This document shows positions 1 to 64,000 of a DNA stretch of 64,000 nt, piece after piece; within the stretch, counting starts at the first letter, position 1, and each line of letters begins with the position of its first letter. A program made the position numbers and the translations under genes. The stretch spans positions 64,001 to 128,000 of the forward strand of contig JBKBRF010000003.1 in NCBI GenBank assembly GCA_046292385.1, written 5' to 3'. The notes below the pieces were generated by a model that saw nothing but the letters and a program-made list of their open reading frames with translations, ran no database searches and was not told the DNA's origin. The DNA comes from Armatimonadota bacterium (GTDB lineage: Bacteria; Armatimonadota; SYMT01).

Positions 1-2
1 GG

Positions 3-134
3 GCCGCCTTCCCGCTCGTCTTCGGCGCGCCGGTCTGGCTGGCGATCGGGATCTTTACGGTCCCCGCCGCCGCCGGCGCGGCGCTGCTGGTGCACCTGGT
101 CGCCGGCGTCTACACGCGCTTCCAGCTCCGCTGA
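3..134 (+). CDS. 3' end of a membrane protein (truncated by window start)
   Basis: Frame from 3 reads AAFPLVFGAPVWLAIGIFTVPAAAGAALLVHLVAGVYTRFQLR*; hydrophobic, GC3-rich codons, TGA at 132-134. Confidence 0.55.
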   Translation, partial: AAFPLVFGAPVWLAIGIFTVPAAAGAALLVHLVAGVYTRFQLR

Positions 135-242
135 GACTCGTCCGGCCGGGGTCGCAACTCTGGGATCGTTTTCGGGGTCGAACTGTAAGGCGGGACGCTC
201 GATGTCGTCCGGTGAGCACGCCCGCAGGGAGACGCCTCGACG

Positions 243-755
243 ATGCGGTGGGCCGGATGGAAAGTCGCAGCGGGTCTGGCGGTCTGCCTCGCGGTGCTGG
301 CAGCCGGCGGGTGCGATCCCGCCCCGACGCCCGGAGATCCCGAGCTCGGGCCTGACTTCACGGTCGGAGGCGGAGACTACCGGAACGCCGAGCGCTCCGG
401 CGGGCTGAAGCTCTACCTGCATCCCGCCATCACCCGCTCGGGCTACCTCAACCTGACCGTGGTGGTGCGGAACGAGGGGCCGATGCCCGAGCGCGTGCTG
501 CCGATCGACCCGGACTGGTACCAGCCGGAGCTCCTGCTCCGGAACGGCGCGGTCGTTCCGGCCTATACCCTTCGCCTGGGCTGCCGCGCGGCGATTCCCG
601 AAAAGGAGATGCCGCTGATCTGGCCCAACAACTCGCTCCGGGCGAGCTACCGGATCGACCCCTCCGGCGAAGGCTACGCCCTCGACGACGTAATCAAGTG
701 CCGGATACGCGGCGGTCAACGCCAGTCGTCGTGGGCTGCGGTCGCTCGGCTCTGA
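243..755 (+). CDS. Hypothetical lipoprotein
   Basis: N-terminal hydrophobic signal ending LAAGGC (lipobox-like); typical codon usage. Confidence 0.6.
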   Translation: MRWAGWKVAAGLAVCLAVLAAGGCDPAPTPGDPELGPDFTVGGGDYRNAERSGGLKLYLHPAITRSGYLNLTVVVRNEGPMPERVLPIDPDWYQPELLLRNGAVVPAYTLRLGCRAAIPEKEMPLIWPNNSLRASYRIDPSGEGYALDDVIKCRIRGGQRQSSWAAVARL

Positions 756-996
756 TCAGCGCCGAGGGTTGGCGCGCGCACGTTGATCGGAGCAGGCCTG
801 ACGGAGGAGAGTGCGGCCCGGAGACGAGGCCGCGCGAGCGCGTCACTCCGGTAGCTCCGACACGTGCGACCTCCACACGGTCTGCTCCACCGTTCCGGTG
901 TCGAGCACCTCGAGACGCGGACGGCGCACCTCGGTGATTGCGGAGTGACGTGCTTGCACGGCCCTTCTCTCGCGGTGAAGTTGCTCTCGCCAGGCA

Positions 997-1031
997 CTTT
1001 GTGGCCGCACGGATGCGTGTGCGGCCACAAA
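997..1031. terminator. Hairpin terminator downstream of the esterase
   Basis: ctttgtggccgcac...gtgcggccacaaag inverted repeat just after the stop of 1039..3045(-). Confidence 0.6.
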
Positions 1032-1038
1032 GCTCTCA

Positions 1039-3087
<2,049 letters not shown>

Positions 3088-4164
3088 TTACCGGGGTTGG
3101 CCGGGCGGCATGCAGGTGGCGCCCTCCAGGAGCACCTCCGGGACCGCTCTGGAGGGCAGCGTCTGGTTGGGGTTCTCGATCTTCTCCAGAAGCATCGACA
3201 CGGCTCCCTCGCCCACCTGCTGCATCATGTTGCTGACCGTATGAATCGGGAGGAAGCAGCGCTCGTCGACGTGGCTGTGGAAGTGGATGAGCGAGAGCTC
3301 CTCCGGAATCCGGAGCCCGAGGAGCAGCGAGGCCCGCACCACGGCCATCGATTCGGTGAGCTCGTACGCCACCACGGCCGTGGGGCGATCGCGGGTGTTC
3401 AGCAGCCGCACGGCGGCCTCCACGCGCTGATCCGCGTGCGTCCCGCCCGGGGAGCGCCAGTCGATGGGGAGGCGATGCACCCAGGGAGCTCTGCCCGCCG
3501 ACCGCATTGCCCGCTCGTAGCCGGCGCGACGGTCCCGCTCGCTGTAGTGGGGGATGCTCCGCTCTTCGGTCTCGACGTAGGCGATGCGCTCGTGGCCCAG
3601 GCGGAGCAAAGCTTCGGCGGCCAGCTCGCCTCCCCGCAGGTCGTCCGGGTAGATGCAGTCGACGTCCTGCTTCGAGTTGAGAAAGATCGCCGGAATGCGG
3701 AGCCGGCGGATGTGCGCGAGAAACGGCGGCGGCCGATCTCCGTGCCGGTTGATGAACACGCCGTCCACCGAGAGCGCGCGCATCGTGTGCGCCAGGTACG
3801 ACTCGCCGCTGTCGTCCACGTTGGCAACCTGCGTCAGCACGAGCTGGAGGTCCTGCGCCGCCATCGCCGTGGTCAGCCCATTGAGCAGCTCCGCAGGGAG
3901 GTAGCGTCCGAGCTGCGACTGGACCAGCGCCACGCTTCCGAAGCGGCCCGCCCGGATCGCCCGCGCGGAGGCGTTGGCGCGGTAGCCAAGCTCCTGGGCG
4001 GCTTGCAGTACCCGCTGCCGGGTTTCCGGCCGGATGCGCTGTTCCGCTGCCCGCCCGTTCAGGACGTGCGTGACGGTCGAGCGCGACAGCCCGGTGTGGG
4101 CGGCGATCGTCGCGATCGTCGGAGGGCCGGTGTGCGATTCGGCGCCCTTCGTGGCTGGTGCCAT
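3088..4164 (-). CDS. LacI-family transcriptional regulator
   Basis: HTH TIATIAAHTGLSRSTVTHVLNG, hinge LGYRANASARAI, sugar-binding domain (LGHERIAY, GLRIPEELS). Confidence 0.92.
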   Translation of the reverse strand: MAPATKGAESHTGPPTIATIAAHTGLSRSTVTHVLNGRAAEQRIRPETRQRVLQAAQELGYRANASARAIRAGRFGSVALVQSQLGRYLPAELLNGLTTAMAAQDLQLVLTQVANVDDSGESYLAHTMRALSVDGVFINRHGDRPPPFLAHIRRLRIPAIFLNSKQDVDCIYPDDLRGGELAAEALLRLGHERIAYVETEERSIPHYSERDRRAGYERAMRSAGRAPWVHRLPIDWRSPGGTHADQRVEAAVRLLNTRDRPTAVVAYELTESMAVVRASLLLGLRIPEELSLIHFHSHVDERCFLPIHTVSNMMQQVGEGAVSMLLEKIENPNQTLPSRAVPEVLLEGATCMPPGQPR

Positions 4165-4346
4165 CGGACTAGCTGGCGAGACGCTGGTTGCTATTTCGTG
4201 ATAGCATCAGGATAACACCTTGCAGGCGCCGCGTCACAGAGCGCTTCAACGCAGTCGGGCCGGCATGTCCCTGCGTATCCGGACGCGCGCAGAACGTCTC
4301 CGGCGGGGAGAGTCTAGTGGTGTGTCCAGGTACTTCTGATCTGTTG

Positions 4347-4431
4347 GAGTGGGAGCAAGGGAGAGTGGGGGAGTGGGAGAGCCGCTCCCGTAAGCAGCTT
4401 CTCAAGCTCGCCCTCTCGCCCACTCCCCCTT
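4347..4431. repeat. Purine-rich octamer-like tract with an inverted pyrimidine-rich counterpart
   Basis: gagtgggagcaagggagagtgggggagtgggagag ... ctcgccctctcgcccactccccct. Confidence 0.5.
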
Positions 4432-4471
4432 GCCAAAGCCACCTATCAATCCCGGTCTGACGGAGTACTAG

Positions 4472-6841
4472 ATGCGGATCTCGAGGAGAGCGACCCTGAT
4501 CGCGGCCGGCGCCGCGACGCTTGCCGACTGGCCCGCCGCGGAAGCCCAGGTCCGACGCGAGCCGGACGAGACGCTGTGGTACCGGCGTCCGGCGCGGCGG
4601 TGGCTGGAAGCGCTGCCGGTGGGGAACGGCCGGATCGCCGCGATGGTGTTCGGCGGGGTGCAGCAGGAGCGGCTGCAGCTGAACGAGGGGACCCTCTGGG
4701 CGGGCGGGCCGCACGACTACACGCACCCGGACGCCGCGGAGGCGCTCCCGGAGATCCGGCGGCTGGTCTTCGCGGGCGAGTGGCGGAAGGCCCAGGAGCT
4801 GGTCGCGGAGCGGTTCATGAGCGTGCCGCTGCGGCAGATGCCGTACCAAACCGTGGGATCCCTGGTCCTGGACCTAGCGGGGCTGCCGGGCGAGGCTGAA
4901 GCGCGGGGCTACCGGCGGCAGCTGGACCTCGACTCGGCGGTCACGTCGTGCGACTTCGAGGCGGGCGGCGTCCGCTACCGGCGGGAGGTCTTCGCCAGCG
5001 CGCCGGACCAGGTGCTCGTGATGCGGCTGACGGCGGACAAGCCCGGCAGCATCTCGTTCAACGCGCGCTATGAAACCCCGCAGCGGTCGGTCCAGAAGCG
5101 CTGCGACGGGAGCCGCCTGATCCTGAGCGGAATCGGCGGCGGCTCGCAGGGGATTGCGGGCGCGGTGCGCTTCCACGCCGTCGCGCAGTTTCTCCCCGAG
5201 GGCGGGACGGTCGACGCGTCCGATCCGGAGACCCTCCGCGTTTCCGGCGCAAATGCCGTGACCGTGCTCATCTCGATCGCCACGAGCTATCGCAGCTATG
5301 AGGACGTGAGCGCGGACGCCGCGGCCCGGGCGGAGGAGGCTCTGAAGGCGGCCTCGCGCAAGCCGTATTCCCGCCTGCGACGCGCCCACGTTGACGACTA
5401 CCGGAAGCTCTACCGCCGCGTCTCCCTGCAGTTCTCTTCGGGGAGCCCGGACGCCGACGCGGAAGCCGCCGGCAAGCCGACCGACGAGCGCGTGGCCGCC
5501 TACCGGAACGGTAAGGACCCGCGTCTCGCCGCGCTCCACTTTCAGTTCGGGCGCTACCTGCTCATCTCGTGCTCCCGGCCGGGCGGGCAGCCGGCCACCC
5601 TGCAGGGGCTCTGGAACGACAGCCTGACCCCGCCCTGGGACAGCAAATACACCATCAACATCAACACCGAGATGAACTACTGGCCCGCCGCGCCGGGCAA
5701 CCTGGCGGAGTGCTACGCGCCGCTCTTCGAGATGGTCCGCGAGCTCTCGGTCTCCGGCCAGCGCACCGCCCGGGAGCACTACGGCGCCCGCGGCTGGGTA
5801 TGCCACCACAATACGGACGGCTGGCGCGGCTGCGCGCCGATCGACGGCCCGTTCTGGGGCATGTGGCAAACGGGCGGGGCCTGGCTGGCGCTGGGCGGCT
5901 GGGACCACTACGAGTTCACGCGGGACCGGGCGGAGCTGGCGCGCAACTACCCCGCGATGAAGGGCGCCGCGGAGTTCTTCCTCGACTCGCTGGTGGAGGA
6001 GCCGAAGCGCGGGTGGCTGGTCACCTGCCCCTCCAACTCTCCGGAGAACGCGCACCACCCGGGAGTCAGTATTTGCGCCGGTCCGACGATGGATATGCAG
6101 ATCCTCCGCGACCTGTTCGGGGCGGTCGCCCGGGCGTCGGAGGTGCTGGGAGTCGATCGGGAGCTGCGCGAGCGGGTGACGGCCGCCCGCGAGCGGCTCG
6201 CGCCGATGCAGATCGGGAAGCAGGGACAGCTCCAGGAGTGGCTGGAGGATTGGGACGCCGCCGCGCCGGAGCGGGAGCACCGGCACGTCTCGCATCTTTA
6301 CGGCCTCCATCCGAGCAGCCAGATCACGCGGCGGGCTACGCCGGAGCTCTTCGCCGCGGCGCGCAAGTCGCTGGAGATGCGGGGCGACGTGGGGACCGGC
6401 TGGAGCCTGGCGTGGAAGATCAACCTCTGGGCCCGGCTGGAGGACGGCGAGCGGGCCCACAAGCTGCATGCCGACCTCCTCACGCCGGAGCGCACGGCGC
6501 CGAACCTGTTCGACCTCCACCCGCCGTTCCAGATCGACGGCAACTTCGGCGCCACCTCTGGGGTCGCCGAAATGCTGCTGCAGAGCCATGCGGGGGAGCT
6601 CCATCTCCTCCCCGCCCTCCCCTCTGCCTGGCCCAGCGGCTCCATCCAGGGGCTCTGCGCCCGCGGCGGGTTCGTGGTCGACCTGGCGTGGCGCGGCGGA
6701 GAGCTGGAGCAGGCGCTGATCCTGTCGCGAGCGGGGGAGCGCTGCGAAGTACGGTTGGGAGAGCAGACCGCGCGGTTCGAGACGAAGCGCGGAAAGCGGT
6801 ATCGACTCGGTCCTGACCTCCTCGTCAAGCCGGCCTCGTGA
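4472..6841 (+). CDS. GH95 alpha-L-fucosidase / alpha-L-galactosidase, probably Tat-exported
   Basis: SRRATL Tat-like signal; EALPVGNGR, LQLNEGTLW, FQFGRYLLIS, WDSKYTININTEMNYW, HRHVSHLYG, PPFQIDGNFG motifs. Confidence 0.93.
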   Translation: MRISRRATLIAAGAATLADWPAAEAQVRREPDETLWYRRPARRWLEALPVGNGRIAAMVFGGVQQERLQLNEGTLWAGGPHDYTHPDAAEALPEIRRLVFAGEWRKAQELVAERFMSVPLRQMPYQTVGSLVLDLAGLPGEAEARGYRRQLDLDSAVTSCDFEAGGVRYRREVFASAPDQVLVMRLTADKPGSISFNARYETPQRSVQKRCDGSRLILSGIGGGSQGIAGAVRFHAVAQFLPEGGTVDASDPETLRVSGANAVTVLISIATSYRSYEDVSADAAARAEEALKAASRKPYSRLRRAHVDDYRKLYRRVSLQFSSGSPDADAEAAGKPTDERVAAYRNGKDPRLAALHFQFGRYLLISCSRPGGQPATLQGLWNDSLTPPWDSKYTININTEMNYWPAAPGNLAECYAPLFEMVRELSVSGQRTAREHYGARGWVCHHNTDGWRGCAPIDGPFWGMWQTGGAWLALGGWDHYEFTRDRAELARNYPAMKGAAEFFLDSLVEEPKRGWLVTCPSNSPENAHHPGVSICAGPTMDMQILRDLFGAVARASEVLGVDRELRERVTAARERLAPMQIGKQGQLQEWLEDWDAAAPEREHRHVSHLYGLHPSSQITRRATPELFAAARKSLEMRGDVGTGWSLAWKINLWARLEDGERAHKLHADLLTPERTAPNLFDLHPPFQIDGNFGATSGVAEMLLQSHAGELHLLPALPSAWPSGSIQGLCARGGFVVDLAWRGGELEQALILSRAGERCEVRLGEQTARFETKRGKRYRLGPDLLVKPAS

Positions 6842-6896
6842 GCGGCGGGTCCGCCGCACCCTCTTTTCTTCTTCCTGGCCCCACGGAGTGCTCAAC

Positions 6897-8852
6897 ATGA
6901 AACGATTGGCTCCGATCCCGCTTCTCTTCACCGTGCTGGCACTCGCGACCCCGTCGGTGGTCGCGCAGTCTCCCACGCTCACCATCGACGCGGCGCGGCC
7001 CGTCGCGAAGGCGAGCCCGATCCACTACGGGCTCATGACGGAGGAGCTGAACCACGCCTACGACGGCGGGCTCTACGCGGAGCTGGTGCGGAACCGCGCC
7101 TTCATGGACGATGCGAGGCGGCCGGTTCACTGGTCGCCCGTGCAGGGAAGCGGCTCCGCCGCCGCGATCGCGCTCGATCCGGAGCAGCCGCTCAACGCGA
7201 CGCTGCCGATCAGCCTCCGGCTTCAGGTGACCTCCGCCTCGCCCGCCGCGCCCGCGGGAGTGGCGAACGGCGGCTTCTGGGGCATCCCCGTCCAGCCGGA
7301 CACGCGCTACCGCGCCTCGTTCTACGGCAAAGCGGCGCCCGGCTTTTCCGGCCCCGTCACCGTCGCGATCGAGAGTGCGGACGGCGGCACCGTCCACGCG
7401 AAGGCGACGGTGCCCCGCCTTGCCGGCGACTGGAAGGAGTACCGCGTCACCCTGAAGACCGGAGCGGTGAAGCCGACCTCCCAGGCGCGCCTGGCGCTGA
7501 AGGTGGAGCGGCCGGGGACGGTGTGGCTCAGCCTCGTCTCTCTCTTCCCGCCGACGTGGAAGAACCGTCCCAACGGGCTGCGCCGGGACCTGATGCAGAT
7601 GCTCGTCGACCTGAAGCCGGCCTTCCTCCGCTTCCCGGGCGGGAATTACCTGGAGGGGCAGACGGTCGCCACCCGCTTCGACTGGAAGAAGACCCTCGGG
7701 CCCCTGACCGAGCGCCCCGGGCACCAGGGGCCGTGGGGCTATCGCTCGTCGGACGGGCTGGGCCTGCTCGAGTTCCTGCTCTGGGCGAAAGACATGGGCG
7801 CGGAGCCGGTGCTCGGCGTCTACGCCGGTTACTCCCTCGGGGGCGAGTACGTGAAGCCGGGCCGAGACCTGGCCCCGTTCGTGCAGGACGCGCTCGACGA
7901 GATCGAGTACGTCGCCGGTCCGGTCACCTCCACGTGGGGCGCGCGGCGGGCGAAGGACGGCCATCCGGAGCCGTTCCCGCTCCGCTACGTGGAGATCGGC
8001 AACGAGGACTGGTTCGACAAGTCGGGCAGCTACGACGCCCGCTTCGCGCAGTTCTACGACGCGATCAAGGAGCGGTACCCCCACCTGAAGGTCGTCTCCA
8101 CCGTCGGCAACGAGCAGCCGGCCGAGAAGCGCGTCCACAGCCGGCGTCCGGACGTGCTGGACGAGCACTACTACCGGAACACCGCCCAGTTCCTCCGGAT
8201 GTCTCCCAACCACTACGAGCGGTACGACCGGAAAGGGCCGGAGATCTTCGTCGGCGAGTGGGGCGCGCACGAGGAGATCGTGCCGTGGGACCCGCGCTCG
8301 CAGGGGCTCCCACCCACGCCGAGCATGAAGGCGGCCCTCGGCGATGCGGCGTTCATGACCGCGATGGAGCGGAACTCCGACCTGGTGACGATGCAGGCCT
8401 ACGCGCCGCTGCTGGTCAACGTGAACCCCGGCGCGCGGCAGTGGCGTCCGAACCTGATCGGTTACGACGCGCTCCGCTCCTACGGCTCACCCAGCTACTA
8501 CGCGCTGCGGATGTTCAGCCGCAACTACGGCGACTCGATCCTGCGGACCACCCTCACCGGCGCGCCGCTGCTCACTTCGGTCACGAAGGAAGGCAAGGGC
8601 GGGGCGATCTTCGTCAAGCACGTCAACCCGGAGCCGCGGCCGCAGACCCTTTCGATCGAGCTCCAGGGAGTCCGCTCCGTCAAGCCGACGGCGACGGCGA
8701 CGGTGCTCGCCGCCGCGCCGGATGAGAACAACTCGATCGACCAGCCGACCAAAGTGGTCCCGGTCACCCGGACGGTAAACGGGGTCGCGCCGACCTTCAC
8801 CCACACCTTCCCGCCGCACTCGGTCACGGTGCTGCGGCTCGAAGCGCGGTAA
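6897..8852 (+). CDS. GH51 alpha-L-arabinofuranosidase with CBM4-like insert
   Basis: Signal peptide; EELNHAYDGGLYAELVRNR, FLRFPGGNY, VEIGNED, DEHYY, FVGEW, MERNSDLV motifs; GGAG RBS before ATG 6897. Confidence 0.92.
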   Translation: MKRLAPIPLLFTVLALATPSVVAQSPTLTIDAARPVAKASPIHYGLMTEELNHAYDGGLYAELVRNRAFMDDARRPVHWSPVQGSGSAAAIALDPEQPLNATLPISLRLQVTSASPAAPAGVANGGFWGIPVQPDTRYRASFYGKAAPGFSGPVTVAIESADGGTVHAKATVPRLAGDWKEYRVTLKTGAVKPTSQARLALKVERPGTVWLSLVSLFPPTWKNRPNGLRRDLMQMLVDLKPAFLRFPGGNYLEGQTVATRFDWKKTLGPLTERPGHQGPWGYRSSDGLGLLEFLLWAKDMGAEPVLGVYAGYSLGGEYVKPGRDLAPFVQDALDEIEYVAGPVTSTWGARRAKDGHPEPFPLRYVEIGNEDWFDKSGSYDARFAQFYDAIKERYPHLKVVSTVGNEQPAEKRVHSRRPDVLDEHYYRNTAQFLRMSPNHYERYDRKGPEIFVGEWGAHEEIVPWDPRSQGLPPTPSMKAALGDAAFMTAMERNSDLVTMQAYAPLLVNVNPGARQWRPNLIGYDALRSYGSPSYYALRMFSRNYGDSILRTTLTGAPLLTSVTKEGKGGAIFVKHVNPEPRPQTLSIELQGVRSVKPTATATVLAAAPDENNSIDQPTKVVPVTRTVNGVAPTFTHTFPPHSVTVLRLEAR

Positions 8853-8858
8853 GCGCGG

Positions 8859-10901
8859 GTGAATGCCGTGATGAACCGGTCACTCCTGACCGCCCTGGGC
8901 GCGGCGCTGCTGCTCGTTTCCGCGCTGGCGGCAACGGGCACGGCGCCGCGCCCGTCCTCGCGTACCTGGACCGCCGACAACGGCGACGGGACCTTCACCA
9001 ACCCGCTCTTCTACGACGAGTTCTCCGATCCGGACCTGATCCGCGTCGGCAGCGACTACTACATGACCGGCACGACGATGCACGCCATGCCGGGCCTGCC
9101 GCTGCTGCACTCCCGGGACCTGGTGAACTGGCGGCTGCTCAGCTACGCGGCCGACCGCCTCGACTTCGGTCCGGAGTACCGGCTGGAGAACGGAAAGGAG
9201 ATCTACGGGCAGGGCGTCTGGGCGCCGGCGCTCCGCCACCACCGGGGCACGTTCTACATCTTCGACAACATCCGCGGGCAGCCGACCCAGATCTTCTCAG
9301 CCAGGGACCCGCGGGGGCCCTGGAAGCGGACCCCGATGAAGCGGGGGTTCCACGACCTGTCGGTGCTCTTCGACGACGACGGCAAGGTCTACGTCATCTG
9401 GGGCTACCGGGAGATCCGGCTCGCCCGCTTGAACGACGAGCTGACCGACGTCATTCCCGGCACCGAGCGGATCATCATTCCGCGGGACGCTGGGATGGGT
9501 GAGGGCTCGCACTTCTACAAGATCGACGGCAAGTACTACATCACCAGCGCCTGGTATCTCGGCACGATGCGGATGCCCTGCGCCCGCGCGGACCGCCCGG
9601 AGGGTCCGTACGAGGTAGTGCCGGCGATCAGCGGAGGAGAAGACTACGGGATTGCGAAGGGCGCGCTGCACCAGGGCGGCATCGTCAGCACCCCCGGCGG
9701 CGAGTGGTGGGGCTTCTCGATGATGGACTTCAACTCCCTCGGGCGGCTTACCGGGCTCTCGCCGGTCACCTGGAAGGACGGCTGGCCCTACTTCGGGCTT
9801 CCGGGAAACCTCGGCCGCAGCCCGCGCACCTGGGTCAAGCCGAACACCAGGCATTCCTCCGGGCCGCGAGCGCCGTTCCAGCGCAGTGACGATTTCTCCG
9901 GCCGGCGTCTCCAGCCGGTCTGGCAGTGGAACCACGCGCCCGAGGATGCAAAGTGGTCGCTCACCGAGCGGTCCGGGTACCTCCGGCTGCACTCGCTCCC
10001 GGCGCCGGAATTCTGGTGGGCGCGCAACACGCTCACCCAGCGCGCGGTCGGACCGCAGTCGGTCGCCACGGCGGAGTTGGACCCGAGCGGCATGAAGCCG
10101 GGCGACGTGGCCGGGCTGGGGCTGCTCAACTCCCCGTACGCCTGGATCGGGGTGAGCCGGGGCGCGGCGGAGCTCACGCTGGAGCAGTTCGACAAGGGCA
10201 GCGGCAAGACCACGCGGGTCCCGCTGAAGTCCGGCCGGGTCTGGCTGCGAGCGGACTGCGACTTCTTCACGGAGAAGGCTCGGTTCAGCTACAGCACGGA
10301 CGGCCAGCGCTTCCAGGAAGTGGGCGACCCGTTCACCATGGTCTTCCAGCTCAAGACGTTCCAGGGCGTCCGCTACTCGCTGTTCCACTACAACACGAGC
10401 GGCGCCCCGGGCGGCCACGCCGACTTCGACCGGCTGACGGTCCACGAGCCGCGCCCGCGGGGTCTAACCCGACCGATCCCCCGGGGCAAGACGATCACGC
10501 TGGGCGCCGTGGGGGCGGGTCCGGTGCTGGCGGTGCAGGGCGGAGCGCTCGTCACCCTCCGCGCGGCGGACCCGGCGGCTGCCGGGCCGGCCGCCCGCTT
10601 TCGGGTGATCGACCGGGGACTGGGCCGGGTGGCGCTGCGATCCGGCGATCGCGTCATCTCCGTAGGGGGCGGTGGCGCGCCGGGCGAGGTGACCCTCCGC
10701 TCCGGACCGCCGGGTCTCTCCGAGACGTTCCAGTGGATCGAGACGCCGCAGGGGGAGCTGACTCTGCTGAGCCTGGCCACGCACCGCTACCTCCGGCTGC
10801 ATCCCACGGACGGCGCGATCTCCGCCGACCACGCCGGGCCGCAGCGCGGCCGCACGGACGGAGTCCGGCTTCAGTGGAAGGGAGTGGCGCGGGAGCGTTA
10901 A
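8859..10901 (+). CDS. GH43 beta-xylosidase/arabinofuranosidase with C-terminal beta-sandwich and fascin-like domain
   Basis: NPLFYDEFSDPDLIRVG, SRDLVNW, WAPALR, LFDDDGKVY, EGSHFYKIDGKYY, HQGGIV motifs. Confidence 0.9.
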   Translation: MNAVMNRSLLTALGAALLLVSALAATGTAPRPSSRTWTADNGDGTFTNPLFYDEFSDPDLIRVGSDYYMTGTTMHAMPGLPLLHSRDLVNWRLLSYAADRLDFGPEYRLENGKEIYGQGVWAPALRHHRGTFYIFDNIRGQPTQIFSARDPRGPWKRTPMKRGFHDLSVLFDDDGKVYVIWGYREIRLARLNDELTDVIPGTERIIIPRDAGMGEGSHFYKIDGKYYITSAWYLGTMRMPCARADRPEGPYEVVPAISGGEDYGIAKGALHQGGIVSTPGGEWWGFSMMDFNSLGRLTGLSPVTWKDGWPYFGLPGNLGRSPRTWVKPNTRHSSGPRAPFQRSDDFSGRRLQPVWQWNHAPEDAKWSLTERSGYLRLHSLPAPEFWWARNTLTQRAVGPQSVATAELDPSGMKPGDVAGLGLLNSPYAWIGVSRGAAELTLEQFDKGSGKTTRVPLKSGRVWLRADCDFFTEKARFSYSTDGQRFQEVGDPFTMVFQLKTFQGVRYSLFHYNTSGAPGGHADFDRLTVHEPRPRGLTRPIPRGKTITLGAVGAGPVLAVQGGALVTLRAADPAAAGPAARFRVIDRGLGRVALRSGDRVISVGGGGAPGEVTLRSGPPGLSETFQWIETPQGELTLLSLATHRYLRLHPTDGAISADHAGPQRGRTDGVRLQWKGVARER

Positions 10902-10922
10902 ACTTTACCCCCTTGACACGGG

Positions 10923-10931
10923 TGCTATACT
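10923..10931 (+). promoter_or_regulatory. Putative extended -10 promoter (TGnTATACT)
   Basis: tgctatact in an AT-richer patch ~80 nt upstream of ORF 11012. Confidence 0.4.
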
Positions 10932-11011
10932 CTTTTGGCTCTGAGAAGCCGGGCATTCAGCCGTCCCGCATCGGCTGACATTCTGACGATTTCAAGTTAC
11001 AGGAAGTACCG

Positions 11012-11215
11012 ATGACGCAGCGGCAGAGACTGGCTTTCATTATTCTTCAGCTCAATCACGGCTACACCTCGTGGCGCGAGGCGCTCCGCCTGGCCCGCGC
11101 CCACGCTCGGGGCTGTGAGCGCGCCGAGTCCCGCGAGGCGGCGGAGGCGGTGCGCGCCTCCCTCCGCGCCGCGGACGCGGCCCTCGAGACGATGCAGGTC
11201 GCCGCGGCGGCCTAA
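11012..11215 (+). CDS. Small helical hypothetical protein (67 aa)
   Basis: AGGAAG RBS-like sequence, upstream promoter-like motif, downstream terminator, GC3-rich codons. Confidence 0.6.
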   Translation: MTQRQRLAFIILQLNHGYTSWREALRLARAHARGCERAESREAAEAVRASLRAADAALETMQVAAAA

Positions 11216-11238
11216 CCCGGCTCGAATCCGAAAACAGC

Positions 11239-11267
11239 AAAGGCCGGCTCCTCCGGGGCCGGCCTTT
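11239..11267 (+). terminator. Intrinsic terminator
   Basis: aaaggccggctcc-tcc-ggggccggccttt stem-loop right after the small ORF. Confidence 0.7.
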
Positions 11268-11468
11268 CTGCGTCTGGAGTACTGCCCCAAAGAGCCGACT
11301 TTCCGTTGGTCTCCGAGCCTCCCTGTGAGCGCTCCAACCGAGGGAGCGGGTGCGATGCAGATTTCGGGCAGCCCCAAACCGCGAGGACGGCGAGGGAGGA
11401 GCATCTCCCGATCTGGTGCACCCGACCGCCTGATGACGAGGGTCCGACGTCCACGCGGGCCGAAGGCC

Positions 11469-11608
11469 TTGGAGTGCGGGAGCTTGCTCCCGCTTTCGCC
11501 GCCGGCTGCGAGACCGAGCCGCCGATACCTGTGACAGCTTGCTGTCGCCCGAGAGCATACTACCGGAACGGCCGGCTCCCCAAAGCGGCAGTGAGCTGCC
11601 GCACTCCA
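11469..11608. repeat. Inverted pair of REP-like palindromic units
   Basis: tggagtgcgggagcttgctcccgcttt (11470-11496) and aaagcggcagtgagctgccgcactcca (11582-11608) are near reverse complements, each with an internal hairpin. Confidence 0.65.
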
Positions 11609-11929
11609 TACACTGGCCCGCGAGCTGGTCCCGCCTCACCCTGCGACATAATCCCGGTCCGCAGTCTCCGCCAAGGCATAGCCGGAGGGCTCCACTTGTG
11701 AGGCCCCCAGGCGCGGGGGTGAACCCGGGGAGTGATCACGGTCCCGAAGCGAGTGTCTCTCACCCGATCCCATCTCCTTTTCCGGCTCTGCGCCGGCATA
11801 CGCCCTCATGCTCGGTCGCGGAGTTACCAGCAGCAGCTACTCTGCTGCTCCTCTCCTTTCAAGCGAGGGTTTCTTATCCGGGCGCTTGGGTAAGACGGGC
11901 CGGACACGGGAGGCGAAGGATCACGAGTT

Positions 11930-13114
11930 ATGGCGATCTCCGAGCAGTCACCTCCACGGCCGGCGGAAGCCCGGTTGAAGATCGAGCGAGTGGAAAGCGC
12001 GGACGGGCTCCGCGCGCTCTTTCCGGAATGGCAGGAACTACTGCGGCGCTGCCCGGACCGCTCCCTCTGCCAGACGCCGGTCTGGCTCGGAACGTGGTGG
12101 CAGGTCTTCGGCGGCGGTCGAGAGCTCTGCGTGCTGACCGCGCGCGACCCGCAGGGGGAGCTCCGCGGCATTGCCCCGCTCCTGTTACGCACCGTCCGGC
12201 ACCGTGGTCTGGTGCCGCTGCGGCGCCTGGAGCTCCTGGGGACCGGGGAGCCGGAGGCGGACGAAGTTGCTTCCAACTACGTCGACTTCCTCACCGACTC
12301 GGAGTGGGAGCCGTGGGTTACCGCCGCCTTCGCGCAGGCCCTGGCGGGAGAGCTGGCGGACGCCTGGGATGAGCTCTACCTGACCGCTTTGCCTGCGGAA
12401 AGCCTGCGCGCGCGGGAGCTGCCGGCGCTGCTGGGGAAGCGCGGCTGCCGCGCGGAGGCGCTTGCCCGGACCCCCGGCGTTTACGTCTCCCTGGAAGACG
12501 GCTGGGAAGCCGCGCAGGCGCGGATGCACGCCGGCCACCGGAAGTCGCTCCGCCGCCGGCGGCGCCGGCTGGAAGAGGCGGGGGAGGTCCGCTTCGACTG
12601 GGCCACGGGCCCCCAGGAGCTTCGCGAACGCTGGCCGATCCTGCGCAGCCTGCACGAGCGCGGCTGGGCGGCCCGGGGCGGGACCGGCTGCTTCCACAGC
12701 GCTCCGTTCCGGGAGTTTCACCGCCAGGTGACCGAGTACCTGCTCCCGCGCGGCGGGGTGCGGCTCGCGGTCCTCTCTCTCAACGGAGAGCCGCTGGCGG
12801 CGGACTTCTACTACCTCTACCACGGCCGCGTCTACGCCTACCAGGCCGGCCTGGACCCGGAACGCGGCCGGCAGCTCAGCGCCGGGACGATCGGCATCGC
12901 CTGCGGCATGGAAGCGGCCGCGGCGGAAGGTCTGGAAGAATACGACTTCCTCCGCGGCGTCAGCGAGTACAAGACGGTCTGGTCGGACGCCCGCCGCGAG
13001 CAGCTCACCCTCCGCATCGCCCGCCCCGGCCTCCGCGAGACCCTCCGTGGTACGATCGAGGCCGGCGTGAGCGCAGTCCGCCCGCTGCGCTCGCGACTGA
13101 GGCGACCGGTGTAA
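11930..13114 (+). CDS. GNAT-family N-acetyltransferase (CelD/BcsL-like, Acetyltransf_6)
   Basis: LFPEWQELL...QTPVWLGTWW, LRGIAPL, C-terminal YDFLRGVSEYK motif. Confidence 0.85.
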   Translation: MAISEQSPPRPAEARLKIERVESADGLRALFPEWQELLRRCPDRSLCQTPVWLGTWWQVFGGGRELCVLTARDPQGELRGIAPLLLRTVRHRGLVPLRRLELLGTGEPEADEVASNYVDFLTDSEWEPWVTAAFAQALAGELADAWDELYLTALPAESLRARELPALLGKRGCRAEALARTPGVYVSLEDGWEAAQARMHAGHRKSLRRRRRRLEEAGEVRFDWATGPQELRERWPILRSLHERGWAARGGTGCFHSAPFREFHRQVTEYLLPRGGVRLAVLSLNGEPLAADFYYLYHGRVYAYQAGLDPERGRQLSAGTIGIACGMEAAAAEGLEEYDFLRGVSEYKTVWSDARREQLTLRIARPGLRETLRGTIEAGVSAVRPLRSRLRRPV

Positions 13115-13139
13115 GAAAAGGAGATAGGGGGCTTCTGTG

Positions 13140-13167
13140 GGATGAAGGATGAGGGATGAGGGATGAA
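13140..13167. repeat. Heptamer tandem repeat (GGATGAR)x4
   Basis: ggatgaa ggatgag ggatgag ggatgaa. Confidence 0.8.
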
Positions 13168-13168
13168 G

Positions 13169-13248
13169 CCGAACCCTCGGTGCACGGCAGATCCTGCTCC
13201 TGCTCTGGCTCGCTGGCGACCCTGGGGGTCCGGCACGTCCCCGTGAGC
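13169..13248 (-). repeat. ~80-nt dispersed repeat, copy 1 (inverted relative to 15833-15907)
   Basis: Reverse complement shares ggtcgccagcgagc, aggagcagga and ggttcgg blocks, in order, with 15833-15907. Confidence 0.65.
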
Positions 13249-13516
13249 TCGCTCCAGGCGCAGTCAAAGCGATGAAGGCGGAACGATGAGGGCGGAGCCT
13301 CCCGGCTCGGGCACTCCTACCGCTCTGAGAATAGCCGCCGAGGAGTAGCGGCATCACACCCTCGGTCCCTACTCAGGAGAGGGACCGAGGGTGAGGCCGC
13401 GTGAGCAGGAGCCGCCGCCGCACTTGCACCTGCCGGGTAGTGGAAAGCTTCAGCCTCCGTTGACTCGTCGCAGCCAACGGGAGGCTGAATCTTTCTTACA
13501 AGCTGCGGAGCCCGGG

Positions 13517-14440
13517 CTAGAATCCGCCTACCTTTCCGCCGGTCACCATGATCACCTCGCCGGAGATGTAGGAGCTGTCCCGCGCCGCCAGGAAGACGTA
13601 GGCGGGTGCCAGCTCCGCCGGCTGGCCGGCGCGCTTCATCGGGGTGTTGGCGCCGAAACTCTCCACGTGGTCTTTGGAGAACGAGCCGGGGATCAGCGGC
13701 GTCCAGATCGGACCGGGCGCCACGGCGTTGACGCGGATTCCTTTCTCGATCAGCTCTTCACTCAGCGAGCGGGTGAAGTTGGCGATGGCCGCTTTCGTGG
13801 CGGCGTAGTCCTTCAGGCCCGGCGACGGCTGGTAGGCCTGGATCGAGGAGGTGTTGATGATGGCGGAGCCGGGCTGCAGGTGCGGCACCGCCGCCTTCGA
13901 CATGTAGAAGAAGCCGAAGAGGTTGGTGCGGAAGGTCCGCTCGAGCTGCTCCGCCGTCAGCTCTTCCAGGCTCTCCACCACGTGCTGCTCCGCGGCGTTG
14001 TTCACCAGGATGTCGAGCTTTCCCAGCTCGCGGACACACCGCTCCACCGCTTCCCGGCAGAAGCGCTCGTCGCCGATGTCCCCCGCCATCGCAAGGCACC
14101 GGCGCCCGTAGCGCTCCACGCAGCGGACCGTCTCCTGTGCGTCCCGGTCCTCGCAGCGGTAGACGATGGCGACGTCTGCTCCTTCCTTCGCGTAGCAGAC
14201 CGCCACCGCCCGGCCGATGCCGCTGTCGCCGCCGGTGATCAGCGCGACTTTCCCCTCCAGCTTGCCCGCCGCGCGGTACTCCGGATCGTCGAAGATCGGG
14301 CGCGGCTCCATCTCCGCCTCGCTCCCCGGCAGCGACTGCTCCTGCGGCGGAAAGTGCTGCGGCTGCTGAAGCGCCGGCTGGCGCATCAGCTCCATCTCAT
14401 GCTCTTCGTCCTGGACTACCTGAGCCTGTTCTTCCGGCAT
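13517..14440 (-). CDS. SDR-family oxidoreductase (general-stress YhdF/YghA type)
   Basis: LITGGDSGIGRA, ILVNNAA, YAATK, IRVNAVAPGPIWTPL, N-terminal PPQEQ.LPG.E.EM.P.P; GAGGAG RBS before 14440. Confidence 0.92.
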   Translation of the reverse strand: MPEEQAQVVQDEEHEMELMRQPALQQPQHFPPQEQSLPGSEAEMEPRPIFDDPEYRAAGKLEGKVALITGGDSGIGRAVAVCYAKEGADVAIVYRCEDRDAQETVRCVERYGRRCLAMAGDIGDERFCREAVERCVRELGKLDILVNNAAEQHVVESLEELTAEQLERTFRTNLFGFFYMSKAAVPHLQPGSAIINTSSIQAYQPSPGLKDYAATKAAIANFTRSLSEELIEKGIRVNAVAPGPIWTPLIPGSFSKDHVESFGANTPMKRAGQPAELAPAYVFLAARDSSYISGEVIMVTGGKVGGF

Positions 14441-14570
14441 GGAACTCCTCGCTCGCCCGGCCGCGTCGCCGGCCCGCAGCGCCGCCGAATCCGGACGGGC
14501 AGGGGCACGGATGCCGGGAACGGCGGAGGAATACCCGTCCCCAGAAGCGCTCAAACCGTCGTTGCCAGGG

Positions 14571-14681
14571 ATCAGAGGCCAGGGGTCAGGGGTCGGGTTG
14601 ACAGGTTGGCAAGTTGCAGGTTGTCAGGTTGCCTACACGACAGGTGGGGTTCCAAACCTGGAACCTGGAACCTGGAACCTG
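14571..14681. repeat. Cluster of short tandem repeats (GGTCAGG-like, CAGGTTG-like, (AACCTGG)x4)
   Basis: Read directly; aacctgg x3 plus aacctg at 14655-14681. Confidence 0.7.
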
Positions 14682-14719
14682 ATCCCGGGCAACCTGCAAA
14701 CCGCGCCGGCAGGGTATGC

Positions 14720-15703
14720 ATGGAACAGAAGGGAGATCCGCTTGTGAAGGCACAGTTTCCGGCGGAGACCGCGCAGGACGGCTCGTTCGTGCGCCAGGAG
14801 TACCAGTTCCGCGATCGCATCACCGCCGACGGCTCCTCCGGCTTCCCCGCGGAGCCGGGACGCTACCACCTCTACGTCTCGCTCGCCTGCCCGTGGGCCC
14901 ACCGGGCGATCATCGTCCGCCGCTTGCTGGGACTGGAAGAGGTGATCACGATGTCGGTGGTCGACCCGATCCGAAACGGGCACGGCTGGGCGTTCACGGA
15001 AGGACCGGGGCACGGTCCCGACCCGGTGAACGGCTTCCAGTTTCTCTCGGAGGCCTACCACCGGACCGATCCGGACTACCGGGGCCGCTACACGGTGCCG
15101 TGCCTCTGGGACCGGGAGACGGGGCGGCTCGTCACCAACAACTTCCCGGACATCACGATCGACATGGAGACGCAGTTCACCGCGTTCCACCGGCCGGGCG
15201 CGCCGGAGCTCTACCCGGAGGCGCTGCGGGAGGAGATCGACGCCGTGAACGCGCCGATCTACCGGGACGTGAACAACGGCGTCTACCAGGCCGGCTTCGC
15301 CACCACCCAGCGGGCCTATGAGCGGGCGGTGGAGGCGCTGTTCGCGCGGCTCGACTGGCTGGAGGAGCGGCTCTCCGCGCAGCGGTACCTGGTCGACGGC
15401 CGGCTCACCGAGGCCGACATCCGGCTCTTCACCACGCTGGTCCGCTTCGACAGCGTCTACTACGGGCACTTCAAGTGCAACCTGCGCCGGCTGGTCGACT
15501 ATCCCCACCTCTGGGGCTACACGCGCGATCTCTACCAGCGGCCGGAGTTTAGGGAGACGGTCGATTTCGACCACATCAAGCGCCACTACTACATGACGCA
15601 CGAGCAGATCAACCCCACCCGCATCGTGCCGAAAGGACCGCTCATCGATTGGGACGAGCCGCACCGTCGTGCAGAGCTCTCCGGAGACAGAGAGACGGAG
15701 TGA
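14720..15703 (+). CDS. yqjG: Glutathionyl-hydroquinone reductase (Xi/omega-class glutathione S-transferase)
   Basis: GRYHLYVSLACPWAHR, YTVPCLWD, VNNGVY.AGFA, LTEADIRLFTTLVRFD, FDHIKRHYY, INPTRIVP; start 14720 (ATG) or 14744 (GTG). Confidence 0.92.
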   Translation: MEQKGDPLVKAQFPAETAQDGSFVRQEYQFRDRITADGSSGFPAEPGRYHLYVSLACPWAHRAIIVRRLLGLEEVITMSVVDPIRNGHGWAFTEGPGHGPDPVNGFQFLSEAYHRTDPDYRGRYTVPCLWDRETGRLVTNNFPDITIDMETQFTAFHRPGAPELYPEALREEIDAVNAPIYRDVNNGVYQAGFATTQRAYERAVEALFARLDWLEERLSAQRYLVDGRLTEADIRLFTTLVRFDSVYYGHFKCNLRRLVDYPHLWGYTRDLYQRPEFRETVDFDHIKRHYYMTHEQINPTRIVPKGPLIDWDEPHRRAELSGDRETE

Positions 15704-15796
15704 CAGAGAGACGGAGTGACAGAGAGACGGAGTGACAGAGGGACGGGGAGAGGGAGACGGAGAGAGGGAGACGGAGAGACAGAGGGATGGAGAGAG
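15686..15796. repeat. 16-nt tandem repeat (GACAGAGAGACGGAGT)x3 plus degenerate octamers
   Basis: Read directly; overlaps the GST stop codon. Confidence 0.8.
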
Positions 15797-15832
15797 CCGG
15801 GCACGGAGACCCGGACTCTCCAAACCGCCCCT

Positions 15833-15907
15833 GCTCGCCAGGACATGTCGGGGTACCGCAGGTCGCCAGCGAGCAGGAGCAGGACCTCCCGCACACGGAA
15901 GGTTCGG
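15833..15907 (+). repeat. ~75-nt dispersed repeat, copy 2
   Basis: Matches the reverse complement of 13169-13248. Confidence 0.65.
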
Positions 15908-15909
15908 AC

Positions 15910-15996
15910 TTTAGCCTTTAGCCTTTTGCCTTTAGCCTTTTGCCTTTAGCCTTTTGCCTTTAGCCTTTTGCCTTTAGCCTTTAAAGGCCTTTTGCC
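15910..15996. repeat. Heptamer tandem repeat TTT(A/T)GCC, 10 contiguous units plus 1
   Basis: Mostly alternating tttagcc/ttttgcc units, ending a few nt from the AKR stop. Confidence 0.9.
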
Positions 15997-16001
15997 TTTA
16001 C

Positions 16002-17033
16002 TTAAACCGGCGCCGGGTTGCGCTCCACGAAGTTGCGCTGGTGCCAGTAGGGATACGCCGGCCGGGTGTCGCTCGCGGCGTCGAGGCGGGCGACCTGCTC
16101 CGGCGTGAGGCTCCAGCCGACCGCCGCCAGGTTCTGGCGAAGCTGCTCTTCGTTGCGGGCGCCGATGATGACGGTGGAGACGGTCGGCCGCTGCAGCAGC
16201 CAGTTGATGGCGATCTGCGGAACGGTCTTCCCGGTTTCCGCGGCGATCTCGTTGATCGCGTCGACGATGGTGAAGAGTCGCTCCTCCGGCACCGGCGGGG
16301 CGGCATTCCGTTGCCGCTCGTTCTGCAGGCGTCCCGTCTCCGGCACCGGCTGGCCCCGGCGGATCCTGCCGGTGAGGCGTCCCCAGCCGAGCGGGCTCCA
16401 GACCACGGCGCCGACTCCCTGGTCCAGCCCCAGCGGCATCAACTCCCACTCGTAGTCGCGGCCGACCAGGGAGTAATAGGCCTGGTGCGCCACGTAGCGC
16501 GCGAGCCCGTAGCGGTCCGAGACGGCGAGCGACTTCATCAGGTGCCAGCCGGAGAAGTTGGAGCAGCCGATGTAACGGACCTTGCCGCTCCGCACCAGCT
16601 CATCCAGGGTTGAGAGCGTCTCCTCCACCGGCGTCTGCGCGTCGAAGCCGTGGAGCTGGTAGAGATCGAGGTAGTCGGTCCCCAGGCGGCGCAGGCTGCC
16701 TTCCACCGCCTGGAGGAGGTGGTAGCGAGACGAGCCGACGTCGTTCGGGCCCTCCCCGCTGCGGAAGGTCCCCTTGGTAGAGATCAGCACCTGGTCGCGG
16801 CGGCCGCGGATCGCCTTTCCCAGCACCTCTTCCGCCAGGCCGTTCGAATAGACGTCGGCCGAGTCGAACATCGTCACGCCTGCTTCCAGGCAGAGGTCAA
16901 CGAGCCGCGTCGCCTCTTCCACTCCGGTCGAGCCCCACGCCTGGAAGAACTCGTTTCCGCCGCCGAAGGTCCCCGTGCCGAGACAGAGCGCCGGCACCTT
17001 CAGTCCGGATTGGCCCAGCCTGCGAAACTCCAT
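16002..17033 (-). CDS. Aldo/keto reductase
   Basis: LGQSGLKV..LCLGT, FDSADVYSNG, LISTK, SLRRLGTDYLDLYQLH, GKVRYIGCSN, WSPLGWG. Confidence 0.93.
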   Translation of the reverse strand: MEFRRLGQSGLKVPALCLGTGTFGGGNEFFQAWGSTGVEEATRLVDLCLEAGVTMFDSADVYSNGLAEEVLGKAIRGRRDQVLISTKGTFRSGEGPNDVGSSRYHLLQAVEGSLRRLGTDYLDLYQLHGFDAQTPVEETLSTLDELVRSGKVRYIGCSNFSGWHLMKSLAVSDRYGLARYVAHQAYYSLVGRDYEWELMPLGLDQGVGAVVWSPLGWGRLTGRIRRGQPVPETGRLQNERQRNAAPPVPEERLFTIVDAINEIAAETGKTVPQIAINWLLQRPTVSTVIIGARNEEQLRQNLAAVGWSLTPEQVARLDAASDTRPAYPYWHQRNFVERNPAPV

Positions 17034-17411
17034 TCCCTGCTCCTCATGCGGTCATCCGCGCGGCCTGCCGCCGCCCGCATCAGCGTATCGTCTTCCCTCC
17101 CCGGGCGTGCACTCGTCTTGGGTCGGTTCCAGCCCCGCGTCTACATGAATATTTAATTCTCCTGGTGCCTGATGAGGCACGATTCTTGCACGGTTGTCTA
17201 AAGGACAGAGTAGGGCCATCGGGAGTCCACGCGCTCTCATCCCACGGATGGAGTCTGCGAAGCGAACAAATCAACCGACCGGTCGGCAGGGCACTGCGCC
17301 GCGAGAGAAGAACGGAAAAGCGAAAGTGCAAACCATGGGCGTGCGGAATCAATAAGGAGTTCGTCCACTGTGATAAACCACTGCAACCTTTGGCGCCTGC
17401 ATGAGGACGCC

Positions 17412-18065
17412 ATGACGCGGGATAGCCATGGCTTCGTATGGACGGAAGAGCACACGTTATCGGAGGCAGACGGGCGCATGGACCACGCATCGACGCTCGA
17501 GTTCGCCGGCCGGGCAAACCGCCTGCGGCACGCGGCGCTGCACGTCGGCGTCCGCGCCGGTGCCCTCCGGAAGCAGGCTCGGGAGCTGTGCCGCGAGACC
17601 GCTCAGCGCCGGCGCAGCTCGGAGGCGGAACGGGAGCCCGCTCCCGAGATCACGGCCCCGGACCGTTGGGAGGAGACCGTCTCCCCGGAGTCTCACTCCG
17701 ATCTGCGTCCGGTAGTGATGTTCTGCTGCTCGGGGCTGACCCGGCTGCGGCTGCAGCGGTGTCTCACCGGTTTCGGCTACCGGCCGGTGAGCGTCTCGCC
17801 GGATCCTGCGCAGCTCCTCCGCCTGGCGCCGACTCTGGCGCCGGACGTGCTGCTGATCGACCTTTCCGCCCTCGGCGACCAGGCGCCGGCCCAGCTCCGC
17901 AGCCTGCGAGAGGCCTGGCCCGCTGCCGTGGTGCTCGCCATCGTTAACTCCACGGCGCAGGCGCGCATCGCCCGGGAGGCCGGGGTGAGCGCGGTCTTGG
18001 AGAAGCCGTTCACCGACGACCAGCTCCACGCGCTCCTGGGCCAATTCATCAACTCCGCACCCTGA
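17412..18065 (+). CDS. Protein with C-terminal atypical response-regulator receiver domain
   Basis: PDVLLIDL and AGVSAVLEKPFT receiver motifs; acidic pocket appears replaced by CC; start uncertain (17370/17412/17478). Confidence 0.65.
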   Translation: MTRDSHGFVWTEEHTLSEADGRMDHASTLEFAGRANRLRHAALHVGVRAGALRKQARELCRETAQRRRSSEAEREPAPEITAPDRWEETVSPESHSDLRPVVMFCCSGLTRLRLQRCLTGFGYRPVSVSPDPAQLLRLAPTLAPDVLLIDLSALGDQAPAQLRSLREAWPAAVVLAIVNSTAQARIAREAGVSAVLEKPFTDDQLHALLGQFINSAP

Positions 18066-18335
18066 CCCCCGCAGAGGAGCCGCCTGCTGAGACGCACCTG
18101 GCGACCGGGCCGATGCTCGCTCGTCGGGCGCGGAAACATCCCCTGTGCCGCCGCGTGTGAGCCGTGGCAGGGGCGGGAAGGCTGATGGTACTCCGCGCTG
18201 CCCCGCCGCCCACCCCGGACGGCGCTGCGTCGGAAGTGCGCGTCTCACCAGGCGCCGGGACTGCCAAGCGGCCTTCTGCGGAGGGGCAGAGGTCCGTCCC
18301 CCAGCCGCCGGCTTTGTTCACCAGGAGCGGAGCCC

Positions 18336-21300
18336 ATGTGGATCTCATCTTTGGCTGCGGAGGCGGTGCGCCGCGGCGCCTCGCGTCTGCTCTGCGGCGG
18401 CCTGCTGATCGCCGCCCCGCTGGCCGCCGCGGGCTCCGCGGCGCAGACTTCCGGTGCTGCCGGCGCCCCGGCGCCGCGGCCGTCGCTCGAGACGCCGCCG
18501 GTAGCGTTTGAGCGGAACCGCGGCCAGACCGATCCGGAGGCACGCTTCGTCGCGCGGGGGAGCGGCCACACGCTTTACCTGACCCCGCGCGAGGCGGTGC
18601 TGCAGCTTCGCGCCGGGCCGCCGCGGCGAGAGGCCCCCAGCGCGGCTCCGCGGCCGTTCAGCAAGGTGGAGACGGCGACGCTCCGCTTCTCCCTGGCGGG
18701 TGGGGCCCGGAGCCCCCGTCTGACGGGAGTGGAGCCTCTTCCCGGGACAGTGCGATACGTCCGCCGGGGAGAGGCGGCGCCGATTACCGCGGAGACCTTC
18801 GCGGGGGTGCAGTACGAGGAGGTCTATCCGGGGATCGACCTCCACTACTACGCCGCGGCGCGGCAGGTAGAGTACGACTTCGTGGTCGCTCCGGGCGCCG
18901 ATCCCCGGCGGATCCAGTGGAGGATCGAGGGAGCGCGGTCAGCCTCTCTCGAGCGGGGCGACCTGCTCCTGCGGACCGCCGCGGGCACCCTGCGCCACAC
19001 CCGGCCCGTCGCCTACCAGGAGATCGCAGGCGCCCCGAGGCCGATCCGCTGCGACTACACCCTTACTTCCTCTCGGCCGGGAGAGACACGGGTCTCGTTC
19101 CGCGTGGGGGAGTACGACCGCTCCCGTCCCCTCGTGATCGACCCGGTCGTCATCTTCGCCACCCCGTTCGGCGGCACCGGTCAGGATACGGTCAACGGCG
19201 TGGCGGTGGACCGGACCGGCGCGAGCTACTTGACCGGGCAGACCGCGTCGCTCGACTTCCCGACGCGGAACCCGATCCAGGCGGAGAAGAGCGGCGTGTT
19301 CGGCCTCTTTGACGCCTTCGTGACGAAGATCAATCCGACCGGCACCAGCTTGGTCTACTCCACCTACTTCGGCGGCACGTCGGACGACAGCGGACAGAAG
19401 ATCGAGGTCGATGCCGCGGGGGCCGCCTACGTGGTCGGCACCACCACGTCGAACGACTTTCCGGTGACGCCGCGGGTGGCCGACCGCAGCTACAACGGGC
19501 TGGAGGACGTCTTCGTGCTGAAGCTCGACCCGACGGGAACGGACGTGGAGTACTCCACCTACCTGGGCGGCTCCCGCAGCGACGTCGGGCTCGGGATCGC
19601 CGTCGATGCAAACGGGTTGGCTCACGTGGTCGGCTCCACCGAATCGCTCAACTTCCCGATCGGTGGGCGCTCCTTCGACCGCTCTCAGAACGGCCTGTCG
19701 GACGCGTTCCTGGTCCGGTTGAGCGCCGATGGGCGGACGGTGGATCTCGGCACCTTCCTGGGCGGCGACGGGTTCGACGTCGCCCGGGGGGTTGCGCTCG
19801 ACGCCGACGGCGCGATCTACCTGGCCGGCGGCACCGACTCGTTGAACTTCCCCACCACCTCCGGCGCGTTCGACCGCACCCGCGGTGGGATCCGGGATGC
19901 GTTCGCGGCGAAGCTGTCCCGCGGCGGCGGCTCGCTGGTGTACAGCACCTTCGTCGGCGGGTCGGCGAACGACGAGGCGTATGACGTGGCGGTGACCCCG
20001 GCCGGGGTGGCATGCCTGACGGGGGAGACCCGCTCGCTCGATTTCCCCACCACCTCGGGCGGCTTCGACCGGACCGGCAACTTCCCCACGCGGGATGCGT
20101 TCGTGGCCTGCCTCGCCCGCAATGGGGCCAGCCTGACTTACGGCACCTACCTCGGCGGCGTGGGCGACGACGTGGGGACGGGCATCGACCTCGACCCCGC
20201 GGGCCGGCTCTACGTGGCCGGGTTCACCGCGTCGGTCGACTTCCCGCTGAGAGAGCCGGTCGACGTGGAGAACGGCGGTCTCTACGATGCCTTCGCCGCG
20301 AGCTTCGCTCCCGGCGCCACGGGAACCGCCTCACTCCTCTATTCCACCTACTTCGGCGGCAGCGCCGACGACGCTGCGTTCGACGTGGCGGTCGACGAGA
20401 ACGGCAGCGCCTACCTCGCCGGCGAGACCTTTTCCTTCGACTTCCCGCGCGTCGAGCCGCTGCAGTCCGCTCTGCGGGGGGTTCGCGACGGGTTCCTGGT
20501 CAAGTTGGCGATCCTGCCGGGTCTCTCCGCGCCGAGAGACCTGACGGCGACGGCGGTTTCGGCTACGGAGGTCGAGCTCAACTGGGTCGACCAGAGCGCC
20601 GGGGAGAGCGGCTTCGAGATCGAGCGGCGCACGGAGACGACCGGCTTCACCCGGATTGCCACCACGGCCGCCAACGTGGAGCGCTTCCGGGACACCGGGC
20701 TGACGCCGGGTGTCCGCTACACCTACCGGGTGCGGGCGGTGGGACTGCGCGCCACCTCCGCCTACTCGAACGAGGCGTCCGTCGAGACCGCGTCCGGACC
20801 GCCCTCCGCGCCGGATCAGCTCCAGGCGGAGGCGGTGTCCAGCACCTCGATTTCGCTCACCTGGCGGGACACCAGCGCCAACGAGAGCGGCTTCCGGATC
20901 GAGCGGAAGACCGGGAACGGGAGCTTCACCCAGGTGGCGACGGTCGACGCGAACGTCACTTCCTACCTCGACACCGGGCTGTCGCCTGGCACGCGGTACA
21001 CGTACCGGGTGCGCGCGGTGAACGCGGCCGGAAGCTCGGCCTTCTCCAACGAGGCCTCCGCCACCACGTCGTCCGCGCCTCCGCCCGCCCCGGACCGGCT
21101 CGCCGCGAGGGCGCTCAGCAGCCGGAGGGTCGAGCTGACCTGGCGGGACCGCAGCACCAACGAGGAGAGCTTCGAGGTGGAGCGCCGGCTGGAGAACGGC
21201 ACGTTCCAGCGGGTCGCCGTGCTGCCCCCGAACACCACGCGCTACGAGGACCAGGGGCTGGAGCCGGAGACGGTCTACTTCTACCGGGTGCGCGCGGTGA

Positions 21301-22517
21301 ACGCGGGTGGGCCCTCGGCCTACACGGATGAGGTCCGCGTGGAGACCCTGTCGCCTCCGCCGCCGCCGGCGGCGCCGGAGGGGCTTGCCGCCGCGCCCCA
21401 GGGCTTCTTCCAGATCAACCTGCAGTGGCTGGACCGCAGCACCAACGAAGAGCAGTTCGAGATCGAGCGGCGCACGGCCGGCGGAGCGTTCGCGCGAGTG
21501 GCCACGGTGCCGGCGAACACCACGACCTTCGCCGACACGATGCTCCAGCCGGGCACCCTCTACTTCTACCGGGTGCGGGCGGTCAATGAGGGCGGAGAGT
21601 CGGCCTACTCCAACGTGGCGCAGGCTTCCACTGCCCCGCTGCCCCCGCCGCCCGCCGCGCCGGCCGGGCTGGATTGCGAGGTGCCTTCCACCTCGCAGGT
21701 CCGCCTCACCTGGCAGGACCGCAGCAACAACGAGGAGCGCTTCGTGATCCAGCGCCGGACCGGCACCGGAGCGTTCCAGCAGGTGGGGCAGGTCGCCGCC
21801 AACACCACCAGCTTCACCGACAGCGGGCTGGAGCCGAACACCCGGTACTTCTACCGGGTGGCGGCGGAGAACGCGGGCGGCACCTCCGCCTTCTCGGAGG
21901 TATGCGAGGCGCTGACGCTGCCTGCGGCCGCGACCAACCTGACCGGCGCCGCGCAGGGTCCGGACCGGATCGCGCTGATCTGGGTCGACAACAACCCCGG
22001 CAACGTGGCCTACCGGGTGGAGCGGTCGGAGGACGGCGGTGCCACCTTCCGCGTGGTCGGGGAGACCGCGCCGGGAGCGGTGACGTTCGAAGACACCGGG
22101 CTCCAGGAGGGGACCACCTACCGCTACCGGGTGCAGGCGGTGAACGCCTCCGGCACCTCCGGCTACTCCAACATCGTCTCGATCGCCACCCTGCCGCCGG
22201 CCGGCGGGAGCCTGCGGGTGGCCACACGGGTCAACTTCGGTCGCGTGCGGGTGGGGCGGAGCAAGACGGTTCGGCTGCTGGTGCGCAACGTCAGCCGCAG
22301 CGAGAGCCTTTCGATCTCGACGGAGCTGGAGGAGGGACCGTTCTCCGTGCTGGACGGCGGCACCGCGACGATCCCCCCGAACGGGCGCCACCGGATCACG
22401 CTCGTCTTCCGGCCGCAGACCCGCGGTCGCCAGCAGCGGACCCTCCTGCTCCGGAGCTCCGATCCGTCGCGCGCGGAGACCGCCGTCCGGCTTCGCGGGA
22501 ACGGCGTAAGACGCTGA
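18336..22517 (+). CDS. Secreted SBBP beta-propeller protein with six fibronectin type III domains and C-terminal ASH/Ig-like domain
   Basis: FERNRGQTD N-domain; repeated YSTYxGG...DAFVxK units; six AP.xL.A...LxWxDxS.NE.F.IER...YxYRVRAVN units; VNFGRVRVG...VRN...PFSV...FRP tail. Confidence 0.88.
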   Translation: MWISSLAAEAVRRGASRLLCGGLLIAAPLAAAGSAAQTSGAAGAPAPRPSLETPPVAFERNRGQTDPEARFVARGSGHTLYLTPREAVLQLRAGPPRREAPSAAPRPFSKVETATLRFSLAGGARSPRLTGVEPLPGTVRYVRRGEAAPITAETFAGVQYEEVYPGIDLHYYAAARQVEYDFVVAPGADPRRIQWRIEGARSASLERGDLLLRTAAGTLRHTRPVAYQEIAGAPRPIRCDYTLTSSRPGETRVSFRVGEYDRSRPLVIDPVVIFATPFGGTGQDTVNGVAVDRTGASYLTGQTASLDFPTRNPIQAEKSGVFGLFDAFVTKINPTGTSLVYSTYFGGTSDDSGQKIEVDAAGAAYVVGTTTSNDFPVTPRVADRSYNGLEDVFVLKLDPTGTDVEYSTYLGGSRSDVGLGIAVDANGLAHVVGSTESLNFPIGGRSFDRSQNGLSDAFLVRLSADGRTVDLGTFLGGDGFDVARGVALDADGAIYLAGGTDSLNFPTTSGAFDRTRGGIRDAFAAKLSRGGGSLVYSTFVGGSANDEAYDVAVTPAGVACLTGETRSLDFPTTSGGFDRTGNFPTRDAFVACLARNGASLTYGTYLGGVGDDVGTGIDLDPAGRLYVAGFTASVDFPLREPVDVENGGLYDAFAASFAPGATGTASLLYSTYFGGSADDAAFDVAVDENGSAYLAGETFSFDFPRVEPLQSALRGVRDGFLVKLAILPGLSAPRDLTATAVSATEVELNWVDQSAGESGFEIERRTETTGFTRIATTAANVERFRDTGLTPGVRYTYRVRAVGLRATSAYSNEASVETASGPPSAPDQLQAEAVSSTSISLTWRDTSANESGFRIERKTGNGSFTQVATVDANVTSYLDTGLSPGTRYTYRVRAVNAAGSSAFSNEASATTSSAPPPAPDRLAARALSSRRVELTWRDRSTNEESFEVERRLENGTFQRVAVLPPNTTRYEDQGLEPETVYFYRVRAVNAGGPSAYTDEVRVETLSPPPPPAAPEGLAAAPQGFFQINLQWLDRSTNEEQFEIERRTAGGAFARVATVPANTTTFADTMLQPGTLYFYRVRAVNEGGESAYSNVAQASTAPLPPPPAAPAGLDCEVPSTSQVRLTWQDRSNNEERFVIQRRTGTGAFQQVGQVAANTTSFTDSGLEPNTRYFYRVAAENAGGTSAFSEVCEALTLPAAATNLTGAAQGPDRIALIWVDNNPGNVAYRVERSEDGGATFRVVGETAPGAVTFEDTGLQEGTTYRYRVQAVNASGTSGYSNIVSIATLPPAGGSLRVATRVNFGRVRVGRSKTVRLLVRNVSRSESLSISTELEEGPFSVLDGGTATIPPNGRHRITLVFRPQTRGRQQRTLLLRSSDPSRAETAVRLRGNGVRR

Positions 22518-22989
22518 GTTCTGGAATTCTTTTGGAGACGCGTTATGAAGAAAATAGGGTGTCAAGGGGTCCGTGTCCGGTAAGTCTGGGCCTGTGCCGC
22601 GACCCGGTGAGTGGTCCGGAGCTCTCGCAGCCCGGAGGACCCCTCCCTCCCATGCGAGACCGTACTCCATGCGGAGCAACCGTACGGGGGCGGCGATCTC
22701 GGTACCCCGCCCGGGGCTGCCGCGGCACACTGCCGGCGGGCAGGTACGACTTCCGGAAGCCGAAAGAGCGGCGGCTAGGAGGAAGCGTGCTTGCCCGCCG
22801 GATGCGCGCGTACCACGGGTCCGGTGCCCCCGCTTTCGTCCGCAGACTTTCCGCACCGCTTGCAAGCTTAGACCGGGTATGCTTAGCATGGAAGCCTACT
22901 AGTGGCCTCTCTCCAGCCGAGCTCTGCACGATGGTAGTACGGGTCCCGGCGCCCGTGCCTGCCGGCGAAAGGCACAGGCCAGGGACCAG

Positions 22990-24672
22990 ATGAGATTTCA
23001 GCCCGAGGAGCTACTGGAGAGCATCAGCGAGGCTTTCTACGCGCTGGACTCCGAGGGGCGATTCACCTACGTCAACGGCCAGGCCGCGGAGCTGTGGCAG
23101 TGCTCCCCCGCCGACCTCCTGGGGAAGAGCATTCATGACGTGTTTCCGTCGCTCCGGGATTCCGAGGTGTATCAGGCCTACCAGGAAGCGCTGCAGGGTG
23201 GCGAGCCGGTCTCCCGGGAGTGCCCGTCCCCCACGCGGAAGGGCTGGATTGCGCTGACCGTCCGGCCGCACGCGGAAGGGCTGATGGTCTTCTTCCGGGA
23301 CATCGCCGGGCCTCGCCAGATGGCCGCGGACCTGCAGGAGCACGTGGAGCGGCTGAAGCAGCTGAACTCGCTCTGCCGGGAAGGCGTGATCGTCCACAAC
23401 GACCACCAGGTCCTCGACGTGAACGAGAGCTTCCTGCGGATGCTCGGCTTCAGCTACGAGGAGGCGCTGGGGCTCCGGGACCTTGGCTTCGTAGCGCCCG
23501 AGTGCCGGCAGGAGGTGGCGGAGCGGGTGCGGACCGACTTCGAGGGAGCCTACGAGACGATCGCCGTGCGCAAGGATGGCAGCCGTATCCCGGTGGAGGT
23601 GCACAGCCGGCGCTGCGTCTTCCACGGCGAGCCGGCGCGGGTAACGACCCTCTGGAATCTCTCCACCGTCCGCCAGGCGGAACAGGAGCGGCTGCGGCTG
23701 ATGGCACAGCTCGAGGCGGTGCTGGAGCAGCTTCCCGCGGGAGTGATCATCACCGATCCGGTGGGCGGCATCCTGCGGGCCAACGAATTCGCCCTCCGCC
23801 TCTTCGGGGCCGAGTTCCGGTATTCCCGCTCCGTGGAAGAGTACGAGGAGTGGCACCCCCACCGGGCGGACGGCACCCCCTATCGCCCGGAGGAAGTGCC
23901 GATCGCCCGCGCGCTCCGGACCGGTGAGATCGTCGCCGGCGAGGAGATGCGGATCCCACTCGCCGACGGCTCCTGGCGGCACCTGAGCATCAACGCCGCC
24001 CCGATCCGGGATGCCAGGGGGGAGATCGTGGCGGGCGTGATCACCATCGACGACCTTTCCGAGCGCAAGCACGCGGAGCAGTTGGAGCTGGCGATCCGGG
24101 AAGCGCACCACCGGATCAAGAACAACCTGCAGGCGATTACCGACCTGCTCTCCCTGGAGCTCTTCTCCGCCCGCACGCGGGAAGTCGCCGACCCGCTGCG
24201 AGAGAGCATGGAGCGCGTGCAGGCGATTGCAGTGGTCCACGACCTCCTCTCCCGGGAGAACGTGGAGATGGTGAACGTCCCGCAGCTCGCGGAGAAGCTG
24301 ATCCGGTCGCTCGTGCCGACCAATCTGCCCGGCGGGCCGGTGGAGGTGCTCATCGAGATTCCGCCGCTGGAGCTCCCCTCCCGCCAGGCGACGGCGCTGG
24401 CGCTGATCCTGAACGAGCTCCTGAGCAACGCCTTCAAGTACGCGCTCTCCGGCGGGCGGCGAGAGCTCGTCGTCCGGCTCACCGTCACGCGCGAGGAGAT
24501 CTGCCTGATGGTCCGCGACTACGGCCCGGGCCTGCCGCCCGGCTTCGACCTGGAGCGCCACGCCGACGTGGGGCTCCAGATGGTCCAGGGGTTGACGGAG
24601 AGCAACCTGGGCGGGACCCTGGCTCTCCAGAGTCGCGACGGGCTCATCGCAGAAGTCCGCTTTCCCCGCTGA
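22990..24672 (+). CDS. Cytoplasmic PAS-domain sensor histidine kinase (HisKA_2 type)
   Basis: Three PAS-like domains; H-box EAHHRIKNNLQ; N-box LNELLSNAFKY; G-box VRDYGPGLP. Confidence 0.92.
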   Translation: MRFQPEELLESISEAFYALDSEGRFTYVNGQAAELWQCSPADLLGKSIHDVFPSLRDSEVYQAYQEALQGGEPVSRECPSPTRKGWIALTVRPHAEGLMVFFRDIAGPRQMAADLQEHVERLKQLNSLCREGVIVHNDHQVLDVNESFLRMLGFSYEEALGLRDLGFVAPECRQEVAERVRTDFEGAYETIAVRKDGSRIPVEVHSRRCVFHGEPARVTTLWNLSTVRQAEQERLRLMAQLEAVLEQLPAGVIITDPVGGILRANEFALRLFGAEFRYSRSVEEYEEWHPHRADGTPYRPEEVPIARALRTGEIVAGEEMRIPLADGSWRHLSINAAPIRDARGEIVAGVITIDDLSERKHAEQLELAIREAHHRIKNNLQAITDLLSLELFSARTREVADPLRESMERVQAIAVVHDLLSRENVEMVNVPQLAEKLIRSLVPTNLPGGPVEVLIEIPPLELPSRQATALALILNELLSNAFKYALSGGRRELVVRLTVTREEICLMVRDYGPGLPPGFDLERHADVGLQMVQGLTESNLGGTLALQSRDGLIAEVRFPR

Positions 24673-24781
24673 AGGGCTAGGGTGGGCGCCTTGAAGACCG
24701 CCTCCGGCCGGCCGGACGCAGAAAACGCACGGAGCGATGCCCCGTGCGCCTCACGCGTCTCCCGTTTCCTCTGGGGGGTGG

Positions 24782-24976
24782 TCAGTCGGTAAACTCCCCA
24801 CCTTCCCGCGCCCGCTGGCGGATCAGCGCCCGCAGCAAGATCCCCAGCTCATACTCGCTCAGCCCCAGCGCGTGCCCTGCGGCCTCGGTCCGGGTCTGCC
24901 CCCTCAGGACCTCTTCCAGCAGCGGCTCCAGGTGTCCTGGCACTCGCAGGTCCGCCCGTCCTTCTTCCCCCGTCAT
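24782..24976 (-). CDS. Small hypothetical protein, possible HTH
   Basis: AGGTGA RBS-like sequence before ATG 24976; TRTEAAGHALGLSEYELGILL resembles a helix-turn-helix. Confidence 0.45.
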   Translation of the reverse strand: MTGEEGRADLRVPGHLEPLLEEVLRGQTRTEAAGHALGLSEYELGILLRALIRQRAREGGEFTD

Positions 24977-25406
24977 CCCGTCACCTACCGTTTCTGAAGG
25001 GTGGTAGAGGCAAGCCAGCGCCCACCGCGCTTCCTTCAGACACCGCGGGCGCGGGTCGCTGCCCGCGCCACCTTGCTTTGTTTCTTCTCGCCGCTGCGAA
25101 AGCAGCATACGGCGAATTGTGCCCGCTACCCGGCCGGCCCAAACGCGTCAGGATTCCCGCCGAGGCCGCGGGAAGCCGGCGGCCTGCGAACGGATGGGAG
25201 CAACATTCCGCCTAGCGGCGTGCGTCCTCAGAATTCCCGGCTTTCACCATCTCGCGCGGGTAGTTCCACGGTTTTCTGCACAACACCGTCGCTCCGAGGA
25301 AGGGAGGACGCACCGCGCCTCGAATGTAAATCGTACTATTCTAATGGGCTCTCTTGTTTAGACGTACACATAACTCGCAGCCGCTGGGTATCGAAGTAAC
25401 TGTCCC

Positions 25407-27215
25407 ATGCGTCGCCACGATGCGATCTCTGCCTCCGGCACTTCCGCGGGACTCTCTCTCCTCGTCCTGCGGGTCACGCGCTCGCTCCGAGCGCTCTGCT
25501 CCCACGCGTCAGTCGCCCTAGCGGCGCTGACGGCCGCGTCTGCAGGCTGCACGCCGGCCACCCCACCCTCGGCCCTCCAGCCGGTCCGTCTCGTCGAGCC
25601 CGTGCCACCCGCGTCGATCCGGTTCGAACGGATCACCGCCGCCGCGGGTCTACAGTTCCGGCACGAAGACGGCGGCACGGGGCAGAAGTACTTCGTGGAG
25701 GTGATGGGACCGGGCTGCGCGCTGTTCGATTACGATGGTGACGGCTGGCTGGATGCGTATCTGGTGAACGGCGGGGTTCTCCCCGGATTCAAAGGCGGCC
25801 GCCCGAAGAACCGCCTCTACCGGAACAACCAGGACGGCACCTTTTCCGAGGTGACCGCCAGGGCAGGAGTGGAGGGGACCGGATACGGCATCGGCTGCTG
25901 CGCCGGTGATTACGACAACGACGGACACACCGATCTCTACGTCACCCAGTTCGGCGCGGCGAACGTGCTCTACCGGAACAACGGGGACGGGACCTTTACG
26001 GACGTGACGCGGCCGGCCGGCGTCACGGCGGGCGGGTTCAGCAGCGGTGCGGCGTTCGGAGACTACGACGCGGACGGCGACCTCGATCTGTACGTGGCGC
26101 GGTACGTGGAGTACGACCCTCTGACCAGCCCTCGCTGTTCCGGCCGTCTCGACGGCCAGCCGCAGCCGATTTACTGTATGCCGACTGCCTACGAAGGCGC
26201 CTCCGGCATTCTCTACCGCAACGAGGGAGACGGCCGTTTTCACGACGTGACGAAAGCGGCCGGGATGGCCGTCAGCCCCGGCCGCAGCCTCGGCTGCCGC
26301 TGGGTCGACCTGGACGCGGACGGCGCGCTCGATCTCTACGTTGCCAACGACATGTCGGAGAACTTCCTCTTCCGGAACCTCGGCGGCGGGAAGTTCCGGG
26401 AGACCGCCTTCGAGGCCGGCGCCGCCGTCAGCAGCTCCGGGCGGTCCCAGGCCGGGATGGGGGTCGCGGCCGGCGACTGCGACGGAGACGGCCGCTTCGA
26501 CCTCTTCGTCACCAACTTTACCGGGGAGTACACGGCCCTGTACCACAACGACGGCGCCGGCTTCTTCCAGGAGACTTCCGCCACGGCCGGACTGATCGAG
26601 CCGACCCGCTCCGGCACCGGCTTCGGAGTGGCGCTAGAGGATCTGGATCTCGACGGCTGGCCGGATCTCTTCATCGTCAACGGGCACGTGACGGAAGACG
26701 TGGAGCGGTTCTACACCGGCGTTAGCCTGGCCCAGCCCAACGTGGTGCTCCGGAACCGGCAAGGAGCCGGGTTCGAGCCGGTGGCAGATCCCGGTCCGGA
26801 AGTCCTGACCCCACGCGTGCACCGAGGGCTGGCAGTGGGGGACATCGACAACGACGGCCGGATCGACGCGCTCGTCAGCAACTGGCGCGGCGAGCCGGAT
26901 CTCTTTCGGAACACCGGCGAGCTTCCGCACCACTACCTCACCCTGAAGCTGCGCGGAACCCGCTCCAACCGCGATGCGATTGGAGCACGGGTCACGGTCA
27001 CCGCGGGAGGGCGAGAGCAGGTGCGGGAGGTGGCGAGCGGGGGCAGCTACTGCTCTCAGGGTGACTTCCGCCTGACGTTCGGTCTCGGTTTGCACGAAAC
27101 GGCGGACCGGGTGGTGGTCCGCTGGCCGAATGGCCGCACGGAGGCACGCACCCGTCTGCAGGGCGATCGGATCGTTACCTGGACGGAGGGCGAGGCCGAG
27201 GAGGTACGCCAGTGA
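25407..27215 (+). CDS. CRTAC1-family protein (FG-GAP repeats plus ASPIC/UnbV domain)
   Basis: Repeated DYDxDGxxDLYV motifs, NRLYRN, C-terminal SNRDAIGARV...SGGSYCSQ...FGLG...WP; true start may be downstream. Confidence 0.9.
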   Translation: MRRHDAISASGTSAGLSLLVLRVTRSLRALCSHASVALAALTAASAGCTPATPPSALQPVRLVEPVPPASIRFERITAAAGLQFRHEDGGTGQKYFVEVMGPGCALFDYDGDGWLDAYLVNGGVLPGFKGGRPKNRLYRNNQDGTFSEVTARAGVEGTGYGIGCCAGDYDNDGHTDLYVTQFGAANVLYRNNGDGTFTDVTRPAGVTAGGFSSGAAFGDYDADGDLDLYVARYVEYDPLTSPRCSGRLDGQPQPIYCMPTAYEGASGILYRNEGDGRFHDVTKAAGMAVSPGRSLGCRWVDLDADGALDLYVANDMSENFLFRNLGGGKFRETAFEAGAAVSSSGRSQAGMGVAAGDCDGDGRFDLFVTNFTGEYTALYHNDGAGFFQETSATAGLIEPTRSGTGFGVALEDLDLDGWPDLFIVNGHVTEDVERFYTGVSLAQPNVVLRNRQGAGFEPVADPGPEVLTPRVHRGLAVGDIDNDGRIDALVSNWRGEPDLFRNTGELPHHYLTLKLRGTRSNRDAIGARVTVTAGGREQVREVASGGSYCSQGDFRLTFGLGLHETADRVVVRWPNGRTEARTRLQGDRIVTWTEGEAEEVRQ

Positions 27216-27880
27216 TGCTGCGGAGAGTACGACCGGAAATGTGGCTCCTGGGAATTCTGGTAGTGATCGGGAGCGTCTTGGGCGGCGACATCCTGCTGCG
27301 GACGATGCCGCGCGCCCCCGCGAGCCCGGCGGGTCTGGTCGAGGCGACGGGCGCCGCGGCACGGTCGGGTCAGGCCGGCGTCCCGGAGATCACCAGGCCA
27401 GTGGGCAAGGGACTTCCGATCGGCTCGCTTGCCCCCGATTTTGAGCTGCCGGACCTGCAGGGTAAGGCGCATCATCTTTCGGAATTCCGGGGCAAGCCGG
27501 TGTTGATGGCATTCTACTGCGGCTGCGCCCGCTGCAATATGCTCGCGCAGATCCTGAGCACGGTGCTGGAAGAGATTCCGGGTGAGAAGCCGCACAACTT
27601 GGTCGTGACCTCCATCGATCCGGCCGCGCTGCCGCGCTGGTCGGAGAACGCCGGATTCGATGGCACGTTCCTGCTGGAGAAGCGGAACGGTTCGGTGGCG
27701 ACCCAATACGACGGCGAGGCGTGCCCGCGGGTCTACGTGCTCGACAAAGAGCTGCGGGTCCGGCATGTCACCCCCTCACCCGAGCTCGAGGCGGGCGCAC
27801 AGATGATCCTGAACCCGCTGGCGAAGGCGCTCGGCTCCAAATGGAGGGTCAAAGGCCAGGCTCCCGGCGCGCCGGTGTGA
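27212..27880 (+). CDS. Membrane-anchored redoxin (AhpC/TSA, TlpA-like) domain protein
   Basis: N-terminal TM; GSLAPDFELPDLQGK.HHLSEFRGKPVLMAFYCGCARC; start overlaps upstream stop. Confidence 0.8.
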   Translation: MMLRRVRPEMWLLGILVVIGSVLGGDILLRTMPRAPASPAGLVEATGAAARSGQAGVPEITRPVGKGLPIGSLAPDFELPDLQGKAHHLSEFRGKPVLMAFYCGCARCNMLAQILSTVLEEIPGEKPHNLVVTSIDPAALPRWSENAGFDGTFLLEKRNGSVATQYDGEACPRVYVLDKELRVRHVTPSPELEAGAQMILNPLAKALGSKWRVKGQAPGAPV

Positions 27881-28000
27881 CCGGGGGTGCCGCTTGAAGT
27901 GCGGGCAGGGACGCGGACCCGGCGGGTGGACCCGGGGCAAGCGGCTGATGCGCTCGCCCCGGCTTCGGCAGAGGGTCTCTCGGCAGCAGCACGTGGGCCG

Positions 28001-28546
28001 CTAATAGAGCGAGAGGTCTTGCGGGCGCTCGTCGTCCAGAACCTCGGGGAGGGCCGTGATGCGCGGGCCGCCGTCCCGCCGCTCCACGCGGAACACCCCC
28101 CACTTGTCATTGGCAAACTGCACCACCGCACTGTAGAAGACCTGGTCGCCGCGGCGGCGCATCTCCAGGTCGATCTGCTTTGGATCTCCCGGGGGGACCA
28201 GGTCTTCCGGAGCGGCCGAACGCTGGCCGTTGAGCGTTTGATAGCGGATCGTCTCCACGTGACCGTTAGACGTCTTTTCCAGGGTGAACTGGTTTCGCGC
28301 GAGGGTCGTTTCGAGAGAGGCATTCTCTTTGGCATGGGCGCTTCGGATGAATTCCCGCACGACCTGTTTAGGGCTCTCCTGATCCCAGCCATGCAAGGCG
28401 ACGTAACCTGTAATCTCTTCGTTCCAGTAGGCAAACGCGCCTACTCCCACGGCGAGCACTACCGCCAGCAGCACGGCCGCGGGGGATACACCACGGGCCC
28501 GTGTCGGAGCGACAGCGACTTCAGTCTCATTCGGAGGGTTCTGCAT
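28001..28546 (-). CDS. Hypothetical single-pass membrane protein
   Basis: AAGGAG RBS before ATG 28546; one N-terminal TM followed by a soluble domain. Confidence 0.7.
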   Translation of the reverse strand: MQNPPNETEVAVAPTRARGVSPAAVLLAVVLAVGVGAFAYWNEEITGYVALHGWDQESPKQVVREFIRSAHAKENASLETTLARNQFTLEKTSNGHVETIRYQTLNGQRSAAPEDLVPPGDPKQIDLEMRRRGDQVFYSAVVQFANDKWGVFRVERRDGGPRITALPEVLDDERPQDLSLY

Positions 28547-28889
28547 CGGATCACTCCTTTTCGCAACTCGAGTTTTCAGACCCACTCGGCAGGAAACCGC
28601 GTTCACGCCGGTGGAACGACTGCTTGAGTGAGCTGGATTTCCACACGCCGAACGGTCGCTTGGTTAAGAATAACAATCCACGGATTCGACTGCCGCGGAC
28701 GCGGCCTTATCGAGTTGAGATTGCTCCTGAAAACAGAGTGCCAGTGATCTGGAACTTTCCAGGACTCCGGTTATTCAAGCGTTACTTCAGTGGGAAACGA
28801 TCTCCTTCTAAAGTCTTTCTGAAGCCCTTTTCCGGCTGGGATGATTCACGCCGCGAAGGCCTATCGCTCCACCCGTTTAGGAGAAGGTT

Positions 28890-30164
28890 GTGATTGCACG
28901 TGACACCACCGTACGCGAAGGGAAGCGTGCTGCACGACGCCTGGGACTGGTAGTGCTGATCGGAGCCGCCCTGATTGGTGGGGCAATCGTGCTGCGCAGC
29001 CAGGCTCCACGTACGGTTGTCCCTCCAGCGCTGGCGTCGGTGGCCGTGACAGCACCCGCCTCGCCGAACGACGAGCTGGCGCTGCTGGAGTACCGCGCGA
29101 TGGTGGCGCCGAAGAATGCCGGCGTGGCGCTCGCGCTCGGTCAGGAGTACGCGGAGCTGAACCGCCTGCCGGAGGCGCTCGCGCAGTTCCAGCGCGCTTC
29201 GCGGGTCGCCCCGGGCTTGCTCCCCGCCCGCGTGGGACAGGGGCAGGTCTGGCTGCGGCTTCAGCGCCCGGGCCGTGCCGTCGAGCACTTCGAGTGGGCC
29301 GTGCGGCGCCTCCCCGAGCATGCCGAGCTCCGTCTGGAGCTGGGGGCCGCCTATCTTTCCCTGCGGGACGCGAACAGCGGACTGCGCCACCTGCGAGAGG
29401 CGGTAAAGCTCACCCCCGAGAGTCCGGAGGCCTACCGGGCGCTGGCGAGCGGATACCTGGCAATCTTTAGCTACGAGCGGGCTACGGAAGCGGCGCAGCG
29501 AGCGGTGGAGCTGGAGCCGGAGGTGGTGGAGAACTGGTCGGTGCTCGGGAGCGTGCACCTGAACAACGACCGGTTCCCCGAGGCGGAGCAAGCGCTGCGG
29601 CGGGCGCTGCAGCTCAAACCGGAAGACCCGACCGCCAACGTGCTCCTGGCGCGTACTCTGGCCGGGGCCGACCCCACCCCCGCCTCCGATCGCGAAATCC
29701 AGGCCCTGCTGGCGCGGGCGCTCACGACCGATCCGTTCCACGCCGAGGCGCTGCAGCTCCTCGGGCGCCACTACCTCGAGCAGGATCAGCTCGATCTCGC
29801 GGCGGCGACCCTGCGACGCGCGCGCGAGCGCTATCCGGAGGTCCCGCAGGTCACACTGCTGCTCGGACAGGCACTCGTGCGCCGTGGGGATGCCGAGGAA
29901 GGCCGGCGGCTGATCGCGGCCGCACAGGCGCAGATCGACCAGACCGTCGACTTCCGCGGGCTCGAGTTCCAGGCGGCGCGCAACCCGAATCCGAACGTAC
30001 AGATGCGGCTCGCCCGCATGTACATGCAGCAGCGCTACTACGACAGCGCCGTCCACCTGCTGCGCAAGGCGCTCCGCCAGACGCCCGACGATCCGGCCCT
30101 CAAGCAGACGTACCAGGAAGCCCTGGCCGGAGCTACTCAAGGCGAATCGGGGGTGAAGCCATGA
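28890..30164 (+). CDS. Membrane-anchored TPR protein
   Basis: N-terminal TM; many TPR units (LG.xY...A...F.RA...P); AGGAG upstream. Confidence 0.85.
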   Translation: MIARDTTVREGKRAARRLGLVVLIGAALIGGAIVLRSQAPRTVVPPALASVAVTAPASPNDELALLEYRAMVAPKNAGVALALGQEYAELNRLPEALAQFQRASRVAPGLLPARVGQGQVWLRLQRPGRAVEHFEWAVRRLPEHAELRLELGAAYLSLRDANSGLRHLREAVKLTPESPEAYRALASGYLAIFSYERATEAAQRAVELEPEVVENWSVLGSVHLNNDRFPEAEQALRRALQLKPEDPTANVLLARTLAGADPTPASDREIQALLARALTTDPFHAEALQLLGRHYLEQDQLDLAAATLRRARERYPEVPQVTLLLGQALVRRGDAEEGRRLIAAAQAQIDQTVDFRGLEFQAARNPNPNVQMRLARMYMQQRYYDSAVHLLRKALRQTPDDPALKQTYQEALAGATQGESGVKP

Positions 30165-31891
30165 TCTATCGGCCGCTCGTGCCGGCACTCCTCGTGCTTT
30201 CCGGACTGCTGTTCACCCAGCCTGGCTGCCGACCGGCGTCGACGGCTCAGGCCAAGCCCGCTGCGGACGACCGCGCTCCCGCCTTTCAGGACGTCACGGC
30301 GCAGGCGGGGATTGCGTTCCGGCACGATAACGGCGGCTTCGGAAAGAAGCTCTTCCCGGAGATCATGGGCTCCGGCGGAGCGTTCCTGGACGCGGATCAG
30401 GACGGCTGGCTGGATCTCTACCTGGTGAACTCTGAGACCCTGCCCGGCGCCTCGTCTCCCCGGCGACCCGTCAGCCGGTTCTACCGGAACCGCAGAGATG
30501 GAACCTTCGAGGACCAGACGGAGCGAAGCGGCCTGGGGCGCGTGGGATACGGGATGGGCGCCGCAGTCGGCGATGTCAACAACGACGGATACCCCGATCT
30601 CTACGTGACCGCCCTCGGTCCGGACCGGCTCTTCCTCAACCGCGGCGACGGCACCTTCGAAGAAATCTCGAAGAAAGCCGGACTCGGCGATCCGAGATTC
30701 GGCTCCAGTGCCACATTCCTGGACTACGACCGGGACGGAGACCAGGATCTCTACGTCTGCAACTACGTGCAGCTTCCGGACCCGATCGAGAAGATCGCCT
30801 GCCGCAATCCGGCCGGCGGGCTGCAGTACTGCGACGTCCACCTCTACGGAGGAGACCGGGACCGGCTGTACCGGAACAATGGGGACCTGACCTTTACCGA
30901 CGTGAGCGGACCCTCCGGCATCACGCGGCGCTCCTACCGCGGCCTTGCGGTACTGACCAGCGATTATGACCGGGACGGATGGGTCGACATCTTCGTCGCG
31001 AACGATGAGAATCCGTTGCTTCTCTGGCGGAACAACGGGGATGGGACGTTCACCGATGTGGCCGGCGAGAGCGGTGTAGCGTACGACGGCACAGGCCGAG
31101 TGGTTGCGGGAATGGGACTTGACATGGCCGACCTGAATCGGGACGGCCATCCGGAGCTGTACGAGACCGGATTCCAGGGTGAGCCAAATATCCTGTTTCA
31201 GATGGAGAGCGACGGTTGGTTTGTCGACCGCACCCAGAAGTGGGGTCTCGGCTCGGCCACCATGAGTCGGCTCGGCTTCGGCCTGGGGTTTCTCGATTTC
31301 GATCAAGACGGCTGGCGGGACCTGGTGATTGCCAACGGTCACGTCATCGATGACGTGCAGCAGTTTCAGCCGAGCGTGAGTTACGCGCAGACGGCCCAGC
31401 TCTTCCGGAATACGGGGGCTGGATTTCAGGATGTCTCTCCCCGTCTCGGCGACTATGCTGCACAGCAGCGCGTCGGGCGAGGGGCTATTCTGGGCGACTA
31501 CGATAACGACGGAGATGTCGACGTACTCTTTACCAACAACAACCAGGCACCCGCGCTCCTGCGAAACCTGATCAGCGAAGAACAGGGGCCCAATCACTGG
31601 ATCTCGATCCGCTGCGAAGGTACCACTTCTGCGCGAGATGCATACGGATCGGTAGTGGAGTTAGCAGCCGGAGGCGTGAGCCAAAAGCTGGAGGTTCGTG
31701 CTTCCGCAGGTTATCTGGGGAGCAACGATCCCCGTGTGAATTTCGGGCTTGGAAGGTCCGATCGTGTAGATCGAATTCTTGTCACCTGGCCGGATGGAAA
31801 ATCAGAGGAGTTCGGCGGTACTAGCGCAAACCAGCATGTAATGCTGCGGCAGGGCTCCGGCCGGATCGTGCCGGACCGGAGAGACCGGTAA
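30161..31891 (+). CDS. CRTAC1-family protein (FG-GAP plus ASPIC/UnbV), possibly a lipoprotein
   Basis: QPGC signal end; DxDxDGxxDLY repeats; RDAYGSVV...GYLGSND.RVNFGLG; ATGA overlap with the TPR gene. Confidence 0.9.
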   Translation: MIYRPLVPALLVLSGLLFTQPGCRPASTAQAKPAADDRAPAFQDVTAQAGIAFRHDNGGFGKKLFPEIMGSGGAFLDADQDGWLDLYLVNSETLPGASSPRRPVSRFYRNRRDGTFEDQTERSGLGRVGYGMGAAVGDVNNDGYPDLYVTALGPDRLFLNRGDGTFEEISKKAGLGDPRFGSSATFLDYDRDGDQDLYVCNYVQLPDPIEKIACRNPAGGLQYCDVHLYGGDRDRLYRNNGDLTFTDVSGPSGITRRSYRGLAVLTSDYDRDGWVDIFVANDENPLLLWRNNGDGTFTDVAGESGVAYDGTGRVVAGMGLDMADLNRDGHPELYETGFQGEPNILFQMESDGWFVDRTQKWGLGSATMSRLGFGLGFLDFDQDGWRDLVIANGHVIDDVQQFQPSVSYAQTAQLFRNTGAGFQDVSPRLGDYAAQQRVGRGAILGDYDNDGDVDVLFTNNNQAPALLRNLISEEQGPNHWISIRCEGTTSARDAYGSVVELAAGGVSQKLEVRASAGYLGSNDPRVNFGLGRSDRVDRILVTWPDGKSEEFGGTSANQHVMLRQGSGRIVPDRRDR

Positions 31892-31918
31892 TCCTACGAG
31901 TTACAGAGGAGTCTTCAG

Positions 31919-32182
31919 ATGAGCGTGCTTCCTCAGCGACTGTGGATGGTGATCGGGGCCGGAGTTCTCGTCTGCCTCATTGCGGGATGCGCCGGCTCCG
32001 CGAATGGAGCCTCCGGCAAGGATGCCGTAGAGGTCATGCCCGCGGAGAACCGGCAGCAGTACGAAGACCAGATGCGGCAGCGCATGCAGCCGGGCGGCGG
32101 AGCGCCGCCGGGAATGCAGCCCGGCGGGACGGCGCCCGGCGGGATGCAGCCAGGGGGAGTTCCGCCGCCCGGACCGCGGTAA
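31919..32182 (+). CDS. Small lipoprotein with Pro/Gly/Gln-rich tail
   Basis: GAGGAG RBS; LIAGC lipobox; MQPGG repeats. Confidence 0.75.
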   Translation: MSVLPQRLWMVIGAGVLVCLIAGCAGSANGASGKDAVEVMPAENRQQYEDQMRQRMQPGGGAPPGMQPGGTAPGGMQPGGVPPPGPR

Positions 32183-32208
32183 GGCGGCCCTCCAGAGAGA
32201 CTCAGCAG

Positions 32209-32238
32209 CGGGCACCGGGGAGCGCTCCCCGGTGCCCG
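32209..32238. terminator. Perfect 30-bp palindrome between convergent genes (probable bidirectional terminator)
   Basis: cgggcaccggggagc|gctccccggtgcccg. Confidence 0.65.
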
Positions 32239-32301
32239 TTGACGCTTTCCGGCCAGCCGGAACCGAAACTTGGAGCGTTCGGCTCGTGAACGGGTGCCGC
32301 G

Positions 32302-33474
32302 CTAAAGCAGCGTACTCGCAATCTCGAATTCCGCACGGGCTTCGTCGGCCCGTCCCTGCTTCAGATAAAGAGAAGCTCGAAGGCGGCGGATCTCGCGGTT
32401 GTCCGGATGCCGGCGAGCCGCCCGCTCGACCAGACGCTCGGCATCGGTAAGCCGGCCTTTTTCTAGTGCCTCCCGCGCCACCTTGTAGGCCAGATCCACG
32501 TCGTCCGGCCGGGCCTGGGCGCGGGCTTTGAGCGCCCCAAACCGCCGCGCTGCTTCTCGCTCCGCCTGAGCCCGGCGAAGGTAGGTGCTCGCTTCGCGAG
32601 GGTTGCCGCTGCGCCGCTCCAGCTGCGCGAGGCCGTAGAGGGCCTCTTCCTGACCGGGCTGCAGCTCCAGCGCTCGCATGAAGTGCTGCCGTGCCTGCCG
32701 GTGGTCCCCGCGGCGCACCGCCAGCTCCGCCAGCCGTTTGTGGGCACTCGCCGCACCGGGATTGTTGGGGATGGCGAGCTGATAGTGCTTCTCCGCCAGA
32801 TCCGCGGCGCCGGGGAGCTGGGGCCGGGCGAAGTAACTCTCGGCGAGCTGAAGGTGCAGGCCCGGGTTGTGCGGGTCGTGCTCCAGCCCTTCCTTCAGGA
32901 GCTGCTCCGCTTCTTCGAGCTTCTGCAGTTTGAGCAGGATATAGCCCGCCTTCAGGTACGCCAGCGAGAACCCGGGCGTCTGCCGCAGCGCCGCGCGGAA
33001 ACACTCCAGCGATCCGGCGAGATTATCATCCCGCAGCAGCAGCTCGCCTCGCACCGCCAGCGCATAGGTGTCGGCCGGAGCAGTTTTCAGTGCCTGGGCG
33101 ACTGCCCAGTAGGCCTCCTCCGTCCTCCGGGAGTCGAGATAGGCCTGGGCCAGCCGGGTGTAGTCTTCCGGGCGGGAAGATCCCTGCGCGATCGCCGTCT
33201 CCAGCGCCTGCACCGCCTGCGGAAGCCTGCGCTGCAGGAGGTAGAGGTTACCAAGCTGCGCGTACGCCGCTGCATACGCGGGGTTCTCCGCGATGCAGCG
33301 GCGCAGCTCCGACTCGGCCGTGCGCAGGTCTCCCGCTTCCAGGCTAGTGGTGCCGGCCAGATAGGACGCCGGTGTCGGCGGCGCACTGCCTCTTCGGAGC
33401 AGCCACCACCCACCGGCAGCGCCTCCCCCGATGACGAGCGCGGTGAGGAGCGCGAGCAGAACGCGGTAGTTCAT
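32302..33474 (-). CDS. Membrane-anchored TPR protein
   Basis: N-terminal TM (MNYRVLLALL...), multiple TPR units. Confidence 0.85.
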   Translation of the reverse strand: MNYRVLLALLTALVIGGGAAGGWWLLRRGSAPPTPASYLAGTTSLEAGDLRTAESELRRCIAENPAYAAAYAQLGNLYLLQRRLPQAVQALETAIAQGSSRPEDYTRLAQAYLDSRRTEEAYWAVAQALKTAPADTYALAVRGELLLRDDNLAGSLECFRAALRQTPGFSLAYLKAGYILLKLQKLEEAEQLLKEGLEHDPHNPGLHLQLAESYFARPQLPGAADLAEKHYQLAIPNNPGAASAHKRLAELAVRRGDHRQARQHFMRALELQPGQEEALYGLAQLERRSGNPREASTYLRRAQAEREAARRFGALKARAQARPDDVDLAYKVAREALEKGRLTDAERLVERAARRHPDNREIRRLRASLYLKQGRADEARAEFEIASTLL

Positions 33475-33537
33475 GCTGCTTCCAGTGGAGAGTACTGCCG
33501 AAGCAGTACCCTCCCGGTGTGTCACGCTACGCGGTTA

Positions 33538-34344
33538 CTAGTGCCCCTTCAGCGGGCAGGTGTTCTTGTTCACCGTCACCCCCTGGTCATCCACGTAGGT
33601 GGCGGACCAGCCCGCGTCCCAGCAGCCGCGGTTGTCCAGGTCCCCACCGCTCCACTGTCGCCGCTGGCACGGGAAGACCTGGGCGCAGCGCAGGGTCTTT
33701 ACGTGACCATCGGAATAGAGCATGTTGACCTGGTTCATGTGGCGGCTCTCGAACCCGGAGTGCCAGGGCACCGTGGCGCCGTCCTTGTTCCACGTGAAGT
33801 ACTGCGTGTGCGTTTCTTCCACGTAGTAGTAGTTCGCGTCGAACGCCACGAACATGTCGGCCGGGTTCGCGATGCTAGCGATGTTGATGCCTCGCACGTA
33901 TCCGGCGTTGGCGTTGTAGCCGTAGGACCCGCGCATCCACCGGACCCCGAGGCGCGGGTTGGTAGGCGTGCCAGGGTCCGCATCTTGGGGCAGGTCGTGG
34001 TCGTCCCAGTTGAGCCAGGGTGTGGGGTCGGACGGACAGACCATCACGCCCAGGTTCTTGACGTAGGGCTGGATCCGATAGAAGGCAATGGCCCGCCAGC
34101 CGCTCCCCTTTCCTTCGGTGGTCCACGCGTTCATCGGCGTGGTCTCGTCGTAGTCCTGGATGTACATCATCCAGCCGCTGCCGATCTGCTTCAGGTTACT
34201 CTGGCACGAAGCCTTCCGTGCCGATTCCCGTGCCTGCGCGAACACGGGGAAGAGGATGGCTGCAAGTATCGCGATAATCGCGATGACTACCAGCAGCTCG
34301 ATCAGCGTGAATGCCTTGGACAGGTTCCTAAGACGCATCCGCAT
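33538..34344 (-). CDS. DUF1559-type prepilin-like protein with H-X9-DG motif
   Basis: Class III signal [67 protein letters not shown] favours start 34338. Confidence 0.92.
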
Positions 34345-34475
34345 CCTCCTGTTGTCCTAGAAAGGCCGCAGCACAGTACCTCGCGACCTTTCTGTGTCAA
34401 CTCAGTTCCAGAGGATGGAGCGTTCACCTTCTCGGGAAAGGCAGCCCCGGCAGATTTTTTTCTAAATTTCTGGAA

Positions 34476-35702
34476 CTAGCGGAGGGTACGGGTCGTATAA
34501 GCCCTCTCCAGGTCGTTGTGTGAGCCTCGGGTGGGGACCCGGATCCAGTGATCGGTGAAGGTGATGTGCAGCATGCTGCTGGAGTCCCGCGGCATGTGGC
34601 AGGAGACGCAGGCCTCCTTCGGGTTCACGGGACACGGCTTGCCGGTACTGCCTCGGGGCTTGGACGCGGGGGCGGTGGGGGTGTGGCAGCTCAGGCAGCG
34701 GCTCACGTAGTAGGCCTCGTCCTCGCGGGCATTCGAGTGCGGATCGTGACAGGAGAGGCAGGAGAGGCGGCCTGCGCTCTGTTTGAAGCACTCGCTCCTG
34801 GCGAGCCCGAGCGGCTGGAACCGCGCCATCCCCTCGTGGCCCGGGCCCACGTCCGGAGCAGTGTGGCATTCGCCGCAGAGCTCGTTGATCTGCACCGCGG
34901 AGCGCTTTTCCGGGCGCGCAGGCACCGCGCCCGCCCGGAAAAGCCTTACGTGCTCCTGACGCGGACCGTGGCACCGCTCGCAGCGGATGCCCAACTCGCT
35001 CCGGGCGAGGTCGAGCCGCACCTGGCTGGAGGGGGTGCCCGCCTGCTCCACTCCCGTCGCGCGCAGCACCGTGGTGTGGCAGGAAAAGCAGAGTGCGGTG
35101 TCGGCCGGGCCAAGCGGACGGCCCAGGGGCTGCTCCAGGAGGGTCGGCAGCGGCTTCTCCTGGCCGGAGGTGAAGTCCCAGCGCCCGATCTTGCGGTAGT
35201 AGTTCAGGCGCGCGTCCAGATACTCGTGGTCGCCGGTCTTTCCCAGGTATGCGAAGGCGCGGCGGCCGGAGCCGAACTCAAAATCGAGCGGCTGCCGGGC
35301 CTCTGCGCCCGCCCGCTGCACCGAGATGGCGCAGCGGCTGCCGTCGCGCACCATCTCATAACGGGCCCCGGTGTCGGGATCGACCACCCCTTGCCCATTG
35401 CCGACCGGCGAGCGCGGCTCGGTCGCTTTCAGGGAGCGCAGCGTCAGCGCGTGGGCGCTCTCCGCCTGGCGATCGTAGATCTCCTGATGACATTCACGGC
35501 ACGACTCGCTTCCCGCAAAGCGACCATGGACCGGTTCCCATCCGGTAGCGGCACGTCGCACCGCAGGCGGGGGAGGGCTCCACTCGACGAACCGGTACGC
35601 GGCAGCGAGGAGCGCCAGCAGCAGCACGATAGCGACGGCGGTGAGGTACGAAGCCCGGACCCGGGGAGTGCGACGAACGGCGGCGCTCTGGTGGGTGCTC
35701 AT
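34476..35702 (-). CDS. Membrane-anchored multiheme c-type cytochrome (7 CxxCH)
   Basis: CRECH, CFSCH, CERCH, CGECH, CLSCH x2, CVSCH; C-terminal FTDHWIR; N-terminal TM. Confidence 0.88.
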   Translation of the reverse strand: MSTHQSAAVRRTPRVRASYLTAVAIVLLLALLAAAYRFVEWSPPPPAVRRAATGWEPVHGRFAGSESCRECHQEIYDRQAESAHALTLRSLKATEPRSPVGNGQGVVDPDTGARYEMVRDGSRCAISVQRAGAEARQPLDFEFGSGRRAFAYLGKTGDHEYLDARLNYYRKIGRWDFTSGQEKPLPTLLEQPLGRPLGPADTALCFSCHTTVLRATGVEQAGTPSSQVRLDLARSELGIRCERCHGPRQEHVRLFRAGAVPARPEKRSAVQINELCGECHTAPDVGPGHEGMARFQPLGLARSECFKQSAGRLSCLSCHDPHSNAREDEAYYVSRCLSCHTPTAPASKPRGSTGKPCPVNPKEACVSCHMPRDSSSMLHITFTDHWIRVPTRGSHNDLERAYTTRTLR

Positions 35703-35824
35703 GGGGTACTGCCGGGTCGACGAGTGACTACCGCATCTGGGTTCCCGTTATCTAGTGTTCAGTCTGGCTCCTTCTTTCAATCTGCGAGCGCGAGGGCCGG
35801 CCCCGGGTGCGGAAGCCGGCCGGG

Positions 35825-36508
35825 TTAGGGCTTCAGCTCTCGCAGCTTAAGGTCGCGATAGGCGGCGGAGGTGCGGAAGGTGGCGATGCCGAGCGGTTTC
35901 GAGAGGCTGATGCTGCCCGGCCGCAGGCTGATCTTCCGGCCCTGGATGTCCTGGTCCACGATCTTCTCGTCGTCCAGCCAGGTCTCCAGCCGGGTCGGCG
36001 TCACCCGCATCCGGACCCGGTACCACCGGTCCTTCACCAGGTCCAGGTAGCGGGTGGTGGCGTTCTGGGACGCGTCGGAGTTGTCGATGCTGGAGATTCC
36101 GCTCACCGGACCGCCCCAGCCGCCGACGATCAGGGTGGCGTGCGAGTCGGCCACGGGGAAGGTGAGGCCGAGCATGAAGTCTTCGCCCTCGATCTTCAGC
36201 ACCTCGAGCGAGATCTCGTAGCTCGTCTTCGGCATCTCTCCTGTCCAGTTGAAGCCGCTCAGCGTCTCCCCGGCGCCGACCACGATCGCCCCCGGGCCGC
36301 CGCGGAACGACTTCTCCACCCGCACCTCGCCGCCGCCGGCGAACTCGGTCCGCTTCCAGCCGGCGAGCGACTTGCCGTCGAACAACGGCTTCCAGGCGGG
36401 CTCTTCCTTCTTCTCCTTCTCCTCCTGCGCCCAGGCGGCGGCCTGGGAGGCGAGCGGGAGACCGGCGAGAGCGACCAGCACGGCGCGGCGGGTGAACGGG
36501 GTCGACAT
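35825..36508 (-). CDS. DUF1080 (3-keto-disaccharide hydrolase-like) protein, Tat-like signal
   Basis: AGGAAG RBS; TRRAVL signal; WKPLFDGKSLAGW; C-terminal AAYRDLKLREL. Confidence 0.85.
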   Translation of the reverse strand: MSTPFTRRAVLVALAGLPLASQAAAWAQEEKEKKEEPAWKPLFDGKSLAGWKRTEFAGGGEVRVEKSFRGGPGAIVVGAGETLSGFNWTGEMPKTSYEISLEVLKIEGEDFMLGLTFPVADSHATLIVGGWGGPVSGISSIDNSDASQNATTRYLDLVKDRWYRVRMRVTPTRLETWLDDEKIVDQDIQGRKISLRPGSISLSKPLGIATFRTSAAYRDLKLRELKP

Positions 36509-36692
36509 GGCACTGACTTCCTTTCGCAGCGCGAGCCGGGCGGGCTCGGCGCCTCGACTCTGCAGTTGTCCACGCCGGAGCCGGAACTCCTGCTCCCGGG
36601 CGTGTTGAAGTTGCTTTGACGATCCCGCCGGGGCGGGGTAGCTTACCAGTGGCCGGCGCGCGGCGTGCGGCGCGGCCGAAGGAGAACCACGG

Positions 36693-36887
36693 ATGGCGCA
36701 TACCCTGACCGACGAAGACATTCTCGTGACCCGTCTCCAGACCCCTCGCGTCCCCGGCGCCCAGCCGTATGCGGCGTTCGACGCGGACGGCACCGACGCG
36801 GACGGCACCGATGCGGACGGCACCGACGCGGACGGCACGGACGGCTCCGGCGATGCGGACACCACCGACAGCAAGGGCGACCAGTAA
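36693..36887 (+). CDS. Putative RiPP-like precursor peptide: 29-aa leader plus 35-aa Asp/Gly/Thr-rich core with (DADGT)4
   Basis: AAGGAG RBS at 36679-36684; 15-nt repeats vary only at synonymous positions of this frame; directly upstream of the JmjC gene. Confidence 0.78.
   Translation: MAHTLTDEDILVTRLQTPRVPGAQPYAAFDADGTDADGTDADGTDADGTDGSGDADTTDSKGDQ
36780..36839 (+). repeat. 15-nt coding tandem repeat x4 (GAY GCG GAC GGC ACS)
   Basis: Read directly; encodes DADGT x4. Confidence 0.9.
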
Positions 36888-36910
36888 CCTTCCCTCGTCC
36901 ACCGTCCCTA

Positions 36911-36957
36911 CAAGCCGCGACAGCCCCGGGAGGCTCTCGCGGCTTGCTGTTTCTTTC
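36911..36957 (+). terminator. Intergenic stem-loop with T-rich tail between the peptide gene and JmjC gene
   Basis: caagccgcga..agcc-loop-ggct..tcgcggcttg followed by ctgtttctttc. Confidence 0.65.
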
Positions 36958-36965
36958 ACGCTGCC

Positions 36966-38171
36966 ATGAGCTATCCGGACGCCTTCACGCTGGAGCGACT
37001 CCTCGCGCCGGTGACCCCCGCCGTCTTCCTGGCGGAGTACTGGGAGCAGCGCCCCCTGGTGCTGCCGCGCGCGGACCGCGGCTACTACCGGGAGCTGCTC
37101 TCCGCGGCCGACGTGGACCGCCTGGTCACCACCTCCGACCTGACCTATCCGGAGTTCCGGCTGGTGCGGGACGGCGCGCCGCTGCCGCTCTCCGAGTACA
37201 CGAAGACCGCGCACGCCTCCGGCGGCGTCACCCGGCGCGTGGCCGATCCGGACCGGATCGTGGAGCAGTACGGGCAGGGCGCCACGGTGATCCTGCAGGG
37301 GCTGCACCGGAGCTGGACGCCGCTCGCCGCTCTCTGCCGCAGCCTGGAGACAGTGCTCTCTCACCCGGCGCAGACCAACATCTACGTCACGCCGCCCGGG
37401 TCGCAGGGCTTCGCGCCGCACTACGACACGCACGACGTCTTCATCCTCCAGATCGACGGCTCCAAGCACTGGCGCCTCTACGACTCGCCGGTGCCGCTCC
37501 CGGACCGCTCCCAGCCCTACAAGGAGGAAGGCTCTCCGGAGGGCCGGCTGCTGCACGAGCTGGACCTCGGCCCCGGCGACCTCCTCTACCTGCCGCGCGG
37601 CTTCATCCACGAGGCGCTCACCTCGCAGGAGCGGTCGATCCACGTCACGCTCGGCATCACCGGCTTCACCTGGCTCGACCTGCTGGCGGGGGCGGCCGCG
37701 GCCTGCCGCGACGACGTCCGCTTCCGCCGTACTCTGCCGCCCGGCTTCGCGCAGAGCGAGGAGCTGCGCGCGGAGATGGCCGCGGAGCTGGTGGTGCTGG
37801 CGGAGGCGCTGCGGAACCCGGAGACGGCCCGGCGAGCGGTGGAGGCGGTGACCGACCGCTTCATCCACACCCGCCGGCCGGTGGGCGGCGACCGGCTCTT
37901 CGTCGCGGAGAGCCTGGCGGAGCTCGACCTCCGGACGCGGGTCTGCCGCCGCCCGGAGGTGCTCTTCCGCCTCTGCTGGGAGGGCGAGCGAGTGCGGCTG
38001 GCGTTCCATGGGAAGCAGGTGGAGCTGCCGGCCTACGCCGCCGCCTCCCTCGCCTTCTGCACCCGTGCCGAGCCGTTCACCGCCGCCGAGCTTCCGCCGG
38101 AGCTGGATGAGCCGGGGCGGCTGGTCCTGCTCCGGCGGCTGCTGCGGGAAGGCTTTCTCCGCCATGCCTAG
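36966..38171 (+). CDS. JmjC/Cupin_4 Fe(II)/2-oxoglutarate oxygenase (ROXA/NO66-like) with C-terminal winged-helix-like domain
   Basis: FLAEYWEQRPL; QTNIYVTPPGSQGFAPHYDTHDVFILQIDGSKHW (HxD and 2OG Lys); LGPGDLLYLPRGFIHEA (third ligand); SIHVTLG; tail LVLLRRLLREGFL. Confidence 0.9.
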   Translation: MSYPDAFTLERLLAPVTPAVFLAEYWEQRPLVLPRADRGYYRELLSAADVDRLVTTSDLTYPEFRLVRDGAPLPLSEYTKTAHASGGVTRRVADPDRIVEQYGQGATVILQGLHRSWTPLAALCRSLETVLSHPAQTNIYVTPPGSQGFAPHYDTHDVFILQIDGSKHWRLYDSPVPLPDRSQPYKEEGSPEGRLLHELDLGPGDLLYLPRGFIHEALTSQERSIHVTLGITGFTWLDLLAGAAAACRDDVRFRRTLPPGFAQSEELRAEMAAELVVLAEALRNPETARRAVEAVTDRFIHTRRPVGGDRLFVAESLAELDLRTRVCRRPEVLFRLCWEGERVRLAFHGKQVELPAYAAASLAFCTRAEPFTAAELPPELDEPGRLVLLRRLLREGFLRHA

Positions 38172-39561
38172 CCGACCGCGAGGCCGGGAGCTCTGCGCCG
38201 CCGGCGCCCGCCGGGTGGGGGAGCCGCTCTACGCCACCGCCTCGCGGGTCGACCTCTGGCTGGTGGTGGAAGTCAGCGGCGCCTGGCCCGTAGAGGTGGG
38301 GGACTCGCTCGATCCGGGGAGCCCCCTGGGCCGCGCGCTGCTGCCGGTGCTGAATGCGGTGCCGCGCTCCCGCGTGCTGTTCGTCAAGGGCGCGGAGCGC
38401 GGGCTGCGTGAGACCCTCGCCTTTTACGCGGCGGTTTCCGACGAAGCCGAGCCCCGCCTCTACCACTGGGAGCTGGAGCGCTATGAGGATTTGGAGGAGA
38501 TCGACCTCTGGGGCGTGCTGGCGGGAGAGGAGCGGTACGACCGCTGCCGCCAGGCAGAGCCGCTCTTCCTGATCTGCACCCACGGCACGCACGACCGCTG
38601 CTGCGCCAAGTTCGGCTTCCCGCTCTACCGCGCCCTCGCGTGGCAGCGGCCGGAGCGGGTGTGGCAATCGTCGCACGTCGGCGGCGACCGGTTCGCCGGC
38701 AACCTGGTCTGCCTCCCCGCCGGCCTCTACTACGGCTTCGTGGAGCCGGACGACGGCGAGGTGATCCTGGAGCTGACGGAGCAGGGGCAGCTCTACCCCT
38801 CCCGCTGGCGCGGGCGCACCTGCTACCCGCCCCCGGTGCAGGCCGCCGAGCATTTCCTGCGGGAAGTGGAGCACGAGACGGCGATCCACGCCTACCGGCT
38901 GCGGTCGCACCGGCGGGGGGGCGAGACGACCGAGGCCCGCTTCCTCGAAACCGGCTCGGGCCGGCAGCACCTGGTGCGGGTGGAGACGACGCTGCGCGAG
39001 GGGCGGCGTTACATGACCTGCGACACGGAAGAGGAGCAGCCGGTCTCCGGCTATCGTCTGCTCGACCACCAGGTGCTCCCCGCGGAGCCGGAGCCGGCCT
39101 CACCCGGAGAGGCGGGCTACCGGCTGGAGCCGGCGGCGATGCGGGATTACGCCTTCATCTACCGCCTGCGCCGGGAGACGCTCCGCCGCTGCCTGGACGA
39201 GCTGGGAATGCCGGGGGAGGAGCGGGGCCCATTCTGCGCTCGCTTCGACGTGACGCGCCACCGCCTCGTCTACGCCGGGGCGCAGGATCCCGCCGGCGCG
39301 ATCAGCGTGCTGGAGCGGGAGCGGGAGCTGCACCTGACCAACCTTCACCTCCTGCCGGCCTACCAGGGGCGCGGGCTCGGCGCGGCGCTGGTGCGAGAGG
39401 TTCAGGCCCAGGCCCGGGCGACCCGGCGGCGCGTCACCACGCAGGTGCTGAAGGTCAACCCCGCGCGTGCCTTCTACGAGCGCCTCGGCTTCCGGGTCGA
39501 GGGCGAAGAGGGGCCGCGCTATCGCATGGCGTGGGAGCCGTCTCGCGCGGTTGGGGTATAG
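38164..39561 (+). CDS. Sucrase/ferredoxin-like (thioredoxin-like [2Fe-2S]) protein fused to a C-terminal GNAT acetyltransferase
   Basis: ATG overlaps the JmjC stop; WLVVEVSGAW, FLICTHGTHDRCCAKFG, WQSSHVGGDRFAGN, YYG, WRGR; GNAT motifs LLPAYQGRGLG and NPARAFYERLGF. Confidence 0.85.
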   Translation: MPSRPRGRELCAAGARRVGEPLYATASRVDLWLVVEVSGAWPVEVGDSLDPGSPLGRALLPVLNAVPRSRVLFVKGAERGLRETLAFYAAVSDEAEPRLYHWELERYEDLEEIDLWGVLAGEERYDRCRQAEPLFLICTHGTHDRCCAKFGFPLYRALAWQRPERVWQSSHVGGDRFAGNLVCLPAGLYYGFVEPDDGEVILELTEQGQLYPSRWRGRTCYPPPVQAAEHFLREVEHETAIHAYRLRSHRRGGETTEARFLETGSGRQHLVRVETTLREGRRYMTCDTEEEQPVSGYRLLDHQVLPAEPEPASPGEAGYRLEPAAMRDYAFIYRLRRETLRRCLDELGMPGEERGPFCARFDVTRHRLVYAGAQDPAGAISVLERERELHLTNLHLLPAYQGRGLGAALVREVQAQARATRRRVTTQVLKVNPARAFYERLGFRVEGEEGPRYRMAWEPSRAVGV

Positions 39562-39605
39562 CTGTGAGTAGCCGCCGCTCCGAGTCGAGTGCTGGAGGTG
39601 GAACG

Positions 39606-40028
39606 ATGTCGGAAGCCGCACGCAGCGATCTTCCCGGTCGCGTTCGCAGCTTTCTCTCCGCCGAGCGGTTCGCGGTGGCGGGAGCGAGCGATGATCCCGC
39701 CAAGTTCGGGCACCGCTGCTACGCGGCGCTGCTGCGGAACGGGTACGCCGTCTACCCGGTCAATCCCCGCGCGACCGAAGTGCTGGGAAACCCCACGTTC
39801 CCGGACCTCGCCTCGCTGCCGGAGCCGGTGCAGTCGCTCTCCATCGTCACCCCGCCGCCGGTGACGGAGCAGGTGGTGGAGCAGGCGATCCGGGCGGGGG
39901 TGCGCTCCGTCTGGATGCAGCCGGGGGCGGAGAGCGCGGCCGCGGTACGGCGCGCCGAGGAAGCCGGCCTGGAGGTGATCTCCGGCGGCCCCTGCCTGCT
40001 CGTTGCGCTGGCCTCCGGCAGGGTGTAA
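39606..40028 (+). CDS. CoA-binding protein (YccU-like)
   Basis: GGAGGT RBS; FAVAGASDDPAKFG...GYAVYPVNP...VWMQPGAES...GPCL. Confidence 0.88.
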   Translation: MSEAARSDLPGRVRSFLSAERFAVAGASDDPAKFGHRCYAALLRNGYAVYPVNPRATEVLGNPTFPDLASLPEPVQSLSIVTPPPVTEQVVEQAIRAGVRSVWMQPGAESAAAVRRAEEAGLEVISGGPCLLVALASGRV

Positions 40029-40069
40029 CCTCCACGCCCCGGGATCAGTCGAAAGCGCGGAGGCCTCCC

Positions 40070-42229
40070 ATGTCACCCGCTCCGACCCCCCGTCTGTTTC
40101 CGGCGCTCGCCGCCGCGGCGCTCCTGCTTCCGCTCGCGGCCTCCGCTCGCACCGACCGGGTCACCGGACGGACGCCGGAGCCGGAGCTGCTGGTGCAGGC
40201 GCTCGACCGCTCGCTCTCCACCGCGGTGCTCAGCGGCGACGGCCGCTGGCTGATCACCGGCAGCGGAGACCGGCGCGTGCAGGTCTGGGACGCGCGCACC
40301 GGCCTGCTGACGCGCAACCTCCCCACCGGCGGCCCGGTGGCGGAGGTCGACCTCTCTCCGGATGCTCGCGTGGTCGCCGCGGGTGGACTGGAGGGAGCGG
40401 TCCGGCTGTGGGACCGCGAAACCGGCGCGGAGCGGGCCGTGCTGAAGACCGACCCGCAGGGCACCCTCTCCGTCCGCTTCTCCCCCGCCGGTCCGCACCT
40501 GGCGACCGCGGACCACCGCGGCGTGAAGCTGTGGCACGCCGGCACCGGCCGCTTCCTCCGGGCGCTGGAGGGCACGGGCGACTTTCTCTCCATCGGCCTC
40601 TATCCGGGCGTCGCCTTCTCCCCGGACGGAAAGCTCCTCGCCGCGCTTACCATGGAGGGCTGGGCGCTCTGGGATCCCGCCATCGGACGCAAGCTGCGCC
40701 AGCTCCCGAAGCAGCTGGACCGCGACACGGCGGTCGCCTTCTCGCGCGACGGCAAGCTGCTCGCGACCGCCCACGTCACCGCCCGGTACACGCTGCCGAC
40801 TGCCGAGATCGCCTTCTGGAGCACCGCCACCGGAAAGCGGGCCCGCGCCGTCACCACCGGGCAGGACGCTCTGATTTCCCTCGCCTTCGCGCCGGACGAC
40901 CGCACCCTGCTGGCCGGCACCCGCTTCTCCCGCGGCCTGCAGGTGTGGGACGTCCCCTCCGGAAAGCGGCTGCGGACCGTCGGAAGCCTCCCCGGAGCGG
41001 TCACCCTCTCCCGCGATGGCCGAACCCTGGCGGCGTGGAGCTCTGGATTCGGCGCTCCGCCGGAAGTCCGCACCTGGCGCGTCTCCGATTTGCGGACGAT
41101 GAAGACAATGCCCCTGGCGGCCCTCCCCACGCCGGCGGAGCCGGTGAGCGTGCTGCAGGCGGCCGGTGCCGGTAGCACGCTCGTGGCGGTGGGCGAGACC
41201 GGCCGCGCCTGGCGCTGGGACGGCGAGCGGGCGCGGCTGGAGCGAGCCGTTTCCCTGCCGGGCGGCGCGTATCAGCGCGTGGTCCTCTCCGCGGACGGCG
41301 CCACCGCGGCCGCTGCGTCGGTCGACTGCCTGACGGTCTGGGATACCGCGACGGGGCGGGTGCGTCGGACCTTCCGCTTCACCGGGGAAGACCTCGGCGA
41401 GTCGGTCGCCGCCCTCACGCCCGACGGCCGCCGCGTCGCCCTCGCCGACCGTGCCTACCCGGGCGACCGGAACCTCCTGTACCTGCGCTGGTGGAGCGTG
41501 GAGACCGGCGAGCAGCAGGGCGAGCTCCGCTGGCCGGAGACGGTGCCGCTGGCGCTCGCCGCCTCCCGGGAGGAGCTGATCCTGACCGTCATCAACGTGG
41601 AGCGCGAGCGCCGCGAGCTGCGAGGGGTCGACCTCCGCACCGGCCAGCTCCGGCGTACCCAACCGCTCGAAGGCTTCCCCGGCAGCGCCCTCGGCGTTTC
41701 ACCGGACGGAGCCACCGCCGCGGTGCCGATGCACGCGATCGTCGGTGACCACTGGGACTTCCCCGTCGACCTCTGGAGCCGGGAGCGCGACCGCCCCACG
41801 GCGCGGCTGCTCGGGTTCCGGCAGGTGCCGGAGAGCGTCACCTTCTCCACCTCCGGAGCGCGCGTTGCCGCTGGCGGCAGCGAGGGGACGGTGCGCGTCT
41901 GGAAGGCCGAAAGTGAGACCCCGCTCACTACCCTTCGCGCGCACCGGCGGGAAGTGGCGGCCCTCGCCTTCGTGGGGGAGAATCGCCTCGCCACCGCGGG
42001 CGGAGACGGCGAGCTCGCGCTCTGGGAGGTGCCCGGCGGGAAGCGGCTGGCGACGCTGCTGGTCTTTCCCTCCGGCGAGTGGCTCGCCTACCGGCCGGAC
42101 CACCGCTACACCGGCTCGCCGGGGATCGAGAAGCGCCTGGCGTGGAGGGTAGGCCGGCGGGTGGTCTCCGGCAGCAAATCTGGCGTGCGCTTCCGGGTGG
42201 AGAGGCTGCTCCCGCCACCGGGCGGTTGA
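40070..42229 (+). CDS. Secreted WD40-repeat protein
   Basis: GGAGG RBS, signal peptide, repeated FSPDG..LA...VxLWD units, C-terminal EWLAYRPD..YTGS. Confidence 0.85.
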   Translation: MSPAPTPRLFPALAAAALLLPLAASARTDRVTGRTPEPELLVQALDRSLSTAVLSGDGRWLITGSGDRRVQVWDARTGLLTRNLPTGGPVAEVDLSPDARVVAAGGLEGAVRLWDRETGAERAVLKTDPQGTLSVRFSPAGPHLATADHRGVKLWHAGTGRFLRALEGTGDFLSIGLYPGVAFSPDGKLLAALTMEGWALWDPAIGRKLRQLPKQLDRDTAVAFSRDGKLLATAHVTARYTLPTAEIAFWSTATGKRARAVTTGQDALISLAFAPDDRTLLAGTRFSRGLQVWDVPSGKRLRTVGSLPGAVTLSRDGRTLAAWSSGFGAPPEVRTWRVSDLRTMKTMPLAALPTPAEPVSVLQAAGAGSTLVAVGETGRAWRWDGERARLERAVSLPGGAYQRVVLSADGATAAAASVDCLTVWDTATGRVRRTFRFTGEDLGESVAALTPDGRRVALADRAYPGDRNLLYLRWWSVETGEQQGELRWPETVPLALAASREELILTVINVERERRELRGVDLRTGQLRRTQPLEGFPGSALGVSPDGATAAVPMHAIVGDHWDFPVDLWSRERDRPTARLLGFRQVPESVTFSTSGARVAAGGSEGTVRVWKAESETPLTTLRAHRREVAALAFVGENRLATAGGDGELALWEVPGGKRLATLLVFPSGEWLAYRPDHRYTGSPGIEKRLAWRVGRRVVSGSKSGVRFRVERLLPPPGG

Positions 42230-42235
42230 GGTTAG

Positions 42236-42528
42236 CTGCTTCTTCGCCTCGGGAGCAGCGTCGAGCCCGGGCGCCCGACCCCGCGCCCTTGTCGGCGGAG
42301 CCAGCCCTCCCGCGGCGGGTGCCCTCCGCGGCCTTTTCACGCGCCTTCGGCGCTAGCAGGCCGCTCCGGGAGTGCGTTTCGGTACGCTCTTCCCGCGCCA
42401 CCGCCGTGATCTACCCTTCGGCTCTGCTCACGGGCTGGCTCCGCCGCCTTCGAGCGAACTCCCCTGGGCCCAGGGGAGTTCACAGGGGCCGTCCTCCGGT
42501 CCAGCCTGCGGCTGCACCTCCCGACGCC
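42236..42528. repeat. ~295-nt structured dispersed element, copy A (candidate ncRNA or non-autonomous element)
   Basis: Colinear with the reverse complement of 57963-58259; exact shared 20-mer gccctccgcggccttttcac and 17-mer cgctagcaggccgctcc; perfect 26-bp palindrome at 42456-42481. Confidence 0.7.
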
Positions 42529-42709
42529 AGAGCGAGGCACGACTGAGTCCCCGGATGGGACCCTCTAATCCGGGGGGACAAACGCCGGGTTGTGTTGCTC
42601 CCGCTCCTCCCGCCCGCGGGGGCCCACCCCGGCCGAAGAGGGGTTCCTCTCTCTGCGTCGAACGAGACGGTACGCCGAAGCCCGCGTCGCCCGGCGTGAG
42701 GAGGTCCCG

Positions 42710-44230
42710 ATGCCGCACTCCCGATCCCGTCGCCAGTTCCTCGCCCGCACCGCCGCGGGAGGCGCGCTCGCCGCCGCGGGGGAGCTCTCGTTCCTCTCCG
42801 CGCTGCGGCCGATCGCCGCCGAGGAGACGCAGGTGAAGCCGGGGCACGTGCGACTCCGGCCGGAGATCGAGCCGCTGGTGCGGCTAGTGGAGGAGAGCCC
42901 GCGCGACCGCCTGCTGGAGCGGATGGCGGAGGAGATCCGCCGGGGCACCTCCTACCGCGAGGTGCTGGCCGCCCTGATGCTGGCGGGGGTGCGGAATATC
43001 AAGCCGCGGCCGGTCGGCTTCAAGTTCCACGCCGTGCTGGTGGTCAACTCCGCGCACCAGGCGAGCCTCGCCTCGGCCGATCGCGACCGCTGGCTGCCGC
43101 TCTTCTGGGCGCTCGACTACTTCAAAGGCTCCCAGGCCCGGGACGTGCAGGAGGGGGACTGGACGATGTCCGCCCTTCCGGACTCCGCGCTCCCGTCGCC
43201 GGACCAGGCGCGCCGCCGCTTCGTGGAGGCGATGGACCGCTGGGACGAGGAGGGGGCGGACGCCGCCGTCGCCCAGCTCGCGCGCACCGCGCCGGCCGGA
43301 GAAGTGTGGGAGATGTTCTGGCGCTACGGCGCGCGCGACTTCCGCGACATCGGGCACAAGGCGATCTACGTGGCGAACGCTTGCCGCACGCTCCAGGTGA
43401 TCGGCCGGGAGCACTCGGAGCCGGTGCTGCGCTCGCTCGCGTTCGCCCTGCTGATGCGGGGGAACGTCAACCCCGCGGAGGCGGACGAGCCGGCCGACCG
43501 CCCCTGGCGCCGCAACCTGGAGCGGGCGAAGGAGCTCGGCCCCGGCGCGCTGCACGGCACGCGGGTCGACCCCGCCGCCACGCGGGAGCTGCTCTCCGCC
43601 CTCCACTCCGGCTCCCCGGACGACGCGGCGGGCCGCGCGGCGGCGCTGCTCAAGTCCGGCGTCGCTCCCGCCAGCGTGTGGGACGGCGTAATGGCCGGCG
43701 CGGGCGAGCTGCTGATGCGGAAGCCGGGGATCGTCGGCATCCACTGCGTCACCACCGCCAACGCGCTCCACTACGCCTACAGCGCCGCCGCCTCGGACGA
43801 GACCCGCCTGATGATGCTGCTCCAGGGCGCCGCCTTCATGCCGCTGTTCCGCGAGGCGATGGGCGACCCGGGCGACGTGCGCCTCGACCGCCTGGAGCCG
43901 CTGGCGATGCAGAGCAGCGGTCCCGCCGCGGTGGAGGAGGTGCTGGCGGACGTGAGCCGGAGCCGCATGGACGCCGCCCGGAAGGCGCTCGGCTACCTGG
44001 AGGCGGGCGGCTCGGCGGAAGAGCTGCTCGCCGCGGCCCGGCGCCTGATCTTCCTGAAGGGCACCGACTCGCACGACTACAAGTTCAGCTCCGCCGCGCT
44101 GGAAGACTACTACCACGTCAGCCCGGAGTGGCGGAACCGCTTTCTCGCCTCCGCGATGTTCAACCTGCGCGGCGCCGGCGACCGCGACAACCCGCTCACC
44201 GGCCGCATCCGCGCCGCCCTCTCCGGCTGA
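42710..44230 (+). CDS. Tat-exported all-alpha hypothetical protein with repeated His motifs
   Basis: GAGGAGGT RBS; SRRQFL Tat motif; strong codon bias. Confidence 0.8.
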   Translation: MPHSRSRRQFLARTAAGGALAAAGELSFLSALRPIAAEETQVKPGHVRLRPEIEPLVRLVEESPRDRLLERMAEEIRRGTSYREVLAALMLAGVRNIKPRPVGFKFHAVLVVNSAHQASLASADRDRWLPLFWALDYFKGSQARDVQEGDWTMSALPDSALPSPDQARRRFVEAMDRWDEEGADAAVAQLARTAPAGEVWEMFWRYGARDFRDIGHKAIYVANACRTLQVIGREHSEPVLRSLAFALLMRGNVNPAEADEPADRPWRRNLERAKELGPGALHGTRVDPAATRELLSALHSGSPDDAAGRAAALLKSGVAPASVWDGVMAGAGELLMRKPGIVGIHCVTTANALHYAYSAAASDETRLMMLLQGAAFMPLFREAMGDPGDVRLDRLEPLAMQSSGPAAVEEVLADVSRSRMDAARKALGYLEAGGSAEELLAAARRLIFLKGTDSHDYKFSSAALEDYYHVSPEWRNRFLASAMFNLRGAGDRDNPLTGRIRAALSG

Positions 44231-44428
44231 TGAGGTGCGTGGAGGTCTTCCCTGACGGGCGGTTGAAACCGCGGCAACTACGGCACGAAGTGCCCCTTCG
44301 GGCACTCGGCAGCGCTGGTACGGGCTTCCGGCTCAGGCCTGGCAGGGATAGTCGAACAGGGAAGTCGATCCCTCGCGGCCGCAACAGCCAAAACGTGGTA
44401 ACCGGCTGCTGATCCACCCCACGAGCAG

Positions 44429-45556
44429 ATGTTCCCAGAGCAGCCGCCAGTCCGATCCGAGCCCGCCGACAACCCCCGGGAAGAGGCGCTGCGCCTCGTC
44501 GAGGAAGCGCAGCGCCGGCTGCCTCGCTCCATCGGAAATGTTCTGGATGGAACCGCTTTCCTGGACGGGCACCCGATCTCCGAACGCGAGTACCATCGAG
44601 CAGTCCGGGCGGCCATTCGCGATTACAGTCGTGCGATCGAGCTCGACCCCCAGTGTCTCGAAGCGTACCTCCGCCGGGCTCTGCTCTACAAGCGGATCGC
44701 GGGGGAACGGTGGCTCGATCGCCTGACCGTCAACCTGCTCTTTCGCCGGCGAGCAGAGGACTTCCCGGAACACCAACTCGCCGTTGCCGATGCCCGGAAA
44801 GTCCTGGCGCTGGAGCCGGCGGACTGCGGCGTCTACCTCACGATCAGTCAGCTGCTCTCCGGAGAGGAGCGCGTCGACGCGCTGCGAAAGGGCCTGTCCC
44901 GGGCGGGGGGCTCGCGCGCGTATCGCGGGCTGCTCCAGGGCGAGCTTCCGCTTGCGCTGATGTTCGATGGGCAGGTCCGCAGCGCCATTCGGGAATGGCG
45001 GATCTTGCTTCGCGAGTCGTTCAGCGGCGTCTTCCACGCCGAGCAGCTCGCGCTCTGCTACTCCGCGTTGGAGATGCACCCGGAGACCGAGGCCGCATTC
45101 CGCCTCGCCCTTGGAATCTTTCGCCACTCCGGCGAAAGCAACTGGCTGCTGCTGCTGCCGACACCGGAGGAGGTGGCCTCCAACCTGGCGGAGGGCATCC
45201 TCCGCTGCCGCCTGCGGCGCGGCGACTGGGACGGCCTCCGAGCGAGGCTGCAGCTCTGCGCGCAGTACCTGCTGCCGGGGCGGGACTCCGGCTACCGGGC
45301 GCTCCTCTCCGCCCGGAGCGGGGAGCGCGTCGACGACCTCCCGGGCGTCCTGCGGCACCTGCGTCTCCGGGCGAAAGCCGACCCCCACCCGCGCTTCCTC
45401 GCGGGGCTGCTGCTCGAGAGCCTCGGCCGCCACCGGGAATCGCGGCGGCACTACCGCAGCTACCTGCGGGAGCTCACTCGCCACGAGGAGGAGCGCTGGT
45501 ACCCATGGGAGCGGACCCACGCCACGCGCCGCCTCGTGGAGCCGGAGCCCGGCTAA
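44429..45556 (+). CDS. TPR-containing hypothetical protein
   Basis: AIRDYSRAIELDPQCLEAYLRRA TPR unit; helical remainder. Confidence 0.65.
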   Translation: MFPEQPPVRSEPADNPREEALRLVEEAQRRLPRSIGNVLDGTAFLDGHPISEREYHRAVRAAIRDYSRAIELDPQCLEAYLRRALLYKRIAGERWLDRLTVNLLFRRRAEDFPEHQLAVADARKVLALEPADCGVYLTISQLLSGEERVDALRKGLSRAGGSRAYRGLLQGELPLALMFDGQVRSAIREWRILLRESFSGVFHAEQLALCYSALEMHPETEAAFRLALGIFRHSGESNWLLLLPTPEEVASNLAEGILRCRLRRGDWDGLRARLQLCAQYLLPGRDSGYRALLSARSGERVDDLPGVLRHLRLRAKADPHPRFLAGLLLESLGRHRESRRHYRSYLRELTRHEEERWYPWERTHATRRLVEPEPG

Positions 45557-45587
45557 CCTGCCGGCAAGCACGGCATCGAACCGCAGC

Positions 45588-46859
45588 TCACGGTTCCGCC
45601 GGCGGAGGGGCCGTGAATCCGGCCCGATGGCGAGGCCTCAGCTGGCCGAAGACAATGTCGCCGCGGGCGCTCGCCTCGGGTGACCAGGGGACCTCCACGC
45701 TCCGCCCGCCGTCGTCGATCCCGTCCGGGCCGAGGCTGTAAACGAGAGGGCGGCCGTGCTGCAGCCGGTAGACAAGCGGGCGGCCCCACTCGTCCTGCGG
45801 GACCCCGCGGAGCCACTTTCCGCGGAGCTCCTCCCACGAGCCGGGGTAGTAGCCCTGCTCTCGCTGCCGGCGCTCCACAGCCAGCGCTGCGTAGAGCAGC
45901 CGGACCCTCGTGTGATCTAGCTGGACGAATGGCGCCCGGTGCTCCACGCAGAAGTACTCCGCCCACGGGTCGGCGGGCAGCGGAACGGTGACCTGGGCCG
46001 GGATCGGCTTCCCGGCTTCCTTCGCGACCACGCGGTAGTAGCCTTCCACCCGCGCAAGGGCCTCGCGGCGCGGCGAGAGGAGCAGCCGGAACTTCTCCAG
46101 CCGGCCGAAGTCACCGAAATCATCGAGGGCCGTCCACTGCCGCGGGAGCGCCTTGCCGTTCAGCTCCCGAAAGTACCGGGCCATATCCGCGGGAGCGATC
46201 GCCGCCTCCGTCTCCATCGCCTGTGCGACGGACGGCCAGCCGGCCTGCAGACGGTCGAGCCGCGCGAGCGCGGTCTCCAGCGCCGCCAGGGAGACGCGCG
46301 CGGGGAGCGCCTCCACCCGTGCCAGCCCGATCCCGGCGACCGCGGCCCCGACGAGCATTCCGAGGGTGCCCTCGCCTTCGCGGAGGCGGACGCCCAGCTC
46401 GATCGCGTCCAGCAGATTGCCCAGCGCTGCGTCGGCGTCTCCTCGGCGCTCGGCGAGGAGCGCCTCCGCGGCGAAGCACCGGGCCGCCTCACGAAACGCG
46501 GAGTGCTCCTCCTGGTACTGCGTCAGGCGAGAGAGCGGGACGCGCCACTCCCTGCCGTACGATGCGCGCAGTCGCTGGAGGGCCGGGCGCACCGGGGAGA
46601 GTGTCCTCTCCAGCTCGGCCGTGGTGCCCTCCGGCCAGGTGGCCGGGGTCGGGCCGAGGCTCCGCTGCACTTCGAAAGCAGCTCCCATCCCGTCGAGGAA
46701 CCCGCGCGGCGGCGGCGCCGCATCCACGGGCAGCGTGACTTCCGGGACCGCGGTGACGTAACGCCAGTAGGCGGCGGACCCGGCGAGCACCGCCAGCAGC
46801 AGGCCGAAGAGGCTGCCGCCGACCCACAGCCCCGCTCGCCGCGCCCGCTTCGCTCCCAT
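45588..46859 (-). CDS. Single-pass membrane protein with C-terminal GspG/pilin-like motif
   Basis: N-terminal TM; ALAVERR...GYYPGSWEEL...VPQDEWGRPLVY...YSLGPDGIDDGG. Confidence 0.75.
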   Translation of the reverse strand: MGAKRARRAGLWVGGSLFGLLLAVLAGSAAYWRYVTAVPEVTLPVDAAPPPRGFLDGMGAAFEVQRSLGPTPATWPEGTTAELERTLSPVRPALQRLRASYGREWRVPLSRLTQYQEEHSAFREAARCFAAEALLAERRGDADAALGNLLDAIELGVRLREGEGTLGMLVGAAVAGIGLARVEALPARVSLAALETALARLDRLQAGWPSVAQAMETEAAIAPADMARYFRELNGKALPRQWTALDDFGDFGRLEKFRLLLSPRREALARVEGYYRVVAKEAGKPIPAQVTVPLPADPWAEYFCVEHRAPFVQLDHTRVRLLYAALAVERRQREQGYYPGSWEELRGKWLRGVPQDEWGRPLVYRLQHGRPLVYSLGPDGIDDGGRSVEVPWSPEASARGDIVFGQLRPRHRAGFTAPPPAEP

Positions 46860-46860
46860 C

Positions 46861-47223
46861 TCAGCGGCGCTTGCGGTGTTTGGCCAGCAGCTCCAGGAAC
46901 TCGAGCGCCAGCTCCTGGTCCGCCGGCTCCAGCCCGCCGAAGAGCCGCTGCACCCGCTCGTCCTCCTCCGGCGCCGACTCCCCGCCGCCGCTGCCGCGGC
47001 GGGAGGCGTCGTCCATCGCCTCCTGCAGCAGGTCGAGCACGCTGAGCCGGAAGTAGCGGGCGAGCCGCTCCAACTCGTCCAGCGTGGGGCTGGTGCGCCC
47101 CGTCTCCAGCGCGCTGATGTAGCTGGCGCTGCGGTCGATGCCGGTGTGATCCACCAGCTCCTGCTGCGTGAGCCGCGCCCACTCCCGGCGGCGGCGCAGC
47201 GTCTTTCCGATCTCGATCGCCAT
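46861..47223 (-). CDS. XRE-family HTH transcriptional regulator
   Basis: IGKTLRRRRE..RLTQQEL...YISALETGRTSPTLDELERLA; GAGG RBS. Confidence 0.9.
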   Translation of the reverse strand: MAIEIGKTLRRRREWARLTQQELVDHTGIDRSASYISALETGRTSPTLDELERLARYFRLSVLDLLQEAMDDASRRGSGGGESAPEEDERVQRLFGGLEPADQELALEFLELLAKHRKRR

Positions 47224-47240
47224 CCGTGCTTATCCTCTCG

Positions 47241-48362
47241 CTACCCCTTGCGGCCGACTCCGAACTGGTCGCCGTTGCGGACCGGCCGGTCGCCTTTCCA
47301 GACGATCTCTACCACCTTCTCGCTCTGCACCGGGCGGCCTTCCTCGTCGGAGAGCTCCGCGACGATCCGGCGGGTGCGGGTATCGATCACCTGGCCGGTG
47401 GAGGGGTAGGCGTAGCGGCCGTCCAGGCTGAAGGTGATCCAGCCGGGCTGGTCCCGCACCCCGATGCTGGCGACCTGCCGCGGCGGCTGCCGCGTGTTGT
47501 CGAACACGTGCATCCGGCTGTTGGCGGCGTCGCAGAGCCACACCTCCCGCTCGTCCGGCGTCAGGCCGACCCCGTGGCTGGGGCAGCCGTGGCGCTTGAT
47601 CGGCCCCTTCTGGTAGCCGCTCACCTCTACCCGGTGGAGCACTCGCCCGGTGCGGAGGTCGCCGACCTCGAACCCGAGCAGCTCGTTCACGTTCACGTAG
47701 CAGCGCTCCCCGGCGCCGTCGACCGTGAACGGCCGGATCGAGTGGCCGAACGGGCCGACTTCCTTCACGATCTTCTGCGTGCCGGTATCGACCACCCGCA
47801 GCAGCGGCGAGCGCAGCCCCGCCAGGAAGGCGCGGGAGCCGTCCCGGCTCACCAGCGTGTTGTGCGCGCCGGAGTCCGGGTTGATCTGCGCGAGGACGTC
47901 GCCGGTGAGGGCATCGACGACGTTCCAGTGCGGCCCCTCGAACGAGGGGGAGTAGATCGTCTTACCGTCCGGCGTGATCGACATGCGGTCGCACCCGCCC
48001 GGGTACTCCCGGCTCCAGAGCACCTTCTCCGTGCGGAGGTCGAGGCACGCCATCCGCTTCGGGGTGGAGAGGTAGAGGCGGCCGGTGGCGGCGCTGGCGC
48101 AGATCCCCTTCACGTTTTCCGCCGGCTCTCCCGGAGCCACCGGCCAGGTGGGGATCCGCTTCACCCACCGGTGGCCGCGGTCCATGTCGTAGACCAGCAC
48201 GCCGACGCCGCCCCACTCCGTGTAGTTGCGGATGCCCGGCGACGCCACGTAGAGCAGGCGCCGCTCGCCCTCGTCCTGGCCCGCGTCGAGCGGCCCCGCC
48301 GCGCCCGCCAGCACCGCGGCCGCTATGCCCAGCAGGAGCAAGCGTAGTCGAACCATCGTCAC
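47241..48362 (-). CDS. Secreted YncE/YVTN-like beta-propeller protein
   Basis: Signal peptide; repeats such as MSITPDGKTIY, HGVGLTPDEREVW, WITFSLDGRYAY. Confidence 0.8.
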   Translation of the reverse strand: MTMVRLRLLLLGIAAAVLAGAAGPLDAGQDEGERRLLYVASPGIRNYTEWGGVGVLVYDMDRGHRWVKRIPTWPVAPGEPAENVKGICASAATGRLYLSTPKRMACLDLRTEKVLWSREYPGGCDRMSITPDGKTIYSPSFEGPHWNVVDALTGDVLAQINPDSGAHNTLVSRDGSRAFLAGLRSPLLRVVDTGTQKIVKEVGPFGHSIRPFTVDGAGERCYVNVNELLGFEVGDLRTGRVLHRVEVSGYQKGPIKRHGCPSHGVGLTPDEREVWLCDAANSRMHVFDNTRQPPRQVASIGVRDQPGWITFSLDGRYAYPSTGQVIDTRTRRIVAELSDEEGRPVQSEKVVEIVWKGDRPVRNGDQFGVGRKG

Positions 48363-48551
48363 CTCTCCCGGCCTTCACGTTTCACTTAGGCCCGCACCCA
48401 GGTTGCGTCCAGCCGGGGGGATTTCCTGTGCCGACCCTGGAAACCCGGTGAGTAGCCGCATCGGGATTGTATTCAGAAACGGAGCAAGCATTCCGATACT
48501 CAGTAGCGGCGACGCACCGCCCTGGCGGCGCCGGACCTGGAGTCACCCCCT

Positions 48552-49346
48552 GTGTTGAAGAAGCGGCCGGCCAAGCGCTCTCCCCTCAAAGACAAACCCC
48601 TCAACCTGCCCGGCGAGTCACTCGAGCGCCAGCAGAGCGATCTTCTGGAAGACAAGGTCTTCCCGCTCGCGATGGTCGCCCTCTTCGCCATCGTCATGGC
48701 GGCGATCGAATGGTGGCGGTGGTATGCGCAGATCCCTCCCAGTCCGGTGTCGTACACCCTGCTCGCAGCAATCGTCAGCGTGATCTTCTGGTACCGGTGG
48801 AGAAAGGTACTTCCGGAGGCGAAAGCGCTCTGGCTGGGCGTCCAGGGAGAGCGGTTGGTCGGCCAGGAGTTGGAAGAGCTTCGCTCCCACGGCTGCCAGG
48901 TGTACCACGACCTCGAAGGCGATGGCTTCAACCTGGATCACGTGGTGGTCTCCCGGCGCGGCATCGTAGTGATCGACACCAAGACGCTGCGCAAGCCGGC
49001 GGACCGGGACGCGACGATTACCTTCGACGGCGAGCGCATCCTGGTGGACGGCCGCGAGCCGGACCGTGACTACCTGGTGCAGGCCGCCGCGGCGCGACGC
49101 TGGCTCCGAAACCTGCTGCGCGAGAGCACGGGGCGCGACTTCCCGATCCGCAGCGCTATCGTCTTCCCCGGTTGGTTCGTCCAGAACCAGGCGCTCAAAC
49201 GGAATGCCGAGGTGTGGGTCTTCAACCACAAGGCGCTGCTCAAGTTCATCCCGAACGAGCCGGAGGTGCTTCTGCCCAGCGACGTCGCGCTGGTCAGCCA
49301 CCGGATCAAGCTGCACATCCGTGACCAGGCGGCCAAGCGGACCTGA
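48552..49346 (+). CDS. NERD (nuclease-related domain) protein with N-terminal TM pair
   Basis: GVQGERLVGQELE, HDL..DGFNLDHVVVSRRGIVVIDTK NERD motif. Confidence 0.85.
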   Translation: MLKKRPAKRSPLKDKPLNLPGESLERQQSDLLEDKVFPLAMVALFAIVMAAIEWWRWYAQIPPSPVSYTLLAAIVSVIFWYRWRKVLPEAKALWLGVQGERLVGQELEELRSHGCQVYHDLEGDGFNLDHVVVSRRGIVVIDTKTLRKPADRDATITFDGERILVDGREPDRDYLVQAAAARRWLRNLLRESTGRDFPIRSAIVFPGWFVQNQALKRNAEVWVFNHKALLKFIPNEPEVLLPSDVALVSHRIKLHIRDQAAKRT

Positions 49347-49365
49347 TCCTGTCGCGCCTCTCTCG

Positions 49366-50355
49366 CTACCGGACGCGAGGGAGCGAAGCCGCCTCGGTGG
49401 AGGGCGCCTCTCCCACGCGGGGGAGCGCGGCGGGGTCGGTGGTGGGCTGTCCCGGCAGCGGGAGCCGCTTGAGCTCTTCGGTCAGCGACTCGATGCGCTC
49501 CACCGCGTCGCGGGTCGTCTCCCGAGTTTCGGTGTCCTGCTGGAGGAGGTCGGCGGAAATGCCGCGCAGCTCCGGCAGCACCTCCCGCAGCTCCACTGCC
49601 GGCCTCCGCGCGCCGATCTGGCAGAGGGCCGACGTGATTGCCTGGATCAGGCGGCCGCGGCTCCGGCGGCGGTGCAGGTAGAGGTAGGCGGCGGCGAGCA
49701 CCAGGAGGACGAAGGCGGGGCCGAACAGCCGCCCGGGGCCGGTGGTGGCGATGAGCCCCACCAGCAGCAGCAGCACGCCCGTAAGGAACGCCGGTCCGAA
49801 GACGAGCTGCTTCCAGGCCGCGCCGCCCACCAGGCACGCTCGCAGCGCCTCCCGCAGGGGCGGGATCGCCGTCTCGTCCCCGATCTCCCCCAGCACCTGC
49901 GCGGCATTGATGCGGGAGTGCTCTTCCGGGTCCCAGAGCAGGCACCGCCGCGGCAGCTCGCCGAGCCACGAGAGGATCGAGCCAGGCTGCTCGTTCCGCG
50001 GCGGCGGCTGCAGGAGCGCCGCCACCGCGGCGATCCCCTCCGGTCCGAAGTGGCGCAGCCCCTGCGCCGCCCGATGCGCCCGGACCGAGTCGCCCCACCG
50101 CACTCCCCGCAGCAGCGCCTCCAGCCCGGAAGCGCCCAGCGCTGCGAAGGCGGCGGTCGCCTCCGCCCGCACGGCTGCGTCTTCATCGGCTAGCGCTTCC
50201 CAGAGGGCGTCGGTCGCGTCCTCGCCGCCGAGGCGCAGCTCCCGCACCACCCGCAGACGCTCGGTGGGGTCGCCTCTCCGCAGGCGGCCGGTGAGGGTGG
50301 CTACCTGCATCCGGCGCACCCGGCGCTTCCGGTACTCGGTCTTCGAACTGGCCAT
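49366..50355 (-). CDS. HEAT/PBS-lyase-repeat membrane protein, array member 1 (numbered by coordinate)
   Basis: HEAT units, TM pair, conserved LPLP/LPRVG/LPRVR tail; start at MASSK (50355) inferred. Confidence 0.8.
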   Translation of the reverse strand: MASSKTEYRKRRVRRMQVATLTGRLRRGDPTERLRVVRELRLGGEDATDALWEALADEDAAVRAEATAAFAALGASGLEALLRGVRWGDSVRAHRAAQGLRHFGPEGIAAVAALLQPPPRNEQPGSILSWLGELPRRCLLWDPEEHSRINAAQVLGEIGDETAIPPLREALRACLVGGAAWKQLVFGPAFLTGVLLLLVGLIATTGPGRLFGPAFVLLVLAAAYLYLHRRRSRGRLIQAITSALCQIGARRPAVELREVLPELRGISADLLQQDTETRETTRDAVERIESLTEELKRLPLPGQPTTDPAALPRVGEAPSTEAASLPRVR

Positions 50356-50378
50356 CCGCTGGTTCTCCGCGCCGGGCC

Positions 50379-51347
50379 TCAGACCCGCGGCAGGGCGCGG
50401 GCGTCCGGCGTGGGCGCCTCGCCGACCCGGGGGAGGGAGGTGCCCACGCCGGAGACGCAGCCCGGCAGCGGCAGGTTCGACCCCTCCGTGAGCGCCTCGA
50501 TTCGCTCCGCCGCCGCCCGCGAGGCCTCCCGCGCCTTCGGGTCGCTCTGAAGGCGGTCGCGCTCGATCGACTGCAGGTCCGGCAGCAGCGTGCGCAGCTC
50601 CGGAGCGGGGCAGCGCTCCCCGATCCGCAGCAGGGCGTCCACGATCGACTGTCGCGCGAGGCTCTGCCTGCGCTGAGAAGTGAAGTACTGGAACGCAATG
50701 TTGATGATACTCATCGCAACCATGGCGAGTGAGCCTTGGAAGCCCAGCCAAACCTGTCCGAGGAGGGTTAGAGGCATGACCAGCACCGCGACCAGGAGCA
50801 CCGTCCAGCCGATCACCACCTGGCGGCGTCCTGATCGTCCCAGCAACTGCCCGCGCAGCACCTGCATGAGCGGCTCCACCGCACGCTGGTCCCCGAATTC
50901 TCCCAGGGCTTCCACGGCCGCGTGTCGAGCCGCTGGATCGTGGAGCGCCCGGCAGAGGAGCGGGACCGACTGCGGCAGGGCCAGCCGCTGGAGCGATTTC
51001 ACCGCCGCTACGCGCACGCCGTCGTCCGCCTGGCCCAGCGCGTCTTCCAGCGGCCCCAGCGCCTCCGGCCCGAAGAACCCGAGCGCCCAGGCCGCCTCCC
51101 GCCGCTCGCTGGCGTGACGGCTCCGCACCCGCACCGCCAGGCTCTCGAGTGCGACGGGGCCGATCCGGGCGAGCGACTTTGCCGACGCGGCACGGACCTC
51201 TTCCTCGTCGTCGCGCAGCGTCTCCAGCAGGCACGGCACCGCGGCGCGGCCGAAGTCTCCCAGCGCTCGCGCAGCCGCCTTTCGCTCCGCCTTTGCGCGC
51301 GACCGGAGCTGAATCCTCAGGTTCTGAAGCTGATCCGTGGGAGTCAT
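50379..51347 (-). CDS. HEAT-repeat membrane protein, array member 2
   Basis: As above; GGAG-like RBS. Confidence 0.85.
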   Translation of the reverse strand: MTPTDQLQNLRIQLRSRAKAERKAAARALGDFGRAAVPCLLETLRDDEEEVRAASAKSLARIGPVALESLAVRVRSRHASERREAAWALGFFGPEALGPLEDALGQADDGVRVAAVKSLQRLALPQSVPLLCRALHDPAARHAAVEALGEFGDQRAVEPLMQVLRGQLLGRSGRRQVVIGWTVLLVAVLVMPLTLLGQVWLGFQGSLAMVAMSIINIAFQYFTSQRRQSLARQSIVDALLRIGERCPAPELRTLLPDLQSIERDRLQSDPKAREASRAAAERIEALTEGSNLPLPGCVSGVGTSLPRVGEAPTPDARALPRV

Positions 51348-51411
51348 CCGCCGCTCCGAGGCCGCTGCCGGCAGGGCGCCGGTCCGTTACAGTTCGCGCT
51401 CCACGCGCCCC

Positions 51412-52158
51412 TCACCTCACCCGCGGCAGCGTGTCCGCCTCCGGCGTGGGAGCCTCTCCCACGCGCGGGAGGGTGGCCTCGTGCTGCGTCCCGGAGGCCG
51501 GCAGCGGGAGGCTTTTCAGGTTGTCGGTAAGCTCCCGAATACGCCGTGCGGCCTTCTCGGAAACAGGCCGGGTGCTCGGGTCTTGCTGCACCCAGCCGCT
51601 CCCGATCACCCGCAGATCCCGAATCACCTGCCGAAGCTCCGGCGTGGGATGCCGCTCCCCAATCCGCACCAGCGCGTCGATCAACGCGCGCCTTCCCTGC
51701 CCCCGTCCACGCCAGTCGAGAACCCTGCCGATCAAAGCCTGTCCCAGCCCGGTCAGGATGCCGACCAACCAATACTCCTTCAGATCCAACAGCCTATGCG
51801 CTATCACGGAGGCGTTAATGATGACGAGCATGGTCGCGAGGCACATCAGCCAGCCAAAGGCCAGGTGCCGCCAGGCGGAGCGGCCCACGAGGCTCGCGCG
51901 CAGTGCTTCCTGCAGCGGTCCAATCGCGCGTTCGTCTCCCACCTCCGCCAGCGCCTCGGCCGCCGCGAACCGGACGCGCGGCTCGCGGTCCCGCAGTGCC
52001 CGGCAGAGGGGCGGTACCACTTCCGGCCGCGGCAGACGCCGGAGCGCCTCCACGGCGGCCAGCCGCGCTCTGGCGCACGGCGATCGGAGCGCCGTCTCCA
52101 GCGCCGGCAGGTCCGGAAGCGGTGCAGGCTCGGTGAGCGTGGCCAGGGGAGAGAGCAC
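51412..52158 (-). CDS. HEAT-repeat membrane protein, array member 3 (short N-terminus)
   Basis: Fewer HEAT units; same TM pair and tail; start uncertain. Confidence 0.78.
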   Translation of the reverse strand: MLSPLATLTEPAPLPDLPALETALRSPCARARLAAVEALRRLPRPEVVPPLCRALRDREPRVRFAAAEALAEVGDERAIGPLQEALRASLVGRSAWRHLAFGWLMCLATMLVIINASVIAHRLLDLKEYWLVGILTGLGQALIGRVLDWRGRGQGRRALIDALVRIGERHPTPELRQVIRDLRVIGSGWVQQDPSTRPVSEKAARRIRELTDNLKSLPLPASGTQHEATLPRVGEAPTPEADTLPRVR

Positions 52159-52187
52159 GGGAGTTCTCGCAAGAAGCAGTTGGCCGG

Positions 52188-53285
52188 TTACCGGATTCTG
52201 GGCAGCGTCTGCGGGTCCGCGGCGGGCGCCTCTCCCACGCGCGGGAGAGTGGCTTCACCAGGGGACGCGTCCGCCGGCAGGGGGAGATCTTTCAGGTCTT
52301 TGGTAAGCTCTTCGATGCGACGCACGGCCTTGCGGGACGCCAGGGACATCGCCGTATCCTGCTGAAACCACCGGGACGCCATGAGACGCAAGTCCGGCAG
52401 GGCCGCGCGGAGCTCCAGGGAGGACTGACGTTCCCCGATCCGCACCAGCGCCTCCATTACCGCGCTAACTACCTCTCCGCGACGGCGGCGGTTGACTACG
52501 GAAACCGCGACCGCGTTTCCGATCATAACGAGGAATCCGCCCAGGTAGTCCAGATCCCACTTGAATGCTGTCAGCAGGAGAAGGAAGAGCGCAGGTCCAG
52601 AACCCAGGCCGAACAGAAGGCTAACCCAGAGGTGCCGCCTGGAAGAGCGTCCTACCAGCCCGTCTCGGAGCAGCTCCTGGAGCGGTCCGACGGCCGCTGC
52701 GTCCCCAACGTCCCCCAGCGCCTGGACTGCGGCCAGGCGGACGCGCGGGTCGCGGTCCTTCAACGCCTCGCAGAGGGGTGGAGCCGTTTCCGGCAGCCCC
52801 AGGCTCCGCAGCGCTTCCACGGCAGCGAGGCGGACGCGGTGGTCCCGGTCCCGCAGCGCGCCGCAGAGGAGCGGAGGCACCTCCGGCAGCCCCAGGCTCG
52901 GGAGCGCCTTCGCCGCCGCTACCCGCGTTCGCCAGGACCAGGAGGTTATCGCCCGCTCCAGCGCCGGCAGCGCGGCCGGGCCGTAGTGACTGAGTGCCCA
53001 GGCGGCGCACTCCCGCTCCACCGCGGTGGCCCCATCCAGACGCACCTCCAGCGCGGCCAGGGCCGGCGCGCCGATCCTGGCGAGAGAGAGCGCCGCGGCG
53101 AGGCGCACCTCCTCGTCGGAGTCAAAGAGGGCGCCGCAGAGGAGCTCCACCGCCTGCTCGCCGCAGTGGCCCAGCGCTTCCGCCGCGGCGGCCCGCTCCG
53201 ACACCTCCCGCGACTGGAGCCGCGCTTCCAGGCTCGCCAGCGGGGCGGGCTCCGTCTCGGGAAAGGTTGCTCTGGTCGAGATCAT
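52188..53285 (-). CDS. HEAT-repeat membrane protein, array member 4 (extra HEAT unit)
   Basis: Internal duplication SLGLPE..P.LC.AL.DRD.RVRLAAV; start 53285 or 53312. Confidence 0.85.
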   Translation of the reverse strand: MISTRATFPETEPAPLASLEARLQSREVSERAAAAEALGHCGEQAVELLCGALFDSDEEVRLAAALSLARIGAPALAALEVRLDGATAVERECAAWALSHYGPAALPALERAITSWSWRTRVAAAKALPSLGLPEVPPLLCGALRDRDHRVRLAAVEALRSLGLPETAPPLCEALKDRDPRVRLAAVQALGDVGDAAAVGPLQELLRDGLVGRSSRRHLWVSLLFGLGSGPALFLLLLTAFKWDLDYLGGFLVMIGNAVAVSVVNRRRRGEVVSAVMEALVRIGERQSSLELRAALPDLRLMASRWFQQDTAMSLASRKAVRRIEELTKDLKDLPLPADASPGEATLPRVGEAPAADPQTLPRIR

Positions 53286-53315
53286 GGCTGCGCTCGAAGG
53301 AGCCTCACGCAACTT

Positions 53316-54332
53316 TCACCGGACCCTGGGCAGCGTCTGCGGGTCCGCCGACGGTGCCTCGCCGACCCGCGGGAGAGACGCCTCGTCTCCCGAGGCAGTG
53401 CCGGGGAGGGGGAGAGTTTTCAGGCTCTCGGTGAGGGCCTCGATCCGTTGGATGGCCGCCCGGGATACCTGCCGGGTCTCTCTGTTCTGCACGAGTGGGT
53501 CCGAGACCATCCGGCGCAGGTCCGGGAGCACCTGCCGCATCTCCGGGCTCGGTCGTCTTTCGGCGATTTTCACCAGAGCCTCGGTGACGGCCTGCGTCAC
53601 TCTGCCTCGCTGCTGAATGCGCTCACGACTGCAGTCCACCGCGATGCCGAATCCGAACACCACCGCCCACACCGCCCATACCGCAGTCACGACCGCCAGG
53701 TCTCCTGTCAGCATGCGCAGGAGCAGGAATCCGCTCAGTGCCAGCACGAGAAAAACCGTGGGGCTCAACCGCCAGCGCCGGGTGAAGGGTCCGCCCACGA
53801 ATTCGGACCGGAGCAGGTCGTGGAGCGGGCGCACCGCCGTCTCGTCGCCGATAGCTCCCAGCGCCTCCACGGCGGCGATCCGCACGCGCGGCTCACGGTC
53901 GGTCAATGTCCGGAGGAGATGCGGCACCACCTCCGGCAGATGCAAGCGTCCGAGCACCTGCACCGCGGCCAGCCGGGTGTCCCAGACGCTCGATTCCAGG
54001 GCGCCGGCCAGGACCGGCACTGCCGCCGGTCCGCAGTAAGCCAGCGCCCACATCGCCCGCTCTCGGGTCTCGGCCGCGTCACTCTCCATCCTCGCCGCCT
54101 GCGCGCGGATCGCCGGAGAGCCGATTCTGCCGAGCGACTGCGCCGCCGCGATCCGCACCGCCTCGTCGGGGTCGTAGAGCGCCGCGCAGAGCGCCTGCAC
54201 CGCCGGGCCGCCGCGGCTCCCGAGTGCCTCCGCCGCAGCCAGCCGGTCCGACGCAGCCGCCGACCGCAGCCGGGTCTTGAGCTCCGCCAGGTCGGGGCCG
54301 GGATGCGGCGTCGCGGGGTGGAGCTCGCTCAT
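53316..54332 (-). CDS. HEAT-repeat membrane protein, array member 5
   Basis: ATGA overlap with member 6; same architecture. Confidence 0.87.
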   Translation of the reverse strand: MSELHPATPHPGPDLAELKTRLRSAAASDRLAAAEALGSRGGPAVQALCAALYDPDEAVRIAAAQSLGRIGSPAIRAQAARMESDAAETRERAMWALAYCGPAAVPVLAGALESSVWDTRLAAVQVLGRLHLPEVVPHLLRTLTDREPRVRIAAVEALGAIGDETAVRPLHDLLRSEFVGGPFTRRWRLSPTVFLVLALSGFLLLRMLTGDLAVVTAVWAVWAVVFGFGIAVDCSRERIQQRGRVTQAVTEALVKIAERRPSPEMRQVLPDLRRMVSDPLVQNRETRQVSRAAIQRIEALTESLKTLPLPGTASGDEASLPRVGEAPSADPQTLPRVR

Positions 54333-55435
54333 CGGACTCGGGGGAGGTGGTCGGCGTCCGCGTGGGGCGCGTGACCGACCCGTGGGAGCGAGGCGTCGTC
54401 GACGGAGGCAGCGGCGGGGAGCGGGAGGTCCTTCAGGCTTTCAGTAAGCCCTCCGATCCGGCGGGCGGCCGTGCGAGAAGCCTCCCGCGTTTCTGCGTCC
54501 TGCTGGATCGGATCGGCTGCCATCCGGCGCAGGTCGGGGAGCACCGCCCGCATTCCGGGACTTGGTCGTCGTTCCGCAATCGCCGAAAGGGCTCCGGTGA
54601 CGGCTCGCGCCACCGATCCTCGCTCCGTCCGATTCCGTAGATACTCCACCAGGACCAAGAGCAGCGCTACGAGACTCAGGATCGATCCCCGATCCTTCTG
54701 GAATAGTCCCGGAAGAAGCCCAGCAGCCGTGCCGAAGAGTACCAGACACAGGGGAAGAGCCAACCACCGACGGCGACCACTCAAGCCACCCACGAAGCCG
54801 GACTGTAACACTTCCAGGAGCGGTCGAACTGCCCTCTCGTCGCCGACCGCACCCAGCGCTTGCGCTACGGCGATCCGAATCCTCGGTTCGTTCTCCTCCA
54901 AGAGCCGGCAGAGGTGTGGCGTCACTTCCGGCTGACCGAGAGTTCCCAGCGTCTTCGCGGCGGCACCGCGGGTATCCCCGTATTTTGCTTCCAGGGCGTC
55001 AACCAGGATCGGCACTGCCGCCGGTCCGCAGTAAGCCAGCGCCCAGACCGCTCGCTCGCGGGTCTCGGAGCTTTCACTTTCCAACCGCGCGGCGAGCGCC
55101 CATATCCCCGGAGAGCCGATTCTGCCGAGCGACTGCGCCGCCGCGATCCGCACCGCCTCGTCGGGGTCGTTGAGCGCCGCGCAGAGCACCTGCACCGCTG
55201 GGCCGCCGCAGCTCCCGAGCGCCTCCGCCGCGGCCAGCCGCTCCGACGCAGCCGCCGACCGCAGCCGGGTCTGGAGTTCCGCCACGTCGGGGCCGGGATG
55301 CGGCGTCATAGAGTGAAGCTCGCTCATCGGACTCGGGGGAGGTGGTCGGCGTCCGAGTGGGGCGCCTGACCGACCCGTGGGAGCGAGGCTTCGTCGACGG
55401 AGGTGCCGCCGGGGAGCGGGAGGTCCTTCAGGTTT
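54008..55435. repeat. ~430-bp imperfect direct repeat (54008-54440 / 55003-55435, 995-bp period)
   Basis: Long identical stretches, e.g. ccggagagccgattctgccgagcgactgcgccgccgcgatccgcaccgcctcgtcggggtcgt and gctcgctcatcggactcgggggaggtggtcggcgtccg. Confidence 0.85.
54329..55327 (-). CDS. HEAT-repeat membrane protein, array member 6
   Basis: ATGA overlap with member 7; N-terminus nearly identical to member 5. Confidence 0.87.
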   Translation of the reverse strand: MSELHSMTPHPGPDVAELQTRLRSAAASERLAAAEALGSCGGPAVQVLCAALNDPDEAVRIAAAQSLGRIGSPGIWALAARLESESSETRERAVWALAYCGPAAVPILVDALEAKYGDTRGAAAKTLGTLGQPEVTPHLCRLLEENEPRIRIAVAQALGAVGDERAVRPLLEVLQSGFVGGLSGRRRWLALPLCLVLFGTAAGLLPGLFQKDRGSILSLVALLLVLVEYLRNRTERGSVARAVTGALSAIAERRPSPGMRAVLPDLRRMAADPIQQDAETREASRTAARRIGGLTESLKDLPLPAAASVDDASLPRVGHAPHADADHLPRVR

Positions 55436-56337
55436 TCGGTGAGAGCTTCGATCCGCTCAACCGCCGCGCGAGAGGCTTCACGGGTGCGGGGGTCGTGCTG
55501 GAGGCGGTCCTTCGCCACCACCCGCAGGTCCGGCAGCACCCGTCGCAGCTCGGGAGTCGGCGTCCGCTCGCCGATTTGCACCAGCGCCTTCGTCACCGCG
55601 CGAGAGTAGTCGCCGGTCTGCCGGCGCGACGCAAAGTACGAGTGGATCCGGCTGGTGAAGCCGGCCATGCTGCCGAAGAGGAACCCTCCCGCTCCGGCGA
55701 GCTCACTCTCGAAAGCGGCTCCCATGGCGACGCAGAACAGCGCTCCCCAACCGATCGCGACGAGGAGGCCCAGTCGAAGCTGTCGCTCGGCCGAGCGACC
55801 GACGAAGCAGCTCCGCAGCGCCTTGCAGAGCGGTCCGATCGCGCGCTCATCGCCGATCTCTCCGAGGGTCCAGGCGGCGGTCGACCGGGCGTAGTAGTCC
55901 CCGTCGCGCAGCATCTCACACAACAGCCGGGTGGTCTCCGGCCGCTTCAGCCGGCGGAGTGTTCGGAACGCAGCATTTCGCACTTCGCTGTCGGAGGACC
56001 GCAGCGCTTGCACCAGCGGCTTCAGCGCCTCCGAGCCGCAGAAGCCCAGTGCCCAAGCCGCCTTCCGCGGCTGGAGGAAGCTCCCGCAGTCGAGTAGCTC
56101 CGTCAGCGCTTCGATTGCGGGGCCGCCAAGGGTGCCGAGCGCCCGCGCGGCGGCGAGGCGCACTTGCTCGTCGGGGTGGTTCAGAGCGCGGCAGAGCGGC
56201 TCCACGGCACCGGCCTCCGCCAGGTCCGCGACGGCGGCAAGACACTGGTCCGGATCGTCCGACCGCAACCGCGCCTCCAGCCGGCGGAGCTCGGCCGGGA
56301 GCGCTCTTTCGCAAAGTGTGGCGCCGTTTACGGACAT
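55324..56337 (-). CDS. HEAT-repeat membrane protein, array member 7
   Basis: Same architecture; C-terminus nearly identical to member 6. Confidence 0.87.
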   Translation of the reverse strand: MSVNGATLCERALPAELRRLEARLRSDDPDQCLAAVADLAEAGAVEPLCRALNHPDEQVRLAAARALGTLGGPAIEALTELLDCGSFLQPRKAAWALGFCGSEALKPLVQALRSSDSEVRNAAFRTLRRLKRPETTRLLCEMLRDGDYYARSTAAWTLGEIGDERAIGPLCKALRSCFVGRSAERQLRLGLLVAIGWGALFCVAMGAAFESELAGAGGFLFGSMAGFTSRIHSYFASRRQTGDYSRAVTKALVQIGERTPTPELRRVLPDLRVVAKDRLQHDPRTREASRAAVERIEALTENLKDLPLPGGTSVDEASLPRVGQAPHSDADHLPRVR

Positions 56338-56366
56338 AACTCTACTCTACCGGAACCGTGTCGCTC

Positions 56367-57353
56367 CTACCGGACCCGGGGCAGCGATTGCTTCGCTGGC
56401 GCCGGCACGGCGCCCGGGCGGGGAAGCGTGTCGGCGCTGGAGTTAGGCTCCGCCGGGAGGGGGAGGCTGGTGAACGGGTCGGTCAACTCCTGGATCCGGC
56501 GGGCCGCTTCTTGCAAAGCCTCACGGGTAGCGGGCTCCTGCTGGAGACGGTCCGCGGCGATAAGCCGCAGGTCTCGCAGCACGCCCCGCAGCTCCGGACT
56601 GGGTCGGCGCTCTCCGATCCGCACCAGCGCTTCCGCCACGGCGCGAGAGAGCTCTCCCTGCGCTCGCCGCCGGTTGAAGTAGGCGTGGAACGCCCAGCCA
56701 ATCCATATCGCGGGAAGGAGCCCGCCGATCCGGGCCACGATGGTGCTGTAGATAAGACCGGAGAGCACCGCCGCGGCCAGGATCAGCATGAGGCCGCCGG
56801 TCACCGCCTGCAGGACGACCGACCCACCGACGAGCGACTCGCGCAGGGCGCTGCAGAGCGGCTGAACGGCGCGCTCATCGCCGATCTCTCCGAGAGCGCG
56901 CACCACCGCCACGCGCACTCGCCAGTCGTGGTCCCGCAGCATCCGGATGAGCACCGGAACGCACTCCGGCAGCGCCAGCCGCTGCAGCGCCTCCGCTACC
57001 GTCCGACGGAGGGTGGGGTCGAGAGAGCTCCTCGCCCACTCCAGAGCTTCCACAGCGGCGGGACCGCAGAAGCCGAGCGCCCATGCCGCGCTGCAGCTCA
57101 CGCTGCTCACCCCGGTCTTCAAGCGCCAGGTCAGCCGTCGGATTGCGGGGAGGCCCAGCTGCGCCAGCGCGTGAGCGACGGCGGTGCGGACCCCCTCGTC
57201 CTCGTCGCTCAGCGCACGGCAGAGCGGGTCGATCCCGCGCTCCCCACACGCGGCGAGCGCCTCCGCCGCGGCCCGCCGCTCGGCCGGATCTTCCGAGTCG
57301 AGGCGTGCCGTGTAGAGGTGGACTTCGTTCCAGCTCGGGGGAGTGGGTGCCAT
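56367..57353 (-). CDS. HEAT-repeat membrane protein, array member 8 (first transcribed)
   Basis: Same architecture. Confidence 0.85.
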   Translation of the reverse strand: MAPTPPSWNEVHLYTARLDSEDPAERRAAAEALAACGERGIDPLCRALSDEDEGVRTAVAHALAQLGLPAIRRLTWRLKTGVSSVSCSAAWALGFCGPAAVEALEWARSSLDPTLRRTVAEALQRLALPECVPVLIRMLRDHDWRVRVAVVRALGEIGDERAVQPLCSALRESLVGGSVVLQAVTGGLMLILAAAVLSGLIYSTIVARIGGLLPAIWIGWAFHAYFNRRRAQGELSRAVAEALVRIGERRPSPELRGVLRDLRLIAADRLQQEPATREALQEAARRIQELTDPFTSLPLPAEPNSSADTLPRPGAVPAPAKQSLPRVR

Positions 57354-57416
57354 GGTCGGTGACGGGCCGTCCGGTCTCCGTTACTGAAACGGCGAAATCC
57401 CTCCGTCGTTGCGGGG

Positions 57417-57830
57417 TCAGTCTCCCGCGCTCTCCGCCAGCAGCCGCTCCACTTCCGCCGGGAGGCTGGGCCGGCCGCGGTCGTTGATTCCGGTCCCGAT
57501 CACGCGCCCCCGCAGGATCGGCTTGCCGTCCGGCAGCCGGAAGATCTCCTGCGTGAAGCCGAAGCGGAGGCGGGAGACGCGGTCGACGCTGACCCGCACC
57601 TCGAAGCGGTCCCCGCTGCGGAGCGGGTAGAGGTAGTCGAGCTCGATCCGTGCCACCACCAGGTTCACGCCGTCCCGGGAGAGCTGCGCGAAATCGATCC
57701 CGCGCGACTTCAGGAAGAGGTGGCGGGTATGCTCCAGGTAGTTCTGGTAGACGGCGTTGTTGACGATGCCCTGGAGGTCGCACTCGTAATCGCGCACCTC
57801 CAGCTCCAGCCGGTAAAGAGAGTTGTCCAT
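57417..57830 (-). CDS. Acyl-CoA thioesterase (YbgC/FadM, 4HBT hotdog family)
   Basis: LEVRDYECDLQGIVNNAVYQNYLEHTR motif. Confidence 0.92.
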   Translation of the reverse strand: MDNSLYRLELEVRDYECDLQGIVNNAVYQNYLEHTRHLFLKSRGIDFAQLSRDGVNLVVARIELDYLYPLRSGDRFEVRVSVDRVSRLRFGFTQEIFRLPDGKPILRGRVIGTGINDRGRPSLPAEVERLLAESAGD

Positions 57831-57962
57831 GCGTTCGTTGCAAGCACCCGGGTCAAGGAAGGGTGCCCTCGAGAGGGTTGTTCGCCAGCCGTGCGCCAAA
57901 TCCCGCCGCGAATCGCGATGAAATGGCATGGCCAGTGCTTCGGATCCGCACCAGAAACCCGC

Positions 57963-58259
57963 GGCGTCCGCAGGTGCAGCCGTTAGGCTGCGCCGGAGGA
58001 TGCCACCTGTGACCACCCCTTGGGAAAGGGGTGGTTGCTCGAAGGGCCGGGGGGCAGCCCGTGAACCCTGCCTCTGGCCCAGTAGAGCGCAGTGGCGCGG
58101 GTACGGCAAACCGGAAGGCACGCCTGGAGCGGCCTGCTAGCGGAGCGAAGCGGAGTGTGAAAAGGCCGCGGAGGGCCTTCGTCGCGGGAGGGCTGCCCCC
58201 CGGCACAAGGGCACGGGGTCGGACCTCCGACACCAACGCTGGTCCTCGGCAAGAGGCAG
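57963..58259. repeat. ~295-nt structured dispersed element, copy B (inverted relative to copy A)
   Basis: See copy A; hairpin accacccctt-ggga-aaggggtggt corresponds to the copy A palindrome. Confidence 0.7.
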
Positions 58260-58455
58260 AATCCTGCGGCACACGGCTGCTCATCCCGAGGCCCTGCTGG
58301 CGCGGGGCGCGAAAGCAAGCCTCCGTACTGGGGGCAAGCATTCGCACTCCAGGGACCAGACCGAGGCGTCGTCTGGTATACCCTTGCCCGGATTGGTTCT
58401 CGACAGAGATGCTGTAGGCCAGCGATAGCTGTCGAAGAGAAGCACATCGCACCCG

Positions 58456-59562
58456 ATGACCCACTTCCACCTCGCCTACTACATCAGCAGTCACGGCTAC
58501 GGTCACGCCCGGCGCTCCACCCTGGTCGTCCAGGCGCTCCTCCGGCGCTTTCCGGAGATCCGGATCTCCCTCCGCACCACGGCGCCCGCGGCGCTTTTCC
58601 AGGAGCTGCTCGGACCTCGCGTGGAGCGGGCGGAGGTGGCTCTCGATCCGGGCGCGGTGGAGCGGAGTCCGCTGGCAATTGACCCGGCGGCGACTCTCTC
58701 CGCGGTCCGCCGGGCGCTGGCGGAGCGGGGGACCGTGGTCGCGGCGGAGGCGGCGGCGCTGCGGGAGTCGGGCTGCCGGCTGGTAGTAGCCGACATCCCG
58801 TTCCTGGCGGGTGAGATCGCCGCGCGGGCGGGGGTGCCGTGCGTGGGGATCAGCAACTTCACGTGGGACTGGATCTTCGAGCCGCTCTTCGCCGGGCTGC
58901 CGGGCGGCACGGAGGCGCTGGCGCAGGTGCGGCGCGGCTACGGAGAGTTCGAGGCGCTGCTGCGGCTGCCGTTCGGCGGCGTCTCCCCGGCCGTGCGGCG
59001 GGTCGTCCCGGTGCCGCTCCTCGGGCGGAGGTCGGCGGCCGACCCGCGGGCGGTGCTGGCGCGGATCGGGGTCGCGGCGGGCGACGACCGTTCCCGCGTG
59101 CTCCTGGGGCAGCGCGGCGGGCTTCCGCCGGAGGTGCTGCGCCGGGCGGCGCAGGGCGCGCCGGAGCTGCTCTTCCTGGCGCCGGGGGCGGAGGGGGCGC
59201 CGCTCCCGAACGTGCTTCCGCTGCCTCCCGCCGTCGGCAGTAGCTTCAGCGACCTCCTGGCGGTGAGCGACATCGTGCTGGCCAAGCCGGGCTGGGGCAT
59301 CCTGGCAGACTGTATTGCCGCGGAGACGGCGCTGCTCTGGCCGCCCCGGGAGGGATTCCGCGAGGACGCGGTCGCCCTGGCGGAAGCGCGGCCGTACCTC
59401 CGGCAGCGCCGCCTGCCGCCGGAGCGGCTCCACTCCGGCGACTGGGCCGCCGACCTCCGCGCGCTCCTGCAAGAGCCGCCCCCGGAAGCGCGTCCCCGCC
59501 TGGACGGTGCGGAGGTCAGCGCGGGGCTGTTGGCGGAGTGGCTGGAAGCGGTGGGGGATTGA
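58456..59562 (+). CDS. GT-B glycosyltransferase-like protein (similar to the N-terminal domain of L-arabinokinase)
   Basis: YYISSHGYGHARR, VVADIPF, ISNFTWDWIF, DIVLAKPGWG, PREGFRED motifs. Confidence 0.8.
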   Translation: MTHFHLAYYISSHGYGHARRSTLVVQALLRRFPEIRISLRTTAPAALFQELLGPRVERAEVALDPGAVERSPLAIDPAATLSAVRRALAERGTVVAAEAAALRESGCRLVVADIPFLAGEIAARAGVPCVGISNFTWDWIFEPLFAGLPGGTEALAQVRRGYGEFEALLRLPFGGVSPAVRRVVPVPLLGRRSAADPRAVLARIGVAAGDDRSRVLLGQRGGLPPEVLRRAAQGAPELLFLAPGAEGAPLPNVLPLPPAVGSSFSDLLAVSDIVLAKPGWGILADCIAAETALLWPPREGFREDAVALAEARPYLRQRRLPPERLHSGDWAADLRALLQEPPPEARPRLDGAEVSAGLLAEWLEAVGD

Positions 59563-59638
59563 AGCAGGCCGGGAGCGGGTAATAGGGGCGCGGTGGGCCG
59601 ACACGAGCGCGGCCAGGCAGAGAGCCAGAAAACGACGA

Positions 59639-59668
59639 CGGGCCGCCGGAAGCTCTTCCGGCGGCCCG
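59639..59668. terminator. Hairpin between convergent genes
   Basis: cgggccgccggaag-ct-cttccggcggcccg. Confidence 0.65.
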
Positions 59669-59692
59669 CTGTCTCGTGTCGCCACGTTCAGC

Positions 59693-62600
59693 CTATTCGT
59701 CTGTTTCCTCCGCCGGCGCCTCCGAGAGCGCGAGCGGTTCTCGCGGCTTCAGCGCCGGGTTGCGGAGCGGACGGCTGGCGACCCGCCGGCTCCGGAGCGA
59801 GGGGGCCGCGGAGGCCGCCATCACTTCCTTCAGCACCGCCGGCTGGTTATCCACCCACTGCTTCAGGAGCAGGTAGCCCTCATCCTGCGGCAGGTAGCGG
59901 CGTCCGCCCTGGTGGCCGTCCTCCGTGCCGTCCTGCACGTTGAGCGGCTTGCGGAGGATCTTGCTCTTCTCCAGGTCCATCAGGTTCACCCGCGCCTGCA
60001 TCTCCCGGTAGTTGTAGAGGAGGTCCGGTACGGAGATGTAGCCGAACTCGTCCACCGGCTTGAGGTAGAACGAGGGGACTCGCGCCTGGATGCCGTGGCA
60101 GCCGAGACACGCGACCTGATCGGAGCGCTTCACGCGGGCCAGCTCCGGCATCACGTAGTCGCGGAAGAAGGTGAGGTCCTTCAGGAACCCGGGAGAGACC
60201 TTGCCGTCTTCCGTGAGCCACTTGCCGGGCCGCTTCTCCGCCTGCAGCGCCTTCACCACGTCCGGCACGAACTGCTCGGAGCCCTGCTTGAGCACGTTGC
60301 CGGCGATCTTCGTGAGCCGCTCGTCCTTCTCGACCTCCAGCAGCTTGCTCAGGGCCAGCAGGACCTCCGGGTTCTTCCGGACCGCCGTCTGGTTGGAGAT
60401 CCGCACCGCGGCGGCGCGCGTCTCCTTCGGCGCGTCCGGCTTCAGGGCGTCGAGGTAGAGCTGCAGCGCCTGGTCCTTCACGATCAGGCCCGGGTGCACC
60501 TGCTGCGGCGCGTTCGGATCCGGGTTGGCCGGCATCTGCGGCAGGTCCAGCTTGTGCTCCAGGATCCAGGGCACGCTGCGGACCCAGAAGTGCCGCTCCA
60601 GGTCGTTGCGGAACTCCTTCGGCACGTACTGCTCGAAGACAATCTCCTTGTGCAGGTCCGGGTTGCTCGCCAGCACGCCTCCCAGCCGGTCGGCCAGGTA
60701 CCACTGCGCCTGCATCTCCCGCTCCAACTCGCCGCGCTTGCCGGCGTCGGCCATCGCCTTCAGCTCTTCCGCGCTCACGTAGCGGTCGAACTTGGGGATC
60801 ATCAGGTTGAAGAAGTGGCGCTGCTGCTCGCGGTCGTCCGGGATCACCCAGTTGACGGTGCCGAACAGCTCGAGCACCGGATCGGAGAGCGAGGCCCGCC
60901 GGGCCGGCTCCGCCGCGCCGCGCTTCACCTGCTCGATGAGCGGCTCCACCCGTTCGGTCGCGGCCTGGAGCATGGCGGAGCGCGGGTCGGAGAGCGCCGC
61001 GGCAGCCGCCTGCCGCAGCTCTTCCGGCGCCTTCAGGGTGTAGTCGACCAGGAACTCCTGCAGCGGGCCGTGCGGCACGTTGGCGGCGCCTTCCAGCCCG
61101 GCCAGGATCGCCGACTTCTGCTCGGCGGGGAGCACCTCGCGGAGGTAGACCACCACCGCCTGCCCGATCGCCGCGCCGGCGCCCGGCGTGCTGTAGCCGA
61201 GCTGTCCGGGGCCGCCGTCGCCACCCGCGGTCTGGTAGAAGGTGCCGGCCACCGCCACCAGCCGCCGCGCCACGCGGGACTTGGTCGCGGCGTCGGCCTT
61301 TTCCAGCCGCCCGCGGATCGCCTCGAAGAGCGTCGCCAGCTCTTTATACTGGTGCTCGCTGGAGGCGTTCGCCTTATGACCGTTCGCGATGAAGAGCGCG
61401 TGGCTGGCGTAGCGGTTGTTGTTCTCCACCAGCGCGTTCGGCTCCGGCCGCTCCAGCATGCGGAGCCACGACTGGTTCACGGCGGCGCGGATCGGCGGGT
61501 TCCAGATCCACCACTGCCAGGCCGCCTTGGAGGCGTAGGCGCGGACCGCCGGATGCTTGTCCTCGTTCATCGCGCGGTCGAGCAGGCGGCTCAGCCGGTT
61601 CCAGCTCACCTTGCTCTCCGGCAGCACCGCGTCCGCGCGCATGCCGAGCGCCTGGAGCACGCCCTCGCGGGTGTAGTCGCCGCCCTTCTCGTAGGCGGTG
61701 AAAGCCGCCTCCCAGCCGCGGTCATCCAGCAGGTTCTGCTTGAGCGCCCAGATGGCGGCGTCGCGCACCGGCTTGGCCGGCTCGTTGAGCGCCGCCACCA
61801 GCACCGGTACTCCCGCGTCGGTGGGGGCCGCGCCGAGGCCGATCATGCCCCAGTAGCGGACCAGGGTGTTCGGGTGCTTCGCCGCCTGGACCATCAGGTC
61901 GGCGAGCTTGCGGTCGCCGGTCATCGCCAGGGCCTGCACGCGGCGCATGGTCGCCAGCAGCGTCTCCTCCGGCTTGGGAGTGAAGTCACTCCGCTGCGGC
62001 ACGCGCGGCTGCACCGGATAGAGCGGTCCGAGCGCGCGCAGCGCGTAGGCGGAGGTGACGAAGCCGGTGATGGCGGCCCGGTTCCAGCGTCCGTTCGGGT
62101 CCTGCATCCGCAGGAGCGCGTCGACCGCCTTCTTCACCGTCGGGTCGTCCTTGCCGAGACCGGAAGAGACGAGGCCGATCAGCGCCATGGAGGTGGGAGA
62201 CGGATCCCAGTCGTTCTCCGCCCGTTTCCAGGTGGCGCCGCCGTCGTTGGTGGTGCCGGGGCTGTAGCCCCAGGAGCCGTCGTCATTCTGGATCGCCCGG
62301 AGCCGCGCAACGTCCCTGGCGATCTGCTCCTTCACCTTCTGGACGAAGGCGGTCACCTCCGCCGGGGTGCCGTTCACCTTCGCTCCGGCCGCCTGCTCCG
62401 CCGCAGCCGCCTTCGCGGCCTCGGCGGGATAGCGGTCGATCGGGAACGCGCGGCCGAAGAAGTCGAGCCGCACGCCGACGTCGTCGGTAAACCGCGGCTG
62501 GTAGGCCAGGAGCTTCCGGGCCTTGTCTTCGACGCCGCGGAAGAACTTCGGATCGCCGGTCCTCTTCCAGCTCTCGTTCAGGATCTCGCCGGAGAAGAGC

Positions 62601-64000
62601 CAGACGATGTTCTGCCCGTAGTTGGAGCCCGGCCCGGCCGCGTTGATCCCGCCCGGGTCGTTCGTCTGGAGCATGTAATTGGCGGTCCGGAGCTGCTGCT
62701 TGGAGTGCAGCTTCTTCGGTGCCTGGATCTTTTCGGTGTTGACGATGTTAAAGCCGGCGGCGCGGGTGCCGGCCGGACCATCGCCGATATCGAGCGGCGC
62801 CAGGCTGGTGTTGACCGCGGCGTCCTTCAGCTCGTTGGTCGGGCGCAGGCACTCGTACATCAACTGCTGCAGGTGCCAGAAGTTCTGCGGCTGCTCCACC
62901 GGGTAGCCGTTCTGGATCGGCACGGCCGGGCCCCAGATGCCGCTGTGGGTGTGGCAGCTCATGCATTGGGTGCCGAGCAGGTTGCCGGTATCGCGAATGC
63001 GGCGGTCGACACTGGCGCCGCGGGGACGGCTGCTGAGCCAGGCGTCGACCTGCCCGATCTGCAGGTACATCCCCTGGCGGACCGCCATGCGGGGATCGCG
63101 GTATGGGGCGGGGCGCAGCACGCGGAGCTGCAGGGCGTAGCTCGGCGCGTTCGCTTCCACGCGGAAGTAGTAGCTCTTGCCCGGCTGGAGGATGCGGGTG
63201 ATGCTGCTCCGGAACTCCTCCTCCTGCTGGTGAGGGCGCTCGTTCGGATCGCGTCCTTCCGGCCACTCGATCTGCTTGTTCTCCTGCCACGGCAGCCGCT
63301 GCGGGTTGACCTTCCCGAAGAACTCCTTTACCGGCAGCAGCGCGCCCAGCGGCACGGCGGGGCTCGCGCCATCGCCCAGCTCGTAGCAGCGGAGCCGGGC
63401 GGCGAGGAACTGGCCCGGGATGCTGAGCTGCGCGGTCACCAGGCGGGGCTCGCTCCCCTTCACTTCGACGCGGAACCAGTCGTCGCCGGAGCGGCCGACC
63501 TTTCCGTTGTCGAAGTACTCCACGTCGTCGGAGGTGCCGGTGATCTCGTAGGTGCGCACGTCGTCATTCGGCACCAGCGCGAGGTACTGCGCCTGCTCCG
63601 GGGTATCGTTCGGCTCCGCCTCCAGCAGTCCGGAGTGCTTCTGGTGCTGCGCGTCGGTGCCGAGGTCGATCGGGCGCAGCTCCACCGAAACCGGCGCGCT
63701 GGTGCCCTGGGGCCAGGGGGTGCGGCTCGGCGCCGGGAAGAGGTCCGGCGCCGTTCCCTTCTCCCGCCAGCGCGGGCCCGCACCGACCGGCGCCTCGTCG
63801 ACCACCGGCACCAGCCGCAGCCGGTAGGTGCCGGTGACGGGGGCCCGGTAGACCATGTAGAGGTCGCCGTCGAGCGCGTGGAGCACCTTGCGCCAGTCCG
63901 CGGTCGGCCGGGTGTAGATCCCCTCCGCGTCGACCTTCCGCGGCCCGTTCTCCGGCGTAGCGACCACGTCCGCCGGGTTGGCCGGCGTGACCAGGGTCCA
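59693..64000 (-). CDS. Large multidomain protein (>1420 aa, 5' end outside window): PPC-like, prenyltransferase/QW-like repeats, HEAT repeats, two CxxCH
   Basis: EAEPNDT; CMSCH; IQNDDGSWG; MQDPNGRW; HEAT units; CLGCH...SKILRKPL...HQGG; frame open to the window edge. Confidence 0.8.
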   Translation of the reverse strand, partial: WTLVTPANPADVVATPENGPRKVDAEGIYTRPTADWRKVLHALDGDLYMVYRAPVTGTYRLRLVPVVDEAPVGAGPRWREKGTAPDLFPAPSRTPWPQGTSAPVSVELRPIDLGTDAQHQKHSGLLEAEPNDTPEQAQYLALVPNDDVRTYEITGTSDDVEYFDNGKVGRSGDDWFRVEVKGSEPRLVTAQLSIPGQFLAARLRCYELGDGASPAVPLGALLPVKEFFGKVNPQRLPWQENKQIEWPEGRDPNERPHQQEEEFRSSITRILQPGKSYYFRVEANAPSYALQLRVLRPAPYRDPRMAVRQGMYLQIGQVDAWLSSRPRGASVDRRIRDTGNLLGTQCMSCHTHSGIWGPAVPIQNGYPVEQPQNFWHLQQLMYECLRPTNELKDAAVNTSLAPLDIGDGPAGTRAAGFNIVNTEKIQAPKKLHSKQQLRTANYMLQTNDPGGINAAGPGSNYGQNIVWLFSGEILNESWKRTGDPKFFRGVEDKARKLLAYQPRFTDDVGVRLDFFGRAFPIDRYPAEAAKAAAAEQAAGAKVNGTPAEVTAFVQKVKEQIARDVARLRAIQNDDGSWGYSPGTTNDGGATWKRAENDWDPSPTSMALIGLVSSGLGKDDPTVKKAVDALLRMQDPNGRWNRAAITGFVTSAYALRALGPLYPVQPRVPQRSDFTPKPEETLLATMRRVQALAMTGDRKLADLMVQAAKHPNTLVRYWGMIGLGAAPTDAGVPVLVAALNEPAKPVRDAAIWALKQNLLDDRGWEAAFTAYEKGGDYTREGVLQALGMRADAVLPESKVSWNRLSRLLDRAMNEDKHPAVRAYASKAAWQWWIWNPPIRAAVNQSWLRMLERPEPNALVENNNRYASHALFIANGHKANASSEHQYKELATLFEAIRGRLEKADAATKSRVARRLVAVAGTFYQTAGGDGGPGQLGYSTPGAGAAIGQAVVVYLREVLPAEQKSAILAGLEGAANVPHGPLQEFLVDYTLKAPEELRQAAAAALSDPRSAMLQAATERVEPLIEQVKRGAAEPARRASLSDPVLELFGTVNWVIPDDREQQRHFFNLMIPKFDRYVSAEELKAMADAGKRGELEREMQAQWYLADRLGGVLASNPDLHKEIVFEQYVPKEFRNDLERHFWVRSVPWILEHKLDLPQMPANPDPNAPQQVHPGLIVKDQALQLYLDALKPDAPKETRAAAVRISNQTAVRKNPEVLLALSKLLEVEKDERLTKIAGNVLKQGSEQFVPDVVKALQAEKRPGKWLTEDGKVSPGFLKDLTFFRDYVMPELARVKRSDQVACLGCHGIQARVPSFYLKPVDEFGYISVPDLLYNYREMQARVNLMDLEKSKILRKPLNVQDGTEDGHQGGRRYLPQDEGYLLLKQWVDNQPAVLKEVMAASAAPSLRSRRVASRPLRNPALKPREPLALSEAPAEETDE

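Follow-up and report, generated by a model that had tools for sequence, protein, structure and literature searches.

A stretch of 64,000 nucleotides from an Armatimonadota bacterium (hereafter the window) contains a cassette in which a gene for a short, aspartate-rich peptide precedes a gene for a JmjC-type oxygenase, and by conserved motif and gene order this pair is a conserved two-gene module of many bacterial phyla. The cassette is best read as a RiPP-type substrate/enzyme system in which the JmjC enzyme, docked on a leader, would hydroxylate the Asp-rich core of the peptide, a reading to which we give a probability of roughly 60% as a whole. Of its parts, the peptide is quite probably a substrate of the enzyme; composition and related enzymes suggest β-hydroxylation of Asp, for which the odds are about even; and metal binding by the product, suggested by the Asp content, is a tentative proposal. 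If correct, this reading would define a short-leader, Asp-repeat RiPP pair, widespread across bacterial phyla and previously undescribed in the literature searched; no description of the peptide-JmjC family was found there or in Pfam and NCBIfam scans.

Table 1. Features of the peptide-oxygenase cassette (positions are those of the window).
Feature	Position	Strand	Remarks
5' untranslated region with ribosome-binding site	36659..36692	+	from sequence
Candidate precursor peptide ORF	36693..36887	+	64 aa = 29-aa leader + 35-aa core
Leader part of precursor	36693..36779	+	29 aa; conserved motif L5-x-D7-x-D9-I10-x-V/T-T
Core part of precursor and stop codon	36780..36887	+	35 aa, 13 Asp, repeated T-D-A-D-G units
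Hairpin followed by U-rich run	36911..36946	+	14-bp interrupted stem, between precursor and JmjC genes
JmjC_2 oxygenase gene	36966..38171	+	PF08007
Catalytic JmjC domain	36966..37661	+	residues 1-232; PF08007; AF2 model pLDDT 87.5
Helical middle domain	37671..37868	+	residues 236-301; equivalent of NO66/MINA53 dimerisation domain
C-terminal winged-helix, RRE-like domain and stop codon	37941..38171	+	residues 326-401; domain model pLDDT 89.2
Suc_Fer-like (thioredoxin-like Fe-S)/GNAT fusion	38164..39561	+	probable start 38164

The precursor gene is as the first-pass annotation had described it, with a strong ribosome-binding site, a leader and a core rich in Asp (Table 1). An AGGAG sequence (36680-36684) lies 8 nt 5' of the ATG, and the encoded peptide, which has no signal sequence, ends in a core made of (DADGT)x4 followed by DGSGDADTTDSKGDQ, with a single conserved Lys (residue 60). 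A scan of the complete 7.04-Mb genome, 13.9 M residues in six frames, finds the leader motif combined with an Asp-rich tail at this locus and nowhere else. Alignment with the orthologue in genome G005 (64 codons) gives 34 identical codons, 18 with synonymous changes only and 12 that change the amino acid, with 7, 5 and 26 differences at codon positions 1, 2 and 3, respectively. Ten homologues of 64-66 aa, gene-called in public metagenomes, keep the leader and a C-terminal TTDxKGD, and the variants seen in public runs at 36812 and 36854 are both GAT>GAC. Contigs from RNA libraries of two studies cover the precursor ORF and start at 36661 (X17) and 36659 (X19), and a DNA contig (X2) spans 36600 to 37164, past these start points; a transcript 5' end near 36659-36661 is possible, the hint being weak because RNA libraries can hold DNA. 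The hairpin noted earlier 3' of the peptide ORF is borne out by folding (-26 kcal/mol, z -2.34, a stability matched by 6 of 200 shuffles), is not called by a strict terminator scan, and has counterparts with unremarkable z-scores at the equivalent position in loci L002 and L007; it is possibly an attenuator.

The pairing of the two genes and the conservation of the leader are supported by comparison of 81 loci encoding JmjC relatives. A strict leader motif, L[TSVRNAD]D.[DEQ]I, is found just upstream of the JmjC gene at 24 of these, in at least six named phyla, and 31 of the 81 pass a looser motif combined with Asp content. The strict motif has 30 matches in 1.14 M six-frame residues, 24 of them within the same-strand 900 nt 5' of the JmjC gene, a zone accounting for 6.0% of all those residues (binomial 1.9e-24, for a motif set that was broadened after inspection of the data). 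The a-priori motif L[TS]D[ED]DI, proposed in the first-pass annotation and the only version free of that bias, has seven matches in the same residues, all of them just upstream of the JmjC gene (2.8e-9). Since the loci share ancestry, these counts overstate independence. Peptide-bearing loci also cluster on the JmjC tree, where 11 label changes compare with an average of 23.3 after shuffling (0 of 500 shuffles that low), and L5 and D7 are invariant in the leader alignment (A2). The arrangement of small ORF, JmjC and Suc_Fer genes, proposed as a cassette from the window, recurs in other genomes: G005 has the same trio between unrelated flanks, and the actinobacterial trios that the first-pass annotation had suggested are present at L021, L026, L032, L059, L061, L068 and L079. 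Neither a protease nor an exporter was found in the window cassette, as noted before, and among 103 ORFs near 23 loci none is conserved, nor is any other neighbour that could explain co-regulation.

The oxygenase, described earlier as intact with an HxD...H motif and a 2OG-binding Lys, matches PF08007 at 103.4 bits (cut-off 22), and JmjC_2 and Cupin_8 are the only Pfam families reported for it. Its Fe ligands H152, D154 and H215 and its 2OG-binding K167 align with the motif of NO66, and each shows 95% conservation or more across 75 relatives, among which no residue sets the peptide-linked enzyme clade apart. The model and Foldseek searches give a three-domain architecture of JmjC domain, helical domain and C-terminal winged helix, with TMq 0.75-0.78 to NO66, and in a profile search of the PDB NO66 is matched over the full length (1.1e-54, profile positions 12-408), YxbC (1VRB) more weakly (1.5e-22), and YcfD chains at positions 157-232 only (76 positions, E 1.3e-12 to 1.7e-12). 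By these sequence and model comparisons the enzyme is NO66/MINA53-like. Orthology with RoxA/YcfD was ruled out on the strength of the weak and partial YcfD match beside the full-length match to NO66. NO66, MINA53 and RoxA catalyse C-β hydroxylation of protein side chains. The source genome (G000) has one PF08007 gene and one PF06999 gene, both within the cassette, and a search of 41 related genomes found JmjC relatives in two; the enzyme is therefore not a conserved ribosome-maturation factor in these genomes and fits poorly with a housekeeping role.

The C-terminal domain of the oxygenase is a supported candidate for the docking site of the leader. VIA-align places MINA53 (Z 12.8) and NO66 (Z 9.3) as its top two matches, and ranks 3-20 are mostly solved RiPP recognition elements, at Z 5.6-7.4, including those of PbtF, MccB, TigE, ThcOx, TbiB1, MibB, PqqD, McbB, TfuB1 and LynD (Z 5.7-7.4), a value of about 7 being middling for a small domain. 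A model of the precursor-oxygenase complex scores 0.73 (runs of 0.73, 0.71 and 0.73, with at least 63% of contacts in common and partner pLDDT of at least 45), against 0.04 for the best of three controls; in calibration, 58 of 80 solved complexes attained the mark, as did 2 of 110 mismatched pairs, figures that apply only roughly here because custom alignments were used. The predicted interface joins leader residues 2-7, 9-15 and 17-18 of the precursor to residues 349-355, 357-358, 378-388, 391 and 395 of the enzyme (strand 349-355, helix 378-395), and the core is not placed (partner pLDDT 46-47). Because RRE-leader complexes of other families have already been solved, part of the high docking score may come from resemblance to them. 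The enzyme fold, the catalytic residues and the predicted docking are thus supported by sequence and model, and the complex model and the RRE-like fold favour the earlier proposal that LTDEDI is the leader recognition motif. The locus shows a short precursor gene beside the gene of its candidate enzyme, a conserved leader with a variable core, and an RRE-like fold modelled in contact with the leader, all features of RiPP systems; another such feature, a dedicated leader protease or exporter, was found neither in the cassette nor as a conserved neighbour at the loci scanned.

The cores vary among relatives, with (DADGT)n, DPDKKPA and GLTDSDTGxYxDPxGxGRG repeats, and Asp is the sole residue that they all share: Thr, Ser and Gly are missing from the DPDKKPA repeats of L060, and Pro from the window core. 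D-x-D is over-represented across 26 peptides (122 observed, 69.1 expected from shuffles) and not significantly so in the window peptide alone (5 vs 2.7, p 0.10). Some relatives have neutral or basic repeats (DPDKKPA, GSDPDKKKK), which suit a general chelator badly and weaken a metallophore reading. Many relatives, 90-240 aa long, have Tat-like or lipoprotein-like signals and the look of small repeat proteins that are exported; in those of Acidobacteriota, Pseudomonadota and Bacteroidota the leader motif is followed by a Tat-like RRxFL or a lipobox-like Cys, as read from the sequence, TAT profile matches being weak and sub-threshold. The N-terminal motif is the most conserved part of the peptide and precedes the signal sequence. 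Given such signals, general secretion machinery could replace a dedicated protease and exporter in the relatives that bear them.

According to the proposed mechanism, a strong ribosome-binding site of its own would drive excess synthesis of the 64-aa peptide, and the hairpin possibly acts as an attenuator. The leader motif of the peptide (L5, D7, I10 and T13) would dock on the RRE-like winged helix as a β-strand, against its third strand and final helix, and the tethered, disordered core would then enter the active site for repeated oxidation. The likeliest reaction would be C3 (β) hydroxylation of Asp in [T/S/A]-D-[A/S/P]-D-[G/S/T/K] units, the likely product being a polyhydroxylated acidic peptide. 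For the remaining genes and for the product we infer the following roles: the coupled Suc_Fer-like Fe-S protein of this lineage might serve the oxygenase, as a reductant that keeps its iron ferrous or in a second oxidative step; the fused GNAT might acylate the peptide, with the conserved Lys60 as the best candidate acceptor; and binding of Ca, Fe or a lanthanide ranks as the likeliest use of the product, yet is the least certain step.

The leader may be bound as proposed while a residue other than Asp is modified (Thr, Gly, Ala, Pro or Lys) or another Fe/2OG reaction takes place, such as desaturation, cross-linking or backbone cleavage, which the Suc_Fer protein might complete. We consider this unlikely, in view of the presence of Asp alone in every repeat type and of the nearest solved relatives being C-β hydroxylases of protein side chains. 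In its favour, the complex model leaves the core unplaced, and the available portions of several sources describe related JmjC or Fe/2OG peptide enzymes that act on Trp, Orn and Phe (bioRxiv 10.64898/2026.10.04.756588, PMC12707348, PMC11575548), cite an Fe/2OG macrocyclase in RiPPs (PMC12710340) and describe a cascade that starts from hydroxy-Asp, that of SmaO and SmaX (PMC12186529). Another reading is that the enzyme is a ribosomal-protein hydroxylase of the RoxA/YcfD or NO66 type and the peptide a regulator, a pseudo-substrate or an unrelated neighbour. Fold and architecture do match the ribosomal oxygenases, and one source names many homologues 'ribosomal protein L16 Arg81 hydroxylase', but the YcfD match is weak and partial (E ~1e-12 over 76 positions, vs 1e-54 for NO66 over the full length), the gene is rare in related genomes, its coupling with a leader-bearing peptide is tight and strand-specific across phyla, and the complex model puts the leader on the RRE-like domain, all of which makes this reading distinctly improbable.

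Asp-rich repeats can bind Ca without modification. The peptide might be a free-standing acidic repeat protein, for instance a Ca-binding or envelope protein, that stays unmodified and whose neighbourhood is kept by, for example, co-regulation; the exported appearance of many relatives would suit this. Against it, the best-conserved segment is the N-terminal motif, which lies ahead of the signal and would be lost on export, the same motif is placed on the enzyme by the complex model, and no other conserved neighbour accounts for co-regulation, so that there is little to commend this explanation. That the small ORF arose by chance is scarcely tenable: spurious ORFs abound in high-GC DNA and the antisense frame is open too, but substitutions are biased to the third codon position, the gene-called homologues share a conserved leader, motif and position are conserved across phyla, and the ORF has a ribosome-binding site and is covered by RNA-library contigs.

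The leader-docked hydroxylation of an Asp-rich core proposed here has partial parallels in known systems, described below from the available portions of the sources cited. Fusions of PF08007 and RRE domains occur in RiPP-like contexts (PMC12710340), and MppG, from the mpp cluster of Moorena producens, carries out iterative C-β hydroxylation dependent on a leader and an RRE (bioRxiv 10.64898/2026.10.04.756588). The peptide-JmjC system is a proposed member of the same type, RRE-guided Fe/2OG peptide hydroxylases, and is compared here with MppG as that enzyme is described. Both have a His/Asp/His triad (H141/D143/H229 in MppG, H152/D154/H215 here), a fused RRE domain and, as proposed here, a leader strand that extends its β-sheet and leader-dependent, repeated C-β hydroxylation of a tethered core. 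MppG, however, belongs to a multi-enzyme cluster, with a 77-aa Nif11-type helical leader and as its targets two Trp of a lanthionine-cyclised heptapeptide, whereas the window system has a short L-x-D-x-x-I strand motif, an Asp-repeat core and the oxygenase as its sole universally conserved enzyme. BipG of biphenomycin (PMC12707348) and CzlI of curacozole (PMC11575548) are likewise JmjC-type Fe/2OG hydroxylases of ribosomal precursor peptides, but act on Orn or Phe as tailoring enzymes of larger clusters, and the closest structure to CzlI is YxbC (1VRB), a weaker match for the window oxygenase. NO66 and MINA53 (PDB 4y4r, 4ccn, 4bxf, 2xdv), its best sequence and structure matches over three domains, hydroxylate His of ribosomal proteins according to the entry titles; the window oxygenase differs in adjoining a dedicated small substrate-like gene and in its patchy distribution.

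The chemistry suggested for the core has a precedent in SmaO, an Fe/2OG enzyme that β-hydroxylates Asp in a DGDG core, and SmaX, a second iron enzyme that acts on the hydroxy-Asp, together converting Asp through β-hydroxy-Asp to aminomalonate in a RiPP (PMC12186529, in part). Besides SmaO, the known RiPP Asp β-hydroxylases include CinX/DurX, YhhC, CanE and HExxH enzymes. The downstream Gly of the D-G-D-G core is important for SmaO, and the T-D-A-D-G units of the window core may echo it, as the second metallo-protein gene may echo SmaX. As far as the same source (PMC12186529) goes, SmaO is assigned to no named Pfam family, and the SmaA precursor has a double-glycine leader, with a peptidase-containing transporter and an HD-domain partner enzyme, whereas the window cassette lacks both a transporter and an HD-domain gene and has the Suc_Fer-like Fe-S protein as partner. 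Export by general routes has parallels too. Bufferins are RiPPs that reportedly rely on general export signals. Such signals, which relatives of the window peptide appear to share, are also described, in the portion of the source available, for lipidated macrocyclic RiPPs made via the lipoprotein pathway (PMC13056109); both groups differ in their modifying enzymes and from the signal-less peptide of the window.

The Fe-S/GNAT fusion reported earlier as overlapping the oxygenase gene was upheld by Pfam, and its start was revised. The long ORF opens at 38008, giving a 164-nt overlap with the JmjC gene; translation probably starts instead at the ATG at 38164, where the overlap with the JmjC stop is 8 nt and from which homologues align. 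This 8-nt overlap suggests translational coupling to the JmjC gene. The fusion matches PF06999 at 75.5 bits (cut-off 34.9; best Suc_Fer stretch 38545-38814), and its GNAT part (39259-39513) matches PF13508, PF13673 and PF00583, all above cut-offs, with a Q-G-R-G-L-G segment (acyl-CoA binding motif) visible in the translation. The trio first proposed stands as a conserved cassette, but not with Suc_Fer as a universal core component: a Suc_Fer gene adjoins the JmjC gene at 11 of 81 loci, and at 10 of these 11 the upstream peptide is without a signal sequence (L005 offers no upstream DNA to judge), so that, to go by these loci, Suc_Fer is an accessory in lineages with signal-less peptides. The link of Suc_Fer or GNAT to the peptide is one of gene order. 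All 11 Suc_Fer partners conserve C-x-x-G-x-x-D-x-C-C, and 10 have S/T-H-x-G-G-D-R-F-A, L061 having Cys for that Asp; in Apd1 and Aim32, their yeast relatives, a second His stands in place of Asp. The GNAT fusion is confined to the lineage of the window; there are 17 Suc_Fer-GNAT fusions in the protein database, several of them on contigs equal in length to contigs that carry peptide and JmjC homologues.

The small open reading frame at the head of the cassette is, judging by its sequence, a gene. It has an AGGAG ribosome-binding site 8 nt 5' of its start, and its composition is as the first-pass annotation described it, with a leader of 29 residues and a core of 35 residues that includes 13 aspartates. 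G005, a genome from the same family as the window's own, has the identical order of all three genes and a peptide of 71 residues; among 64 aligned codons of the two peptide genes, 34 are identical, 18 differ synonymously only and 12 change the residue, with 7, 5 and 26 differences at codon positions 1, 2 and 3, respectively. Public metagenomes contain ten gene-called homologues of 64 to 66 residues, all of which keep H-T/S-L-T/S-D-E-D-I, P-G-A-Q-P/S-Y-A-A and a C-terminal T/A-T-D-x-K-G-D, and the combination of the leader motif with an Asp-rich tail occurs once in the genome that contains the window (13.9 M six-frame residues).

Coordinates of the cassette, its surroundings and features at loci of JmjC relatives (positions are those of the window unless prefixed with a locus handle, L)
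Feature	Position	Strand	Remarks
Flanking region, upstream	33538..35702	-	
X19 RNA-library contig	36659-36864		2 mismatches
X17 RNA-library contig	36661-36904		1 mismatch
Precursor peptide ORF	36693..36887	+	64 aa; ORF list and sequence
Hairpin, interrupted 14-bp stem, then U-rich run	36911..36946		-26 kcal/mol, z -2.34 (folding)
JmjC_2 oxygenase	36966..38171	+	PF08007, 103.4 bits
Suc_Fer-like + GNAT fusion	38164..39561	+	PF06999, 75.5 bits; start probable
CoA_binding_2 gene	39606..40028	+	PF13380, 2.5e-35; 44 nt past the Suc_Fer-GNAT stop
Flanking region, downstream	40070..42229	+	
FGE-sulfatase	L002:3322-4200		beside cassette
FGE-sulfatase	L034:4683-5672		beside cassette
Peptide-JmjC-Suc_Fer trio, then two oxygenases	L007:5719-8187		Chloroflexi
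Tandem JmjC paralogues	L010:2211-5963		three
Tandem JmjC paralogues	L015:3501-5589		two
Tandem JmjC paralogues	L029:320-2336		two
Duplicated upstream ORFs	L053:2713-2865, L053:3042-3194		cyanobacterial
Duplicated upstream ORFs	L072:2610-2810, L072:2962-3216		cyanobacterial
Peptide with variant leader	L020:3083-3229		Streptomyces relative
Peptide with variant leader	L070:3194-3352		Streptomyces relative

Contigs from the RNA libraries of two studies (public runs X17 and X19) cover the peptide ORF almost exactly, and their starts lie no more than 3 nt apart, at a point that a DNA contig from another run reads through; this hints at a transcript start nearby, weakly because RNA libraries can hold DNA. 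Aside from these two small-ORF contigs, the pieces that the RNA runs yielded for the enzyme genes are short and less than 90% alike. A strict promoter and terminator scan of 36400-39900 made no call, the hairpin between the peptide and JmjC genes included, so the evidence for the hairpin is its predicted folding. Hairpins at the equivalent position are unremarkable in two related loci (z -0.80 in L002 and 0.06 in L007), and the short spacers of L021 and L026 contain none; therefore, no conserved attenuator is claimed.

The cassette is a discrete unit. The start of the Suc_Fer-GNAT fusion is most likely the ATG at 38164, giving an 8-nt overlap with the JmjC stop, because homologues align from there. 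Comparison of the window with the G005 locus by tblastx was swamped by GC-rich noise, and four flanking window proteins were used afterwards in tblastn, which found in the 13-kb G005 locus no homologue of the cytochrome c, DUF1080-type hydrolase, CoA-binding or WD40 genes. Relatives of the JmjC gene are present in only 2 of the 41 related genomes searched, and the window's own genome has one PF08007 gene and one PF06999 gene, both inside the cassette. The CoA_binding_2 gene adjoins the acyl-CoA-using GNAT and is probably outside the cassette, since its homologue is absent from the 13-kb G005 locus. The flanking regions encode a DUF1559/prepilin-type protein, a multihaem cytochrome c and a large WD40 protein, as far as seen unrelated to the cassette. 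No protease or exporter had been evident nearby at first reading, and a Pfam scan of 103 neighbouring ORFs at 23 loci agrees: neither a protease, a transporter nor any additional enzyme is conserved among them. A formylglycine-generating-enzyme-like protein (FGE-sulfatase) is encoded beside the cassette twice, at distant loci, and is treated as a coincidence.

A profile scan in which each prokaryotic species was represented by one genome gave at least 572 relatives of the JmjC enzyme, the best 80 of which were kept and represent 79 loci; together with L001 and L002, the two loci with the GNAT fusion, 81 loci were examined, a search space of 1,143,918 six-frame residues in which the same-strand zone of 900 nt upstream of the JmjC gene accounts for 6.0%. 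The leader motif L[TS]D[ED]DI, put forward a priori in the first-pass annotation, has seven matches, all seven in this upstream zone (binomial P 2.8e-9), and a broadened motif, L[TSVRNAD]D.[DEQ]I, which was defined after the data had been seen, has 30, of which 24 are in the zone, in 24 loci (binomial P 1.9e-24), all of these counts treating kin as independent, which kin are not. The further expectation of repeat peptides 5' of JmjC homologues was borne out at 24 of 81 loci with the broadened motif, from Chloroflexota, Actinomycetota, Armatimonadota, Bacteroidota, Pseudomonadota and Acidobacteriota as well as the window's own lineage. A looser motif combined with a tail of 10% Asp or more is satisfied by 31 of 81 loci, with Rokubacteria and Streptomyces relatives among the looser cases; at L034 the motif missed a comparable repeat protein encoded upstream, and four loci (L003, L004, L005 and L014) are not judgeable, with less than 270 nt of upstream DNA. 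On a tree of 75 JmjC proteins (L048 and L058 dropped for masked residues; L028, L056, L068 and L076 for matches shorter than 330 residues), 23 of 29 peptide-positive rows are on one side of the midpoint split, and the peptide label changes 11 times versus a shuffled mean of 23.3, with 0 of 500 shuffles as low, in a test that likewise counts kin as independent.

The N-terminal motif L-x-D-x-[DEQ]-I-x-[TV]-[TE] is common to all of the peptides, and the part downstream of it varies by lineage. In the window, G005, Chloroflexota, Actinomycetota and Armatimonadota, (DADGT)-like repeats follow with no hydrophobic segment; in Acidobacteriota, a Tat-like RRSFL, a hydrophobic stretch and an A-x-A site precede DPDKKPA or GSDPDKKK repeats; and in Bacteroidota and Alphaproteobacteria, a signal that ends with a lipobox-like Cys precedes repeats that are rich in Cys, Asp and Tyr or of the form G-[LI]-T-D-S-D-T-G-x-Y-x-D-P-x-G-x-G-R-G, which the repeats of L034 resemble. 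Searches with the window peptide (Pfam and NCBIfam) and 11 relatives (E up to 1) found no family apart from weak TAT hits below the cut-off, the sole profile support for the peptide signals. Aspartate is the sole residue found in every repeat type. The 26 peptides contain 122 instances of D-x-D in which the middle residue is small (A 38, S 33, P 32), versus 69.1 expected from shuffles; the excess in the window's own Asp-rich core is not significant (5 versus 2.7, p 0.10).

In a profile search of PDB sequences, the enzyme matches NO66 over its full length (1.1e-54), and MINA53 is also far ahead of E. coli YcfD/RoxA (about 1e-12 over 76 positions), so the frequent database name "L16 Arg81 hydroxylase" is not supported for this protein. 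Its AF2 model (pLDDT 87.5) has the three-domain architecture of ribosomal oxygenases, and Foldseek concurs (NO66, TMq 0.75-0.78). The iron triad H152/D154/H215 and the 2-oxoglutarate lysine K167 are at least 95% conserved among 75 relatives. A search for residues peculiar to the clade of peptide-linked enzymes yielded only P62.

The C-terminal winged-helix domain (residues 326-401), modelled alone (pLDDT 89.2) and compared with 48,161 PDB representatives, is most similar to those of MINA53 (Z 12.8) and NO66 (Z 9.3), and the next-ranked matches are a run of solved RiPP recognition elements (RREs): PbtF (Z 7.4), MccB (7.4), TigE (7.3), ThcOx (7.1), TbiB1 with its leader (7.1), MibB (6.9), PqqD (6.8), McbB (6.7), TfuB1 (6.0) and LynD (5.7). 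For a domain this small a Z of about 7 is middling, and the signal is the number of RREs among the top matches, which fits a remark in one report that genuine RRE folds can be present in PF08007 proteins, with bacterial homologues in RiPP-like contexts (PMC12710340). A single model of the peptide-enzyme complex scored 0.73 (0.73, 0.71 and 0.73 in separate runs) versus 0.04 for the best of three controls. In calibration, 58 of 80 solved complexes attained the mark, as did 2 of 110 mismatched pairs, counts that are approximate here because we supplied our own alignments; part of the score may reflect likeness because leader complexes of other RRE families are already solved. The runs have at least 63% of contacts in common, with a partner pLDDT of at least 45, and the confident interface joins peptide residues 2-7, 9-15 and 17-18 to enzyme residues 349-355 (the third strand of the RRE-like sheet), 357-358 and 378-395 (the last helix). 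The invariant L5 of the leader is predicted to contact residues 380, 384, 385, 387 and 388, and I10 residues 352-354 and 391; the core is left unplaced. The model supports, rather than demonstrates, binding of the leader to the RRE-like domain.

Suc_Fer homologues adjoin the JmjC gene at 11 of the 81 loci (convergently at L021); at ten of these the peptide is without a signal sequence, and L005 is without upstream DNA to judge. All 11 proteins have C-x-x-G-x-x-D-x-C-C, and all except that of L068 have a C-terminal extension of about 100 residues ending in a T-C motif. S/T-H-x-G-G-D-R-F-A is found in ten, with Cys in place of that Asp in L061; the yeast relatives presumably have a second His at the S/T-H-x-G-G-D site, and the bacterial pattern hints at a different set of cluster ligands. 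We take yeast Apd1 and Aim32 to belong to PF06999. Both are described as thioredoxin-like 2Fe-2S proteins (PMC4298746, PMC8482512). In a PDB sequence search, the Suc_Fer-GNAT protein matched GNATs only. Among the 11 loci the GNAT is confined to L001 and L002; the protein collection has 17 GNAT fusions of 441-465 residues, with identities of 56-100%, and unfused relatives, each about 300 residues long, number more than 1,400; several of the fusions may be tied to peptide and JmjC homologues through contigs of equal size (16873, 12960, 12020 and 461486). A single Lys near the C-terminus is conserved in all ten close peptide homologues. A GNAT-free Suc_Fer accompanies eight peptides from Actinomycetota and Chloroflexota, of which four lack a core Lys and none has a Lys at the conserved place; on this pattern, Lys60 is a candidate acyl acceptor.

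In the proposed mechanism, the leader would dock onto the RRE-like domain of the enzyme, the JmjC domain would hydroxylate the beta carbon of Asp repeatedly within D-x-D units, the Suc_Fer protein would support or extend the oxidation, and the GNAT would acylate the peptide. Comparison and modelling support the pairing, the conservation, the fold, the catalytic residues and the predicted docking; the chemistry, the roles of Suc_Fer and GNAT, and the function we infer. Beta-hydroxy-aspartate occurs in siderophores and EGF domains. Precedents include the RRE- and leader-dependent double C-beta hydroxylation of Trp by MppG (bioRxiv 10.64898/2026.10.04.756588), hydroxylation of Orn by BipG (PMC12707348) and of Phe by CzlI (PMC11575548), and the Fe/2-oxoglutarate-dependent beta-hydroxylation of Asp in DGDG by SmaO, after which SmaX yields aminomalonate (PMC12186529).

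The boldest reading, a tentative one with a probability of about 0.3, is that these loci encode a widespread product class defined by one enzyme alone, a NO66-like JmjC oxygenase: D-x-D repeats would be converted to runs of beta-hydroxy-aspartate, or a further oxidised form with the Suc_Fer partner, to make ribosomally encoded chelators or mineral-binding peptides. In several phyla, the RiPP leader would at the same time be the n-region of a signal peptide of the Tat or lipoprotein type, so that the general export machinery would both cleave it off and bring the modified repeat protein to the envelope. By analogy, an acidic poly-hydroxy-Asp product suggests binding of Ca, Fe(III) or lanthanides. 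The neutral or basic repeats of relatives caution against assuming one chelator function; where the peptides carry a signal, a modified repeat protein that is exported or anchored to lipid is the more likely product.

Peptide hydroxylases that depend on Fe and 2-oxoglutarate and have an RRE are a kind already known. What appears to be new is the type of substrate, the motif in the leader, the reliance on the oxygenase as the one conserved enzyme, the partnership with Suc_Fer and the position of the leader ahead of export signals. The literature consulted describes JmjC peptide hydroxylases and Asp hydroxylases and no Asp-repeat peptide with a JmjC enzyme, of which subscription papers (for example Xia et al. 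2025 JACS), PDFs and bioRxiv supplements might contain mention. If correct, the proposal would make a large and phylogenetically broad addition to the few known JmjC-type peptide hydroxylases (at least 572 relatives, about 31 of 81 loci with a peptide), correct a common mis-annotation as L16 Arg81 hydroxylase, give the enigmatic bacterial "sucrase ferredoxin" proteins a first functional context, and offer a minimal two-gene system for an RRE-like winged helix that steers an Fe/2-oxoglutarate oxygenase along a repetitive substrate. Leaders hidden within an export signal would then be exemplified by the Tat and lipoprotein variants, and a poly-hydroxy-Asp product would amount to a polymer for binding metals or minerals that is both genetically encoded and tunable.

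Several loci depart from the arrangement in the window. The trio of L007 is followed by genes for an FMO-like flavin monooxygenase and a PhyH-type Fe/2-oxoglutarate oxygenase, which may be further tailoring enzymes, and tandem JmjC paralogues are present at three other loci. The variant leader of the Streptomyces relatives, S-L-[DN]-A-A-x-I, is joined to a non-repetitive core containing Trp, Phe and Asp, with NB-ARC/HTH regulator genes nearby. Two cyanobacterial loci of another JmjC_2 clade have duplicated upstream ORFs of 50-84 residues with the N-terminal motif Y-x-x-P-x-L, then G-x-x-x-x-[TS], unlike the cassette leader; the Y-x-x-P-x-L-type motif resembles what we take to be the leader motif of lasso-type RREs, and the wider enzyme family may serve several types of precursor.

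Follow-up and report, generated by a model that had tools for sequence, protein, structure and literature searches.

A large family of structured intergenic repeats in an Armatimonadota genome, represented by two solo copies in a 64-kb window

The stretch of DNA analysed here (the window, 64,000 nt) is C3:64001-128000 of a 7.04-Mb Armatimonadota assembly that consists of 91 contigs, is 98.45% complete and has a G+C content of 69%. Two inversely oriented copies of a non-coding element lie in it, copy A at 42236..42540 and copy B at 57950..58262; both are solo copies of one subfamily, X (cluster 2), with the folding strand minus for A and plus for B. Employing an nhmmer profile built from 70 near-full copies, we matched A at C3:106251-106532 (window 42251-42532) and B at C3:121955-122255 (window 57955-58255). 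A covariance model, R1 (182 positions), recognised A at 42282-42458 on the minus strand (156 bits) and B at 58034-58215 on the plus strand (174 bits). The two copies were 73.4% identical across 286 nt (blastn, E 5e-40), which confirmed the colinear similarity over about 285 nt described in an earlier note on this DNA, and the exact 20-nt block named there was found at 42321-42340 and, reverse-complemented, at 58157-58176. In an inverted-repeat search of the window, the arms 42252-42345/58152-58245 (94 nt, 77%) and 42351-42404/58089-58142 (54 nt, 81%) of A and B were the two longest inverted repeats.

Copy A is located between two plus-strand ORFs, and the 3' end of its folding strand is 7-22 nt away from the stop codon of the first of these (ORF 40070-42229). 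Copy B is located between divergent genes. In the orientation adopted earlier, the distance from the end of the copy to the next ATG is 183 nt for A (ATG at 42711) and 132 nt for B (ATG at 57831), in agreement with the 130-180 nt reported. The element had also been described as present twice. This was correct for the window, in which R1 gave exactly two full matches (A minus, B plus), but not for the genome, in which blastn with copy A returned 126 segments and the profile returned 154 matches. The folding strand and the copy number, which had been beyond the reach of the earlier note, are now settled.

A 64-nt fragment at 11658-11721 (minus strand), which matched the profile in its P2/P1 portion (E 6e-4), is probably a decayed remnant of the element. 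Elsewhere in the window, about eight paralogous genes of about 1 kb at 49350-57400 (minus strand) form direct-repeat families with a spacing of about 1000 nt and end about 0.6 kb from copy B. Two adjoining tandem tracts are present at 15670-15985, one of 8-nt units of the GACAGAGA/GACGGAGT type, followed by one of 14-nt CTTT(T/A)GCCTTTAGC units. At 20570-22172 there are five to six tandem repeats of about 279-285 nt with 62-73% identity, which look like a run of repeated protein domains in a long gene.

The fold of the element was deduced from A2, a MAFFT alignment of the proposed folding strand of 59 copies. Each module of about 290 nt forms about nine helices: a 5' hairpin (P1), a second hairpin (P2) and those of a core. 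P3 and the long-range helix P4/P5 (15 bp) close this core, and P4/P5 encloses several hairpins and invariant loop motifs. RNAalifold predicted 42 pairs on A2, 21 of them with double compensatory changes. P1 aligns poorly across subfamilies in A2 and was left out of the formal count, in which 41 base pairs were scored on the 59 copies: 97.5% of 2410 cells were paired, compared with 83.9% in shuffled alignments (0 of 500 shuffles reached 97.5%) and 35.5-49.6% in slid controls. Double compensatory changes were seen in 21 of the 41 pairs, and the covariation score was 0.386 versus 0.144 in shuffles. Twelve of the 15 pairs of P4/P5 carried double compensatory changes; in P2 (A2 columns 81-89/115-123), 4 of the 9 pairs did so, with 97.7% of cells paired. 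Mutual information across 116 copies revealed base-paired columns with three or four Watson-Crick types each, and for P1 the column pairs 267-303 and 280-290 of this 116-copy alignment covaried. The covariation support is unusually strong because a single genome supplies over a hundred diverged copies.

In copy A (minus strand), the P1 region extends over 42498..42530, with an inner stem (42514-42510 with 42506-42502) in the single-sequence fold, and P2, supported by covariation in A2, occupies 42456..42481. The core domain (42285..42455) is closed by P3 (42455-42452 with 42288-42285) and contains the 15-bp P4/P5 (42446-42432 with 42307-42293; A2 covariation), a variable hairpin region, P7, P8 (42364-42358 with 42334-42328) and P9. 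The 3' hairpins at 42241..42284 pair 42279-42273 with 42266-42260 and 42284-42281 with 42258-42255. In copy B (plus strand), P1 (57963..58004) appeared in both the MFE and the centroid fold, with 7 outer base pairs (57963-57969 with 57998-58004) and 9 inner ones (57973-57981 with 57986-57994). P2 (58011..58036) and the core domain (58037..58212) were supported by both A2 covariation and the single-sequence fold; within the core are P3 (58037-58040 with 58209-58212), P4/P5 (58046-58060 with 58190-58204), P8 (58129-58135 with 58163-58169) and P9 (58140-58142 with 58156-58158). A 5-bp 3' hairpin follows at 58218..58231, seen in the fold and in the 3'-end alignment of 38 cluster-2 copies, and then a terminal hairpin of variable sequence at 58244-58256. 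The stem noted earlier for its compensatory changes between A and B is P2, and the gcggcct/aggccgc pairing noted as kept in both is P8; for both, the family as a whole bears out the observation.

The folding strand could be told from the mismatches. On A2 there were 2154 Watson-Crick, 195 G-U, 12 A-C and 49 other cells, and pairing fell to 89.9% if the opposite strand was folded; in the orientation of copy A, the long helix showed 6 G-T versus 71 A-C. G-U being far above A-C, A folds on the minus strand and B on the plus strand. The RNAalifold energies of the three subfamilies were -84, -87 and -89 on the folding strand versus -54, -70 and -59 on the opposite one; for single copies, the MFE was -179 kcal/mol on the minus versus -162 on the plus strand for A (z -5.3), and -176.2 kcal/mol on the plus versus -162.6 on the minus strand for B (z -5.8). 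Since the G-T wobble is also the mildest mismatch in DNA, this strand signal is the same for RNA and for single-stranded DNA.

Searches of Rfam 15 returned no known family: there were zero matches in the window at gathering thresholds, chance matches only for A and B in E-value mode (best E 0.65), and three unrelated weak matches, none recurring, for 20 loci with copies from three genomes in E-value mode. These results, together with the many compensatory changes that maintain the fold, uphold the proposal that the element belongs to a structured family. We found no description of this particular family in full-text literature searches or in Rfam 15.

The 154 nhmmer matches in the genome, 134 of which are at least 227 nt long, are distributed over 48 of the 91 contigs and make up 0.57% of the genome. 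Two of them lie 5 kb from each other, at C4:165352-165644 and C4:170582-170874. Thirteen matches lie within 600 nt of a contig end, and several elements end exactly where the contig does; the assembly breaks in the repeat, and the true copy number is therefore higher. Pairwise identity among copies has a median of 64%, whereas identity to the nearest neighbour has a median of 83% and a maximum of 96%. The 116 full-length copies clustered into three subfamilies, Y (52 copies), X (38, including A and B) and X2 (23). Arranged by locus, there are 82 solos and 26 pairs. The geometry was identical in all 26 pairs, tail to tail in the orientation of copy A, which is head to head on the folding strand, and the profile matches were 10-87 nt apart in 25 of them. 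All 24 classifiable pairs joined Y to X or X2, never like with like, and a run of GC-rich hairpins forms the pair centre. Ancestrally, the unit probably combined two differentiated modules, X and Y, head to head, and the solos are probably single-module derivatives of it.

Blastn with copy A against 30 relatives gave no match, because the family is too diverged for a single-copy query. We therefore used a composite query and then R1 across 101 Armatimonadota genomes, scoring at most 26 candidates per genome, so that the counts are lower bounds. R1 matched in 3 of the 101 genomes: the source genome, G005 of a sister genus (at least 15 matches) and G006 of another (at least 8 matches). All three belong to one family, of which 7 genomes were included; the other four, among them G001 of the same genus as G006, showed no R1 match, nor did the 94 genomes of other Armatimonadota families. 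The fold is kept in three genera. In G005, 4 of 4 head-to-head pairs joined its two local types on a FastTree tree of the core of about 180 nt. In this tree, which is short and midpoint-rooted, copies grouped by genome, as would result either from homogenisation of the two types within genomes or from their having differentiated twice, alternatives between which the tree cannot decide. In G006, same-strand tandem arrays have units 428-567 nt apart, two of which are 97% identical (L057:278-1757); this points to recent tandem duplication rather than dispersal. In a wider collection with the genomes of 185,579 species, a first exact-motif pattern gave no match. A looser one gave 5 loci in this collection, of which 2, both in one Armatimonadota MAG record, were true by the covariance model, and the other three (two in Photobacterium and one archaeal) were rejected by it as chance matches. 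The exact-motif scan found nothing in viral contigs and, in metagenomes, 3 loci with 4 copies that were true by the covariance model.

Several signs of mobility were found. A composite of X2 and Y of about 800 nt is present in 11 copies with 85-89% identity over the whole length and with the same left and right ends. The Y solos retain the first 48 nt or so of the composite left end and the whole right end; as judged from these ends, they are internal deletion derivatives that keep both termini. The two arms of a pair, each of about 290 nt, are inverted homologues and could be read as very long imperfect inverted repeats. In the X solos such as A and B, the 3'-end alignment of 38 cluster-2 copies showed neither terminal inverted repeats nor a target duplication. 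Most but not all of the 11 composites have a short CTGT-like motif at both ends, the same motif throughout, and it therefore looks like a specific target or a part of the element rather than a random duplication. Degenerate tandem heptamers of the TCTGTGT/CCCTCTG type often surround the composites (for example at L042:1250-1470 and at L042:2100-2250); per 400 nt, the heptamer motif reached a density of 1.46 beside pairs, versus 0.24 in background spacers and 0.10 beside X solos.

On one contig, C40, eight copies in the same orientation are spread over 26 kb (C40:13668-40014; L086:4669-19001 and L087:1149-12014). Six of the eight are in spacers of a phage-like morphogenesis cluster, which encodes a terminase large subunit, an SPP1-type portal, a capsid protein and a tail-completion protein (gp17), and one lies between the terminase and portal genes. 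Outside C40, neighbouring solos within 20 kb were in the same orientation in 8 cases and in opposite orientations in 9, so that co-orientation is due to C40 only. Relatives of the C40 portal were found as a single copy in 14 of 200 other Armatimonadota genomes, with 36-53% identity in the eight checked (tblastn). No terminase was detectable upstream of the portal in these relatives, and the terminase-portal spacer has no counterpart there for comparison.

Sequences from other sources were compared at the junctions of A and B. DNA nearly identical to that of the source genome is present in soil, root and hot-spring samples. Contigs from other samples keep the left junction of A (X3) and one junction of B (X4). 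Among short contigs from four DNA runs, none of the joints listed skips the element, and no empty site or insertion polymorphism was seen at A or B. At one locus from a metagenome (L035), a flanking gene is the same as on C43 of the source genome; there is no synteny beyond it, and no empty site.

The copies are not associated with a candidate enzyme. The genome has no reverse transcriptase (PF00078, 0 matches; control positive in 3 genomes), and on this ground we rejected a retroelement-derived repeat, whether SINE-like, an ORF-less group II intron or a retron. All three element-positive genomes carry Y1 transposase genes, but strong Y1 matches also occurred in the element-free genomes G002 and G004; the Y2_Tnp model gave no match in any of the 7 family genomes, and its controls were equally silent. 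Neither neighbourhood nor presence and absence in the 7 family genomes linked a mobilising enzyme (Y1_Tnp, IS110) to the element.

Among the readings considered, that of a mobile element, already proposed in the earlier note, is the best supported: copies are numerous, subfamilies have expanded in bursts, deletion derivatives keep the fixed ends, and only some of the relatives carry the element; mobility itself is deduced from these patterns in the sequence. We see about an even chance that A and B are old solo copies of a structured mobile repeat that is non-autonomous and confined to one lineage. Such an element would spread as DNA by means of a trans-acting enzyme that recognises the folded single strand; as the genome is without reverse transcriptase, a single-stranded DNA intermediate is somewhat more likely than an RNA one. 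The fold would be kept since only lineages that retain it go on multiplying, and most inserted copies would be near-neutral passengers, which may be co-transcribed. Counting against a plain mobile repeat, a strand-specific fold of nine helices with invariant loops exceeds the needs of a classical MITE or REP.

The same elaborate, strand-specific fold and invariant unpaired motifs would suit structured RNA genes that form a very large family, are expressed independently and serve the cell, for instance as protein-binding or scaffold RNAs; X and Y would then be differentiated paralogues, frequently in head-to-head arrangement. The presence of the fold in three genera, and of heterotypic X-Y pairs in two, is also in keeping with such genes. 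Private (singleton) changes bear on this question. In core columns they amounted to 0.26-0.41 per column; compared between core and variable columns in X and X2, the values were 0.26 versus 0.61 and 0.28 versus 0.38. The depletion in the core was about two-fold in X2, less clear in X and absent in Y. The depletion in X and X2 suggests some, at most weak, selection on resident copies, as RNA genes would have it, whereas its absence in Y speaks against them. Since private changes are found even in core columns, much of the diversity predates insertion and arose in propagating lineages. No conserved promoter was detected upstream of P1: in solos, conservation stops about 10 nt before P1, and in pairs the centre consists of the GC-rich hairpins. 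A scan for sigma-70-type promoters and intrinsic terminators, with other promoter types outside its range, was negative in and beside A and B. A cellular role also accords poorly with the copy numbers (at least 134 in one genome, at least 15 and at least 8 in the two relatives that have the element, none in the remaining four genomes of the family), and with copies at contig ends and within the phage-like cluster. We consider RNA genes rather unlikely.

The position of the copies relative to genes was examined with a crude gene call based on GC3, which gave 5189 genes and 82% coding sequence. By this call, all copies are intergenic and many are near gene ends. The spacers of solos were of the types ++ (17), +- (15), -- (13) and -+ (11). 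Relative to the folding strand, the 5' neighbour was co-directional in 33 solos and divergent in 23, and on the 3' side 29 solos had a co-directional neighbour and 27 a convergent one. Where the two flanking genes were co-directional with each other, the folding strand was sense in 18 cases and antisense in 12. No neighbour gene family recurred, the largest similarity cluster among 419 flanking proteins having 10 members at inconsistent positions. Solos also tended to fold on the locally C-rich strand, with a ratio of 48:21 within +/-10 kb (p 0.002) that changed to 35:21 at 50 kb and to 14:17 at 100 kb. As it is gone at 100 kb, the bias is not a replichore effect; it may reflect local gene-strand composition.

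A cis-regulatory leader, one of the possibilities raised earlier, is not borne out by these data. The orientation in which each copy lies upstream of a gene is the reverse of the folding strand, there is neither an orientation bias nor a recurring neighbour gene, and all kinds of intergenic spacers are occupied. A riboswitch or leader in the strict sense, with a fixed position, in sense, upstream of a recurring class of genes, fails on strand, orientation statistics and gene association alike. For annotation, this means that neither A nor B should be labelled as the leader of a neighbouring gene.

A broader form of cis action was considered as well. REP/BIME, ERIC and bcr1 repeats are thought to act as cis elements in neighbouring mRNAs, and the copies described here might serve in this way as 3'-end stabilisers, processing sites or insulators, whatever their mode of spread. 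Their intergenic location, in many cases close to gene ends, with A ending 7-22 nt from a stop codon, would suit such a role, and a transcript that enters a pair, whichever the side, will read the distal arm in its folding orientation. However, A folds on the strand antisense to both of its neighbouring ORFs, the folding strand of B faces away from the adjacent gene start, and the 18 versus 12 count between co-directional genes shows no sense bias. In the 23 of 56 solos with a divergent 5' gene, read-through cannot make RNA in the folding sense. Taken together, these observations make a cis-acting RNA element quite improbable.

A bolder proposal is that the X-Y pair constitutes a two-part nucleic-acid machine, in which outward-reading structured RNAs or folded strands would direct or catalyse their own propagation without a protein encoded by the element, or would recruit a host enzyme in an undescribed way. 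We regard this as a long shot. If it were true, the 130-plus copies would represent an RNA-centred mobile element of a new class and not a protein-dependent MITE.

Both modules of the composite read outward to the element ends, which would also fit stand-alone guide-type RNAs of the omega-RNA or bridge-RNA kind reading into flanking DNA, and HEARO/omega RNAs are likewise multi-copy. The enzymes that such guides serve were looked for. TnpB was absent from the genome (PF07282, 0; PF01385, 0; controls positive), and PF14239 (RRXRR/IscB) gave 0 matches in the genome, with control genomes equally silent for this model. Two IS110 genes, on C91 and at C6:74.6 kb, have no copy of the element nearby, and IS110 is absent from the element-positive G005. 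The proposed search for copies beside IscB, TnpB, IS110 or reverse transcriptase genes thus found none adjoining and no recurrent neighbour. An IS110 bridge RNA was rejected on the location of the IS110 genes and their absence from G005, and an OMEGA guide RNA (HEARO/omega-RNA) on the lack of TnpB in the genome, of IscB/TnpB beside copies and of an Rfam match, including E-value mode on the 20 loci. Guide-type RNAs of either kind are accordingly very unlikely. The last alternative, remnants of a decayed, repeated protein-coding gene, may be dismissed for practical purposes: long open frames do cross the element, but they are expected by chance at 69% G+C, the many 1- and 2-nt indels between copies rule out a coding remnant, and variation is organised as compensatory base pairs and not by codon position.

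Small folded repeats in bacterial genomes have been little explored, most of all those of uncultured phyla, and the present family, with its units of about 290 nt and about nine helices, is unusually large for its kind. Should it be no more than mobile, it can still serve to trace genome dynamics and assembly breaks in Armatimonadota, and it offers clean material for testing structure prediction; should the fold have a function as RNA or belong to a new chemistry of mobilisation, the family opens a way to study it. The obligate pairing of two differentiated modules, found in two genera, is an organisation not described for REP or MITE.

Comparison with known systems places the family as follows. 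HEARO/omega RNAs (RF02033, IscB) are about 300 nt long, with an elaborate fold, many copies and mobile-element behaviour. The element resembles them in size, elaborate fold, number of copies per genome and mobile-element behaviour, but it gave no covariance-model match, and no IscB/TnpB was found in the genome or beside copies (for IscB, with a model silent in the controls). The attC sites of integrons are simple hairpins of 57-141 nt in one array next to intI. They share with the element folding of one strand and a structure conserved above sequence, and the eight co-oriented C40 copies between unrelated genes recall such an array; unlike attC sites, the copies are spread over 48 contigs, the C40 genes are for phage morphogenesis and not cassettes, and solos elsewhere are not co-oriented.

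REPs are simple palindromes of 20-40 nt that flank their RAYT (Y1) gene. The element is ten times larger and multi-branched, the arms of its pairs come from different subfamilies, and it does not flank Y1 genes. Two intact Y1 (IS200-like) genes of the source genome, at C51:25843-26414 and C22:55966-56474, are bracketed by short inverted repeats, parts of which (29-113 nt) have 23 and 74 matches in the genome and no similarity to the element of about 290 nt. Judging from their arrangement, these Y1 genes and their own short repeats are a RAYT/REP-like picture and a second, unrelated repeat system. Membership of the element in the REP/REPIN-RAYT system was rejected on unit size, on the multi-branched fold and on the Y1 genes being flanked by other short repeats. 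What it has in common with REP, BIME and REPIN sequences (reviewed in PMC3184786; see also PMC3733652) is a dispersed extragenic location, the occurrence of inverted doublets and singlets, and single-strand folding.

In kind, the element also resembles bcr1 of the Bacillus cereus group. According to the review PMC3184786, where Okstad 2004, Klevan 2007 and Kristoffersen 2011 are cited on repeats of the bcr1 type, bcr1 is transcribed, measures about 155 bp and has 5-bp direct repeats as well as two stem-loops. Both bcr1 and the element are lineage-restricted, multi-copy, intergenic and gene-less, with a distribution that differs among relatives and a compensatory fold. Unlike bcr1, the present element, known here from DNA, has about 290 nt, about nine helices, heterotypic head-to-head pairs and solos in which no target duplication was detected. 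Many non-coding copies, no linked gene, a conserved fold and restriction to one lineage are nevertheless the hallmarks of the broad class of structured dispersed intergenic repeats (bcr1, ERIC, Correia and RPE-like), and the family displays all of them.
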